Shown one piece after another: positions 1-38,096 of a stretch of 38,096 nucleotides of DNA. The stretch lies in contig NC_069007.1 in NCBI RefSeq assembly GCF_001194135.2, forward strand, positions 10,091,415 to 10,129,510. The letters are read 5' to 3'. This DNA comes from Octopus bimaculoides. Lineage: Eukaryota. Each line of letters begins with the position of its first letter. Within the stretch, counting starts at the first letter, position 1. Position numbers and translations under genes: made by a program. The notes beneath the pieces are model-generated. The model searched no databases, had not been told where the DNA came from, and was given only the letters and a program-made list of their open reading frames with translations.

Positions 1-311
1 GGAGCACCGCCTTTAGTCGAAGGTTTGTAAGCCTAGTACTTATTTTATCGGTCTTTTTTGTTGAACCAGTAAGTTAGGGGACGTAAACACCAACATCGGT
101 TGTAAAGCTATGGTGGCAGGGGACAAACACACACAAATGCATACATTTATATATACGATGGGCTTCTTTCAGTTTCCGTCTACCAAATCCACTCACAGGG
201 CTTTGATCGGCCCGAGGCTGTAGGAGAAGACACTCACGCAAGGTGCCGCGCAGTGAGACTGAACCCAGAACCATGTGGTTGGGAAGCAAGCTTCTTACCA
301 CTCCTGCGCCT
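1..311 (-). mobile_element. tRNA-derived octopus SINE, family A (CORE-like ACCTTGGGCAAGT segment, internal microsatellite); 3' end cut by window edge
   Basis: Reverse complement begins AGGCGCAGGAGTGG..TAAGAAGCTTGCTTCCCAACCACATGGTTCTGGGTTCAGTCTCACTGCG (pol III A/B-box-like head). The same sequence recurs at 1929, 3222, 17312, 31020 and 33065. Confidence 0.85.
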
Positions 312-794
312 AGTAATTTTTGGAAAAAAATACATTGTTTTGTATTCTTCATACATTTTCTTGAAATCTTTTCTGAGGACATTTTCAAGTTTAGTGAAAA
401 TTTTAAAATGTGTATTGATGTAATTTTCCACACTGAATCTTAGCGGCTTAATTCACTTTTTTTCAGAATTTTTTTTTTTTTTTAAGTTACAACGGTTTAA
501 AGTTTGATCATTTTTACCGTCAGAAAACAGGATTTGGAAGTTGTCATTTTATGCATGATTGCACATGTTAGCAGTAACTGTGAGATGTCAATGATTTTTC
601 GAATTTTTTTCAACATCACGGTTTAAAATACGGTCAGACGTAATTTTGGGCTTAAATCCCAGCAATGGACCATTGTGTTTATGGGGAGAAAGATACCTAA
701 AAAACATCAATATGTCTGAGTGACAAACAAACGAGGACAGTGTGAGGTGATCGTGAAATGCGCTAAAAATAACAGCTAACTACCCTTTAAATCA

Positions 795-843
795 CACTAA
801 GCATTTCGCCCAGTGTGCTAACGATCCTGCCAGCTCGCCGCCT
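795..843 (-). mobile_element. 5' fragment of SINE family B
   Basis: CTAAGCATTTCGCCCAGTGTGCTAACGATCCTGCCAGCTCGCCGCCT matches the head of family B copies at 18720-18770, 20040-20092 and 30240-30280. Confidence 0.75.
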
Positions 844-1152
844 TGTTGCTCTGACAATTCCGTCGATCCACTGCCTTTGTTACAAGGGAGATAATAAAGT
901 ATTAGACTAAAGGTCTATCAAGAAAAGGTTATCTCCCTTGTAAAGAACAGTTTCAAATACTAAACTCATAAAAGTTAAGTTAGTGTTTAAATTATTTAAT
1001 TCAATTAGAAATTATAAAGCTAACTAGAAATATTTAGAGAAGATTATATTGTAGGATCTCCGTCGGTCAAGGTTTATCATATGTCCACAGTTGTAAACAT
1101 GATAAATCGATCCTCCTTGTATTTCGTCAGTTAGGAAAACCATATATTATGA

Positions 1153-1260
1153 AGGCGCATGGCTCAGTATTTAGAGCGTCGCACTCACACCCATGAGCTA
1201 GTTCGATTTCTGGACCAGGCTAAGATACTTTATTTCCCATTGCTCCAGTTCACTCAGTCT
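1153..1260 (+). mobile_element. Degenerate tRNA-head SINE (family D) 5' part
   Basis: GGCGCATGGCTCAGTATTTAGAGCGTCG...GTTCGATTTCTGGACC head, followed by TTTATTTCCCATTGCTCCAGTTCACTCAG. Similar to 1482-1695. Confidence 0.65.
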
Positions 1261-1481
1261 TGATGACATTTGAACCCTGAACATAAACGGCCAGAGATGG
1301 AATACACTAAGCATTTGCAGTGAAAGTAAAGAATATGCACACCTAGTGTTTAGGATTAGGGTTTTTGTTATGCCGAAAATGGATGGTGTACCTATTCTTT
1401 ACCTCCACCGCCTTTGGTCATATGTGCTGAAGGTTCTGCCATCTTGCTGCCTTGATATGGTGTAGTAATAATAGTTTTGTG

Positions 1482-1695
1482 AAGGTGCATGGCTCAGTAG
1501 TGGTTAGAGCATCAGGCTCACAATCACGACATAGTGAGTTAGATTCCCGGTCAGGGCTGTGTGTTGTGTTCTTGAGCAAGATATTTTATTTCACATTGTT
1601 CCAGTTCACTGGTGCCAAGCTGTATCGGCCCCTTTGCCTTTCCCTTGGTTAACATCAGTGGCATGGAGTGGGGAGGCTGTTATGCATGGGTGACT
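1482..1695 (+). mobile_element. tRNA-head SINE (family D) with CORE-like segment
   Basis: GGTGCATGGCTCAGTAGTGGTTAGAGCATCAGG...TTAGATTCCCGG head, then GTGTTGTGTTCTTGAGCAAGATATTTTATTTCACATTGTTCCAGTTCACT. Confidence 0.7.
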
Positions 1696-1928
1696 GATAT
1701 AATATTTCTTATGGACTTGCTCTGTTAAAACCACAATAAATATCAGAGAGAGAGAGACAAAAACTCACTGGAATGAATGGTCTTTCTCTGTTATGTATTG
1801 TATTTTTTAACACAGGAAATCCATAAGGGATGTTACCTCTATAAGAATACTACCATAACAGGCCTATCAAAAGTGTGTATACATTAAGTATGATACATAG
1901 ATGGCTATTTTATATCTTTTATCTTTTA

Positions 1929-2297
1929 TTTGTTTCAGTCATTAGACTGCTGCCATGCTGGGACACTGCCCTGAACAATTTATTCTTTTTAGCTGAATGA
2001 ATTGATTCCAGTACCTATTTTTTTTGTTAAGCCTGATACTTATTCTATCAGTCTCTTTTGCCAAACTGCTAGGTTTCAGAGACAGAAATGAACTAACACA
2101 AGCTGTCAAGCAGTAGTGGGGGACAAACACAGAAACAAACGCACACATATATATACGATGGGCTTCTTTCAGTTTCTGTCTACCAAATCCACTCACAAGG
2201 CTTTGGTTGTCCCAAGACTATAGTAAAAGACACTTGCTCAAGGTGCCATGTAGTTGGACTAAACCCAGAACCATGTGGTTGGGAAGCAAGCTTCTCA
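1929..2297 (-). mobile_element. SINE family A, near full length
   Basis: Same blocks as 1-311 and 17312-17682 in minus orientation (TTGTTTCAGTCATT...CCATGCTGG...GGGCTTCTTTCAGTTTC...CCATGTGGTTGGGAAGCAAG). Confidence 0.85.
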
Positions 2298-2999
2298 TCA
2301 TTTTACATACATTACCACAAACAGAATGCTTTACGTTACATCAACAAAATACCGTTGATACTATATAGTAAAGGTTCTTTATGATCTCTTTGATCAAATA
2401 TATAATTTCTAGTACAGCACTTCGCATGGAAAAATTTTAATAAAACCACAAACTTGAAAACAATATTTATAAAACTATTTTCATATCTCGTTTTATTAAT
2501 CATATTTTTGTTTAACATAATACAATTTAAAAAAAAAAAAAACATTTTTTTAAAAACACTCAAGCAGCACGGTGGATTTTTTAAATCCATAAAAATGATA
2601 CTCTAAAAAAAAATCTATATAATTACATCTCCAGATATATTTCAGTCTTGAAAACATTTTCTTTTTATATAAAGCAACAGAAGATGAGGAAAAGAATGGG
2701 GAGGAGGAAATATAGCCGAGTTTTCATTCTAGTATCTTAATTTCTATTTTTGAAGGAATTAACTGTTATATAAAATGTTTTATATTCAAATAATACATTG
2801 TAAAAATAGCATACCTGTACAAGTACAAACACCTACCTGATTCAGTTTCCTTTGTTTAATTAATAAAATTTTCTACAAATAACAGATGATGTAGATTACG
2901 ATTATAAAGAATTTCATGTAAAAAAAGGGAATTTCATGTAAAAAAAAAGGGCCATCTTAGTATTGTAGGCTCCTGAGCAAATCAATGTATTTGGCTCTA

Positions 3000-3115
3000 T
3001 GTTGTTGCTGTTTGTTCCTTCTCGAGCCATGCCTGGCTCATAGGGGCTGGTTTCCCAGTTTCATTGGCATATAGGTTCCCCATCTGGATGAGATGCCGGT
3101 CCATCGCAGATGACT
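3000..3115 (-). mobile_element. SINE 3' fragment with V-domain-like motif and (AAC)n tail
   Basis: Reverse complement reads TCTGCGATGGACCGGCATCTCATCCAGATGGGG...GAAACTGGGAAACCAGCCCCTATGAGCC...AACAGCAACAAC. It resembles the V-SINE-type GCGATGGACTGGC..CC..TCCAGG motif (from memory). Confidence 0.5.
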
Positions 3116-3221
3116 AGGCTCTATAATATGTATTTATTGACAGCTAAAAAAAGCAATTATAGATAAGTTCACCACCATCAATTCACTGTGAAGAAAGTTT
3201 ATTGAGGAAATATATCCATAT

Positions 3222-3415
3222 ACTGGAGTGGCTGTGTGGTAAGAAGCTTGCTTACCAACCACATGGTTCCGGGTTCATTTCCAATGCCTGGCACCTTGGG
3301 TAAGTGTCTTCTACTATAGCAGTCAGACAACCAAAGCCTTATGAGTGGATTTGGTAGACTGAAACTGAAAGAAGCCCATCGTGTATATATATATATATAT
3401 ATATATGTGTGTATG

Positions 3416-3475
<60 letters not shown>

Positions 3476-3703
3476 AATATGTGTGTGGGGGGAGTGAGTA
3501 TATTTGTTTGTGTGTCTGTGTTTGTCCCCCACCATCGCTTGATAATCGATGTTGGTGTGTTTACGTTCCTGTAACTTAGCAGTTCAGCAAAAGAGACTGA
3601 TGGAATAAGTACTAGGCTTACAAAGAATAAGTCCTGGTGTCGATTTCTTCAACTAAAGGTGGTGCTCCAGCATGGCCACAGTCAAATGACTGAAACAAGT
3701 AAA
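3222..3703 (+). mobile_element. SINE family A, full length with expanded internal (TA)n/(TG)n
   Basis: GGAGTGGCTGTGTGGTAAGAAGCTTGCTTACCAACCACATGGTTCCGGGTTCATTTCC head; ends CAGTCAAATGACTGAAACAAGTAAA. Confidence 0.9.
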
Positions 3704-3887
3704 GGAATAGTATCTCACCATTAATAGAAACTCTTTTATAGAAGGAAAAAAAAAATGGTGAATTGATGATAGTGAACTTACTGGACATGAAGCAAAGCAT
3801 ACAGTGGTCAGAATTGGCCCTTTAGACACTAGGGCTCTTGAGGAACTTCCCAATGTTCTCACACACACACACACACACACACACATA

Positions 3888-4105
3888 TGAGGGGCTGCTA
3901 AAAAGTTCCTGGTTTTGGTTAAAAGAAAATACAGGAGGATTAGTTCATTAGGATTTTATTCAATATAATTCCCCTTTCAGATTCACACACTTTTTGCAGT
4001 GGTCCTTCAGTTTTTCTAAACCCTGTAAAAGAACTTGGAAAGTTGGGCCTCCAGCCAGACCTTTCGCAGTACCTTTGAAGTCAGGAATTTTTCAGGAGCC
4101 CCTCA
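3888..4105 (-). mobile_element. Mariner-type MITE / internally deleted mariner (218 bp) keeping the transposase C-terminus
   Basis: TA|TGAGGGGCTGCTAAAAAGTTCCTG ... CAGGAATTTTTCAGGAGCCCCTCA|TA imperfect TIRs with TA TSD. The minus strand encodes LQGLEKLKDHCKKCVNLKGNYIE*, a mariner-like C-terminus. Confidence 0.8.
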
Positions 4106-4243
4106 TATTGACACACATCACAATTTTGTTCAAAACTTCAAGTTTCATTTTGCAAATATGTACATGATGTGTGTCAGTACATATATGTTCATATCCACCA
4201 ATTTCTTTTTTTCACATTAAATTCTGGTATAATTGTAATCTAT

Positions 4244-4637
4244 ACCATCTGAAAGCTATTCGTAGAAAATTTCATCAAAAGATACCTGCTTTTCTGAAAG
4301 TTATGAGGAAACAAATTTGACTTGAATGAATTATCCAAAACTCCTCTCCCTATCCCATCCAAAAACATTTTCCATGACAAATTCCATTATAATGAGAACC
4401 AGCATTATCTGAAAGGTGTTTCTAAAAAATCTCATTAAAAAATACCTATTTTTCTGGAAGTTATAAGGAAACAAAGTTGATTTGTGTGAATTATTTGGAA
4501 CTCCTCCCCCTGCCCCTCCAAAAACATTCTCTGCAATAATTTCCATTATAATGAGAATCAACACTATCTGAAAGGTTTTTGTAGAAAATTTCATTAAAAA
4601 AACATGAATTTTTCTGAAAGTTATGAGGAAACAAAGT
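4244..4637. repeat. About 160-bp tandem repeat, about 2.4 copies
   Basis: ATCTGAAAG recurs at 4247, 4407 and 4566, each followed by AAAAT(T/C)TCAT...TTTCTG(A/G)AAGTTAT(G/A)AGGAAACAAA. Confidence 0.8.
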
Positions 4638-4701
4638 TTGTTGGTAGGGGTGCACTTGTATGTAGGTATACCTTAAAAGTAGCCAAATTGCTGCAGGACG
4701 T

Positions 4702-5078
4702 TTAGAAGAAACTCTTATTTAAGATGAATGCTTGAATAACACAAAATATTAAACAAGGAATTAAAGTAGAGAAAATATGAGATGCATTGTTGAGATAATG
4801 CTTGTCATTGGTTCCTCCACCTTTTTTGCGTCTGAAGATAAAGCTTCCTGCCTTGTGTAAACATGTAACGTTCACTTGAGACCAAACGGTGCCAGGAACA
4901 CAGATTTGAATGAAACTAGCTCCCCATTCCGTACACCGAATAAATCTCGTCGGATCTGAATGAGCAAAGAAATATATTTTGAGTGCGATTGCTTCTCTTG
5001 TACACGGTGATTGGAATAAACAGTAAGATTCCACTTCGTTCCTCAGTGTGTCTTCGGATTTTCTGCATTGGTCTGGCA
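4702..5078 (-). CDS. Last coding exon of secreted lysozyme-like/chitin-binding gene: CBM14 (peritrophin-A)-like domain + hydrophobic C-terminal GPI/TM signal
   Basis: Acceptor TTTTTTTTTCTTTCCATTTCAG|TG at 5079/5078; phase 1 joins the G of exon 2 to give GTG (Val), in frame. Encodes SPCT...YFFAHSDPTRFIRCTEWGASFIQICVPGTVWSQVNVTC (C-x10-C-x12-C as in CBM14) and ends HIFSTLIPCLIFCVIQAFILNKSFF*. Confidence 0.85.
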
Positions 5079-5140
5079 CTGAAATGGAAAGAAAAAAAAA
5101 AGGGAAAGCTAAGATAATTCAATCAATAAGAGTAAGACAT

Positions 5141-5295
5141 TCTTTTCTACTCTAGGTACAAGGCCTGAAATTTTGGGGGAGCGGGGCCAGTCGATTAGAT
5201 CGACCTAGTACGCAACTGGCACTTAATTTATTGACCCCGAAAGGATGAAAGGCAAAGTCGACCCCAGTGGAATTTGAACTCAAGCAATACCGCAG
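5141..5295 (-). mobile_element. SINE family B (central Nin/Deu-like domain), 5'-truncated
   Basis: Reverse complement contains TCGACTTTGCCTTTCATCCTTTCGGGGTCAATAAATTAAGTGCCAG. The same core recurs at 12372, 17716-18770, 19900, 29615 and 30083. Confidence 0.85.
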
Positions 5296-5297
5296 AA

Positions 5298-5858
5298 TAA
5301 ATAAGTTCTTCACTGATAATGGTGTTTACATAACGAAGGGCTTGGTAAAAATTATTAATTATTAATTTATTAATAAATTAATAATCCTTTACCCTTTTAT
5401 TTGTAATAATTATTCACTCCCTGATAGTAAACCGCAGATATTCTACAGTATTGCTTGTGACGCACATGGTAATTCTTGAGGAGGGATAAGAACTGGCTGG
5501 CCTATGTAAGTTCGGAGGTGCTGTTCATATTGTGCTGATGCACGATGTCGCTTGGTCGTGCATGCAGAATTGCCAGCATCGTCAAATTTGCAAACTGGAA
5601 TATCATACTGATGTGGAAATGAAACGTTTTCACTTTTCTAAGCCAGAAACGCGTCTATGATTAACTAAGACTGGTTAGTTTCGTTATTTTTACTTCTTGT
5701 TTTGCCTTTGTGAGTTACAAGTATAGCTATCTGTTGGAGTTTCAGCACTTTAGCTGCTATTTCTGAACTTCGGTATGTGGTGAAGCAACTGTTGCTGATC
5801 CCTTAACTATGTTTATAAATGTATAAGAACTTTTAAATAAGTTCTTCACCGATAATGG

Positions 5859-5868
<10 letters not shown>
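5298..5868 (+). mobile_element. Putative Penelope-like pLTR / retrozyme-like unit bounded by 35-nt direct repeats
   Basis: TAAATAAGTTCTTCAC(T/C)GATAATGGTGTTTACATA at 5298-5332 and 5834-5868 (1 mismatch), enclosing a hammerhead-like motif. Confidence 0.45.
5602..5661 (+). ncRNA. Degenerate type-I hammerhead ribozyme motif
   Basis: Stem I ATCATA(5602-07)/TATGAT(5656-61); core CTGATG(5608-13) lacking A9; stem II TGG...CCA; GAAA(5646-49); palindromic minimal stem III ACGCGT; GTC cleavage triplet (5653-55). Confidence 0.55.
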
Positions 5869-5890
<22 letters not shown>

Positions 5891-5974
5891 TGTCAATTTA
5901 CTACTGGTGGTCTAGCGAGAAAAAAATTAGTCAACAGACTATATATTATTCATATAAAATACAGTGTACATTTA

Positions 5975-6121
5975 ATACACATCAGAGATGCCTATAAAAG
6001 GACATCTGACCTGCTAGAAAGAGCAGCCAAAGCTCTACACCACAATTAGGGATAGGTGTAGAGCTTTGGCTGCTCTTTCTAGCGGGTCAGATGTCCTTTT
6101 ATAGGCATCTCTGATGTGTAT
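5975..6121. repeat. Near-perfect inverted repeat, 67-bp arms, 13-nt loop
   Basis: 5975-6041 is the reverse complement of 6055-6121 with one mismatch. The right arm runs into an N gap. Confidence 0.95.
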
Positions 6122-6355
6122 NNNNNNNNNNNNNNNNNNNNNNNNNNNNNNNNNNNNNNNNNNNNNNNNNNNNNNNNNNNNNNNNNNNNNNNNNNNNNNN
6201 NNNNNNNNNNNNNNNNNNNNNNNNNNNNNNNNNNNNNNNNNNNNNNNNNNNNNNNNNNNNNNNNNNNNNNNNNNNNNNNNNNNNNNNNNNNNNNNNNNNN
6301 NNNNNNNNNNNNNNNNNNNNNNNNNNNNNNNNNNNNNNNNNNNNNNNNNNNNNNN
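6122..6355. other. Assembly gap (N run)
   Basis: N characters. Confidence 1.
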
Positions 6356-6360
6356 ATATA

Positions 6361-6564
6361 TTCATATCTATGTTTGTTTCCCACCATGGCTTGACAACTG
6401 GTGGTGGTGTGTTTGCATTCCCATAACCTAGTGGCTCAGCAAAAGAGATTGATAAAATAAGTAGCAAGCTTAAAAAAAAAATAAGCTCTGAGGTCAATTC
6501 ATTCTTCAAGGTGATGCTCCTGCATGGCCACAGTCTAATGACTGAAACAAGTAAAAGATAAAAG
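6361..6564 (+). mobile_element. SINE family A, 3' half
   Basis: TTTGTTTCCCACCATGGCTTGACAAC...GCATGGCCACAGTCTAATGACTGAAACAAGTAAAAGATAAAAG. Confidence 0.8.
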
Positions 6565-6609
6565 ACAAATGGTTTAACAACAACAAAGATCTTTCAGAAG
6601 TTCTCTTAC

Positions 6610-6889
6610 CTTCTGGAATGTTAGTATTTTGTAGAAAAGTGGTGACATTTCCTTCGGGTACAATAAATTTCTTCCAATATTCTGCTTGGTCAGTCAAATT
6701 CATTGGTATAATATCATTGACAGTCAATAGATACAGGGCCATGGCGTAACCAGAATACAATGGCTTGTCCAGTTCTGAGTAATTGGCTGACGCCATTTCC
6801 ACATTGAATCTTTCTTGACCGATATTGCAGTAAGACATTAGACTTTTACCACATGCTTCTTGAACAGTTTCGAGTTGGTCGGTAGTAAC
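6610..6889 (-). CDS. Second coding exon of lysozyme-like/chitin-binding gene (C-terminal half of lysozyme-like domain)
   Basis: Acceptor AATTATTCTAG|GTT (6890/6889), donor GAAG|GTAAGA (6610/6609). 280 nt = 93 codons + 1 with no stops: VTTDQLETVQ...YSELDKPLYSGYAMALYLLTVNDIIPMNLTDQAEYWKKFIVPEGNVTTF. Phases match both neighbouring exons. Confidence 0.9.
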
Positions 6890-6915
6890 CTAGAATAATT
6901 GGATTATATTTAATT

Positions 6916-7098
6916 GGTGCTAGTGAGGTTGTGTGGTAAGAAGTTTGCTTCGCAGCCACATGGTTCTGAGTTCAGTCCCACTTTGTGAATTCTGGGGCAA
7001 GAGTCTTCTACATATAAGCCTGAACCGACGAAATCCATGTGAGTGGATTTCATAGACAGAAACTGAGAGAAACCTGTCGTGTGTGTGTGTGTCTGTGT
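6916..7098 (+). mobile_element. SINE family A, 5' half
   Basis: GTTGTGTGGTAAGAAGTTTGCTTCGCAGCCACATGGTTCTGAGTTCAGTCCCAC...GAAACCTGTCGTGTGTG. Confidence 0.8.
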
Positions 7099-7109
7099 AT
7101 ACAAATTTT

Positions 7110-7325
7110 GCTTGTTTCAATCATTAGATTGCAGCCATGCTGGGGCTATGCCTTGAAAAATTTTAGTCAAATTAATCAACCCCAGTACATTTGTTCCTAT
7201 TTTTTTTTAAGCATGGTACTTATTCTATCAGTCTTTTGCTGAACTGCTAAGTTACATGGATGTAAACTCACCATAATCGGTTGTCAAGCAATGGTGGGGG
7301 AACAAACACAGACAAAAAGACAAAA
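7110..7325 (-). mobile_element. SINE family A, 3' half
   Basis: CTTGTTTCAATCATTAGATTGCAGCCATGCTGGG...GTTGTCAAGCAATGGTGGGGGAACAAACACAG. Confidence 0.75.
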
Positions 7326-7548
7326 ACACACACACACACAAATACAACATGTGTGTGTGTGTGTGTATTGTCGTTGAATGCTCGAAATGAGGAGTAGATA
7401 GGCAGCCAACAACTGATGAAGGGTCCTTTCTCTGTGTTTACTTGTCCTGTTTTCCTTTTTCTTTTCTCATTGTTTACATATTTCATGTTATTTGCACTGC
7501 TGGTGATGTCCTGTACACATATATTCATTTATATATATATATATATAT

Positions 7549-8067
7549 NNNNNNNNNNNNNNNNNNNNNNNNNNNNNNNNNNNNNNNNNNNNNNNNNNNN
7601 NNNNNNNNNNNNNNNNNNNNNNNNNNNNNNNNNNNNNNNNNNNNNNNNNNNNNNNNNNNNNNNNNNNNNNNNNNNNNNNNNNNNNNNNNNNNNNNNNNNN
7701 NNNNNNNNNNNNNNNNNNNNNNNNNNNNNNNNNNNNNNNNNNNNNNNNNNNNNNNNNNNNNNNNNNNNNNNNNNNNNNNNNNNNNNNNNNNNNNNNNNNN
7801 NNNNNNNNNNNNNNNNNNNNNNNNNNNNNNNNNNNNNNNNNNNNNNNNNNNNNNNNNNNNNNNNNNNNNNNNNNNNNNNNNNNNNNNNNNNNNNNNNNNN
7901 NNNNNNNNNNNNNNNNNNNNNNNNNNNNNNNNNNNNNNNNNNNNNNNNNNNNNNNNNNNNNNNNNNNNNNNNNNNNNNNNNNNNNNNNNNNNNNNNNNNN
8001 NNNNNNNNNNNNNNNNNNNNNNNNNNNNNNNNNNNNNNNNNNNNNNNNNNNNNNNNNNNNNNNNNNN
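7549..8067. other. Assembly gap (N run) flanked by (TA)n
   Basis: N characters. Confidence 1.
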
Positions 8068-8826
8068 TATATATATATATATATATATGTATGTCTGTAT
8101 GAGTTAGAGGTTAAGCAACCATTCAAGGGATAATAAATATCCAATATACTACTGGATGTATACCTACATATTTATATCCAAGTGCTTACTATTGCAGGGC
8201 AGTATCACACTTGAATAGTAGGTATGTGTGGTGGTAAAACAGAAATTTACCCAGTATTTATAAGGCGAATAAGAAAATGAAGAGGATAAACAATCGACAA
8301 ACATCACCCTGTAAGCATTCGTTTATATCTGTTTATTAATTGATTACAATCATATGTATAAGTAATCAAAATAAACAAATGAAATAAGCAAATAAACAAG
8401 TAAATAAATAGATAAATAAAAATAAATAAATGAATAAGAATAAATGAGTGAACAAATGCTAAACTCTTACAGCTATTTCTACTATGGCGTTGCCCAGTCT
8501 GCCAAGTTTTCCACATCATGCCAGTAATATATAGGGATTGTACAAAGGTTGAACAAACATTGAACAGGGGTTGGACAATGATTGAGCTTCAAAGCTTCAT
8601 CAGAGAGACTATAATGTTAGGGATCAACATGTGAGGAAGTAAGGTAAAATAATAAAATAAAATAATAACATAATAGAAATAGTTAGGAATGCCCCAGCAT
8701 GGCCACATTAAAAGATAAAAGAACAGGTATCATTGTATTAACTATTTCAGTTTAAACAACTTTCCTTTGTTTCAATTAATTCTGAATATAACATAGGATT
8801 TATCAAAATAACTTTGTTGTTACTAA

Positions 8827-9473
8827 GCCTTTTGTTACCATATTTCTGTTGAGATGCTCTGTGTTTCTTCCAATTAATTTTAAATATAACAAAGAATTTA
8901 GTAAAATAACTTAGTTATCATAAAGCTAGTGTTAGGAACACAAATTGTGACTAAGGTTTGGTGGAAGATTTTTATTCAGAACTTATGAAAACAAGACATT
9001 TGTACTACAGAGCCAGAGGCTGTTTCAGCTGGGTTGGTATCAAAAAGGTTAAGAATTGTTTCTCTATTATATATTTTAATCCTTTTGTTACCATATTTAT
9101 GTTGAAATGCTCTGTGTTTCTTTCAATTAATTTTAGATATAACAAAGAATATAGTAGAATAACTTAGTTATCATTCAGCTAGTGTTAGGAACAAAAATTG
9201 TGACTAAGGTTTGGTGGAAGATCTTAATTCAGAACTTATGTAAATAAGACACTTGTACTACAGAGCCAGAGGTTTCAGGTGGGTGGATATCGAAAAGGTT
9301 AAGAAATTTTTCTCTATTATATATTTTAACCCTTTTGTTACCATATTTTTGTTGAGATGTTTTATGTTTCTTTCAATTAATTTTAGATATAACAAAGAAT
9401 TTAGTAAAATAACTTAGTTATCATTAAGCTAGTGTTAGGAACAAAAATTGTGACTAAGGTTTGGTGGAAGATT
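8827..9473. mobile_element. Tandem array (about 2.6 x 250 bp) of a piggyBac-like MITE plus its flank
   Basis: CCTTTTGTTACCATATTT at 8828, 9081 and 9331. Complete units end GG(A)TATC(A/G)AAAAGG|TTAA, and units 2 and 3 are preceded by TTAA, consistent with CCCTTT-type TIRs and TTAA targets. Confidence 0.65.
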
Positions 9474-9674
9474 TGGTCAGCCCAAGGCTATAGCAGAAGA
9501 CACTTGCCCAATGTGCCACACACTTTTGTTCAGTCATAATCTATTTCAAAGTTTAAAGGAAGGGAAAAAAAGGGAACAAACGAAGGAAGGAAAGGCAGAA
9601 AAACAGAAGACAAAGAAAGAAAGAAAAGAAGGAAAAAAAGAAACAAAGAAACAGAAAGGATTATAGAACCTTAC

Positions 9675-9929
9675 CCTCCAGATGCCACCTTTATCAGGAG
9701 TGAATGGTATACCATCGTTACTTTGGACAGCCGCAAGTCTGCGGAGGAAAGAATAATCCTCCATCAAAATATTCTGAGATTTTACAAGGATCACAACAGT
9801 TTCGGCTATTTTACTGCCAACATTTCCTTCTATGAGTGTATGGTCAATGGAGAATCCTTCACAGAAAGGAACCAGGACAAGATACAATACATGGAAATAT
9901 CTGATTGTGGTAGAATGCTGCGGTGCCAT
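9675..9929 (-). CDS. First coding exon of lysozyme-like/chitin-binding gene (signal peptide + N-terminal half of lysozyme-like domain)
   Basis: First in-frame ATG at 9929 with an upstream in-frame TGA. The exon is opened by a long polypyrimidine tract + CAG| at 10053/10052; donor AGG|GTAAGG at 9675/9674 (phase 0). 85 aa: MAPQHSTTIRYFHVLYLVLVPFCEG/FSIDH...FLRRLAAVQSNDG...GGIWR. Confidence 0.88.
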
Positions 9930-10117
9930 GTCTTTTAGTACTGATGGCGGCAGAGTACAGATTGAATATGAGCAACAAACTGTTGAAGACTTAAATCAAA
10001 TCTGACACACAGATGGTATTTCTAAATACTAACATCTTATCATCTCAGTCATCTGAAGAAAGAAACAAAGAAATACAATAAACAACACAAGAAAATGCAA
10101 AACAAATATAAAAGAAA

Positions 10118-10436
10118 TGTGTGTGTGTGTGTGTGTGTATTTATATGTGTATATGACTTAACAATGAGGTGTATGGTTGGCTAACATTGTGTATACGCAT
10201 ATATTATAAACGTGTATGTGTGTTTGCATATATAAATGTGTCTGTGTGTGTGTGTGCACGTGTGTATGTATGTGTGTGTATGTGTGTGCGTGTGTGTTTC
10301 TATGTGTGTATGCTTGTGTGTGTACATACATACATATGTGTGCTTATTCGTTTATGAATGTTGTTAGTATTTATATAAATACACACACAGACACACACAC
10401 ACACACACACACAGACACACACACACACATACACAG

Positions 10437-10490
<54 letters not shown>
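10118..10490. repeat. Compound microsatellites (TG)n/(CA)n/(TA)n
   Basis: Direct reading. Similar blocks occur at 3385-3480, 13790-13908 and 36003-36100. Confidence 0.95.
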
Positions 10491-10491
<1 letters not shown>

Positions 10492-11002
10492 CATAAGGAA
10501 ATAATGTAAAAAAATATGAAAACTTGACTAAAATGGTTCAGTATAGCAATCTAATTGTAATCTTAATTAACCATAAAAAGTAGATATTTTCAGGTGTTAT
10601 CAGGTATTATCAGGTGTTATTTTTATAATTATTTAAATATATTTTATTATAATCTGCCTGAATGACAAGGAAAAACTAATTACAACCATTAAAACATTTA
10701 CCTAATTATAACACATATATTCTGTTTCATTCCATAATTAATTATTGCTGTATTATTAAAACCATCTCAGAATGGTGAATTCACAAAATCAGTAGAGCAC
10801 CAGACAAAATATCTTGTGCTGTATATAGTTATGACTTTTTTTATCGTTTTTTTTTAATCATTTTAGTCATTGGGTTGTGGCCAAGCTGGGGCATCACCTT
10901 GAAGGGTTTAGTCTGACAAATTGGCTCCAGTATCTATATTTTTTTAAAACTGGTCCTTATTCTGTTGGTCCCTTTTGGCAAACTGCTAAAATGATATGTT
11001 CA

Positions 11003-11480
11003 TCATCCTCATCATCATCATCATCATCATCGTTTAACATCCGCTTTCCATACTAGCATGGGTTGGACGATTTGACTGAGGACTGGTGAAACCAGATGGC
11101 TACACCAAGCTCCAATCTGATTTGGCAGAGTTTCTACAGCTGGATGCCCTTCCTAACGCCAACCACTCCGAGAGTGTAGTGGGTGCTTTTACGTGCCACC
11201 GGCACGAAGGCCAGTCAGGAGGTACTGGCAATGGCCACGCTCAAAATGGTGTATTTTATGTGCCACCTGCACAGGAGCCAGTCCAGCGGTACTGGCAACG
11301 AACTCGCTCGAATGTCTTTTCACGTGCCACTGGCACAAGTGCCAGGAAGGCGATGTTGGTAACGATCCCGCTCAAATGGTGCTATTTATGTGCCACCAGC
11401 ATGGAAGCCAGACAGCTGGTGCTCTGGCAACGATCACGCTCAGACGGTGCTCTTAGTGATCTACTGGTACAGGTGCCATC
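11003..11480 (-). mobile_element. Non-autonomous retroposon (Meta-SINE/RTE-tail-like) with (GAT)n tail and internal ~66-bp minisatellite
   Basis: Minus strand: repeat units, then GTTGGCGTTAGGAAGGGCATCCAGCTGTAGAAAC...GATGTTAAACGATGATGATG tail. GTGCCAC unit starts at 11193, 11260, 11324 and 11390, with a degenerate unit near 11456. Confidence 0.7.
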
Positions 11481-11859
11481 GTGAAAAAATAACACTATGT
11501 AACTTGATTTTTGTCCTTGGGCAGCAACCGCTATTTCCTATTTGCTTATCTCTAGAAAGTATGAAAAATGGCTAATGTTACCTTCAAACTTTGCTTTTGT
11601 CACATTTATTCAAACCCCTCAAAGAATTCCTCTCAACACATGACTACTATGCACCACCAATACTCCTGTTCATCATCAGAGATGTGCATATTGTCAGCCA
11701 CTCACAAGGCTTTGGTTAGTCCAAGGCTATAGTAGTATGAAGTTGCTGGCCTTGTGCCAAAATTTGAAATCTATATATATATATATATATGTGTGTGTGT
11801 GAATATATGTATGTGTATATCTATGTATGTATGTATGTATATTTGTGTGTTTTTGTGTA

Positions 11860-12066
11860 TGAGTTTGTCCCACAACACTACCTGCCAACCAGTGTTGGTT
11901 TATTTAAATCCCTGTAACTTAATTATTTGGTAAAAAAAAGACCAACAGAATACGTACCAAGGCTTAAAAAAGGGGGAAAAAATCTTGGGTTTGAGCCATT
12001 CAACGAAAAACTCTTCAAGGCAGTGCCCCAGCATGGCCGCAGTCAAATGACTGAAACAAGCAAAAG
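11860..12066 (+). mobile_element. SINE family A, 3' half
   Basis: GTTTGTCCCACAACAC...CCCCAGCATGGCCGCAGTCAAATGACTGAAACAAG. Confidence 0.75.
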
Positions 12067-12371
12067 ATAGACCTAACAACAGCATAATTCCTATGACGGG
12101 AGACACATTTAAACCAGAATATAAATAAAATACAAGAGACAATATGTACAAAAGCTAGAATGTATATCATATCAAATGTATATCTTCTTATGATAAGAAG
12201 GAACATCACCTGTTGTGATTTGTCCCTGCATCTGAGATTACATCAACATACATTTATGTTAAACTAGTTTATTTTAGTGTATAATAAATTAATTTACATG
12301 TCTCAACTAGTGTGTATGTTATAAATTGTATAGTACTATTCTATATTTTATAAGCTAATGTGGGTAGAGAA

Positions 12372-12580
12372 GGCTAGCTCTTCAGATCAACAGAATATAA
12401 TGCTTAACGGTATTTCGTCTGTCTTTATGTTTTGAGTTCAAATTCTGGCAAGGTCAACTTTGCATTTCATCCTTTCAGGGTCGATAATTTAAGTACCAAT
12501 TGCATACTGGGGTTGATCTAATCGACTGGCCCCGCCTCTCCAAAAATTTCGGGCCTTGTGCTTAGAGTGGAAAAGAATAT
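12372..12580 (+). mobile_element. SINE family B
   Basis: GGTATTTCGTCTGTCTTTATGTTTTGAGTTCAAATTC...TTTCATCCTTTCAGGGTCGATAATTTAAGTACC...GGCCTTGTGCTTAGAGTGGAAAAGAATA. Confidence 0.85.
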
Positions 12581-13908
12581 AATGGTTACATCAATTTTCA
12601 ACTTGCTTTTGCAAAACAGCTGTCATCGTATGGATAACAACTGGTGACATAATTATATTCATCTCATATCCCCTGACTTTCTTTATATTCTATATACTCC
12701 TCGTGAAATAACCATTACTGACTGGATTTACTGAATTTTGACTACATAGGACCCTACATTACACCCCTTTGTATTAGTTTCCTATGGGGTTTGTGGCCTG
12801 GTCCACTAAAGGAGCTTTTTATTGTGATCACCACTAGATTAAATAAATCCATATATTGTGCATTAAACTTATATATATATATATATATATATTCGGTGTG
12901 CATTCAAAGCAATGATTAGTAATATTACGAAACTGGTATGCTTTTAAATCTCTTTAACAACTCACAATAATGACTTTCATTACTTTTATTCCTACCTCAG
13001 TTCATCTAATTGTATATATCTATCGTTACTTTTCATAAAAAGCTTTAACTTTTTTTTATTACCAATGTGCATTTTCGTTTATTTTTCTGCTTACTTTCCC
13101 TTACATTTCCACATGTAGTTTCTATTTTGGTTTTGTAACATTTTTCTATTATATATATATATATATATATATATGTGTGACAGTGGATTTTCATCGATGA
13201 GTTCATAAACCTTGGTTCTTTTCCCTAATACTATATATTGATATATATTTTATACTGTGAAGCTTAATTTAATTTTAATTTTTAATAAATTGATTTTAAT
13301 TGAGTTTTTACCTGTAATTTTGGATTTTCTCCCTAATATTACTATTATATATATATATACATACATACAGACAGACAGATACAACTTTCTCTCTATTGTC
13401 TTTACTTTCAATAGACAAACAGACAGATAGATAGACAGTACCATAAATAAACCAAATTTGTCATTACATGAAGGAAGCGGACATAAATAAGTAGCCATTT
13501 CATGGAAGATTAAATAGGAACATATTCTCTGGAATTAATTTGGGATGAAGCTTTAAACATAACCTGCTTCATCATAGTTGTAAAACAACGGATAAAAGTA
13601 TGAGCTAGCCTTGAAGCAAAAGTATATTTTTGTTTGGATATAGATTTTAACTTTTGCTATTCTAAATATGACTAATAGCAAAGCTAACAAGAGACTCAAA
13701 GCAGTCATTCAATCTGCAAGAAATAGCAAACTCAAACTTCTTGCCCATGCCAATATATATCTATATTCTATATCTCTATATGTGTGCACATGCGTGTGTG
13801 TGTGTGTGCATAGTATGTATGTATGTATATATGTATGTATGTATGTGTGTGTGTATGCAGGTATGTGTGTGTATGTATGTATGTATGTATGTATGTATGT
13901 ATGTATGT

Positions 13909-14310
13909 AGTTTTGCAAATGGGGAACTTGTGAATGGAAAGAGACCCAGGTTGCAATTTAAGGACTGTGTCAAGTCCTCATTAAAGGCCTGTGATATGCA
14001 GGAGACTGACTGGGAGAACAATGCCTGTCATCACTACAGATGGAGGAAGCAAGTTAAGGAGGGGTTTGACACCTTTGAGAAGCACATATTCTGCATGAAG
14101 AACTTAAGTGTGCTGCTCAAAAGCACACTGCTGGTGTAGTGAATGGGGAAAGTTTGGTTTACAATGTTTGCATTCGTGTATGCTTGTTAAGAGCAGGGCT
14201 CATTAGCCCCCCAACGGAGCTGCAAATGCAAAATATTAGTTAGTCCTTGAATGCACAATGTTCCTAAAAGTCAGCAATGGTCTTCCTCGGTCACAAGTGG
14301 ACAGCCATCA
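13909..14310 (+). mobile_element. RTE-BovB-like LINE 3' end relic (post-RT C-terminus + 3' UTR)
   Basis: Translates GELVNGKRPRLQFKDCVKSSLKACDMQETDWENNACHHYRWRKQVKEGFDTFE, the typical RTE GKR..GRP..R(Y/F)KD...WE..A.DR..WR motif. A decayed C-terminal Cys/His motif follows (CIRVCLLRAGLIS). Confidence 0.75.
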
Positions 14311-15671
14311 CTTATACATGTATATATTAATAATCAGAAGTCACAGAGTAACTCAAGGGTCAATAGTTTCGTGCATTGGCCAACACATAAAACTTTCAGC
14401 ACCTGAGTCACTCTCTAATTTCTATTGATTATTTATAAAAAGAATGTGTGTGTACGTATGTGAGCATGTGAGTGTGTGTTTAACATAGGTGACAGGTATT
14501 GTTTTTTCAAGAAATTTTTCAACTTTGACCCGGTTAATTGTGGTCGCTAATAAAATATCTGGATAACTTTTGGTGTTTGACAATCAATGTTCTTTTTTCT
14601 GCTGGATTCCAAGTCAATCTTTTCCTACACTAATGTCAAATTTGCTAATTTTTAAAAAATGATGTCTGAAATGGGGCAAAATGAGTAATGATTAATTTCA
14701 AGAATTTCTTCTTTTTAACTGCATGGTGCATAAATTTACTGGGAAAAAAGACAATCGAGGAGAATATGAAGAAGCTATAGAACTTATTTTATGTTGAGTT
14801 GATTTTTATCTAGTTGAGTTTCATTAATTTCATACCATGTTCCTCTTTCACTTGCTGTAGATATCTAAAATTTTTGCTGCATGTCTGATCTTTCTGGTGC
14901 CTAAGGAAGGATATTGATGTGTATGAGTCTTTTTGCAAATATAATTCTAGGGAATTGAAGAGGTAAATTTACCTTAACCTGTCTTACTCATTTTGCCCCA
15001 TCTAAATTTGTCTAAATCATTTCGGGTTTTTTTTTTGTTCTGTTTTTGGGTTGGTTTTTTTTTTCCTGTCTTGGATTACACTGGCGAATGTATAGTTCCG
15101 TCTATTGAAAGAGTAGGTTGTGGTTCAAATAAAAGTTGACTGCTTTTTATAGTAGGTCGAACGACAATATAGAGTAGTCCTTGGCAAACCGCAGCCCTTG
15201 GGACTTTCTGAATGGAAGGCCAACGAAAAATTACCTTGATTTTTTTCTTTTTTAGTATGGTCTGCCTGATGAGGGGTCATGTCTTTTACAGCCCATTACT
15301 CAAAAGAAAAAAAGTTGCTTCGAAGCTTCTTCGTTGGTACACAACAATTATTTTAGTAAATCATTTTTCTTTCTTTTTTTTTTCTTCTTTTTAACGGAGG
15401 TTAGATAGTGTTAAAGGAGTAAATTATTGTAACAGGGAGTTTCTGAATGTATTAAATTATGTTAGGGACATTTAACGTATGTCACCGGTGTTTTTCAGAC
15501 AAGGGAAATTCTGTCATCGACACCGCCTGCCTACCTGCTTGACATTTAATTCTGTTAATTTGATTTAATCATGTAAACAGAATTCGGTGATATCTAACGC
15601 AAGAAACTGAATTATAATCGATCATAGTCACAGACATTTCTTCTGCTTTTAAGAATTCCTGGCTAATTAAT

Positions 15672-17015
15672 ATGGAAGGCGTTAATCGTTTGGATGCTTC
15701 TGATAACACGGTTTTTAACGATGTAGATTCTGTTACACAGACATACAATGGTGAGAAACCTTTATGCGATGAAACATTTACTGATCAAAGAAATATTACG
15801 GAATATCGCTGTGATTTTTGCAGTAAAACCTTTCTTTCAGAACATGAATTATTCACACACACAGAAATACACAAGGTAAAAGTTTTCCGCTGTGATGTCT
15901 GTGGAAAATCTTTTGTTTCTAACAGTAAGTTAACAAGACACAACTTGGTCCACACGGGAGAAAAATCTTACTGTTGTGAGATATGTGGGAAATGTTTTGC
16001 CTCTAACGGCGATTTAAACAGACACAGAAGAATACACATGGGGGCAAAATCGTTCCAGTGTGACGTATGTGGGAAATCTTTTGTCTCGAATAGCGACTTA
16101 ACAAGTCATAATAGAATACATTCGGGAGGAAAGGCGTTTCACTGCGAAATATGTGGGAAATCTTTCAATTATAATTCGAAACTTGTTATCCACAGACGAA
16201 TACATACTGGAGAAAAACCGTATCACTGTGAAATATGTGGGAAATCGTTTGTCGGCAATAATTATTTGACAAGTCACAGAAGGATACATAACGAAGAAAA
16301 ACTGTTCCACTGTCAGATATGTGAAAGATCGTTCACGAAAAACTCGAACCTTGTTACCCACATTCGTAGCCATACTGGAGAAAAGCCTTTCCGCTGTGAA
16401 ATATGCGAAAAATCTTTTGTTTCTAACACCAAATTAATGACCCACAAAAGGGCGCATACTGGTGAGAAGTCCTTCCACTGTGTAATATGCGGGAAATCTT
16501 TTGTTAATAACAGTAATTTAACAAGGCATAAAATAATCCACACTGGAGAGAAGCCTTTCCACTGTGAAATATGTGGCAAATCTTTCAATTATAATTCGAA
16601 CTTTGTTGTCCACAAAAGAATACATACTGGAGAAAAACCCTATCACTGCAAAGTATGTGGAAAAGCATTTATCGATAATAGTTATTTGATCAGTCACAAA
16701 AGAATACACAACAGAGAAAAACTGTTTCATTGCGATATATGTGAAAAGTCTTTTTCTAATAATTCGAATCTTGTCATCCACAAACGAAGTCACACTGGAG
16801 AAAAACCCTATCACTGTGAGGTATGTGGGAAGTCTTACATGAATAATTCACACCTTGTCACTCACATCCGTAGCCACACTGGAGAAAAACCATACAGCTG
16901 CGAGGTCTGTGAGAAATCCTTTATCACCAACAGTCACTTAACAAGACACAAACAAATCCATACTGAACGGAAGCCTGTTAATTGCGAAACACCAGAAATC
17001 GTCTTGCAAATGTAA
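15672..17015 (+). CDS. C2H2 zinc-finger protein ZF1, 447 aa, 14 tandem fingers, single coding exon
   Basis: Uninterrupted ORF with C-x2-C-x12-H-x3-H repeats every 28 aa from finger 2 onward and TGEKP-type linkers. No recognisable N-terminal effector domain. Confidence 0.95.
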   Translation: MEGVNRLDASDNTVFNDVDSVTQTYNGEKPLCDETFTDQRNITEYRCDFCSKTFLSEHELFTHTEIHKVKVFRCDVCGKSFVSNSKLTRHNLVHTGEKSYCCEICGKCFASNGDLNRHRRIHMGAKSFQCDVCGKSFVSNSDLTSHNRIHSGGKAFHCEICGKSFNYNSKLVIHRRIHTGEKPYHCEICGKSFVGNNYLTSHRRIHNEEKLFHCQICERSFTKNSNLVTHIRSHTGEKPFRCEICEKSFVSNTKLMTHKRAHTGEKSFHCVICGKSFVNNSNLTRHKIIHTGEKPFHCEICGKSFNYNSNFVVHKRIHTGEKPYHCKVCGKAFIDNSYLISHKRIHNREKLFHCDICEKSFSNNSNLVIHKRSHTGEKPYHCEVCGKSYMNNSHLVTHIRSHTGEKPYSCEVCEKSFITNSHLTRHKQIHTERKPVNCETPEIVLQM

Positions 17016-17311
17016 ATTTCTAGTCCAACACTGTGTACACACACATAAGAGAATATGTAAAGGGAATCATTCTCATTTTGTAATCTACAAATGTATTTGC
17101 ATTTGAGGGAGAGACTTTTTTTGTAAAAATATTTGTAAATTATAAACTTGTGATTAGCAAAATGTTATTGTGAATGAAATATTTGGAGAAAAATTTAGTG
17201 TGAATTAGTCTTTTCTTGTCATCCACAAGTTTGAATACAGGCTTAAGATAAAAGAAAAAAACTGTTAGTGTGAAATGTGGTAGATATGACTTTCTTTTCT
17301 TTTTTTTTTTT

Positions 17312-17682
17312 TTACTTGTTTCAGTCTTTTGACTGTGGCCATGCTGGAGCACCGCCTTTAGTCGAGCAAATCGACCCCAGGACTTATTCTTTAGAAGCCT
17401 AGTACTTATTCTATCGGTCTCTTTTGTCGAACCGCTAAGTTACGGGGACATAAACACACCAGCATCAGTTGTCAAGCGATGTTGGGGGGGGGGGACAAAC
17501 ACAAACACACATATATACATATATACGACGGGCTTCTTTCAGTTTCCGTCTACCAAATCCACTCACATGGCTTTGGTCGGCCCGAGGCTATAGTAGAAGA
17601 CACTTGCCCAAGGTGCCACACAGTGGGACTGAACCCTGGACCATGTGGTTGGTAAGCAAGCTACTTACCACACAGCCACACC
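17312..17682 (-). mobile_element. SINE family A, full length, low divergence
   Basis: TTTACTTGTTTCAGTC...GGAGCACCGCCTTTAGTCGAGCAAATCGACCCCAGG...CTACTTACCACACAGCCAC. Confidence 0.92.
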
Positions 17683-17715
17683 TTGCTGAAAGATCCTGTA
17701 ACCATTCTTTGCCAT

Positions 17716-18770
17716 AATGGCAAGCTGGCACAATTATTACTGCATCAAACATAATACTTAGTGGTATTTCTTCTGGTTTTACATTCTAGGTTCAAATCCC
17801 ACCAAGGTCTACTTTGCCTTTCATCCTTTCAGAGTCAATAAAACTAGTATCAATCAAGCACTGGGGTTGAGGTAATTGACAACCCCCTACCCTAAAATTT
17901 CAAGTCTTGTGGTTACGGTAAAAAGAAAGGGGAAAAAATGTATTCCTCATTAAAGTTTTTTTATCGTGACACAATCTTGTCAATAATTGTCTCACATTTT
18001 GGCACAAGGCCAGCAATTTTAGGGGTCGGGTAAGTGGATTACATCAATCCCAGTACTTGGTTGGTACTATATTGTATCGACCCCATCCCAAAATGATGAA
18101 AAGCACATTTGAACTCAGAATATAAAATGTCTGAAGAAATACCACAAGGCATTTTGTCCAGCATGCTAACAATTCTTTTCTATTCAAGGCACAAGTCATG
18201 AAATTTTGGGGGTGGGGACTAGTTGATTACATTGACCCCAGTGCACAACTGGTACTTAATTTCTTGACCTCAAAAGGATGAAGGGCTAAGTCAACCTCGG
18301 CGGCAGCATGTTAACAATTCTACCAACTTGCTACTATGACAATCTCATTCATATTTGTCTACAGTAAGCTCAAGGATTGAAACTTTGTGGGAGATGGCTG
18401 ATCGATTTCATTGACCCCAGTTTTTGACTGATATTTTATTCTATAAACTCGCAAAACATGAAAACCAAAGTTGCCCTTGGCAGGTTTTGAACTCAGAATG
18501 TAAAGAGCTGGAAGAAATACCTCTAAGAATTTTGTCCGACACTATAACGATTCTGCCAGTTCACAATTCTAAATGGTGTAAGGCCTGCAATCTTAGGGAG
18601 GGGTTTAGTCAATTATATCAACCCCAGTACTTCACTGGTACCTATTTTATCGATCCCGAAAGGAAAAAAGGCAAAGTAGACCTTGGTGGGATTTGAACAC
18701 AGAACAAAGAGTCAGACGAAGTGTTGCTAAGCATTTCGTCTGACACTCTAATGACTCTGCCAGCTCACTG
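17716..18770. mobile_element. Cluster of five SINE family B copies (one plus at about 17716-17920, four minus at about 17995-18770)
   Basis: Repeated CAAGGCC...AATTTT..GG...ATT(A/G)CATTGACCCCAG...GGTACT...GGATGAA...TTTGAACTCAGAA blocks. Confidence 0.8.
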
Positions 18771-18930
18771 TCTCATTAATAACAACTGGGGTTAAAAACA
18801 CGGGTAAAACCTTATAAATGTGCAATTCATGGAAAATTATTCTCATTCAAAATCCTTGTTAGATATAAACTATTATACACAAGAAGAAAACATCACTGAG
18901 ATGATTTGTTAAAAACATTCTCAATAAATA

Positions 18931-19158
18931 TTGGGTTGTCCAGAAAGTTCGTGCCGATTTTTAAAGGAAAGAAAAAGGTCAATAAATACTTGCCATTACA
19001 TTTTTAATCAACCAAATATGAACCATTTTGTTGCACAATGCGTCTCCATCTTTCCTTTAACTGGAAAATACCCTCTTCCCAGAATTGAGGTGGTTTCATG
19101 GCAAATAAGTTGAAAGGTAAGCTACTATAAATTGGCACGAACTTTCCGGACAACCCAA
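18931..19158 (-). mobile_element. Mariner MITE / internally deleted mariner (228 bp), 30-bp TIRs
   Basis: TTGGGTTGTCCAGAAAGTTCGTGCCGATTT (18931-60) versus the reverse complement of 19129-58: 28/30 identical, with TA on the left flank. The minus strand encodes KPPQFWEEGIFQLKERWRRIVQQNGSYLVD*, a mariner C-terminus. Confidence 0.9.
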
Positions 19159-19899
19159 CAGAAGTAAAAAGGAAAAAAATTTTGTGAAATTCATGTAAAA
19201 ATCACTGAAATTTGTGACACAATATTTGCATTTATACGTAAATGGAAGTGTAATTTTATAAAAATCTTATAAAATTTTAAATCTTATATTATTTATTGGA
19301 TATGATTTCCTGAACAGTAAGATTACAATTTTCCAAAATTGGTTTATCACTGAAAACACCATAACTAAATGAATCCCAAATCATTATTTGCTTGAGAGAG
19401 GTGGAGCATCCTTATAGCTTTGTTTGTTTTTGTTTTTAATAACTAATCAGATTGCTTCCTTGATTTTGCGGAATTTAGTAGACAGGTGAATGTTTTGATG
19501 TTTTCAATCCATTGCTGGTTTACAGGATGTTCAGGCTAAATTCAACAGTTTGCATAAAAGGAAAAGAAAACCCAATAGTGTTGTAGCTGGGGATGGTCGT
19601 ATTTTTTTTGTCAGTTAACCACACACACACACACTATGTATTCGTTCTTCACTTCAGCTTTGTTATTGTGTTTAGTTTAGTGTCCTTTGCCTGAAATCTT
19701 TTGTCACACATCCTGTGACCTCTTCAGCAATTCTCCATCCTATATGTCTCTTCTCAGAAAGACAGGATGGACTAGACAGAACAGGAGGCAACACGTAGGT
19801 TGGAGAGTCGCTGAAGAGATCACAGGATGTGTGACAAAAGATTTCAGACAAAGAGCACTAAAATGATAATAATAATAATAATAATAATAATAATCCTTT

Positions 19900-20092
19900 C
19901 TATTATGGACACAGGACCTGAAATTTGGAGGAGGAGGAGGATAGTCAATTGCATCAACCCCAGTGGTACTTAATTTATTGATCCTGAAAGGATGAAAGAC
20001 AAAGTCGACTTCTGTGGAATTTGAACTCAGAACGGAGCGACGGCTAAGCATTTTGTCCAGCGTGCTAACGATTCTGCCAGCTTGCCACCTTA
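19900..20092 (-). mobile_element. SINE family B with (AAT)n tail
   Basis: GTGGTACTTAATTTATTGATCCTGAAAGGATGAAAGACAAAGTCGAC...GCTAACGATTCTGCCAGCTTGCCACCT, preceded by (TAA)n. Confidence 0.85.
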
Positions 20093-20328
20093 ATAATAAT
20101 AATAATAATGATAAGGCTGAGGTGAAGAGCAAGTATATAGTGCATATATCTAATTGGCAAAATATGACCATCCCCAAGTACAACAATATCTGTTTCAACA
20201 CACAATTCCCATCAAGAATCTTGCTAAAAAACAAATACATAAACTTGAAAACACAATATCCTATCCAAAAATAAAAATATTTTAAAAGTCAAAAGATCTC
20301 AACTAGATTATGGCTGGGAGGTACCAGT

Positions 20329-20740
20329 TTACTCAGAGTTGACACCCCCAGCTTCCACCATGGCTTCAAGATGGTTCCAGAACCCAGCACATGCAATCCT
20401 CAATGTGTCCCTGAGAAGATCTTTGAAAACCTTCTTGGTCTTGGCCACTAACTCAGCCTTGCTGTTGCAAGCAGAGCAGTTGGTTTCTTTCTCAACCACA
20501 ACCCACACATGGTAACTCAGCGGATTACAATCCGATGGGAATTAGGAAGACAGAAATTGGGGGGCTGGTGAAGTGGAAGATATTCTCTGAGAACCTCTTC
20601 TGACTCTTTTCCAAAGGTATGGCAAGGAACTAAATCCTGCCACCACACATATGGCCTAGCTGCAACCCTCTCCTGCCAGGGATTCACCAGTCTCCAGCAG
20701 CTTTACCTAAAAAATCTGAATTGAGCCTAAGGCCCTTCCC
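20329..20740 (-). mobile_element. Decayed Tc1/mariner-superfamily transposase C-terminal half (maT/DD37D-like)
   Basis: Minus-strand conceptual translation through several frameshifts: RPYVWWQDLVPCHT..KSQKRFSENIFHFTSPNFCLPNS.DCNPLSYHVWVVVEKETN...RIACAGFWNHLEAMVEAGGVNSE*. This matches the maT-type QQDSAPCH...WPPNSPDLNPLDY..W pattern. Confidence 0.75.
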
Positions 20741-20900
20741 ACATGCATTACTGTCAGAATACCCGCTGTGGCCCTGCTTGCGCTCAACTTCATAACCTCC
20801 ATTGCTGCTGTCCATGTCACATCTCACAGAATTTACAGTGTTCACAGATCATTGAACAGCATTTTGATACCCAACACGAATCATTTAATTCAAAATGGAA

Positions 20901-21840
20901 TTAGACTAGCTGAAATGTAGTTTGGTTTTGTTACAGGGAAGAGTGCTACAGATGCCATGTTCCTAGTGAGACAGCTGCAGAAGTATCAAGCCAAAAGTTA
21001 AAAAAATTGCACTTAGCATTCATTGACCTCAAGAAAGCCTTCAACAGAATCTTTTGCTCTGTTATCTGGTGGTCTCTAAGGAGGTTAATAGACAAATGAC
21101 TTGTTAGAGCTGTACAAGCCATGAACAGGGCAATGTCAGTAGGGTGAGGGTCAGCTATGAGTACAGTGATGAATTCAGTGTTCAAGGAGTTCATCAGGGC
21201 TTGGTTCTCAATCCTTTCTCATTCAGGTCAGTAGTTCCCAAAGTGGGCAGTATTGCACCCCTGGGGGAGGTGGAAATTTCCATGAGGGCATTGAAGAAAA
21301 GTGGGTAATAATGGGGGTAGCAATTTGTGTAAAAAGTGGGGCAATTCATGTAAAAATTAAAATAATGAGTTCATTAAGTTAAGTTTTATTTGTGAAATAC
21401 AGTTGTTTTGAATTTGCTTCAGAAAGAGGTCCTTGTTTGTGACAGTTAATTGGGCTGGAGGCACTAAGAATATAGCCTGGGTGTCAAGGGGTCAGCAGCC
21501 CAAAAAACTTTGGGAACCACTGCTCTAGGTCATTGCAAAGGAATTTAAGACTAGTTATTCCAGGATAGATGATCATGTTCTCATAGCAGAATCTGTGACA
21601 GAAAAGAAATTCTAGGTGTGGATGCAGGACCTGAATTCAAAGGACTTAAAGTCAACATAGGAAAGACCGAAGACCTAGAAAACAGGAAAAAATATGTAGG
21701 ACTCTACCTCCATCAGATAAATGGCCCTTCTCAACATGCAGGAAAGGTGTAGGCAGAAATTCTATACTGTGTACCCAGTGCAAACTATGGACACAAGAGG
21801 GACAATGGAATCATATGAAAGTTAATGGAGAGTGTAGTGT
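20901..21840 (+). mobile_element. Decayed RTE-clade LINE reverse transcriptase, interrupted by a MITE
   Basis: Translates FGFVTGKSATDAMFLVRQLQ..., LAFIDLKKAF, GVHQGLVL.P, then after the MITE a broken YADD region (IDDHVLIAES), GLKVNIGKT and a Cys-rich KWPFSTCRKGVGRNSILCTQCKLWTHKR. Multiple stops and frameshifts. Confidence 0.85.
21229..21522. mobile_element. hAT (Charlie-like) MITE, 294 bp, nested in the RTE relic
   Basis: TIRs CAGTAGTTCCCAAAGT / ACTTTGGGAACCACTG. Flanking 8-mers ATTCAGGT and CTCTAGGT form a degenerate 8-bp TSD. Confidence 0.8.
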
Positions 21841-22109
21841 TTTAATAAGAAATGAAAAGCAGTACTGGTGTTGTAAACACTGTGAACCACACATGCTCAA
21901 TGTGTTTTGTTTGTTTGCCAGTTGGCTGTGGTATAGTATTTGGGGGACAACTCCCTCATAGCGCTGGTTGTTAAAACACCTGAAAATCTCTCTCTCTCTC
22001 GTCTGCTACATCCCATTCATCACTACAAAATTCTGTCGGAGGTGAGTCATCTCACCTGTCTATGACTTCCAGGTGTTTTAACACACACCATGATGAGAGA
22101 ATCATCTCC

Positions 22110-22640
22110 CCAAGTGCTTTCTCTCTCTATCACTTCCTCTCTCTCTCTCTTCCCCTCTCTCTCTTCTCTCCTCTCTCTTCCCCTCTTTGTCTCCCCATCT
22201 CTCTCTCTTCTCTTTGTTTCCCCATCTCTTTCTCTTTTTCTCCTCTTTCTCATTCTCCCTCTTCCCATCTTTGTCTCCCCATCTCTCTCTATCTCTTCCT
22301 CTCTCTCTATTTCTCTCTCCTCTCTCTTCCCCTCTTTGTCTCCCCATCTCTCTCCTGCTACACCCCATTCTTATCTATTATCATTCCTCAATGCCTTCTC
22401 ATTTCTGCCATCATGCCCCTCTCACTGTTGCTCCCTTTTATCCCTTTTATATCCCAACATCTCTCTCTCTACCACCCCTACACCTTGCCCATCATCCTGC
22501 TACTCCCTGACCTACTCTCCTCTCTGAACCATTCCCTATATCTCCCACCCTGCCCCCTCAACTGCACCTCCACCTTTGTTCATCACTCACAATATTTACC
22601 TCCACCTCCATCTGTTACTCCCCCTCACACCCTATGAAAG
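22110..22640. repeat. Polypyrimidine/polypurine low-complexity tract with (CT)n and repeated CTCTTCCCCTCTTTGTCTCCCCATCT units
   Basis: Direct reading. Units occur near 22172, 22261 and 22322; the tract continues as C-rich sequence to about 22640. Confidence 0.9.
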
Positions 22641-23460
22641 CATCCACTCTTCTCTCTCATTAGAGAACAGCAGACATCATCAATTTATGTTTAAAAAATT
22701 TCTTAATTGTACGGCCATCAATAACCGATGTCCGTGTGTCTAATTCGTTAAAGTGACCCTTTAAGTAAACGAAAATGGCTCTTATCAAAGGGAGAGATAA
22801 AATCGCAAATTGGAGATTTATACAGCGAAATTTTTTTCTGATTTTCCTTCATCATCAGATGGGGTTGATGTTGGTGATGGTGACGTTCTAGATGGCATAG
22901 AAAAAAAGTGATGCTTCAACTATTTCTGGATAGAAAAACTGTCCCGGTTAAAACTGTCCCGGTTTTTCTTCATTTGCAAATTGGTTTCACAAAAACAATA
23001 CGTGAGAATCTCAAATGAATTTATGCTCCTGCTGCATGTAAAGGTGAATATTTTACGACACTTTTGGAGAATGACATTGTAAATTTTATGGTGCGAGAGA
23101 CTAACAATTAGTTTTTGTATTTGTTGAAAGAGAAAATAAATATTAAAAGAATTTCCCTTAAGAAAAAGATTTAAAAATTTTTTTCGCTTATTTGACATTC
23201 CTGCCGTTTAAGGTTGAGTTTCAAAGTAGAGTTATTTCCCCTGTCCGCTAATTGCTAAATCCAATTTATTCTGTTATTTCCTGCTTTTGTTTCATACACA
23301 TCTGCATTACTTGATCAGTTCCACTTTACAACTGACATTTAATAGGATCCAATTAAATTTACATGATTGGTAATTAACAGTGTAAAATAATAGGTTCAGC
23401 ATTCTTTATTATGTTGAACTGAAAAATATAAATCAACGTTTGTTGACTCTTTTGAAGCTG

Positions 23461-23544
23461 TCATTGTCCACTCTGACGTAATGTCTGACAACTTCAACAT
23501 ATCGTCACATTTTCTGCGTCGAATCTCTCTCTACAGATGTAAGT
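23461..23544 (+). promoter_or_regulatory. Candidate non-coding upstream exon end / 5' splice donor for ZF2
   Basis: Locally CpG-richer segment with TGACGTAA (CRE-like, 23474) and CAGAT|GTAAGT donor at 23538/23539, upstream of the strong acceptor at 25322. Pairing of the two sites is inferred. Confidence 0.35.
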
Positions 23545-24554
23545 ACTACATTTATATAAACATATTTATTGTATACGTGTTGTTTTACGTATATCTGTTT
23601 GGGTTAATCTTTCTTTCTATAATATTTGGAATTTGAAAGGACGAACTCGGCAAAAATCAACGCCATAACTTTCACAAGTATGTCTCTAACCGCCACCGAT
23701 TTGTTTCCTTATAATCTCCAGAAAAATTGATATGTTTTTAAATGAAATACAATTACCTTTTAGATGATGTACATTACGATTATATCGGAATTTGATGTAT
23801 AAAAGATTACATACTGGCATACATCACATAATTTTATTTCAGTGTGGGACCGTGAAGTAGTGACGAGTTCAAATATGCTGTGGCATGGATTCGAACCCAT
23901 GTCACAAGCATATTTGAACTTGTAATAACATTGAATTTTATTTCAAATTTTATTTTCTAGATATTGGTGGGGTGGGGCGCAATGAGGAATTTTTACTACA
24001 TCTTTGACTTTGAGAAAACAAATGTTTTTTTTACAAATGTTTTCTACCTTATAAAAACTATAAATGCATTTAAAATACTGTAACATATTCAGAACACTAT
24101 TTCAGAAAATTATCACCGTACCCTTTGAGCATGTAAAAGACAAATTTAGGTGGAACAAAATGAGTAAGACAAGGTAAATTTTGCCTCTTTGACACTCCGA
24201 AATTATAGCTTCTTTATCGTCTGCTGCAGTGGCTCTCTTCGTGATATATTTACACACCATGCAGTTTAAAGAGAAGAAATTACTGAAATTAGTCATTACA
24301 CATTTTGCTGCATTTGAAAATTATCAAATTAGACATTAGTGTGGGGAAAAAAATTGACTTGGTTATTTGGTTAGTTGATATGGTTTCCATAAGGTTGTGA
24401 ATGTTTGTAAAAAGTATACTTCTCGAAAAAGTAAAAAAATCAGTGAATCTTACTCAGTGTACCCCCACCCCATATATATATATATATATCATAAGGGTGT
24501 GTTATAATACTATTCCACATGTGCAAAAACAGCCATACCAACAATCCAACATAC

Positions 24555-24662
24555 CTCCCAAGGCTAAAGTAGAAGACACTTGCTCAAGGTGCCACACAGT
24601 GGGATTGAACCCAGAACCATGTAGTTGGGAAACAAGCTTCTTACTACACAGCCACACCTGCA
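24555..24662 (-). mobile_element. SINE family A, 5' part
   Basis: GTAGAAGACACTTGCTCAAGGTGCCACACAGTGGGATTGAACCCAGAACCATGT...TACTACACAGCCACACCTG. Confidence 0.8.
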
Positions 24663-25290
24663 TCTATTTATAGAAAATTTCTTTAAAACATATTCATTGT
24701 TTTCTGAAAGTTATATAGAAACAAATGAGCTTTGTAGAAAATGAAGGAGTGTATGTTTTCGATTAAAAAAGAACTTTGTTTATCTTTGTTTTGAAAAATA
24801 AAAGATGTATAAAAAGACCGCATGATTTGTGGGATGACCCAAGGAAATACAAATTTCAATGACATTTTCTGTATCTAAATATGTTAATACAACAGAGACA
24901 ATCATCAGCTTTGCATGGTGAATTCTACATTTACATGATCTTCTCTATCCGTATTCTTGTTGTCTAATACTCTGAATTTCTCAGAATTCCTCTAAATGAT
25001 ATTTGGATCTACTCATCATTCATAAAGGATTACCTTGGATGTATAGTCTACTTGCATTTATTGGTGTCTGATTGTTGGATATTGTTAACCAGATTCATTT
25101 AAAACTGAGTACTTTATTGATATCAGCCTCAAAAGGGACATCTATATACACACACATCTTTAAATCAGGGAAATGGGAATATATCTTAGCCACATTCATT
25201 TGTTCAGGTGCAAGTTTACATCTCTACAGTGTATCAATATTGAAATATAGTAAAATTTCCACAATTCAGTCTCATCTTCTTAATTATCCT

Positions 25291-25744
25291 CTATGTCTTA
25301 TTCTGTTTCTCTATTATTTCAGAACATCGGATGACATTGGACTTCAGATGTATAGTCACTTTCAACATTTCAATGTTAAGGGGAAATATTCTACAGAACA
25401 GATATAACCCTCTTTATATAAATCTATGGTGAATTATTGTGAAATATTTCTTCTGAACAAGGATTACTAGAGAAGTTTCTCTGCTTCACTGCGTGGAATG
25501 TGTTCAAGATGATTCTGAATTTTAATTAAGCTGGGACAAATTTACACATAGGAATTCACAGCATCTTTAGATAGCAACAGATTTTACAATTGAGAGAAAT
25601 ACAACAAAGGAAAATTTTGTTATGACTAAAATATACAAATAAGACAAATATCCATCTTATGTGGTGAACGGAGAAAAATTACATGAAACTAAAATTTGTA
25701 AGAAAATAAAAGACTGAATTTTTTTTTTTTTTTTTGCTGAAGTA
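25291..25744 (+). promoter_or_regulatory. Splice acceptor and uORF-containing leader of ZF2 with decayed N-terminal domain
   Basis: TATTATTTCAG|AACATCGGATG acceptor (25322/25323); uORF 25331-25432; relic ATG at 25426. Homologous to 32611-33014 on the minus strand. Confidence 0.7.
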
Positions 25745-27124
25745 ATGTCAAAATTGGTAGGAAAATCTTCATATAATTGCAATGTCTGTAAAAAATCATT
25801 CTCCCAAAAACATGGTCTTACTGAACACAAGCGAATTCATACAGGAGAAAAACCATTTTATTGTGGTATCTGTGGTAAATCATTTTCAAAAAACGATCAC
25901 CTTACTAAACATATACGCATCCATACAGGGGACAAACCATATCACTGTGATATCTGTGGTAGATCATTTTCTTGTACAAGTAGCTTAACTAGTCACAAAC
26001 GTACTCATACAGGAGACAAACCATATCACTGTGATATCTGTGGAAAATCATTCTCTGAAGGAAGTGCTGTCACTATACATAAACGCATTCATACAGGAGA
26101 GAAACCATATCGCTGTGACGTCTGTGGTAAATCCTTTTCTCAAGGAAACCATTTAACTACACACAAGTATATTCATACTGGGAAGAAACCATATCACTGT
26201 GATATCTGTGGTAAATCATTTTCTCATAAAGTTGTTCTACAAACACATAAGTTTATTCATACAGGAGAAAAACCATATCAGTGCAGTATCTGTGGCAAAT
26301 CCTTCTCTCTTATGAATCACTTGACTAATCACAAACAGATTCATACTGAGGGGAACCCTTGTGCCTGTGACATCTGTGGTAAATCATTCTCTCAAATAAA
26401 TCACTTAACTAAACACAAATACATTCACACAGGAGACAAACCATATCACTGTGATATCTGTAATAGATCATTTTCTTTAAATCGTTACTTAACTAGGCAC
26501 AAGTTTACTCATACTGGAGAAAAGCCATACATCTGTAATATCTGTGGTAAGTCATTCTCTCATACAAGCAGCTTAACTAAACACAAAATTATTCATACAG
26601 GAGAAAAGCCATATCCTTGTGATATTTGTGGTGTGTCATTCTCTCATATGACTAGCTTAACTAACCACAAACGGATTCATACAGGAGAGAAGCCATTTCA
26701 CTGTGATATCTGTGGTAAATCATTTGCTCAAGGAGGTAGCTTAGCTCAACACAAATGCATTCATACAGGAGAAAAACCATATTACTGTGATATCTGTGGC
26801 AAGTCGTTCTTTCGACAACATTACTTAACTGTACACAAGTATATTCATACAGGAGAGAAACCATACCACTGTGATATCTGTGGTAAATCATTCTCTTATA
26901 AAGGTAACTTAACTCAACACAATCGTATTCATACAGGAGAGAAACCATATCGCTGTGATATCTGTGGTAAATCGTTCTCTCATACAAGTACCTTAACTCA
27001 ACATCAACACATTCATACAGGAGAGAAACAACATTGCTGTGATATTTGTGGCAAGTCATTCTCTGTTGTGGGTAGCTTAACTAAACATAAGCGAATTCAC
27101 AGAAGAAAAACCATTCCATTGTGA
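25745..27124 (+). CDS. C2H2 zinc-finger protein ZF2, 459 aa, 16 tandem fingers
   Basis: Uninterrupted ORF of 28-aa C2H2 units with TGEKP linkers. It ends via a frameshift in the last linker (RRKTIPL*). AATAAA at 27513. Confidence 0.93.
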
Positions 27125-27434
27125 TATCTGTAAGAAATCATTCTCTCACACAGACAGCTTAACTATACACAAATATATTCATACTAGAGTAAAATCATGT
27201 CCTTGTGATATCTATGAGAAATCATTCTATGTAGAAAGTAAAATAACTAGACACAAATATATTCATACAGGAGAGAAACCATATCACTAAAATATCCATA
27301 GTAAATCATTTTCTCAGACAGGTCACTTAATCTTCCACAAAACCACCACTAGCTCTAATATCTGTGATGAATCTTTCTCTCAAAAAAGTCACTTAATTAC
27401 ATATACATGTACCTGCACAGGACAAAAGATGTAA
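27111..27434 (+). pseudogene. Out-of-frame fossil zinc fingers in the ZF2 3' UTR
   Basis: Shifted frame reads [24 protein letters not shown] (intact), [51 protein letters not shown], and a fourth more decayed unit. Confidence 0.9.
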
Positions 27435-29213
27435 CTGTGTGGTAATAATCTTCTTTATGTAACCACAACTAATATGTAAAGTGTTGAAATTATTTGCTAT
27501 AGTGATATTTTCAATAAAAGTATTCTTTCAAAATATTCATGTGTTCTGAATATTTATATACAAGTAGGCTGGGGATTATTATTATTGATTTTAATGGTTA
27601 AGCTGGCAGAATTGTTAGCATGCCAAGCAAAATGCTTTGTGGCATTTCGTCTTGTTTTACAATCTGAGTTCAAATTCTGCTGAGGCTGACTTTGCCTTTT
27701 ACAAATCCATTCTGGGATCATCACCTCTCCAACAAGGTTTCATCATTCTTTTTCAGCCTTGTCCAATGGCTGGTCCTCCCAGTGACATTCGACTGGAAGT
27801 GATTGGCCACCCTGTAGATATAGTAGAATAGACTTGTCCTAGGTCCCACACATTGAGATTCAACCTGAGTAAGTTCCTTGCCATACAACCACACCTATTA
27901 TATTGTGGAACAAAATAAAGTTTTCTTTTTTGTCTTTGGTTAGTAAGTGTTTTTCCTATATGCTTCTCTCTATAAATCAAAGGAAATGACTACTGCTCCC
28001 TTCAAATACTGCTTTTATCACCTGGACATCAATGTTTTGAAACTGACCTATTGAGTTGCTGCAGCAGAATATCGTTATAACAAATATTTTGCACAATACC
28101 ACAGATTTGCTTGACCATAACTACTTGAGCATGTCCCTTAGTGGCCAACAATCTGTGCATCTTTGATTGTGGGCAGGAGAAATAGTAGGACAGCATCATA
28201 GTAATGTGTTGAGAGAGATTATTTGGGTTTTGAATAAATATCATAAGAAAAGCAAAGTTTGAAGGAGATATTAGCCATTTTTCATGCTTTCTAGGGTTCA
28301 GCAAATAGGAAAAAAACAGCTGCTACCCAAGGACAAAAATTGTGTTAGTGTTATTTATACCCTCTCTTGAACATCATCGGATACCTGAGATAGAACACTA
28401 CCAAAGTCAAAAACGCCTGGCCAGAGGTCGAGCCCAACCAAAAGCCTCAAATGCCACAATGTTGAAAAATATAATATTCCAACTGTTGTAGTGGAAATGG
28501 TCCACCCCTCCCATGGGACAAGTGGTATGACCCAACAACTATAAAGTGAGATGATGTCAACTAGTACAGAGAGTTGTGTATCAGCCGTTGTACGAGTTCT
28601 CAGCTGGAGGTAAGTGTCAGTTACGTGTTATAGTCGAGTTCAAGCCACAGTCAAGGTAGACAGTTCAAAGTCTGTGTCTTGCAGAGCTATCAGCGATAGC
28701 ACAATAGGTGAAGTGGCATATTACCATTCTGGTATAGAAGAGATAAACTATCCAATACCAAGAAAATATTGTGGCTACTAGAGTAGATACAAGTGGCCAC
28801 ATATTATATATCTGTGGAAAACACATCATAACATCAACAAATTAGGTTATTTTAGTATCTTATTCGATTCAGCTATGAATGTAGTAATACCAGTAATACT
28901 CACCGCCATCACAGCCACAGAGTTATTGATGTGTGATGGAGAAAAATTGTTATTAACAGTGACATCCCATAAGAAGCATCTGTCTCTAGTCCCTGGGCAA
29001 ATAGTGAGTCTGTCAGGTATCAAACAGTAAAACTAATTCTACAAATCTCTAGAATTTTTTTCGGTACCAATATGAGAAGTGACACTGGTTTGAAACGGTT
29101 GTGTAAACTACATAAATTCTTCCCTGAAATTCTTGTTCAGGGTTTTGGTATCTGCAGTGATGATATGGGTACAGTAACAAAAAAGTTTTTGAAGACAAAA
29201 AACTACAACACTT

Positions 29214-29345
29214 TTATGTGTCACCCGCATGAAGGCCAGTCAGGCGGTACTGGCAACGGCCACGCTCATCTCGCTCGAGAAACCTCATGTGTCACCCGCA
29301 CAAGAGCCAGTCCAGGGGCACCAGCAACGATCCCGCTCGAAAATC
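29214..29345. repeat. Two orphan copies of the ~66-bp unit seen at 11193-11480
   Basis: ATGTGTCACCCGCATGAAGGCCAGTCAGGCGGTACTGGCAACGGCCACGCTC and ATGTGTCACCCGCACAAGAGCCAGTCCAGGGGCACCAGCAACGATCCCGCTCG. Confidence 0.85.
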
Positions 29346-29614
29346 CCATAATGAGAATCCTAAAGAAAATAATCAGTAAATTAGTTACTAAGGAATATAT
29401 TCCATTTATATAAGATTGTTATTCTTAGAGGAATAAATATTGCTGTTTAAAAAATAAGATAATTACAATATGGTTAAGATAACCTAAGATCTAAAAAAAA
29501 AATAATCAAAATTAATTTTAATTAAAAGGTAATAGAAAGATAATTAAGTAATTAAAATAATATATCATCAAATAATTTCATTGTAGAGGTCTAGGACTTA
29601 GTAATAATGGTTTT

Positions 29615-29775
29615 AGATTTTGGCACAGGGTCAGCAGTTTTTGAGGGGAGAGAAGGAACTGATTACATTGACCCCAGTACTTGACCCTGAATGGATGAAA
29701 GGCAAAGTTGACCTCGGCAGAATTTGAACTGAGAATATGAATGAGACAGGTGGAATGCTGCTAAGGATTTTCTCT
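29615..29775 (-). mobile_element. SINE family B, degenerate
   Basis: GATTACATTGACCCCAGTAC...GGATGAAAGGCAAAGTTGACCTCGGCAGAATTTGAACTGAG. Confidence 0.75.
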
Positions 29776-30082
29776 GGTTCTTCAAGTGTTGCAGATTATC
29801 AAATCATTAGCATTACAGAGCTCCAGCAGCATTGTTCCTTCCCCATTCCAGAGTGCTGCCTGATTTGTCCATTGAGGTAATCAGCCATAAAGTAATTGTC
29901 ATGTATCATCAAGGAAATCTACAAAAGGGCCTTGATAAATTGGTGCCCCTGTTCATCTGCCAGTCCAGACTGCAGGGTACAAGCAGAGAGATATTGTCGT
30001 CAAATTAATCAAGATCAGTCTAAGCTTGATTATTCTGTCCCACATCAACTATCTCAATCACTTTATATACCAATTTTTCTTA

Positions 30083-30417
30083 CTTCTTTATTGCCCACAA
30101 GGGGCTAAACAAGGACAGATAGAGGGATTAAGTCGATTACATCGACCCCAGTGCATAACTGGTACTTAATTTATCGACCCTGAAAGGATGAAAGGCAAAG
30201 TCGACCTCGAAGGAATTTGAACTCAGTACGTAAAGACAGACGAAATACCGCTAAGCATTTCACCCGGCGTGCTAACGTTTCTTATTTCTTTATTGCCCAC
30301 AAGGGGCTAAACATAGAGGGGACAAACAAGGACAAAGGGATTAAGCCGATTACATCAACCCCAGTGCGCAACTGGTACTTAATTTATCGACCCTGAAAGG
30401 ATGAAAGGCAAAGTCGA
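30083..30417 (-). mobile_element. Two head-to-tail young SINE family B copies (second truncated by gap)
   Basis: TTCTTTATTGCCCACAAGGGGCTAAAC...ACTGGTACTTAATTTATCGACCCTGAAAGGATGAAAGGCAAAGTCGA occurs twice (30083, 30287), nearly identical. Confidence 0.9.
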
Positions 30418-30689
30418 NNNNNNNNNNNNNNNNNNNNNNNNNNNNNNNNNNNNNNNNNNNNNNNNNNNNNNNNNNNNNNNNNNNNNNNNNNNNNNNNNNN
30501 NNNNNNNNNNNNNNNNNNNNNNNNNNNNNNNNNNNNNNNNNNNNNNNNNNNNNNNNNNNNNNNNNNNNNNNNNNNNNNNNNNNNNNNNNNNNNNNNNNNN
30601 NNNNNNNNNNNNNNNNNNNNNNNNNNNNNNNNNNNNNNNNNNNNNNNNNNNNNNNNNNNNNNNNNNNNNNNNNNNNNNNNNNNNNNNNN
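30418..30689. other. Assembly gap (N run)
   Basis: N characters. Confidence 1.
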
Positions 30690-31019
30690 ACGATGAAATA
30701 TTTTCTTTCGTGTTTTGTACAATTGTTTGAAATGTTAAAAAGTGATGTTCTCATTTTTCAATGGCAATACATTTCTCAGCTTTTTATCTGCAATAAAATT
30801 TTCCTCCTGAAAATATATTACACAGAATCATGTTTGTTCATTATTCTGACATCCATTTTTCTATACTTTGCATGGATCAGATGGAGTTTTGATGAAGATT
30901 CTCTACAGCAGAATGCCTTTCTTGTGGTCATTCCTCACTTGTTCCCAAGTAATATTTCCTCATGGCCAGACATTTGGAAATAAATAACACTGCTTGTGTG
31001 AGGGTAATATCAAGACAAG

Positions 31020-31205
31020 GGTACACACAAACACACACATGCACATATATATGATGAGATTCTTCCAGTTTCCATCTACCAAATCCACTCACAAGGCTTT
31101 GGTCAGGCTGAGACCAGAAAACAAAAAATCACTTGCCCAAAGTACTGTACAGTGGGACTGAACTTGAGACCACATGGTTAGCAAGCAAGCTTCACAACCA
31201 CACAG
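31020..31205 (-). mobile_element. SINE family A, 5' half
   Basis: CCAGTTTCCATCTACCAAATCCACTCACAAGGCTTTGGTC...CCACATGGTTAGCAAGCAAGCTTCACAACCACACAG. Confidence 0.8.
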
Positions 31206-31399
31206 ACTATACATTAGATGAACATATATAAATAATCTGCAAGAATGATTTATTAAAAATATCAGTTATAATTTATTGCATTAAAGTGGACATAGATATG
31301 GTTATACAGTGTCTGAAGATAGCTATATCTTCTTTGTCTAACAGATACACCGATGGTTATATAACATTAGATTTACGGAAAGATTTTTGACATTATGTG

Positions 31400-31950
31400 G
31401 CTCACGTTCTGTATGAATACATACATGTGTAGTTAAGTGGCTGTTTTGAGAGAATACTTTACCATAGTGTGTGTTGGCATTCCGTCGCTTACGACATCGA
31501 GGGTTCCAGTTGATCCGATCAACGGAACAACCTGCTCATGAAATTAACGTGCAAGTGGCTGAGCACTCCACAGACACGAGTACCCATAACTTAGTTCTCG
31601 GAGATATTCAGCGTGACACATTGTGACAAGGCTGACCCTTTGAAATACAGGTACAACAGGAAGAAAGAGTGAGAGAGATTTGTGGTGAAAGAGTACAGCA
31701 GGGTTCGCCACCATCCCCTGCCGGAGCCTAATGGAGCTTTAGGTGTTTTCACTCAATAAACACTCACAACGCCCGGTCTGGGATTCGAAACTGTGATCCT
31801 ATGACCGCGAGTCCACTGCCCTAACCACTGGGCCATTACGCCTCCATTTTACCATAGATATAGGGTGATATTCTCTTCCCTGAGTGTACATGTGGATTTT
31901 TCAAGGTACTTCCCTTCAGAATATGATTCACTGAATACACTTGTGTCCAT
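31400..31950 (-). pseudogene. Fossil zinc fingers in the ZF3 3' UTR, split by a SINE
   Basis: After the frameshift stop: LNGHKCI, SEG.STLKNPHVHSG, then the SINE, then YGKVFSQNSHLTTHVCIHTE. AATAAA on the minus strand at 31272-31277. Confidence 0.8.
31468..31847 (-). mobile_element. Full-length tRNA-head SINE family C with 10-bp TSD
   Basis: Minus-strand head GGAGGCGTAATGGCCCAGTGGTTAGGGCAGTGGACTCGCGGTCATAGGATCACAGTTTCGAATCCC; tail GTAAGCGACGGAATGCCAACACAC. TTTACCATAG at both 31458-67 and 31848-57. Confidence 0.92.
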
Positions 31951-32610
31951 TTAAGAAACAATAGACAATGATTTACTGCAGGTGTTGCAGTGATATGGCT
32001 TCTCTCCTGTATGGGTGAGTTTGTGTCTTTTTAAGCTACTTGTCTGAGAGAATGATTTACCACAGATATCACATTTAAAAGGTCTGATTCCTGAATGGCT
32101 ACGCTTATGTTTAGTTAAGGTACTTCCTTCAGAGAACGATTTACCACAGACATCACAGTGATATGGCTTCTCTCCTGTATGAATGTTCTTATGTGCTGTT
32201 AAGTGACTCTTTTGAAAAAATGATTTAGTGCAGACATCACAGTGAAATAGCTTCTCTCCCGTATGAAAGTACTTGTGTTCGGTTAAGTGACATTTTTGAT
32301 AGAATGTTTTGCCACAAATATCACAAAGATATGGTTTTTCTCCGGTATGTGTACGTTTGTGAGTTGTCAAGTGACTTCCTTCAGAGAATGATCTGCCACA
32401 GACATCACAGTGATATGGTTTCTCACCTGTATGTACGCGTATGTGTGTAACTAAGTAGTTATTTTGAGAGAAAGTTTTACCGCAAATATCACAGCGATGT
32501 GGCTTTGCTACTTTGGGAGTTCGTTTGGGAGCTGAGACGTAATCTCTTTGAGAGGATGGCTTTTCACAGATATCACTACTGTCTGTTGATTTCCCTGTCT
32601 CTTCTGCCAT
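31951..32610 (-). CDS. C2H2 zinc-finger protein ZF3, 219 aa, 6 intact fingers plus degenerate N-terminal and truncated C-terminal fingers
   Basis: ORF with C2H2 repeats and TGEKP linkers. The N-terminal DSSDICEKPSSQRDYVSAPKRTP is a finger that lost its Zn ligands. The last finger stops at CNTCSKSLSIVS*. Confidence 0.88.
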   Translation of the reverse strand: MAEETGKSTDSSDICEKPSSQRDYVSAPKRTPKVAKPHRCDICGKTFSQNNYLVTHIRVHTGEKPYHCDVCGRSFSEGSHLTTHKRTHTGEKPYLCDICGKTFYQKCHLTEHKYFHTGEKLFHCDVCTKSFFQKSHLTAHKNIHTGEKPYHCDVCGKSFSEGSTLTKHKRSHSGIRPFKCDICGKSFSQTSSLKRHKLTHTGEKPYHCNTCSKSLSIVS

Positions 32611-33014
32611 CTCTTGAGGAAAATAAACTCAATTCTTTCACTTTCTCACATAAATCATTTTTAAATAATTTATTAATTTCTCCTCTATCACAACTAAATA
32701 TATATATATAGTTGTATTTACAGTATTATCATATATATTTTAACACCTATATTTCCATCAGCAGTGATCGTTGTTGATATCTAAAGATGCTGCAAATCCA
32801 TTCAATTTTAATTATATCCCAAAAATCATGCACACATTCCAAACAGCCAAATAGTGACTTTTGAGAAATTTTGTTTACAAAAGAAATTTCAATGCAATTC
32901 CTCATCTATGCATCAGTTCTGTATATTATCTTCCAGGATACTGAAGTAAAAATATTCTGTCCTGCCAATGTCATCTGATGTTCTGAAATAAAAGAGAAAG
33001 AGAATAAGATATAG
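32611..33014 (-). promoter_or_regulatory. Splice acceptor and uORF-containing leader of ZF3
   Basis: TTTTATTTCAG|AACATCAGATG acceptor (32983/32982); uORF1 32974-32906; uORF2 32905-32747 (52 aa). Homologous to the ZF2 leader. Confidence 0.7.
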
Positions 33015-33064
33015 GAGAGAGTTAGCTGGAATGTTATTATATTGTTCTTTCCTCCTTTACATGT

Positions 33065-33392
33065 TTCGGTCATTGAATTGTTGCCATGCTGAGAACTACA
33101 TTGAAGGGCTTAGTCAAACGGATCAACCCCAATTTTTGTGTTTTTGTGTGGTACTTATTCTATCATTCCTTTGTTGAACTGTTAAGTCATGGAGGTATAA
33201 ACAAACCAATACCAGTTGTCAAGCAGTAATGGGGTGGGACAACAGACACAGAAAGAAGGCTTCTTTCAGTTTCTAACAACCAAATCCACTCCCAAGACTT
33301 TGGCTGGCCCAATGCTATAGTAAAAAACGTGCAGAGGGACTAAACTGAGGACCATAAGGTTGGGAAGTAAACTTCTTAACTACACAGCCACA
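33065..33392 (-). mobile_element. SINE family A, diverged
   Basis: TTTCGGTCATTGAATTGTTGCCATGCTG...GGCTTCTTTCAGTTTC...CTTCTTAACTACACAGCCAC. Confidence 0.75.
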
Positions 33393-33615
33393 TCTAAACC
33401 TTCATCTGGAAAACTGAAGTATTTCATACATCCTTACATTTTGAAGATGTGTGTATACATGTGTATGTATGTGTGTAAACACATATGTTGTCAATATACT
33501 AGTTAACCCATAGCTGTGAGTTTTGCAGATGATACTACTCTCTGGGACAAGTAGTGGCCAAGAGGTGTTTTCAAACTGCTCAAAACCTTAAAACATTCAT
33601 GACCAAAGGGGGTCT

Positions 33616-33873
33616 TTGTGGCTGGTGCAAAATCCCTTCCAGATGTGGTGGTGGAATAATACAGCAGACAAGGCTTGGAAAGCCTGGAAGAGTTGTGGTA
33701 GCAAGGAACTGTACCAGATAACCAGAAGGGAGGCCAGGAGACAAGTATACATAGCCAAGGGAGAAGCAGAAAAGAAGTTTGCTAACATTCGGCGACGTGT
33801 GGACCAAGGAACTGAAGTATTTCGGATTGCAAGACAGTGTGTGAGAGAAAATTGTGATGTCATAGGAAAGTGA
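33616..33873 (+). mobile_element. RTE LINE fragment (endonuclease-RT linker)
   Basis: WWWNNTADKAWKAWKSCGSKELYQITRREARRQVYIAKGEAEKKFANIRRR...VFRIARQCVRENCDVIG. The WWWN...AWK.WK motif is typical of the RTE ORF linker. Confidence 0.75.
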
Positions 33874-34384
33874 TAAAAAAATACATTAAAAAAAAAATAA
33901 ACAATAGTTCGTTAAACATAATATATAATACAAAATAACTTATGATTAAAATACACAAACTCAATGCAAGGTATGAGCTTGTTTTTGTCGAGTAATCTCC
34001 TTTATATTCGGCCTAATTTGAGATAAACAAACTCTCACTTCCCCCATCAACACAAAGCCTTTCCCTGCGTTGGTTTTTGATATTCGTCAGAACCGAAGAT
34101 CCTTGTTCACTGCAATATGTCGTGGAGAACTGTAGTAGAATGGATAATACTTTTTAAGAGACACATGGATATTGTTTCTGGTGGTATATCTAAAAAGAGT
34201 CCAATAGTATTTTAAATTTTGTAATCGTATTCGTTTTTGGCATATGAATATTTTTGAAACTTTCTAAGTCTTTGATTGTCTTTCGATTATTCCGCCGCAC
34301 CGTTTGCGAACCACCGGAATAGGTGATGATACAGGCGGTGCTCCATCATGACCACAACATTTAGGATGAAACACATGAGTAAAT

Positions 34385-34620
34385 ATATATGTGTGTGTGT
34401 GTGTGTGTATTTGTGTTTGTCCCCTCCACCGCCGCTTGACAATTGCTATTGGCTTATTTACGCCCCTTCTATCTATCGGTTCGGCAAACATAACCCAATA
34501 GAGTAAATATCGGGCTTTAAAAATAAGTACTAGGCCTGATTTATTTCAACTACAAAAAGTGGGGGTGGTACCCAAAAGGCGGTGCCCACAGCATGGCTGC
34601 AGGACTATGACTAACACAAG
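34385..34620 (+). mobile_element. SINE family A, 3' half
   Basis: GTGTTTGTCCCCTCCACCGCCGCTTGACAA...GGCGGTGCCCACAGCATGGCTGCAG. Confidence 0.7.
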
Positions 34621-35241
34621 ATATATATACACACACACATTATGATAAAACAGATAAAAAATAATTACATTAGCATCAGCTGAAGCTAAATATATATGTA
34701 TATTTCCAATCGAAGTGACTATATAAAAGATATATTAAGATAAAAGACATATTAATCAGATTCAATGTACCTTGGATTTTGGGCACCTTGACCATCAAGG
34801 AGGGTTACAGAATGAGACAGCAGAAGGGGTAACCTTTTAGGCTGAATTACATTAGAGGGTACTTCTTAATGCCGTTGAAACGAAATATTACTTATCCTGT
34901 ACACAAAACAACGAGTGATGTAGTGTGTGTGTGTGTATATATAGCAAAATGGAACATGTGATAGCTTCTCCAAAGATCTTCCGCTGTTCAGCTCTCTCTA
35001 GAGTTTCTTACTATTGGGAAATATATTAACAGTATGTTTGTTTGCTGATAGTTAAAACAACTCTATCCTTTTTTAAATTTTTATGTTAAATTCATAAATT
35101 AAAGTTAATGAGTGGCAAATCATTAATACGAAAACGTTACTTTTACGTCTGTTTATATATATGTGAAAGAGTTAGGGGGTTGTTGTGGTGGGGACTGATT
35201 TCCGGTGGACCATGCGTATAACGTAATGTGTAAACATGACA

Positions 35242-35552
35242 GGAGGCGCAATGGCCCAGTGGTTAGGGCAGCGGACTCGCGGTCATAGGATCGCGGTTTC
35301 GATTCCCAGACCGGCGTTGTGAGTGTTTATTGAGCGAAAACACCTAAAAGCTCCACGAGGCTCCGGCAGGGGATGGTGACGAACCCAGCTGTACTCTTTC
35401 ACCACAACTTTCTCTCACTCTTTCTTCCTGTTTCTGTTGTACCTGTAATTCAAAGGGTCAGCCTTGTCACACTGTGTCACGCTGGATATCCCCGAGAACT
35501 ACGTTAAGGGTACACGTGTCTGTGGAGTGCCCAGCCACTTGCACGTTAATTT
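35242..35552 (+). mobile_element. tRNA-head SINE family C, truncated by gap
   Basis: GGAGGCGCAATGGCCCAGTGGTTAGGGCAGCGGACTCGCGGTCATAGGATCGCGGTTTCGATTCCC (A and B boxes). The body matches the reverse complement of 31468-31847. Confidence 0.92.
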
Positions 35553-36002
35553 NNNNNNNNNNNNNNNNNNNNNNNNNNNNNNNNNNNNNNNNNNNNNNNN
35601 NNNNNNNNNNNNNNNNNNNNNNNNNNNNNNNNNNNNNNNNNNNNNNNNNNNNNNNNNNNNNNNNNNNNNNNNNNNNNNNNNNNNNNNNNNNNNNNNNNNN
35701 NNNNNNNNNNNNNNNNNNNNNNNNNNNNNNNNNNNNNNNNNNNNNNNNNNNNNNNNNNNNNNNNNNNNNNNNNNNNNNNNNNNNNNNNNNNNNNNNNNNN
35801 NNNNNNNNNNNNNNNNNNNNNNNNNNNNNNNNNNNNNNNNNNNNNNNNNNNNNNNNNNNNNNNNNNNNNNNNNNNNNNNNNNNNNNNNNNNNNNNNNNNN
35901 NNNNNNNNNNNNNNNNNNNNNNNNNNNNNNNNNNNNNNNNNNNNNNNNNNNNNNNNNNNNNNNNNNNNNNNNNNNNNNNNNNNNNNNNNNNNNNNNNNNN
36001 NN
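35553..36002. other. Assembly gap (N run)
   Basis: N characters. Confidence 1.
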
Positions 36003-36034
<32 letters not shown>

Positions 36035-36045
36035 TAGATAGATAG

Positions 36046-36086
<41 letters not shown>

Positions 36087-36108
36087 GATGCATGTATGTA
36101 TGTGTAAT

Positions 36109-36143
36109 CAGGGGCGTGCGGTGATCTTTCTGACTGGGGAAGC
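36109..36143. mobile_element. Candidate terminal inverted repeat (3' terminus) of hAT element
   Basis: Abrupt switch from microsatellite to GC-rich CAGGGGCGTGCGGTGATC...TGGGGAAGC, 140 bp downstream of the transposase stop. CAGGG-type starts are typical of hAT termini. The partner TIR would lie outside the window. Confidence 0.5.
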
Positions 36144-36248
36144 AATTACCAAAATTTTTTGTCACATAGATATTTGAATCAAATTGACATGTTCATATTA
36201 TACAGCTATTCTTAAAATAAACAAAATCACAATTAAAACTTACCCATT

Positions 36249-38096
36249 TTATTTAAATGTTAATTCAATCCTTCTCTCTTTCTTGTTGAAATTGTTGATA
36301 ACATCATTGTAGAAGGTATCGTTCTTAATGCTTTTTAAAACGGCTTTTTCTATGCCAATTAGAGCTAAACTGCTCGACCTTTCTTGTCCCTGCGAATTTC
36401 TCGTATAACTATGAATTCTGTTTAGGTATGAAGAAGAGCGCTCCACTGTAGCACTTATTGTTGGTAGTGTTAATATTAATTCACAAAGCTTCGTTAACTG
36501 GGGCAAAGCTTCATCTAATCCACTATTACGCAGGATGTAAAGTAAATCTTGAATGGATTTTCCTTTTAGTTCAGCATCTTTGTACAGGGCAGTAAGTTCG
36601 CTTCTTAACTTTTGGCTGTCGAAATGGTCTTCATAGGTATGTTTAAGACAAGTTAGAGATGTTTCCTGGACGTTGTTACTTTGTCTCATTGGATCGAGAA
36701 GCGCTAAAAAATGTAATTCATTTAAATTTTGAAATCTTATCTCAATGTGCTCGCAAATTAAATCTATAATTTTGTAGAACAGCTGTCTGTATCTTTCTTC
36801 TTCTGTTTCAAAAGCAGTTTTTCTTTTCTTTATTTGAGGATAAATGCCATCAACGTTAGCCCAAAATTTAGAAAATTCTTGCTTTTTTTCTTTCAAAACT
36901 TTCACAATTTCATTTACTGTATGAATACAGTAGAATACGTCAAATGTATTTTCCTGGAGGATGTCAAATGCTGTATTTGTGTAAATAAAAATATCTCCAA
37001 ACACATTTAACAAAAAATTGAATTCACAATTTTGTAAATTAGAATACAACGACTGAGCATAGGTATAGCTTTCCGTGTCCCATCTACTTGAATTATCAAT
37101 GATGTTTAGGAATAAATCAGCAAGTTGCTCATGATATTCACGAACTGTTTCTACCAAAGAATGATTCAAGTTCCAGCGAGTTGGCGTCACTTTTGGAAAA
37201 CGCTTTTTAATTTCAGTATCTAGATGCACGCGTTTGGTCGACTTACAAAAAAATAACGAAAAAGACTTTATCTGTGAAAAAAACTTATCGCATTCTTGAA
37301 TATTTGCAGCCGCTTGAGACAGAACTAGATTTAATCTATGGGCCATACAATGAACAAAAAAAGCATGAGGATACTTTTCTTTAACTTTCTTTTGCAAACC
37401 ATTTAATTCACTTGGCATCACACTTGCACCATCATAAGTATGAGCCACAAACTTATGGCCAATTTTTAACTCTTCTATTTTATCGAACACAATTTTTGAC
37501 AAACCACTTGCCGTACGATCAAAACTTACATTTAAAAATCCTAAAAATCTTTCTGCAATATTACCGTCACTTAAAACATATCTTATAACAAATGAAAGCT
37601 GTGCTCCAGTTCTAATTTCAGTTGCTTCATCTAAAATGATAGCCACAAATGTTGAATCGTTAATTTCCGATTTAATCTTTTCTAAAAGAACTTCAGCCAC
37701 GCTATTTATTAAATCATTTTGAAATCTGTTTGAAGTGCCAGAAAAAACGCCTTCCTCTTGCAAATTTGATAATATAGGATCGTATTTCTTACAGAGGTGG
37801 AGTATTTCTACGTAATTGCCCTCATTATCAAAATCAGCTGATTCATCATGACCTCTGAATGCTAGTTGTTGTTCACTTAAAAAACAAACTACATCAATTA
37901 ATCGTCTTAAGATCTCCCTATTTTTCTTTACTTTTTCATTATGAGTTTCAATATTCTTTTGATGTTGGCTGTTTAATAAAAAATCAATACGCGTTTTTCC
38001 GAATCTTGTTAAATCAATCACTGATGTTAAATGAGAAGTAGATAGCTCGTGTCTTTTAATGGCTTTATGCAAATTATTTAAATCAGAAAATCCATA
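36249..38096 (-). CDS. hAT-superfamily transposase / ZMYM1-like protein (DUF4371-type + hAT dimerisation domain), at least 615 aa, 5' end outside window
   Basis: The frame is open to the window edge: the ORF-track start at 38072 is TTG, preceded in frame by YGFSDLNN. Motifs HE.S..H (TTF-type Zn finger end), LAFRGHDE, IILDEAT (D), YDGASVM (D), CMAHRLNL (CxxH), PTRW and TVERSSS (E). Confidence 0.9.
   Translation of the reverse strand, partial: YGFSDLNNLHKAIKRHELSTSHLTSVIDLTRFGKTRIDFLLNSQHQKNIETHNEKVKKNREILRRLIDVVCFLSEQQLAFRGHDESADFDNEGNYVEILHLCKKYDPILSNLQEEGVFSGTSNRFQNDLINSVAEVLLEKIKSEINDSTFVAIILDEATEIRTGAQLSFVIRYVLSDGNIAERFLGFLNVSFDRTASGLSKIVFDKIEELKIGHKFVAHTYDGASVMPSELNGLQKKVKEKYPHAFFVHCMAHRLNLVLSQAAANIQECDKFFSQIKSFSLFFCKSTKRVHLDTEIKKRFPKVTPTRWNLNHSLVETVREYHEQLADLFLNIIDNSSRWDTESYTYAQSLYSNLQNCEFNFLLNVFGDIFIYTNTAFDILQENTFDVFYCIHTVNEIVKVLKEKKQEFSKFWANVDGIYPQIKKRKTAFETEEERYRQLFYKIIDLICEHIEIRFQNLNELHFLALLDPMRQSNNVQETSLTCLKHTYEDHFDSQKLRSELTALYKDAELKGKSIQDLLYILRNSGLDEALPQLTKLCELILTLPTISATVERSSSYLNRIHSYTRNSQGQERSSSLALIGIEKAVLKSIKNDTFYNDVINNFNKKERRIELTFK

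What the first reader, a model, noticed from the sequence alone, without database searches (positions are those of the whole stretch)
4702..10052. Hidden 3-exon gene: secreted lysozyme-fold + chitin-binding + membrane-anchor protein
Three ORF fragments join with canonical GT-AG sites and matching phases (0, then 1) into a 303-aa protein. Its parts are a signal peptide (cleavage about CEG/F), a domain with the pattern FLRRLAAVQS.DG..GGIWRV...LDKPLYSG.A.ALYL...IP...QAEYWK, a CBM14-like domain (C-x10-C-x12-C, FIRC, CxPGTVW) and a hydrophobic C-terminus. Five N-glycosylation sequons (NYS, NLT, NVT, NVT, NAS) fit an extracellular protein. From memory, the middle pattern matches a poorly characterised invertebrate family (RRxAxVESxDG...GGIWQV...KPLYS...QAxYWK) related to phage/bacterial lysozyme/lytic-transglycosylase-fold proteins. 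A cell-surface protein with two putative GlcNAc-polymer-binding modules could be an undescribed chitin/peptidoglycan sensor, or a matrix protein of chitinous cephalopod structures such as sucker cuticle, beak or radula. The function is inference.
Basis: partly seen in the sequence, partly recalled or inferred. Interest (0 to 1): 0.88.

Follow-up and report, generated by a model that had tools for sequence, protein, structure and literature searches.

The report
Octopus surface protein: dead lysozyme-like plus chitin-binding
This is a real, conserved three-exon octopus gene for a membrane-tethered surface glycoprotein that joins a chitin-binding module to a domain from a large, unnamed animal family related to probable phage cell-wall-lysing enzymes; the octopus copy has lost the likely catalytic residues, so it probably binds sugar polymers rather than cutting them.

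Summary
Exons 9929-9675, 6889-6610 and 5078-4702 (minus strand) join through GT-AG sites in phases 0 and 1 into a 303-aa protein. Both assembly gaps lie inside introns. Gap-free orthologous loci in Octopus sinensis (303 aa, 94% identical) and Argonauta hians have the same exon structure. dN/dS against O. sinensis is 0.15.

The C-terminal module is a CBM14 chitin-binding domain. It falls just below Pfam's cut-off, but it is homologous to Pfam-positive repeats and its fold matches Der p 23 and the CHIT1 CBM14.

The N-terminal 150-aa all-helical domain (pLDDT about 96) belongs to a large animal family with no Pfam, NCBIfam or PDB match: 957 cluster representatives, from sponges to echinoderms. 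The family is homologous to phage family phrog_3108, labelled "unknown function". In phages that gene sits in lysis cassettes beside holins and spanins, or at the C-terminus of very large proteins.

The link to SLT/GH23 lysozyme-like enzymes is weak but coherent. It rests on a motif-level hhalign match and on GH23 structures topping a non-significant Foldseek list.

The window protein replaces the residues that are invariant between phages and animals (E69Q, Q85R, D87T, N162V). I read it as a non-catalytic, probably GPI-anchored binder of GlcNAc polymers. Its function is inferred, not shown.

The parts
9675..9929 (-). Exon 1 (255 nt, codons 1-85; ATG at 9929-9927). It encodes the signal-peptide-like N-terminus (aa 1-25, 9855-9929) and the first part of the N-domain up to GGIWR.
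   Evidence: tblastn of orthologs and paralogs all end at 9672-9675. The exon size is identical in O. sinensis and Argonauta.
9723..9725 (-). Codon CAA = Gln69. It sits at the position of the Glu conserved in all ten phage and animal sequences of alignment A6 and in 60% of animal family domains (the putative catalytic Glu).
   Evidence: hhalign puts this column on the catalytic Glu of SLT domains.
6890..9674 (-). Intron 1 (phase 0). It contains the assembly gap 7549-8067 and a 250-bp tandem repeat at 8824-9472.
   Evidence: The intron ends align with the gap-free O. sinensis intron.
6610..6889 (-). Exon 2 (280 nt, codons 86-178 plus the first base of codon 179). It encodes the rest of the N-domain (LDKPLYSG, IP, QAEYWK).
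5079..6609 (-). Intron 2 (phase 1). It contains the assembly gap 6122-6355 and a SINE-like element at about 5150-5320.
4702..5078 (-). Exon 3 (377 nt, codons 179-303 plus TAA at 4702-4704).
4852..5067 (-). Cys-rich region (aa 183-254). It holds a CBM14 (peritrophin-A) chitin-binding domain (Pfam match aa 215-254). The domain is a four-Cys variant, C203...C226-x10-C237-x12-C250, preceded by an extra Cys pair, C183/C197.
   Evidence: Pfam CBM_14 scores 19.5-21.3 bits against a cut-off of 22.1. tblastn E=1e-16 to the Pfam-positive repeats of P0003, P0020 and P0026. Foldseek: Der p 23 at prob 1.00, TM 0.69, rmsd 1.1; also the CHIT1 CBM14, Avr4 and tachycitin.
4723..4782 (-). C-terminal hydrophobic segment (aa 278-297, IFSTLIPCLIFCVIQAFIL). 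A low-confidence linker, RRKKGGGTNDKHYLNNAS, precedes it and only NKSFF follows. Probable GPI-attachment signal; alternatively a single-pass anchor.
   Evidence: helix 278-300; pLDDT below 50 for 256-279. The Argonauta ortholog ends in a hydrophobic tail of only 14 aa with no cytosolic tail. No GPI predictor was available.

Best explanation
The locus is a functional octopod gene. Its product enters the secretory pathway (shown: an N-terminal signal-like h-region; inferred: cleavage before FSIDH). It is N-glycosylated (inferred from the sequons). It is held on the outer face of the cell membrane by a C-terminal GPI anchor or, less likely, a single helix (inferred). The ectodomain has two modules.

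Module 1 (aa 26-179) belongs to a large unnamed metazoan family that shares ancestry with phage family phrog_3108. Gene neighbourhood marks those phage proteins as probable endolysins or virion-associated cell-wall lysins. The family shows a distant SLT/GH23 (goose-lysozyme / lytic-transglycosylase) signature: E-S/T, then G-I-W-Q-V-D.

In the window protein, and in all nine cephalopod domain copies examined, the conserved Glu is gone. The window protein has E69Q, and it has also changed Q85R, D87T, Y161I and N162V. The structural core is kept and evolves under strong purifying selection. The module is therefore most likely a pseudo-enzyme that keeps a glycan-binding groove.

Module 2 (aa about 203-254) is a CBM14 chitin-binding domain.

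I propose that together they make a non-catalytic, membrane-tethered binder of GlcNAc polymers. It would hold or organise nascent chitin at the apical surface of chitin-secreting epithelia such as sucker lining, beak, radula or gut cuticle. That role is analogous to the CBM14 Obstructor proteins and the GPI-anchored Knickkopf of insects, and to chitinase-like lectins.

Shown: the gene model, conservation, family membership, phage homology, the CBM14 fold and the residue substitutions. Inferred: muralytic ancestry, loss of activity, GPI anchoring, chitin as the ligand, and the tissue.
For: Gene model and constraint:
- The spliced ORF is intact.
- Exon structure is identical in gap-free O. sinensis and Argonauta loci.
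- A 142-aa UniParc entry is identical across junction 1.
- dN/dS is 0.15 overall, 0.10 for the N-domain and 0.05 for the CBM.

Family:
- A profile search gave 957 representatives at E<=1e-3 and 419 at E<=1e-10.
- Named members come from Octopus, Argonauta, Owenia, Amphiura, Amphimedon, Hypsibius and mites.
- No Pfam or NCBIfam model matches.

Structure:
- The AF2 model of the N-domain has pLDDT 95.8 and is all-helical.

Phage link:
- tblastn of animal P0057 hit a megaphage ORF at E=2e-10, and also phiKO2 Gp54.
- P0057 matches phrog_3108 at E=3.7e-13.
- The BFVD hit A0A6J5QT34 scores E=7e-7 over 171 columns.
- The joint alignment has invariant E, G..Q.D, IP and A.YWK..N..G.

Lysis context:
- In phiKO2, Gp54 lies between a three-TM holin-like Gp53 and Gp55. 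The spanin census (PMC6139136, supplementary file 5) lists Gp55 as the i-spanin.
- No other endolysin is annotated in phiKO2 or in K21lambda1.
- PMBT28 and K21lambda1 have the gene next to an annotated holin.
- Of 77 immediate neighbours in IMG/VR contigs, 13 match the Gp55 family and 9 the Gp53 family. Several match annotated holin families, and 3 match Q-like antiterminators.
- The domain also forms the C-terminus of proteins of 700-1126 aa.

SLT/GH23 link:
- hhalign against five E. coli SLT domains scores 24.5 (P=0.003). It aligns VES..GGIWQV with QES..GLMQI. In 200 column shuffles the maximum was 19.4.
- The top PDB fold hits are the GH23 chitinase Ra-ChiC and P. aeruginosa Slt.

Loss of catalytic residues.

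CBM14.

Matrix-type partners of the domain in relatives are VWA and multiple CBM14 domains.
Against: - The lysozyme-like assignment does not reach significance by any single method. Foldseek gives E of 1.6-8 and TM of 0.39-0.47. hhalign probability is only 10%. There are no SLT Pfam hits in 60 members and no PDB sequence hits.
- No phrog_3108 member has a demonstrated activity. The endolysin role rests on gene order.
- The ortholog P0001 does not itself hit phrog_3108 at E<=0.01. The link is transitive, through the animal family.
- 40% of animal domains lack the Glu. The Glu may therefore not be essential to the family's function.
- Sponge relatives are fused to Death or CARD domains, which points to signalling rather than matrix roles.
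- Expression, tissue, ligand and anchor type were not tested.
Confidence: 0.5

Rival explanations
1. Cell-surface pattern-recognition receptor. The dead lysozyme-like domain and the CBM14 bind microbial peptidoglycan or fungal chitin at epithelia or haemocytes. The protein would then signal through a co-receptor, as non-catalytic PGRPs do.
For: - Sponge family members carry CARD or Death domains in front of the same domain, also with the Glu replaced, by Met. A ligand-sensing use of the module therefore exists elsewhere.
- Phage relatives probably act on peptidoglycan.
- The protein is tethered to the membrane.
Against: - A GPI-type tail has no signalling part.
- The cephalopod and annelid partners of the domain are matrix-type modules, VWA and multiple CBM14, not immune domains.
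- There is no expression or induction evidence.
Confidence: 0.25
2. The N-domain is an unrelated helical module that only mimics the SLT motif. It binds something other than glycans, for example a protein partner, and the CBM14 alone provides chitin binding.
For: - Nothing significant was found in the PDB by fold or by sequence.
- No Pfam SLT signal was found.
- The conserved Glu is dispensable in 40% of domains.
Against: - The motif alignment exceeds all 200 shuffles, and in the right register.
- The only coherent group among the top fold hits is GH23.
- Phage homologs occupy the endolysin slot beside several unrelated holin families.
- E69, D87 and N162 co-vary as a set.
Confidence: 0.15
3. 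The protein is still an active glycosidase (lysozyme, lytic transglycosylase or chitinase) that uses other residues.
For: The fold core and many family-invariant positions are retained under purifying selection.
Against: - E69Q is the classic inactivating change in GH23 and SLT enzymes. The deposited E162Q and E141Q mutants of Ra-ChiC appear among the hits.
- Three further polar positions invariant between phages and animals are also replaced.
Confidence: 0.05
4. Annotation artefact or decaying pseudogene. The three ORFs only appear to join.
For: - The gene is absent as a full model from the protein collection for this genome.
- Both introns contain gaps.
Against: - The reading frame is intact.
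- Exon sizes and phases are identical in two other octopods.
- dN/dS is 0.15.
- The intron position after GGIWR is shared by paralogs.
Confidence: 0.03

Closest known systems
phrog_3108 (phage proteins such as Klebsiella phage phiKO2 Gp54 and Vibrio phage NVP2096O_37; labelled 'unknown function')
   Same: The domain is homologous, of about 150 aa. Shared motifs are E-[ST]-x-x-G, G-[ILV]-[WT]-Q-[VF]-D, IP, A-x-Y-W-K-x-x-[YW]-N and G-K-G-T. An animal family member matches the PHROG profile at E=3.7e-13.
   Different: The phage proteins are cytoplasmic stand-alone proteins in lysis cassettes, or C-terminal domains of large proteins. They keep the Glu. The window protein is secreted, glycosylated, fused to a CBM14, membrane-tethered and interrupted by introns, and it has Q at that position. 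The ortholog P0001 does not reach the PHROG profile on its own.
SLT domain / GH23 enzymes (lytic transglycosylases Slt70, MltC, MltD, EmtA; goose-type lysozyme; the GH23 chitinase Ra-ChiC of Ralstonia sp. A-471)
   Same: - The fold is all-helical and of similar size.
- The helix-end E-S motif is followed by G-[LI]-[MW]-Q-[IV]; MltD even reads GIWQI.
- The later motifs keep the same order in the relaxed alignment.
- GH23 structures are the top PDB fold hits.
- Ra-ChiC pairs a GH23 domain with chitin-binding modules, by my recollection of the literature on that enzyme.
   Different: - There is no Pfam PF01464 hit.
- Foldseek and hhalign results are below significance.
- The catalytic Glu is absent from the octopus protein.
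Chitinase-like lectins (GH18 pseudo-enzymes such as YKL-40 and insect IDGFs) and non-catalytic PGRPs
   Same: The logic is the same: a glycan-cleaving fold whose catalytic residue is replaced while the binding groove is kept, re-used as a binding or signalling protein. This rests on established knowledge of those families.
   Different: The folds are unrelated (GH18 TIM barrel; amidase_2). Binding by the octopus domain has not been shown.
CBM14 matrix proteins (peritrophins, insect Obstructor, molluscan Pif/BMSP with VWA+CBM14) and GPI-anchored Knickkopf
   Same: The CBM14 module is shared. Relatives of the window protein carry VWA plus CBM14, as Pif/BMSP do (Owenia P0026). Membrane tethering at a chitin-forming surface would parallel Knickkopf.
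   Different: - There is a single CBM14, with four rather than six canonical cysteines.
- The N-terminal lysozyme-like domain is not part of any of those proteins, as far as I know.
- The window protein has no VWA domain.
Octopus sinensis LOC118768355 and Argonauta hians LOC115213595 (uncharacterized proteins)
   Same: These are orthologs: 94% and 69% identity, the same three exons and the same domain order.
   Different: They are only automatic predictions, with no function assigned. The Argonauta tail is longer and richer in Gly, Ala and Ser.

Membership tests
Unnamed metazoan 'LLRRIAYVE[ST]xDG...GGIWQV...KPLYSGLAARL...QAxYWK' domain family | Significant full-length match to the family profile | tested here: met
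   The profile search recovers ortholog P0001 at E=4e-72 over profile positions 1-154, and 957 representatives in all. The window domain aligns end to end with 248 other domains.
Unnamed metazoan 'LLRRIAYVE[ST]xDG...GGIWQV...KPLYSGLAARL...QAxYWK' domain family | Nearly invariant core residues (A66, G73, G82, I83, W84, P128, S131, Q153, W157) | tested here: met
   All are present in the window protein. Each is conserved in at least 235 of the 249 domains.
phrog_3108 | Match to the PHROG profile HMM | tested here: not met
   P0001 (94% identical to the window protein) gives no hit at E<=0.01. Animal relative P0057 hits at E=3.7e-13, and phage Gp54 at 3.7e-53. The relationship is transitive.
phrog_3108 | Residues invariant between phages and animals: E, G-x-x-Q-x-D, IP, A-x-Y-W-K-x-x-[YW]-N | tested here: not met
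   The window protein has Q69, R85, T87, I161 and V162. It retains IP146-147, A154, Y156, W157 and K158.
SLT domain (Pfam PF01464) / GH23 | Pfam SLT profile match | tested here: not met
   No SLT hit for the window protein at E<=10, nor for any of 60 family members at E<=1. E. coli controls score 81-124 bits.
SLT domain (Pfam PF01464) / GH23 | Catalytic Glu at the end of the helix in the E-S motif | tested here: not met
   The window protein has Gln69 (CAA, 9725-9723). The family has Glu in 149 of 249 domains. The equivalence to the SLT Glu rests on the hhalign register.
SLT domain (Pfam PF01464) / GH23 | Profile-profile similarity to SLT domains | tested here: inconclusive
   hhalign gives score 24.5, P=0.003 and probability 10% over 33 columns. 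None of 200 column shuffles reached it (maximum 19.4). A deeper enterobacterial profile gives P=0.01.
SLT domain (Pfam PF01464) / GH23 | Lysozyme-like fold | tested here: inconclusive
   Foldseek with the pLDDT-95.8 model puts Ra-ChiC (GH23; 3w6b-f) on top at E of 1.6-4 and TM of 0.39-0.44, and Slt (5ohu) at TMq 0.47 and E=8. Nothing is significant.
CBM14 (peritrophin-A, Pfam PF01607) | Pfam gathering score (22.1 bits) | tested here: not met
   19.5 bits for the full protein and 21.3 bits for exon 3 alone. The orthologs score 18.1 and 19.7 bits, always over aa 215-254.
CBM14 (peritrophin-A, Pfam PF01607) | Homology to repeats that pass the Pfam threshold | tested here: met
   Exon 3 matches the CBM_14 repeats of P0003 (E=1e-16), P0020 and P0026 by tblastn. 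Those proteins score 54, 126 and 53 bits.
CBM14 (peritrophin-A, Pfam PF01607) | CBM14 fold (beta-hairpin plus small sheet, disulfide-stabilised) | tested here: met
   Foldseek: Der p 23 4zce at prob 1.00, TMt 0.69 and rmsd 1.1 A. It also hits the CHIT1 CBM14 6so0, Avr4, Blo t 12 and tachycitin, plus many baculovirus ChtBD2 proteins.
CBM14 (peritrophin-A, Pfam PF01607) | Six conserved cysteines | tested here: not met
   Four canonical positions are present (C203, C226, C237, C250). The paralog repeats show the same four-Cys pattern. An extra pair, C183/C197, lies upstream. The pairing could not be checked.
GPI-anchored proteins | Cleavable C-terminal signal: small omega-site residues, a short spacer, and a hydrophobic tail reaching the C-terminus | not testable with these tools
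   The sequence reads GGGTNDKHYLNNAS, then a 20-aa hydrophobic stretch, then NKSFF. The Argonauta tail is too short for a membrane span. No GPI predictor or experiment was available.

The most novel reading that the evidence does not exclude
The N-domain defines an unrecognised animal lysozyme-like family. It would be distinct from c-, g-, i- and phage-T4-type lysozymes, and it shares ancestry with an unannotated family of phage endolysins or virion lysins (phrog_3108). Glu-bearing small secreted members would be active antibacterial or chitinolytic enzymes. At least two lineages would have turned the fold into non-catalytic ligand-binding modules. One is the Met subfamily, fused to CARD or Death domains in sponges as cytosolic sensors. 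The other is the cephalopod Gln/Arg subfamily, fused to CBM14 or VWA as surface and matrix proteins. The window gene would be the membrane-tethered representative of the second.
Probability: 0.4. Interest if true: 0.8.

Novelty: new variant of a known kind. Interest (0 to 1): 0.6.

Why it matters
If the reading is right, three things follow.

1. A family with roughly a thousand sequence clusters, spread from sponges to echinoderms, has no name, no profile and no solved structure. It would gain a testable biochemical identity as a lysozyme-like cell-wall or chitin enzyme and its pseudo-enzyme derivatives.

2. Phages such as phiKO2, PMBT28 and K21lambda1 have no annotated endolysin. They would gain one. 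That matters for phage annotation and for lysin discovery.

3. Octopods would have a membrane-tethered protein with two modules for binding GlcNAc polymers. It is a candidate organiser of chitinous structures such as sucker lining, beak, radula and stylets, or a microbial sensor. The CARD and Death fusions in sponges would be a new sensor architecture in early-branching animals.

For this single gene the immediate value is modest. It is one uncharacterised member whose ortholog is already predicted in a sister species.

Tried and rejected
- **Sequence libraries.** Pfam, NCBIfam and PDB sequence searches of the N-domain found nothing. This covered the window protein, 60 family members, the family profile and the phage relatives. 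One mite protein, P0008, hit Pfam Alp7A_like_C. None of the 60 other members did, so I set it aside.
- **Foldseek with the full-length model.** It returned only CBM14 matches. A domain-only model was needed, and that gave only sub-threshold GH23 hits.
- **Deeper SLT profile.** Adding 120 database hits did not help, because they were nearly all enterobacterial EmtA, MltC or Slt. P went from 0.003 to 0.01.
- **Transcript evidence.** The 142-aa UniParc fragment is not on record in the contig index.
- **Literature.** Searches for the LOC identifiers, for octopus chitin-binding proteomes, for shell-matrix lysozyme-like proteins and for horizontally transferred transglycosylases found no description of this family. 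The original phiKO2 paper is not held.
- **Second copy in the window.** tblastn shows only one.
- **Hidden exon in a gap.** I rejected this because two gap-free orthologs have the same three exons.

Full report
**1. The observation**

On the minus strand, three segments join into a 912-nt open frame encoding 303 aa:
- 9929-9675 (255 nt);
- 6889-6610 (280 nt);
- 5078-4702 (377 nt, including TAA).

The splice sites are canonical (GG|gtaagg, ttctag|G, AG|gtaaga, and a polypyrimidine tract ending ttcag|T). The phases are 0 and 1. So are the five sequons, and a sixth (NKS) lies in the last six residues.

The two assembly gaps, 7549-8067 and 6122-6355, lie inside introns 1 and 2. Continuity of frame across them is therefore irrelevant to the CDS. 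The remaining risk was a hidden exon or a mis-join.

**2. Independent support for the gene model**

A protein search returned three kinds of relative:
- O. sinensis LOC118768355 (P0001): 303 aa, 94% identity, full coverage.
- Argonauta hians (P0002): 318 aa, 69% identity.
- Paralogs with three CBM14 repeats (P0003 from O. bimaculoides, and P0004).

I fetched the gap-free genomic loci of P0001 and P0002 and reconstructed their exons by brute force. The sizes are 255/280/377 nt and 255/280/422 nt, with the same GT-AG junctions. The intron ends of the window align with those of O. sinensis.

UniParc entry UPI0006956780 (P0222, 142 aa) is identical to residues 25-166 of the window protein and crosses the exon 1/2 junction. 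Paralogs share the intron position after GGIWR.

Against O. sinensis, dS is 0.19 and dN is 0.029, so omega is 0.15. By region, omega is 0.10 for the N-domain and 0.05 for the CBM, against 0.35-0.47 for the signal peptide and the tail.

The gene is real and under purifying selection. It is only partly hidden: a full model for this genome is absent from the protein collection, but a fragment and a sister-species ortholog exist.

**3. The C-terminal half**

Pfam gives only CBM_14, just under its cut-off of 22.1 bits. The full protein scores 19.5 bits and exon 3 alone scores 21.3. The two orthologs score 18-20 bits over the same residues, 215-254.

Exon 3 matches, at E down to 1e-16, the repeats of P0003, P0020 and P0026. 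Those proteins pass the Pfam threshold.

The AlphaFold model built on P0001 with 66 sequences folds this region into five short strands at pLDDT of about 80. Foldseek against the PDB then returns:
- Der p 23 (prob 1.00, TM 0.69, rmsd 1.1 A);
- the CHIT1 CBM14;
- Avr4;
- Blo t 12;
- tachycitin.

The viral library returns many baculovirus and entomopoxvirus chitin-binding proteins.

The domain is a four-cysteine CBM14 variant with an extra upstream Cys pair. After it comes a low-confidence basic, Gly-rich linker (aa 256-279), then a hydrophobic helix (aa 278-300) followed by only five residues. In Argonauta the hydrophobic tail is about 14 residues long and ends the protein. This pattern fits a GPI signal better than a type I anchor. 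I could not run a predictor.

**4. The N-terminal domain is a member of a large, unnamed animal family**

A profile of five N-domains was searched against 1.84 billion representatives. It found 957 proteins at E<=1e-3 and 419 at E<=1e-10.

Most hits are secreted proteins of 170-250 aa that carry the domain right after a signal peptide. Others fuse it to further modules:
- VWA domains (O. vulgaris P0012, Amphiura P0163, mites);
- VWA plus three CBM14 (Owenia P0026);
- many CBM14 repeats (Argonauta P0020);
- in sponge-type sequences, an N-terminal CARD or Death domain with no signal peptide (Amphimedon LOC109582004 and LOC109582008, P0171, P0210).

No Pfam or NCBIfam model covers the domain. No PDB sequence matches it. 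The domain-only AlphaFold model is an eight-helix bundle with pLDDT 95.8 and pTM 0.91.

**5. Phage relatives and what they do**

The only significant fold hit in the viral library is a 1021-aa protein of an uncultured tailed phage (E=7e-7, 171 columns, 22% identity).

tblastn of animal member P0057 against GenBank phages found three relatives:
- a 203-aa ORF of a 636-kb uncultured phage (33% identity, E=2e-10);
- Klebsiella phage phiKO2 Gp54;
- a Vibrio phage protein.

These all belong to phrog_3108, labelled "unknown function". P0057 itself matches that profile at E=3.7e-13. A joint alignment of phage and animal sequences has invariant E, G-x-x-Q-x-D, I, A-x-x-W, N and G positions; the P after that I, and the Y and K flanking the W, are nearly invariant.

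The gene context in phages points to cell-wall lysis:
- In phiKO2, Gp54 lies between Gp53 (101 aa, three hydrophobic segments, charged tail: holin-like) and Gp55.
- The curated spanin census of Kongari et al. lists Gp55 (47583-48048) as the i-spanin, with the o-spanin at 48044-48293 (PMC6139136, supplementary file 5).
- No other endolysin is annotated anywhere in phiKO2.
- In Salmonella phage PMBT28 and Klebsiella phage K21lambda1 the homolog is followed by an annotated holin. K21lambda1 has no annotated endolysin elsewhere.

A scan of IMG/VR found 143 viral contigs with a relative. They show two contexts:
- In most, it is a 150-215-aa ORF flanked by small membrane proteins.
- In at least seven, it is the C-terminal domain of a 390-1126-aa protein.

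I scanned 77 immediate neighbours against PHROGs. The tally was:
- 13 in the Gp55 family;
- 9 in the Gp53 family;
- several in four annotated holin families;
- 3 Q-like antiterminators.

Lysis cassettes and large virion proteins are the two classic homes of phage peptidoglycan hydrolases. I therefore infer that phrog_3108 is an unrecognised muralytic family. No activity has been shown.

**6. Is it lysozyme-like?**

The consensus VE[ST]xDG...GGIWQVD recalls SLT motifs I and II. I tested this rather than trusting memory.

I took the SLT domains of E. coli Slt70, EmtA, MltC, MltD and MltF from the K-12 genome and confirmed them with Pfam. hhalign of the 249-domain family alignment against them gives a 33-column local match with score 24.5 and P=0.003. 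It places the family Glu on the catalytic Glu, and GGIWQV on GLMQI. In 200 column-shuffled controls the mean was 11.5, the sd 2.1 and the maximum 19.4. The reversed alignment scored 11.7.

With a relaxed threshold the later SLT motifs fall in the same order, but without confidence: DPxxNIxxGxxYL against KPLYSGLAARLYL, and AYNxG against YWKxxYNxxG.

The domain-only model searched against the PDB gives nothing significant. Its top hits are nevertheless the GH23 chitinase Ra-ChiC (3w6b-f; E of 1.6-4, TM of 0.39-0.44). P. aeruginosa Slt (5ohu) follows further down at TMq 0.47 and E=8.

Taken together with the phage context, I put about 0.65 on the domain being a divergent member of the lysozyme-like (SLT/GH23-type) superfamily. 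Strict membership is not established.

**7. The octopus protein has lost the putative active site**

At the Glu column, the 249 domains have E in 149, M in 66, Q in 17, A in 6 and R in 4. By contrast, A66, G73, G82, I83, W84, P128, S131, Q153 and W157 are conserved in 94-99%.

The polar positions co-vary:
- Glu-bearing domains tend to have D87 (76 of 149) and N162 (63 of 149).
- The Met subfamily, which includes the CARD and Death fusions, has S or T at 87 and M at 162.
- The window protein has Q69, R85, T87, I161 and V162.
- None of the nine cephalopod domain copies examined has the Glu.

In GH23 and SLT enzymes, E-to-Q is the standard inactivating change; mutants of exactly this kind are among the structures hit. 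The fold is nevertheless strongly conserved in octopods (omega 0.10). This is the signature of a pseudo-enzyme kept for binding.

**8. Mechanism proposed**

The protein would be a secreted, glycosylated, probably GPI-anchored surface protein. Its ectodomain combines a non-catalytic lysozyme-like groove with a CBM14. It would bind GlcNAc polymers without cutting them.

Its closest relatives combine the same domain with matrix modules (VWA and CBM14 arrays, as in Pif/BMSP-type proteins). For that reason I favour tethering or organising chitin at chitin-secreting epithelia (0.5). The alternative is a microbial peptidoglycan or chitin sensor (0.25); the sponge CARD and Death fusions keep that alive. 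Residual activity, an unrelated function of the N-domain, and an artefact are less likely.

**9. Novelty**

The gene is a new variant within known kinds: a lysozyme-like pseudo-enzyme plus a CBM14 protein. The broader point is the more interesting one. It is an unnamed animal family of about a thousand clusters, tied to an unannotated phage lysin family. It needs biochemical confirmation.

I found no paper describing the family. That search covers open-access literature only.

Noticed in passing
L003:2866-3357 (Klebsiella phage phiKO2 gene 54); L012:2501-2998 (Salmonella phage PMBT28); L014:611-1108 (Klebsiella phage K21lambda1): These phages have no annotated endolysin. The phrog_3108 gene sits beside the holin and spanin genes, so it is probably their missing endolysin. 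PHROGs, Pfam and NCBIfam all leave it unnamed.
   Followed up: partly
P0165, P0243 (Amphimedon queenslandica LOC109582004 and LOC109582008), P0171, P0210: Sponge-type relatives carry an N-terminal CARD or Death domain, no signal peptide, and Met in place of the conserved Glu. This is a possible cytosolic sensor architecture that I have not seen described.
   Followed up: partly
L004:3848-4459 (636-kb uncultured phage LR756504.1): A huge-phage ORF of 203 aa is closer to the animal family than the other phage members are. It shows 33% identity to P0057 and shares the GIDW..VEW motif. It lies between a ribonucleotide reductase gene and a topoisomerase II gene. A second, weaker copy lies at about 254.8 kb of the same record. 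It may bear on the direction of transfer.
   Followed up: no
window 8824-9472: A 250-bp unit repeated 2.6 times in tandem (91% matches) inside intron 1 of the gene.
   Followed up: partly
window 5221-5259, 19968-20006, 30164-30202, 30377-30415 (all minus strand): Four copies of a SINE-like element (core GACTTTGCCTTTCATCCTTTCGGGGTCAATAAATTAAGT, 0-3 mismatches). One lies in intron 2 of the gene and one abuts the gap at 30418.
   Followed up: partly
window 15672-17015 (+), 25745-27124 (+), 31951-32610 (-): Three long intronless ORFs encode arrays of C2H2 zinc fingers, with 13, 14 and 5 fingers by the Pfam zf-C2H2 match. I recall C2H2 zinc-finger gene expansion being reported for octopus genomes; this was not checked here.
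   Followed up: partly
window 36249-38072 (-): An intact 607-aa ORF carries DUF4371 and a hAT-family C-terminal dimerisation domain. It is a hAT-type transposase or a domesticated derivative, and it runs close to the window end.
   Followed up: partly
P0008 residues 123-193 (mite Medioppia subpectinata): The C-terminal part of one family domain scores 39.9 bits on Pfam Alp7A_like_C (PF22128; cut-off 22). None of the other 60 members scanned does. Unexplained.
   Followed up: no

What the first reader, a model, noticed from the sequence alone, without database searches (positions are those of the whole stretch)
9675..9740. Both lysozyme/SLT catalytic signature positions are substituted (ES to QS, GxxQ to GIWR): likely pseudoenzyme
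In lysozyme-fold and lytic transglycosylase enzymes, the catalytic Glu ends a helix (xxES) and is followed by a G-x-x-Q motif. Here the sequence reads AVQS (codon CAA at 9725-9723) and GGIWR (9677-9675), while the reading frame and the rest of the motif stay intact. That pattern suggests conversion from hydrolase to glycan-binding lectin or receptor. The residue identities are seen in the sequence; the equivalence to catalytic positions is inferred.
Basis: partly seen in the sequence, partly recalled or inferred. Interest (0 to 1): 0.72.

Follow-up and report, generated by a model that had tools for sequence, protein, structure and literature searches.

The report
Octopus lysozyme-like protein lacking catalytic glutamate
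An octopus gene encodes a surface-tethered, chitin-binding protein whose main domain is an unrecognised animal relative of phage cell-wall-lysing enzymes that has lost its key catalytic glutamate yet stays strongly conserved, so it probably binds sugar polymers instead of cutting them.

Summary
Q69 (CAA 9725-9723) and R85 (AGG 9677-9675) lie in exon 1 of an intact three-exon minus-strand gene (9929-9675, 6889-6610, 5078-4705; 302 aa). The protein has a signal peptide, a ~155-aa N-domain, a CBM14-like chitin-binding module and a C-terminal hydrophobic tail. The N-domain matches no Pfam, NCBIfam or PDB sequence. It belongs to a large unnamed metazoan family (600 hits) that is homologous to phage family phrog_3108, which sits next to holins and spanins in lysis cassettes. 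Confident AlphaFold models find lytic transglycosylases (MltE, phiKZ gp144, Slt70) and lysozymes as nearest solved folds, at sub-threshold E-values. The Q69 column is Glu in 77% of animal copies and 7/7 phage proteins, and it aligns to goose lysozyme E73. The R85 column is Gln in 7/7 phage proteins but only about 40% of animal copies, so it is weak evidence. A third position (T87, aligned to D97) is also changed. Q/R/T is fixed in Octopus sinensis and Argonauta orthologs, every labelled cephalopod copy lacks the Glu, and N-domain dN/dS is 0.10. A conserved non-catalytic glycan-binding protein is the best reading. No activity has been tested for any family member.

The parts
9675..9929 (-). Exon 1 (codons 1-85): start ATG, signal peptide (aa 1-24, 9929-9858) and the first part of the N-domain including both flagged motifs
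   Evidence: ORF and gtaagg donor. 94.9% identical, ungapped, to O. sinensis exon 1 with the same donor.
9723..9725 (-). Codon CAA = Gln69, at the column that is Glu in 77% of family copies and in 7/7 phage homologs. It aligns to goose lysozyme E73.
9675..9677 (-). Codon AGG = Arg85, the last residue of the invariant G-G-I-W-x motif. The column is Gln in 7/7 phage homologs but variable in animals.
6884..6886 (-). Codon for Thr87 (second codon of exon 2). The column is Asp/Glu in 7/7 phage homologs and Asp in about 43% of animal copies. It aligns to goose lysozyme D97.
   Evidence: Coordinates derived from the gene model.
6610..6889 (-). Exon 2 (codons 86-178 plus the first base of codon 179): the rest of the lysozyme-like N-domain, including the PLYSG and QAEYWKK motifs
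   Evidence: AG acceptor and gtaaga donor. P0001 spans the junction. O. sinensis has the same boundaries.
4705..5078 (-). Exon 3 (codons 179-302 plus stop TAA 4707-4705): linker, CBM14-like module, basic/Gly linker and hydrophobic tail
4852..5022 (-). CBM14-like (peritrophin-A type) chitin-binding module, aa 198-254, with Cys 198, 204, 227, 238, 251
   Evidence: Pfam PF01607 E 0.0011, 19.5 bits, below the 22.1 cutoff. It aligns to repeats that pass the cutoff in paralogs P0202 (E 1.5e-14) and P0003 (E 8e-37). dN/dS 0.054.
4708..4785 (-). C-terminal hydrophobic segment (aa 277-302) running to the end of the protein: candidate GPI-attachment signal or membrane anchor
   Evidence: Hydropathy scan. 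Predicted helix 277-300. The Argonauta ortholog also ends in a hydrophobic tail, while paralogs P0202 and P0005 do not.

Best explanation
The finding lies in a functional three-exon octopus gene for a secreted protein, probably GPI- or membrane-tethered. The protein is built from a lysozyme-fold N-domain and one peritrophin-type chitin-binding module. The N-domain belongs to an unnamed metazoan family that shares ancestry with phage proteins occupying the endolysin position of lysis cassettes (phrog_3108). The ancestral active-site pattern is a helix ending in Glu-Ser/Thr, a hairpin, then G-[LIV]-x-Gln-x-Asp/Glu, which is the same layout as goose lysozyme E73...Q95-V-D97 and the motifs of lytic transglycosylases. 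In this gene all three positions are changed (Gln69, Arg85, Thr87), while every other family-invariant residue, including the aromatic Trp84, Tyr130 and Trp157, is kept. Without the general-acid carboxylate the domain most likely cannot cleave a beta-1,4 GlcNAc/MurNAc glycosidic bond, but it can still hold the glycan in its groove. Together with the CBM14 module it would act as a non-catalytic binder of chitin or peptidoglycan at the cell surface, as a lectin, receptor or matrix organiser. Shown here: the gene structure, the substitutions, their fixation, purifying selection, homology to the phage family, and the phage lysis-cassette context. Inferred: the lysozyme-type mechanism of the Glu-bearing relatives, loss of activity, the ligand, and membrane tethering.
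For: Gene model and residues. Family: 600 hits at E<=1e-3 and 159 at <=1e-10; Glu at the Q69 column in 98/127 copies, with E/Q/D the commonest triad. Phage homology: 27/38 family members hit phrog_3108, best E 3.7e-19; tblastn finds 118 phage records, best E 7e-19; 406 IMG/VR contigs. Lysis context: in PSA28 the homolog is followed by a LydA holin (PF16083 E 1e-11, phrog_785 E 1e-25) and an Rz-like spanin (phrog_89 E 1.7e-8); in phiKO2 a 3-TM holin-like gp53 precedes gp54 downstream of the late promoter; five holin PHROGs occur among 44 immediate neighbours in de-duplicated IMG/VR loci. Fold: AlphaFold pLDDT 92.7, pTM 0.89, with a helix ending at S70, a hairpin, then the next helix. Foldseek PDB top hits are MltE (E 0.03, prob 0.99), phiKZ gp144 (prob 0.96, rmsd 4.8 A over 146 columns), Slt70, MltF, hen lysozymes and a GH23 chitinase. 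BFVD gives a phage protein at TM 0.82, E 5.6e-5, then a putative endolysin and an SLT-domain protein. The only PDB sequences found by the family profile are goose and swan lysozyme, with E73 and GLMQVD aligned. hhalign gives E 3.5e-4 and score 31 against a maximum of 18 for 20 shuffled templates. Fixation: O. sinensis and Argonauta orthologs share Q/R/T. dN/dS is 0.103 for the N-domain and 0.054 for the CBM. Family-invariant residues are kept. All labelled cephalopod copies are Glu-less and form one NJ clade.
Against: No curated lysozyme, SLT or glucosaminidase model matches any of 38 family members, even at E<=10. No Foldseek PDB hit reaches E<=0.001, and TM-scores to solved enzymes are 0.3-0.5. 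hhalign probability is only 37%, and with the deep animal-dominated profile the signal falls within the range of shuffled controls. The window's own domain does not hit phrog_3108 directly, so homology is transitive through the animal family. No member of either the animal or the phage family has a measured activity, and in some phages the gene sits by baseplate genes rather than holins. Many Glu-bearing animal copies vary at the Gln and Asp columns, so animal members may not be conventional muramidases at all. CBM14 is below Pfam's cutoff in this protein.
Confidence: 0.55

Rival explanations
1. The animal N-domain is not an enzyme module in any member. After acquisition or divergence from the phage-type lysin it became a structural or protein-interaction module of extracellular matrix proteins (with VWA and CBM14 domains). 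The conserved Glu would then be structural or ligand-binding, and Q69 would be a tolerated variant rather than a switch from enzyme to lectin.
For: Most relatives carry matrix-type partners such as VWA and CBM14 repeats, and sources name them collagen- or matrilin-like. The Gln and Asp columns are poorly conserved even in Glu-bearing copies. About 23% of copies in several phyla lack the Glu. Animal-specific invariant residues (D58, R64) are absent from the phage proteins. No curated enzyme family matches.
Against: Glu is still kept in 77% of copies across phyla and in 7/7 phage proteins, which is more than expected for a dispensable residue. E/Q/D is the single commonest triad. The Glu column aligns to the catalytic Glu of goose lysozyme.
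Confidence: 0.22
2. The octopus protein is still an active glycoside hydrolase or lyase. It would use a different acid (for example Asp79, Asp72 or Asp58) or substrate-assisted chemistry, so Q69 changes specificity or pH optimum rather than abolishing catalysis.
For: An ortholog-specific Asp79 lies in the hairpin between Q69 and GGIW. Asp58 and Asp72 are conserved family acids. Strong purifying selection on the domain fits any retained function. The best early PDB neighbours include a GH23 chitinase.
Against: Three aligned active-site positions are changed together (Q/R/T), and other cephalopod clade members carry Arg, a positive charge, at the Glu column. From general knowledge of the GH22, GH23 and GH73 families, Glu-to-Gln at the general acid inactivates the enzyme. 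The PDB hit list itself contains E-to-Q variants: one entry is titled 'inactive mutant E503Q' (Slt), and the GH23 chitinase E141Q and E162Q entries carry no activity statement in their titles.
Confidence: 0.12
3. The sequence is a decaying pseudogene, a mis-assembled region or a sequencing error, and the substitutions have no functional meaning.
For: The window has several N-gaps and many repeats. The window's own protein is in the database only as a 142-aa fragment.
Against: The frame is intact over three exons with canonical splice sites. The O. sinensis exon structure is identical and its annotated 303-aa product matches. dN/dS is 0.15 overall and 0.10 in the domain. The Argonauta ortholog has the same residues.
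Confidence: 0.02

Closest known systems
GH23 lysozyme-like enzymes: goose-type lysozyme (153L) and lytic transglycosylases (E. coli MltE and Slt70, phage phiKZ gp144)
   Same: The best solved structural neighbours are MltE, gp144 and Slt70. The order of elements is the same: a helix ending in Glu-Ser, a hairpin, then G-L-x-Q-V-D. The family profile aligns its Glu to E73 and its Q-V-D to Q95-V-D97 of goose lysozyme.
   Different: No curated model matches. All structural E-values are above 0.001 and TM-scores are 0.3-0.5. The model is almost all-helical with only a minimal hairpin. The AYNAG-type third motif is not recognisable in the octopus protein. The octopus protein lacks the Glu, the Gln and the Asp.
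Phage family phrog_3108 (e.g. Klebsiella phage phiKO2 Gp54, Pseudomonas phage PSA28 QVJ13210), function unannotated
   Same: It is homologous to the animal family (27/38 members, best E 3.7e-19; tblastn E down to 7e-19). Size is about 150-165 aa. It shares the motifs A-x-x-E-[ST], G-[LIV]-x-Q-x-[DE] and YWKK. BFVD structural match has TM 0.82.
   Different: The phage proteins are cytoplasmic single-domain proteins next to holins and spanins, or domains of 800-1000-aa virion proteins. They keep Glu, Gln and the acid in 7/7 cases. The octopus protein has a signal peptide, a CBM14 module and a membrane tail, lacks all three residues, and does not hit the PHROG model directly.
Catalytically dead members of glycan-hydrolase folds: alpha-lactalbumin and sperm SLLP1/SPACA3 (C-type lysozyme fold), chi-lectins and insect IDGFs (GH18 with the catalytic Glu replaced, Gln in IDGFs), non-amidase PGRPs. 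These examples come from general knowledge and were not tested here.
   Same: The logic is the same: an intact fold and binding groove, replacement of the catalytic acid, purifying selection, and reuse as a binding, receptor or signalling protein.
   Different: The fold family and evolutionary origin differ. Here the parent family itself is uncharacterised, and the dead version is fused to a chitin-binding module and a membrane anchor.
Enc34-type all-helical phage endolysins (PHA02564; PMC8943055)
   Same: This is also a phage endolysin family with no recognisable sequence similarity to known lysins. It has an all-helical lysozyme alpha-lobe-like fold, and its structural neighbours are TM0633 (4qdn), phiKZ gp144 (3bkh) and MltC. 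4qdn and 3bkh appear in my hit lists.
   Different: The Enc34 core is circularly permuted, with its catalytic Glu131 on a late helix. In the family here the Glu is on an early helix, in the GH23 order. The family profiles found no Enc34-type chain by sequence at E<=10, and no Enc34-type structure appears in the listed Foldseek rows.
Mollusc Pif/BMSP-type matrix proteins (VWA + CBM14; PMC11291548)
   Same: Relatives of the octopus protein have N-domain + VWA + CBM14 repeats, the same partner domains as Pif/BMSP family proteins.
   Different: The Pif/BMSP survey classifies proteins by Pfam domains and mentions no lysozyme-like N-terminal module. The window protein has no VWA domain, and octopods have no mineralised shell. 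Whether the two sets overlap was not tested.

Membership tests
Lysozyme-like / SLT (Pfam PF01464 and related; CAZy GH23) | Significant match to a curated family model | tested here: not met
   No lysozyme, SLT or glucosaminidase Pfam hit for the window protein at E<=10, for 10 relatives, or for 38 family members. No NCBIfam hit. The PDB profile search found nothing with the animal profile and only E about 0.9 to goose lysozyme with the phage+animal profile.
Lysozyme-like / SLT (GH23) | Lysozyme-type fold with the catalytic residue at the C-terminal end of a helix, followed by a hairpin and the G-x-x-Q helix | tested here: inconclusive
   The confident model (pLDDT 92.7) has helix 59-70 ending at Q69-S70, hairpin 77-86, then helix 88-98. 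The top Foldseek PDB hits are MltE, gp144, Slt70 and HEWL with prob up to 0.99, but E is 0.03-5 and TM 0.3-0.5. No residue-level superposition was possible.
Lysozyme-like / SLT (GH23) | Catalytic Glu (motif E-S) | tested here: not met
   The window has Gln69-Ser70. The Glu is present in 98/127 family copies and 7/7 phage homologs.
Lysozyme-like / SLT (GH23) | Motif G-L-x-Q (and the following Asp in goose-type lysozymes) | tested here: not met
   The window has G-I-W-R-V-T. Phage homologs have Q and D/E in 7/7. Animal copies have Q in about 40% and D in about 43%.
Lysozyme-like / SLT (GH23) | Muramidase, lytic-transglycosylase or chitinase activity | not testable with these tools
   This needs biochemical assays. 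No paper on this family was found.
Phage phrog_3108 | Significant match to the PHROG profile | tested here: not met
   The window's domain has no PHROG hit at E<=1, but 27 of 38 animal relatives match (best E 3.7e-19). Membership of the wider homologous superfamily therefore holds only transitively.
Phage phrog_3108 | Location beside holin or spanin genes (endolysin slot) | tested here: not met
   This does not apply to a spliced animal gene flanked by zinc-finger genes. It is met for phage members PSA28 and phiKO2 and for several IMG/VR loci.
Unnamed metazoan N-domain family (alone, in tandem, or with VWA/CBM14) | Significant sequence similarity over the whole ~155-aa domain | tested here: met
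   phmmer E 1e-37 to 1e-11 against many members, covering aa ~15-185. 25-38% identity.
Unnamed metazoan N-domain family | Family-invariant residues (G38, D58, R64, A66, G73, G81-G82-I83-W84, P128, S131, Q153, W157) | tested here: met
   All are kept in the window, O. sinensis and Argonauta orthologs. Only V41 and V42 are changed, conservatively.
CBM_14 (peritrophin-A chitin-binding domain, PF01607) | Match above Pfam's gathering score | tested here: not met
   19.5 bits against a cutoff of 22.1, E 0.0011, aa 215-254. The orthologs are similar.
CBM_14 | Homology to bona fide CBM14 repeats with the conserved Cys/aromatic pattern | tested here: met
   It aligns column by column (PCT.E...FYFAHPDP.KFIQCTEWG...C.PGTVWSQ...TC) with repeats of P0202 (E 1.5e-14) and P0005, and P0003 scores E 8e-37. 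A weak PDB hit to a dust-mite CBM14 allergen.
CBM_14 | Chitin binding | not testable with these tools
   This needs a pull-down with insoluble chitin.
Pseudoenzyme (operational definition) | Homolog of enzymes, lacking an essential catalytic residue, maintained by selection, lacking activity | tested here: inconclusive
   The missing residue and selection are met. The enzymatic nature of relatives is only inferred from phage lysis-cassette context and fold. Lack of activity is not testable here.

The most novel reading that the evidence does not exclude
A phage endolysin-type lysozyme-fold domain (phrog_3108) entered, or was inherited by, early animals. It founded a previously unrecognised metazoan family of secreted glycan-active proteins found in molluscs, annelids, echinoderms, mites, tunicates and fish. 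In cephalopods the whole clade lost the catalytic Glu in one event and diversified. One branch, which includes this gene, became a GPI-tethered cell-surface sensor for chitin or peptidoglycan, in effect a new class of pattern-recognition receptor analogous to non-catalytic PGRPs.
Probability: 0.2. Interest if true: 0.8.

Novelty: new variant of a known kind. Interest (0 to 1): 0.6.

Why it matters
Dead versions of sugar-cutting enzymes reused as lectins, receptors or growth factors are a known theme. Examples are alpha-lactalbumin, chi-lectins and non-catalytic PGRPs. Here the parent family itself appears to be undescribed. It is a broadly distributed animal domain with no Pfam or NCBIfam model, its members are named only as uncharacterised, collagen-like or matrilin-like, and it is homologous to an unannotated phage family found in the endolysin slot of lysis cassettes.

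If the inference holds, it does three things:
- It assigns a likely function (cell-wall lysin) to a phage family found in at least 406 viral contigs.
- It defines a new animal lysozyme-like family, often fused to chitin-binding and VWA domains.
- It gives a clean natural experiment, with Glu-bearing and Glu-less branches and an apparently all-dead cephalopod clade, for studying how a hydrolase becomes a binding protein.

It also flags a candidate chitin or peptidoglycan sensor in cephalopods.

Tried and rejected
- **Sequence searches of the window protein.** Pfam on exon 1 alone and on the full protein found nothing for the N-domain. PDB sequence searches with the single protein and with the animal-only profile also found nothing.
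- **NCBIfam.** A scan of phage and animal members gave only chance hits.
- **Pfam at E<=10 on 38 members.** No recurring weak lysozyme or SLT hit.
- **First Foldseek run.** The truncated 142-aa model gave no interpretable top hits, only low-probability GH23 chitinase and GH73 matches. The full-domain model was needed.
- **Deep-profile hhalign against goose lysozyme.** It gave the same alignment but no significance (E 0.16 and 0.038; scores within the shuffled range). I therefore do not claim sequence-level GH23 membership.
- **Structure prediction with my spliced sub-sequence.** I used the identical fragment P0001 and the ortholog P0002 instead.
- **Model coordinates.** They are not exposed to scripts, so I could not check residue-level superposition or look for neighbouring carboxylates.
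- **Enc34-type endolysin family.** Considered and rejected as the same family because its core is permuted.
- **Pif/BMSP identity.** Considered but not established.
- **Pseudogene or assembly-artefact reading.** Rejected on dN/dS and ortholog evidence.
- **Literature searches.** Searches for the family, for phrog_3108 and for a phiKO2 endolysin gave nothing specific.
- **Paralogous exons in the window.** None found.
Full report
**1. What is at the coordinates**

The window is eukaryotic. It has low GC, microsatellites, assembly gaps, several C2H2 zinc-finger ORFs and a hAT-transposase-like ORF.

On the minus strand an ORF starts at ATG 9929 and reads MAPQHST...FLRRLAAVQSNDGIPFTPDKGGIWR. It is followed directly by a gtaagg donor.

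A database protein, P0001 (142 aa), is identical to the window and continues into a second exon. With canonical AG/GT sites the gene has three exons:

| Exon | Coordinates (minus strand) |
|---|---|
| 1 | 9929-9675 |
| 2 | 6889-6610 |
| 3 | 5078-4705 (stop TAA 4707-4705) |

This gives 302 codons. The Octopus sinensis locus has the same three exons and splice sites, and its CDS translates exactly to 'uncharacterized protein LOC118768355' (P0002, 94% identical).

**2. Anatomy of the protein**

| Residues | Feature | Evidence |
|---|---|---|
| 1-24 | Hydrophobic signal-peptide-like leader | |
| 25-178 | N-domain carrying the flagged residues | |
| 198-254 | Cysteine-rich module, CBM_14 just below Pfam's cutoff (19.5 vs 22.1 bits, E 0.0011) | |
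| 257-276 | Basic/glycine linker | |
| 277-302 | Hydrophobic segment running to the C-terminus | |

The cysteine-rich module aligns column by column with CBM14 repeats that pass the cutoff in cephalopod paralogs. The hydrophobic C-terminal tail is shared by the Argonauta ortholog but absent from the paralogs. It looks like a GPI signal or membrane anchor, which is an inference.

**3. The N-domain belongs to a large, unnamed family**

Pfam, NCBIfam and PDB sequence searches find nothing for this domain.

An exhaustive phmmer search finds 600 relatives at E<=1e-3 and 159 at E<=1e-10. The domain occurs alone in ~190-aa secreted proteins, in two or three tandem copies, or ahead of VWA and CBM14 domains.

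Labelled members come from cephalopods, gastropods, bivalves, an annelid, a starfish, mites, a tunicate and a teleost. All are named uncharacterised, or collagen- or matrilin-like.

The family motif is D-x3-L-R-R-x-A-[YF]-V-E-[ST]-x-D-G ... G-G-I-W-x-V-x. Key columns in the 127-copy set, which includes the 7 phage proteins:

| Column (window residue) | Residues across the family |
|---|---|
| Q69 | Glu in 98 of 127 copies |
| R85 | Variable: Q about 40%, then A, R, G, N, K |
| T87 | Asp in about 43% |

**4. Link to phage lysis proteins**

- A Foldseek search of the viral structure library gave a strong match to a 1021-aa uncultured Caudovirales protein (E 5.6e-5, TM 0.82, rmsd 2.5 A, 24% identity). 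It also gave three ~150-aa phage proteins (TM 0.61-0.65), then a 'putative endolysin' and an 'SLT domain' protein.
- By sequence, 27 of 38 family members hit phrog_3108, function unknown, with best E 3.7e-19.
- tblastn finds the domain in 118 phage records, and a pattern scan finds it in at least 406 IMG/VR contigs.
- In Pseudomonas phage PSA28 the homolog is followed directly by a LydA-type holin and an Rz-like spanin.
- In Klebsiella phage phiKO2, Gp54 follows a three-TM holin-like Gp53 just downstream of the late promoter. A published survey lists phiKO2 as having a two-component spanin.
- One record annotates the homolog as endolysin.
- Among 44 immediate neighbours from de-duplicated IMG/VR loci, the recurrent annotated functions are holins (five PHROG families) and tail proteins.
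- In four of those loci the domain is embedded in 794-888-aa proteins, as virion-associated lysins often are.
- In Vibrio and Shewanella phages it instead follows a baseplate gene, with no obvious holin.

All seven phage proteins that I aligned keep Glu, Gln and an acid at the three columns: A-x-x-E-[ST] ... G-[LIV]-x-Q-x-[DE]. The window protein is the only row lacking them.

**5. Is it a lysozyme/SLT fold?**

AlphaFold models are confident for the domain (pLDDT 92.7, pTM 0.89; >90 over aa 30-175 in the full-length ortholog). They show a helix ending at Q69-S70, a short hairpin containing GGIWR, then the next helix.

Against solved structures, the full-domain model's best hits are almost all lysozyme-superfamily enzymes:

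| Hit | Foldseek result |
|---|---|
| E. coli MltE | E 0.03-0.08, prob 0.97-0.99 |
| phiKZ gp144 | prob 0.96, rmsd 4.8 A over 146 columns |
| Slt70, P. aeruginosa Slt, MltF, many hen lysozymes, Ralstonia GH23 chitinase | lower probabilities |

No hit reaches E<=0.001, and TM-scores are 0.3-0.5.

A profile of phage plus animal sequences, searched against all PDB sequences, returns only goose and black-swan lysozyme (E about 0.9). The family Glu aligns to E73 and G-l-w-Q-V-D aligns to G-L-M-Q-V-D97.

hhalign gives the same alignment with E 3.5e-4 but probability 37%. Its score is 31, against a maximum of 18 for 20 shuffled templates, 11 for the reversed template and 13 for T4 lysozyme. With the deep animal-dominated profile the signal is lost.

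No member gives even a weak hit to a curated SLT or lysozyme model.

My reading is that the fold and motif layout are those of the GH23-type branch of the lysozyme superfamily, with moderate confidence. Formal family membership is not met. A published precedent exists for all-helical, sequence-orphan phage endolysins whose neighbours are the same structures (TM0633, gp144, MltC). That family is circularly permuted and is different from this one.

**6. Is the loss of Glu real, fixed and meaningful?**

- The O. sinensis ortholog and a 69-74% identical Argonauta hians ortholog both read VQS...GGIWRVTT.
- dN/dS between the window and O. sinensis is 0.15 overall, 0.10 in the N-domain and 0.05 in the CBM14 region, at dS about 0.19.
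- The three orthologs keep essentially every family-invariant residue: G38, D58, R64, A66, G73, GGIW, P128, S131, Q153, W157.
- Octopus and Argonauta paralogs carry Arg or Gln at the Glu column.
- All ten labelled cephalopod members I saw are Glu-less. The eight of them in the tree, plus one unlabelled sequence, form a compact neighbour-joining clade of 9 of 129 tips. This suggests one loss followed by duplication. The tree has no bootstrap, and sampling is biased toward the query's neighbours.
- Glu-less copies also occur in a tunicate, an oyster and a scallop, so loss is recurrent.
- An ortholog-specific Asp79 in the hairpin loop could not be evaluated spatially.

**7. Mechanism proposed**

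The ancestral domain most likely cleaves the beta-1,4 bond of peptidoglycan, or of chitin in animal copies fused to CBM14, using the helix-end Glu as general acid. This is inferred from fold, motifs and lysis-cassette context.

In this gene the Glu is an amide, the motif Gln is Arg and the following acid is Thr, while the aromatic groove residues remain. The protein would therefore bind a GlcNAc-containing polymer without cutting it, and present it at the cell surface together with a CBM14 module.

Rival readings are that the animal domain is a non-enzymatic matrix module in all members, that the octopus protein is still active through another acid, or that the gene is a pseudogene. They are weighed in the Rival explanations section. 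The last is effectively excluded.

**8. Novelty and verdict**

The pseudoenzyme theme is well known. New here are three things:
- An apparently undescribed metazoan lysozyme-like domain family.
- Its homology to an unannotated phage family found in the endolysin slot.
- An apparently all-Glu-less cephalopod clade that includes a membrane-tethered, chitin-binding member.

I found no paper describing any of this, but the library searched is incomplete.

It is right about the fold class, the Glu and the probable loss of catalysis. It overstates the second position, and it rests on enzymatic activity that nobody has measured for this family.

Noticed in passing
window 36249-38072 (-): A 607-aa ORF with DUF4371 (E 3e-16) and a hAT-family dimerisation domain (E 2e-5). 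It is a hAT-type transposase remnant or domesticated copy (ZMYM1-like).
   Followed up: partly
window 15672-17015 (+), 25745-27124 (+), 31951-32610 (-): Three long single-exon ORFs made of tandem C2H2 zinc fingers (Pfam E down to 1e-123). The lysozyme-like gene sits at the edge of a zinc-finger gene cluster.
   Followed up: partly
window ~6120-6360, ~7520-8060, ~30420-30700, ~35550-36010: Runs of N (assembly gaps) flanked by TA/CA-type microsatellites. Two of them lie inside introns 1 and 2 of the gene, so intron content is incomplete.
   Followed up: no
window 8958-9167 and 9253-9417 (+), inside intron 1: Two adjacent stretches give nearly the same ORF text (...YYRARG...FSIIYFNPFVTIF.L.C..FLSINFRYNKE...). 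This indicates a tandemly duplicated repeat element.
   Followed up: no
window 74-433 (-), 1942-2196 (-), 3341-3472 (+), 7039-7242 (+): The ORF text 'MSGFGRxKLKEAHRxY' recurs on both strands. This indicates a dispersed SINE-like repeat family.
   Followed up: no
window 22001-23000: Strong strand asymmetry (GC skew -0.51, AT skew -0.26) from a CT-rich low-complexity tract that gives Ser/Leu/Pro-rich pseudo-ORFs at 22062-22637.
   Followed up: no
L004 2842-3453 (LR756504.1, 'uncultured phage', 636 kb): It encodes the closest non-animal homolog of the animal family (40.5% identity, E 7e-19; motif MTETKLGTDPNT...GRGVWQIDE). It lies between ribonucleotide-reductase-like and topoisomerase-II-like ORFs. 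In the NJ tree the seven viral sequences did not form one clade. This could be a jumbo phage or giant virus, and a possible bridge for gene transfer.
   Followed up: partly
L045, L057, L063, L074 (IMG/VR contigs); BFVD A0A6J5QT34: In some phages the domain is part of a 794-1021-aa protein rather than a ~160-aa stand-alone protein. This suggests a virion-associated cell-wall-degrading module.
   Followed up: no
L005 2260-3318 and L006 2200-3249 (Vibrio phage 1.055.O, Shewanella phage 1/44): Here the homolog follows a baseplate gene. It is flanked by a 70-aa non-membrane ORF and a DUF1353 (PF07087) protein, with no holin-like neighbour. The lysis-cassette context is therefore not universal.
   Followed up: partly
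window 6644-6649 (-), codons 166-167: The database fragment P0001 stops at ...VPEGN, exactly before a GT (aat|gtc). An alternative or mis-predicted splice donor inside exon 2 may therefore exist in another annotation of this gene.
   Followed up: no

What the first reader, a model, noticed from the sequence alone, without database searches (positions are those of the whole stretch)
25291..25432. ZF2 and ZF3 share a 46/50-identical splice acceptor and the same uORF-stop/ATG coupling
25291-25340 (+) and 33014-32965 (-) are 46/50 identical, although the genes differ in finger number and the sequence just downstream diverges. In both, an ATG sits exactly 8 nt into the exon (AACATCRG-ATG-ACA-TTG). 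The uORFs differ in length and sequence (33 versus 22 aa), yet both end at a second homologous ATG: ATGgTGA overlap in ZF2 and TAG-ATG abutment in ZF3. That geometry resembles termination-reinitiation control and may be a conserved translational switch across the octopus ZNF expansion.
Basis: partly seen in the sequence, partly recalled or inferred. Interest (0 to 1): 0.7.

Follow-up and report, generated by a model that had tools for sequence, protein, structure and literature searches.

The report
Shared splice acceptor of octopus zinc-finger genes
The 50-base match is the conserved intron end and first bases of a leader exon shared by a subfamily of duplicated octopus zinc-finger genes, while the proposed small-reading-frame "translational switch" is a coincidence of these two copies and is ordinary.

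Summary
The window is Octopus bimaculoides chromosome CM046627.1. The sequence observation holds. The two 50-mers are 46/50 identical. Each has an ATG at exon base +9. The uORFs are 33 and 22 codons, and they end as ATGgTGA and TAG-ATG.

The block is a real, constrained 3' splice site: branch point, pyrimidine tract, CAG and an 11-base exon start. I found it in 17 paralogous leaders from three Octopus species, and TTTCAG is kept in 16 of them. Two annotated gene models splice exactly at this AG.

The translational-switch reading fails on four counts:
- **Second ATG:** it is not the gene's start. It opens ORFs of 14 and 52 codons. The zinc-finger ORFs begin about 300 nt further on, after seven or eight more ATGs.
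- **Conservation:** the +9 ATG is in 12 of 17 copies and is no better kept than its flanks. The first uORF is 4 to 33 codons long. The second ATG is seen in 4 of 14 copies inspected.
- **Coupling:** stop/ATG coupling at that site occurs only in the two window copies. ZF3's nearest paralog lacks it.
- **Chance:** shuffled leaders give such coupling about 16% of the time, and the upstream-ATG count is at the chance level.

The upstream break in homology is a SINE insertion in ZF3's intron. Interest is low.

The parts
25200..25213 (+). Donor-like motif TTGTTCAG|GTGCAA. It marks the putative end of a non-coding exon 1 of ZF2 (exon end 25207).
   Evidence: The motif TTGTTCAG|GTAAAT lies 96-133 nt upstream of the acceptor in 9 paralogous copies, 8 of them with GT. 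Its use as a donor is inferred, not shown.
25208..25322 (+). Putative short intron (115 nt) of ZF2. It is homologous to the same interval in paralogs on other chromosomes and in other species.
   Evidence: The alignment of upstream regions shows homology back to about -130 in ZF2, L003, L004, L005 and L006 copies.
25291..25322 (+). ZF2 3' splice site: branch-point candidate CTTAT at about -26, a pyrimidine tract (82% Y) and CAG.
   Evidence: TTTCAG is kept in 16 of 17 copies.
25323..25744 (+). ZF2 leader (5' part of the exon that carries the ZF ORF). It has 9 upstream ATGs against 8.6-9.4 expected by chance.
25331..25432 (+). ZF2 uORF1: 33 codons plus TGA, starting at the +9 ATG, which sits in a weak context (C at -3, A at +4).
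25426..25470 (+). ZF2 'second ATG' ORF: only 14 codons plus a stop. It is not the gene's start.
25405..25407 (+). TAA stop in the third frame of the leader exon. It is the end of a 390-aa gene model annotated in the GenBank record.
   Evidence: the called gene ends at L001:9663, which is window 25407.
25745..27124 (+). ZF2 zinc-finger ORF, 459 aa, 16 fingers.
32983..33014 (-). ZF3 3' splice site: branch candidate, pyrimidine tract (91% Y) and CAG.
32611..32982 (-). ZF3 leader, with 10 upstream ATGs against 8.8-9.6 expected by chance.
32906..32974 (-). ZF3 uORF1: 22 codons plus TAG.
32747..32905 (-). ZF3 'second ATG' ORF: 52 codons plus a stop. It ends 136 nt before the ZF start codon.
31951..32610 (-). 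ZF3 zinc-finger ORF, 219 aa, 6 fingers.
33053..33328 (-). SINE copy inserted in ZF3's intron just upstream of the splice-site block. The same insertion is in sister copy L007. It explains why ZF2/ZF3 homology stops at about -38.
   Evidence: blastn with the SINE from L004:9563-9974 gives HSPs at 33328-33262 and 33254-33053.

Best explanation
The 50-nt block is the 3' splice site plus the first 14-19 nt of the leader-plus-coding exon. The splice site comprises a branch-point region, a polypyrimidine tract and CAG. A subfamily of tandemly duplicated Octopus C2H2 zinc-finger genes shares this exon.

Purifying selection on splicing signals keeps the block at about 90% identity, including an 11-nt exon start, ATCAGATGACA. 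The rest of the leader has drifted to about 58% and the finger-coding region to about 71%.

The +9 ATG is carried along as part of that 11-mer. The uORFs behind it are by-products of an AT-rich leader with chance-level ATG and stop density. The stop/ATG juxtaposition in ZF2 and ZF3 arose independently: different stop codons, different frames, and a 4-nt deletion in ZF3. It is coincidental.

Shown here: the conservation pattern, the non-conservation of the uORF geometry, and the gene-model junctions. Inferred: actual use of the acceptor in ZF2/ZF3 mRNAs, and the short upstream intron (25208-25322).
For: - 17 leader copies were recovered in O. bimaculoides, O. vulgaris and O. sinensis. TTTCAG is present in 16 of 17, the tract is 73-91% pyrimidine, and a YTNAY candidate lies at -26 to -30 in 15 of 17.
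- A conserved donor-like motif lies 96-133 nt upstream in 9 copies.
- Models P0108 and P0132 end in exons that start exactly at this AG and join canonical GT donors. A 390-aa model in this locus stops at 25407 inside the exon.
- ZF2 versus ZF3 identity is 88-92% in the block, 58% in the leader and 71% in the CDS.
- The second ATGs open 14- and 52-codon ORFs. The ZF ORFs start at +423 and +373.
- The +9 ATG is in 12 of 17 copies. In the 14-copy alignment the ATG positions are conserved in 11-13 of 14 against 13-14 of 14 for the flanks, and by my count from that alignment 6 of 12 substitutions in the 11-mer hit the ATG.
- uORF1 lengths are 33, 22, 15, 4, 4, 4, 12, 12, 31, 31, 32 and 32 codons. 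Coupling at the second-ATG site occurs only in ZF2 and ZF3.
- ZF3's sister L007 has TTG at that site and a 15-codon uORF1.
- In shuffled leaders the first uORF's stop lies within -6 to +1 of an ATG in 16-17% of cases. uATG counts of 9 and 10 match the chance expectation.
- Rfam gives no RNA family in the region.
Against: - No RNA-seq, long-read cDNA or CAGE data could be consulted, so splicing at 25322/25323 and 32983/32982 rests on conservation and on annotation models. Those models require GT-AG by construction.
- For the window's own 390-aa model I verified only the stop coordinate, not the exon start.
- The +9 ATG is still present in 12 of 17 copies. A uORF of about 32 codons ending at a homologous TGA is shared by ZF2 and the distant L010b/c copies. 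Some repressive role of uORF1 is therefore not excluded.
- The sample is 17 copies out of a family of many hundreds of genes.
Confidence: 0.8

Rival explanations
1. uORF1 terminates on or next to a second ATG, and termination-reinitiation at that ATG controls translation. This is a switch conserved across the octopus ZNF expansion.
For: The geometry is really present in both window copies. The joint chance probability is modest: about 0.027 for any uORF length, or about 0.005 if uORF1 must be at least 10 codons.
Against: - The restart ATG opens 14- and 52-codon dead-end ORFs, not the ZF ORF. Seven or eight further ATGs follow before the ZF start.
- The second ATG is present in 4 of the 14 copies inspected. 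Coupling at that site is seen in only 2 of 17 copies and is absent from ZF3's 91%-identical sister.
- The stops are non-homologous and in different frames.
- By eye, neither uORF1 contains a TGGGA-type 18S-complementary motif (sequences).
Confidence: 0.04
2. A weaker uORF model. The +9 AUG and its uORF, ancestrally about 32 codons ending at the conserved TGA near +107, act as a generic translational damper for this ZNF subfamily, without any stop/start coupling. The uORF is purged in copies selected for higher expression.
For: - The +9 ATG is retained in 12 of 17 copies.
- ZF2 (33 codons) and L010b/c (32 codons) end at the homologous TGA.
- Copies that lost the +9 ATG have few uATGs. L005c has 0 against 6.2 expected, L005b has 3 against 8.0, and L006b has 5 against 8.2.
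Against: - The ATG is no better conserved than its flanks.
- uORF1 is cut to 4 codons in three copies, and its peptide is not conserved.
- The start context is weak (C at -3).
- ATG density in ZF2 and ZF3 is at the chance level.
Confidence: 0.12
3. The block is a core promoter rather than a splice acceptor: a TATA-like CTATATCTTA at about -32 and an initiator-like TCAG at the 'exon start'.
For: The spacing of TATAT to the A of CAG is about 32 nt in several copies (alignment).
Against: - The TATA-like element is not conserved. It reads TATGTC in ZF2 and TACATT in the L005 copies.
- What is conserved is a pyrimidine tract plus CAG.
- Two gene models splice into this exact AG.
Confidence: 0.04
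4. The 46/50 identity reflects recent duplication or a local gene-conversion tract between ZF2 and ZF3, not constraint.
For: The two genes are only 7.6 kb apart, in inverted orientation.
Against: - Identity is not uniform: 88-92% in the block against 58% in the leader and 71% in the CDS.
- The same block is equally conserved in copies on other chromosomes and in two other species.
Confidence: 0.03

Closest known systems
Conserved exon-intron architecture of tandem C2H2/KRAB zinc-finger gene clusters: non-coding or short 5' exons spliced onto one large exon that encodes the whole finger array (my own knowledge of vertebrate KZNF genes)
   Same: The whole finger array sits in one exon, preceded by a leader. 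Paralogs share a conserved acceptor. The genes lie in tandem or inverted clusters interspersed with transposons (a hAT-derived ORF and SINEs in this window).
   Different: No KRAB or other N-terminal domain exon was detected. The upstream exon appears non-coding, and the intron is very short (about 100-130 nt).
uORF-mediated delayed reinitiation (yeast GCN4, mammalian ATF4)
   Same: The 5' leader contains several uORFs upstream of a regulatory-protein ORF.
   Different: There is no conserved number, position or length of uORFs among paralogs. No last uORF overlaps the main ORF. ATG density is at chance.
Viral termination-reinitiation with overlapping stop/start (calicivirus VP1/VP2 TURBS, influenza B M1/BM2 UAAUG)
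   Same: A stop codon overlaps or abuts an AUG in the two window copies.
   Different: The restart AUG does not open a functional ORF. No 18S-complementary UGGGA motif lies upstream. The arrangement is not conserved in relatives.
Transcription-induced chimeras / conjoined genes in tandem gene clusters
   Same: Annotated models join a GT donor inside an upstream finger array to this acceptor of the next ZNF gene (P0108, P0132, and the 390-aa model in the window).
   Different: Only annotation models were seen here. Transcript support could not be examined.

Membership tests
Canonical U2-type 3' splice site | AG dinucleotide, preferably CAG, at the intron end | tested here: met
   TTTCAG is present in 16 of 17 copies. 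One apparent pseudogene copy (L005d) has TTTCAA.
Canonical U2-type 3' splice site | Polypyrimidine tract in the 20 or so nt before the AG, and a YNYURAY-like branch site 18-40 nt upstream | tested here: met
   The tract is 73-91% pyrimidine over -25 to -4. A YTNAY candidate lies at -26 to -30 in 15 of 17 copies.
Canonical U2-type 3' splice site | Observed use in transcripts | tested here: inconclusive
   Exons of models P0108 and P0132 begin exactly at the AG and join GT donors. The window's 390-aa model stops inside the exon. No RNA reads were available.
Termination-reinitiation (TURBS-type stop/start coupling) | Stop codon overlapping or within a few nt of the restart AUG | tested here: met
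   ATGGTGA at 25426-25432, and TAG-ATG at 32908-32903 on the minus strand.
Termination-reinitiation (TURBS-type stop/start coupling) | The restart AUG opens the functional downstream ORF | tested here: not met
   It opens ORFs of 14 and 52 codons. The ZF ORFs start 319 and 295 nt further downstream.
Termination-reinitiation (TURBS-type stop/start coupling) | Upstream 18S rRNA-complementary motif (UGGGA) within about 40-90 nt of the stop | tested here: not met
   By inspection, neither uORF1 sequence contains TGGGA (sequences).
Termination-reinitiation (TURBS-type stop/start coupling) | Arrangement conserved among relatives | tested here: not met
   Coupling at the second-ATG site is seen in 2 of 17 copies and is absent in ZF3's sister L007.
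GCN4/ATF4-type delayed reinitiation leader | Conserved short 5' uORF plus an inhibitory last uORF close to or overlapping the main ORF | tested here: not met
   uORF1 length ranges from 4 to 33 codons. The last uORFs end 36 nt (ZF2) and 28-36 nt (ZF3) before the ZF ATG without overlapping it.
Functionally conserved uORF | Start codon more conserved than flanking bases, and/or conserved peptide or length | tested here: not met
   ATG positions are conserved in 11-13 of 14 copies against 13-14 of 14 for the flanks. By my count from that alignment, 6 of 12 substitutions in the 11-mer fall in the ATG. The peptides are unrelated except between recent duplicates.

The most novel reading that the evidence does not exclude
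The strongly conserved acceptor may act as a cluster-wide capture site. Read-through transcripts from an upstream ZNF gene would be spliced from cryptic GT donors inside its finger array into the next gene's leader exon. That would give truncated finger proteins with short leader-encoded tails, carried on bicistronic-looking mRNAs. It would be a regulated way of varying finger number in the octopus ZNF expansion. In that case the open frames in the first 85-110 nt of the leader would matter as C-terminal tails rather than as uORFs.
Probability: 0.15. Interest if true: 0.45.

Novelty: new member of a known kind. Interest (0 to 1): 0.15.

Why it matters
As it stands, the finding mainly gives a correct gene structure for one subfamily of the octopus C2H2 expansion: a short non-coding exon, an intron of about 100-130 nt, then a leader-plus-finger exon. 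It also gives a sequence tag, the acceptor block, that could be used to census and classify these genes.

It removes a tempting but unsupported claim of a conserved translational switch. If the chimeric splicing into this acceptor proved real and regulated, it would bear on how large ZNF clusters diversify their products.

Tried and rejected
1. A protein search with ZF3 and with ZF1 was swamped by vertebrate and insect ZNFs. The ZF1 search failed to return the locus's 390-aa annotated product, so I could not verify that model's exon start at 25323.
2. An exact look-up of the ZF1 ORF found no record.
3. I considered a second acceptor just before the ZF start (TTTTCCTCAAG|AGATG). I rejected it because that stretch is homologous to coding sequence in paralogs: FPEEM in P0062/L003b.
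4. I considered a donor ending ZF3's 52-codon ORF (ATATAG|GTGTTA). I rejected it because it is not conserved in ZF2 or L003b, and the stop would be retained anyway.
5. I considered the GTAACA donor-like site in the L004/L005 leaders. It is not conserved in ZF2, ZF3 or L003b.
6. An Rfam scan of 25000-33500 gave only one sub-threshold, irrelevant hit.
7. A literature search for octopus + zinc finger + uORF returned no papers. The 2015 octopus genome paper is not held in the library.
8. No transcript contigs carrying ZF2 or ZF3 were on record. Only the chromosome assembly was found.

Full report
**Origin and layout.** The ZF2 and ZF3 ORFs are encoded verbatim on Octopus bimaculoides assembly GCA_001194135.2, chromosome CM046627.1, at about 10.09-10.13 Mb.
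- The window holds three C2H2 zinc-finger ORFs. ZF1 is 15672-17015 (+), 447 aa. ZF2 is 25745-27124 (+), 459 aa, 16 fingers. ZF3 is 32610-31951 (-), 219 aa, 6 fingers.
- It also holds a hAT/ZBED5-like ORF at 38072-36249 (-).

**Observation.** All the sequence facts in the finding are correct.
- 25291-25340 (+) and 33014-32965 (-) are 46/50 identical.
- The 27-nt core occurs twice in the window against zero expected from shuffles.
- After TTTCAG the exon would start at 25323 (ZF2) and 32982 (ZF3), and both have ATG at +9.
- uORF1 is 33 codons in ZF2, ending with the TGA of ATGGTGA at 25426-25432.
- uORF1 is 22 codons in ZF3, ending with a TAG that abuts the ATG at 32905.

**What the second ATG is.** It is not the gene's start.
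- In ZF2 it opens a 14-codon ORF, and in ZF3 a 52-codon ORF.
- The zinc-finger ORFs begin at +423 and +373.
- The leaders carry 9 and 10 upstream ATGs. That equals the 8.6-9.6 expected from base composition.
- The coupling therefore links two dead-end uORFs, not a uORF and the protein.

**Extent of homology.**
- ZF2 and ZF3 are homologous, with indels, from about -38 through the whole leader into the coding region. Identity is 88-92% in the block, 58% in the remaining leader and 71% in the first 300 nt of CDS. Identity is therefore not uniform, and the block is the best-kept part.
- The abrupt loss of similarity upstream of -38 has a simple cause. ZF3 and its sister copy L007 carry a SINE insertion in the intron. 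This shows as blastn HSPs at window 33328-33053 with the SINE taken from L004:9563-9974 and in the alignments.
- ZF2's own upstream sequence aligns with other paralogs back to about -130.

**Paralogs.** Protein searches gave Octopus ZNF proteins. Look-ups of their loci gave about 270 kb from O. bimaculoides, O. vulgaris and O. sinensis. blastn, fuzzy matching and an nhmmer profile found 17 copies of the leader exon, almost all directly upstream of finger arrays.

| Feature | Result |
|---|---|
| TTTCAG acceptor | 16 of 17 copies |
| Pyrimidine content, -25 to -4 | 73-91% |
| YTNAY branch candidate at -26 to -30 | 15 of 17 copies |
| Exon start ATCAGATGACA | each position conserved in 11-14 of the first 14 copies |
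| Donor-like TTGTTCAG\|GTAAAT, 96-133 nt upstream | 9 copies, 8 with GT |

- The donor-like motif implies a short intron, which in ZF2 would be 25208-25322.
- Two annotated models use this exact AG with canonical GT donors. P0108 is an O. bimaculoides model whose last exon starts at L003:21261. P0132 is an O. sinensis model whose last exon starts at L010:18254.
- In the window itself, a 390-aa model of the GenBank record ends at 25407, a TAA inside this exon.
- I conclude the block is a genuine, constrained 3' splice site. RNA reads were not available, so its use in ZF2 and ZF3 mRNAs is inferred.

**The uORF features are not conserved.**
- The +9 ATG is present in 12 of 17 copies.
- In the 14-copy alignment its three positions are conserved in 13, 12 and 11 of 14, against 13-14 of 14 for the flanks. 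By my count from that alignment, 6 of the 12 substitutions in the 11-mer fall in the ATG. The ATG is kept as part of the 11-mer, not for itself.
- uORF1 lengths are 33, 22, 15, 4, 4, 4, 12, 12, 31, 31, 32 and 32 codons.
- In the 14 copies I aligned at the second-ATG site, only ZF2, ZF3, L003b and L004 have ATG. The others have GTG, TTG, TTA, GTC or a deletion. The L010b copy, read from its sequence, also lacks it.
- In L003b and L004 uORF1 stops after 4 codons, about 80-95 nt before that ATG.
- ZF3's closest relative, L007, is 91% identical in the CDS. It has TTG at the site and a 15-codon uORF1. ZF3's ATG arose by a 4-nt deletion.
- The two window stops are different codons in different frames.
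- In shuffled leaders with a fixed +9 ATG, the first uORF's stop lies within -6 to +1 of some ATG in 16-17% of cases. Among the 12 real copies with a uORF1 the figure is 3 of 12, and one of those is a trivial ATG-TAG in a 4-codon uORF.

**Residual possibilities.**
- A uORF of about 32 codons from the +9 ATG to a homologous TGA is shared by ZF2 and the distant L010b/c copies.
- Copies that lost the +9 ATG have unusually few upstream ATGs. L005c has 0 against 6.2 expected.
- A generic damping role of upstream ATGs in some members is therefore not excluded. It is not a stop/start switch.
- Separately, three annotation models splice from GT donors inside an upstream finger array into this acceptor. 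If transcripts confirm this, the acceptor would capture read-through transcription in the cluster.

**Comparison with known systems.**
- The architecture matches the usual layout of tandem zinc-finger genes: short 5' exon(s) spliced to one array exon.
- It fails the defining tests for termination-reinitiation. The restart codon does not open the functional ORF, there is no UGGGA motif, and the arrangement is not conserved.
- It also fails the tests for GCN4/ATF4-type leaders: no conserved uORF set and no uORF overlapping the main ORF.
- Rfam finds nothing in the region. No paper in the held library links octopus zinc-finger genes with uORFs. Background on the C2H2 expansion is in PMC9068888.

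**Verdict.** The 'splice acceptor' reading is supported, and the 'conserved translational switch' reading is not. This is an ordinary conserved splice site of a paralogous gene family, and interest is low.

Noticed in passing
window 15672-17015 and 25323-25407; L003:12101-13582 and 21261-21333; L010:10001-11777 and 18254-18360: Annotated gene models join a GT donor inside an upstream zinc-finger array to the leader-exon acceptor of the next ZNF gene. This gives truncated finger proteins with short leader-encoded tails (P0108, 368 aa; P0132, 123 aa; a 390-aa model ending at window 25407). The pairing of a ZF1-type gene (N-terminus MEGVNRLD/MENVNHLD) followed 8 kb later by a leader-type gene recurs on two chromosomes.
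   Followed up: partly
window 25683-25744 (+) and 32656-32611 (-): The stretch just upstream of the ZF2 and ZF3 start codons is homologous to the N-terminal coding sequence of paralogs (MEKSEKLKELIFPEE... in P0062/P0060). In ZF2 and ZF3 it is interrupted by in-frame stops (MKLKFVRK* and MIYVRK*KN*). These two genes would therefore have to start at an internal Met about 15-20 codons downstream of the ancestral start. ZF3's first finger is also degenerate.
   Followed up: partly
L005:35275-35557: One O. sinensis paralog, with an intact 298-aa ORF, has a 283-nt leader with no ATG at all against 6.2 expected. L005b has 3 against 8.0 and L006b has 5 against 8.2. All three have lost the +9 ATG by point changes confined to the ATG. 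This hints that upstream ATGs are purged in some members.
   Followed up: partly
window 36249-38072 (-): A 607-codon ORF, annotated as a 575-aa gene with DUF4371, FAM200/ZBED5 RNase-like and hAT dimerisation hits. It is a domesticated or recently active hAT-type transposase lying between the inverted ZF3 and L007 copies.
   Followed up: no
window 17301-17683, 3225-3707, 1913-2295, 24-301, 33053-33328 and others; L004:9563-9974: There are many copies of a SINE of about 400 nt. The 412-nt query from L004 gave 181 HSPs across the fetched loci. One copy sits inside the leader of the O. vulgaris paralog, and others sit inside the short intron of several paralogs (ZF3/L007, L009).
   Followed up: partly
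window 11086-11484 (+) and 29072-29413 (+): Two ORFs share a peptide stretch (CHRHEGQSGGTGNGHAQ and CHPHEGQSGGTGNGHAH), so they probably belong to another dispersed repeat.
   Followed up: no
window ~6120-6370, ~7550-8080, ~30410-30690, ~35550-36010: Runs of N (assembly gaps) flanked by TA/CA microsatellites. There is also a CT-rich low-complexity tract at 22062-22637 with strong negative GC skew.
   Followed up: no
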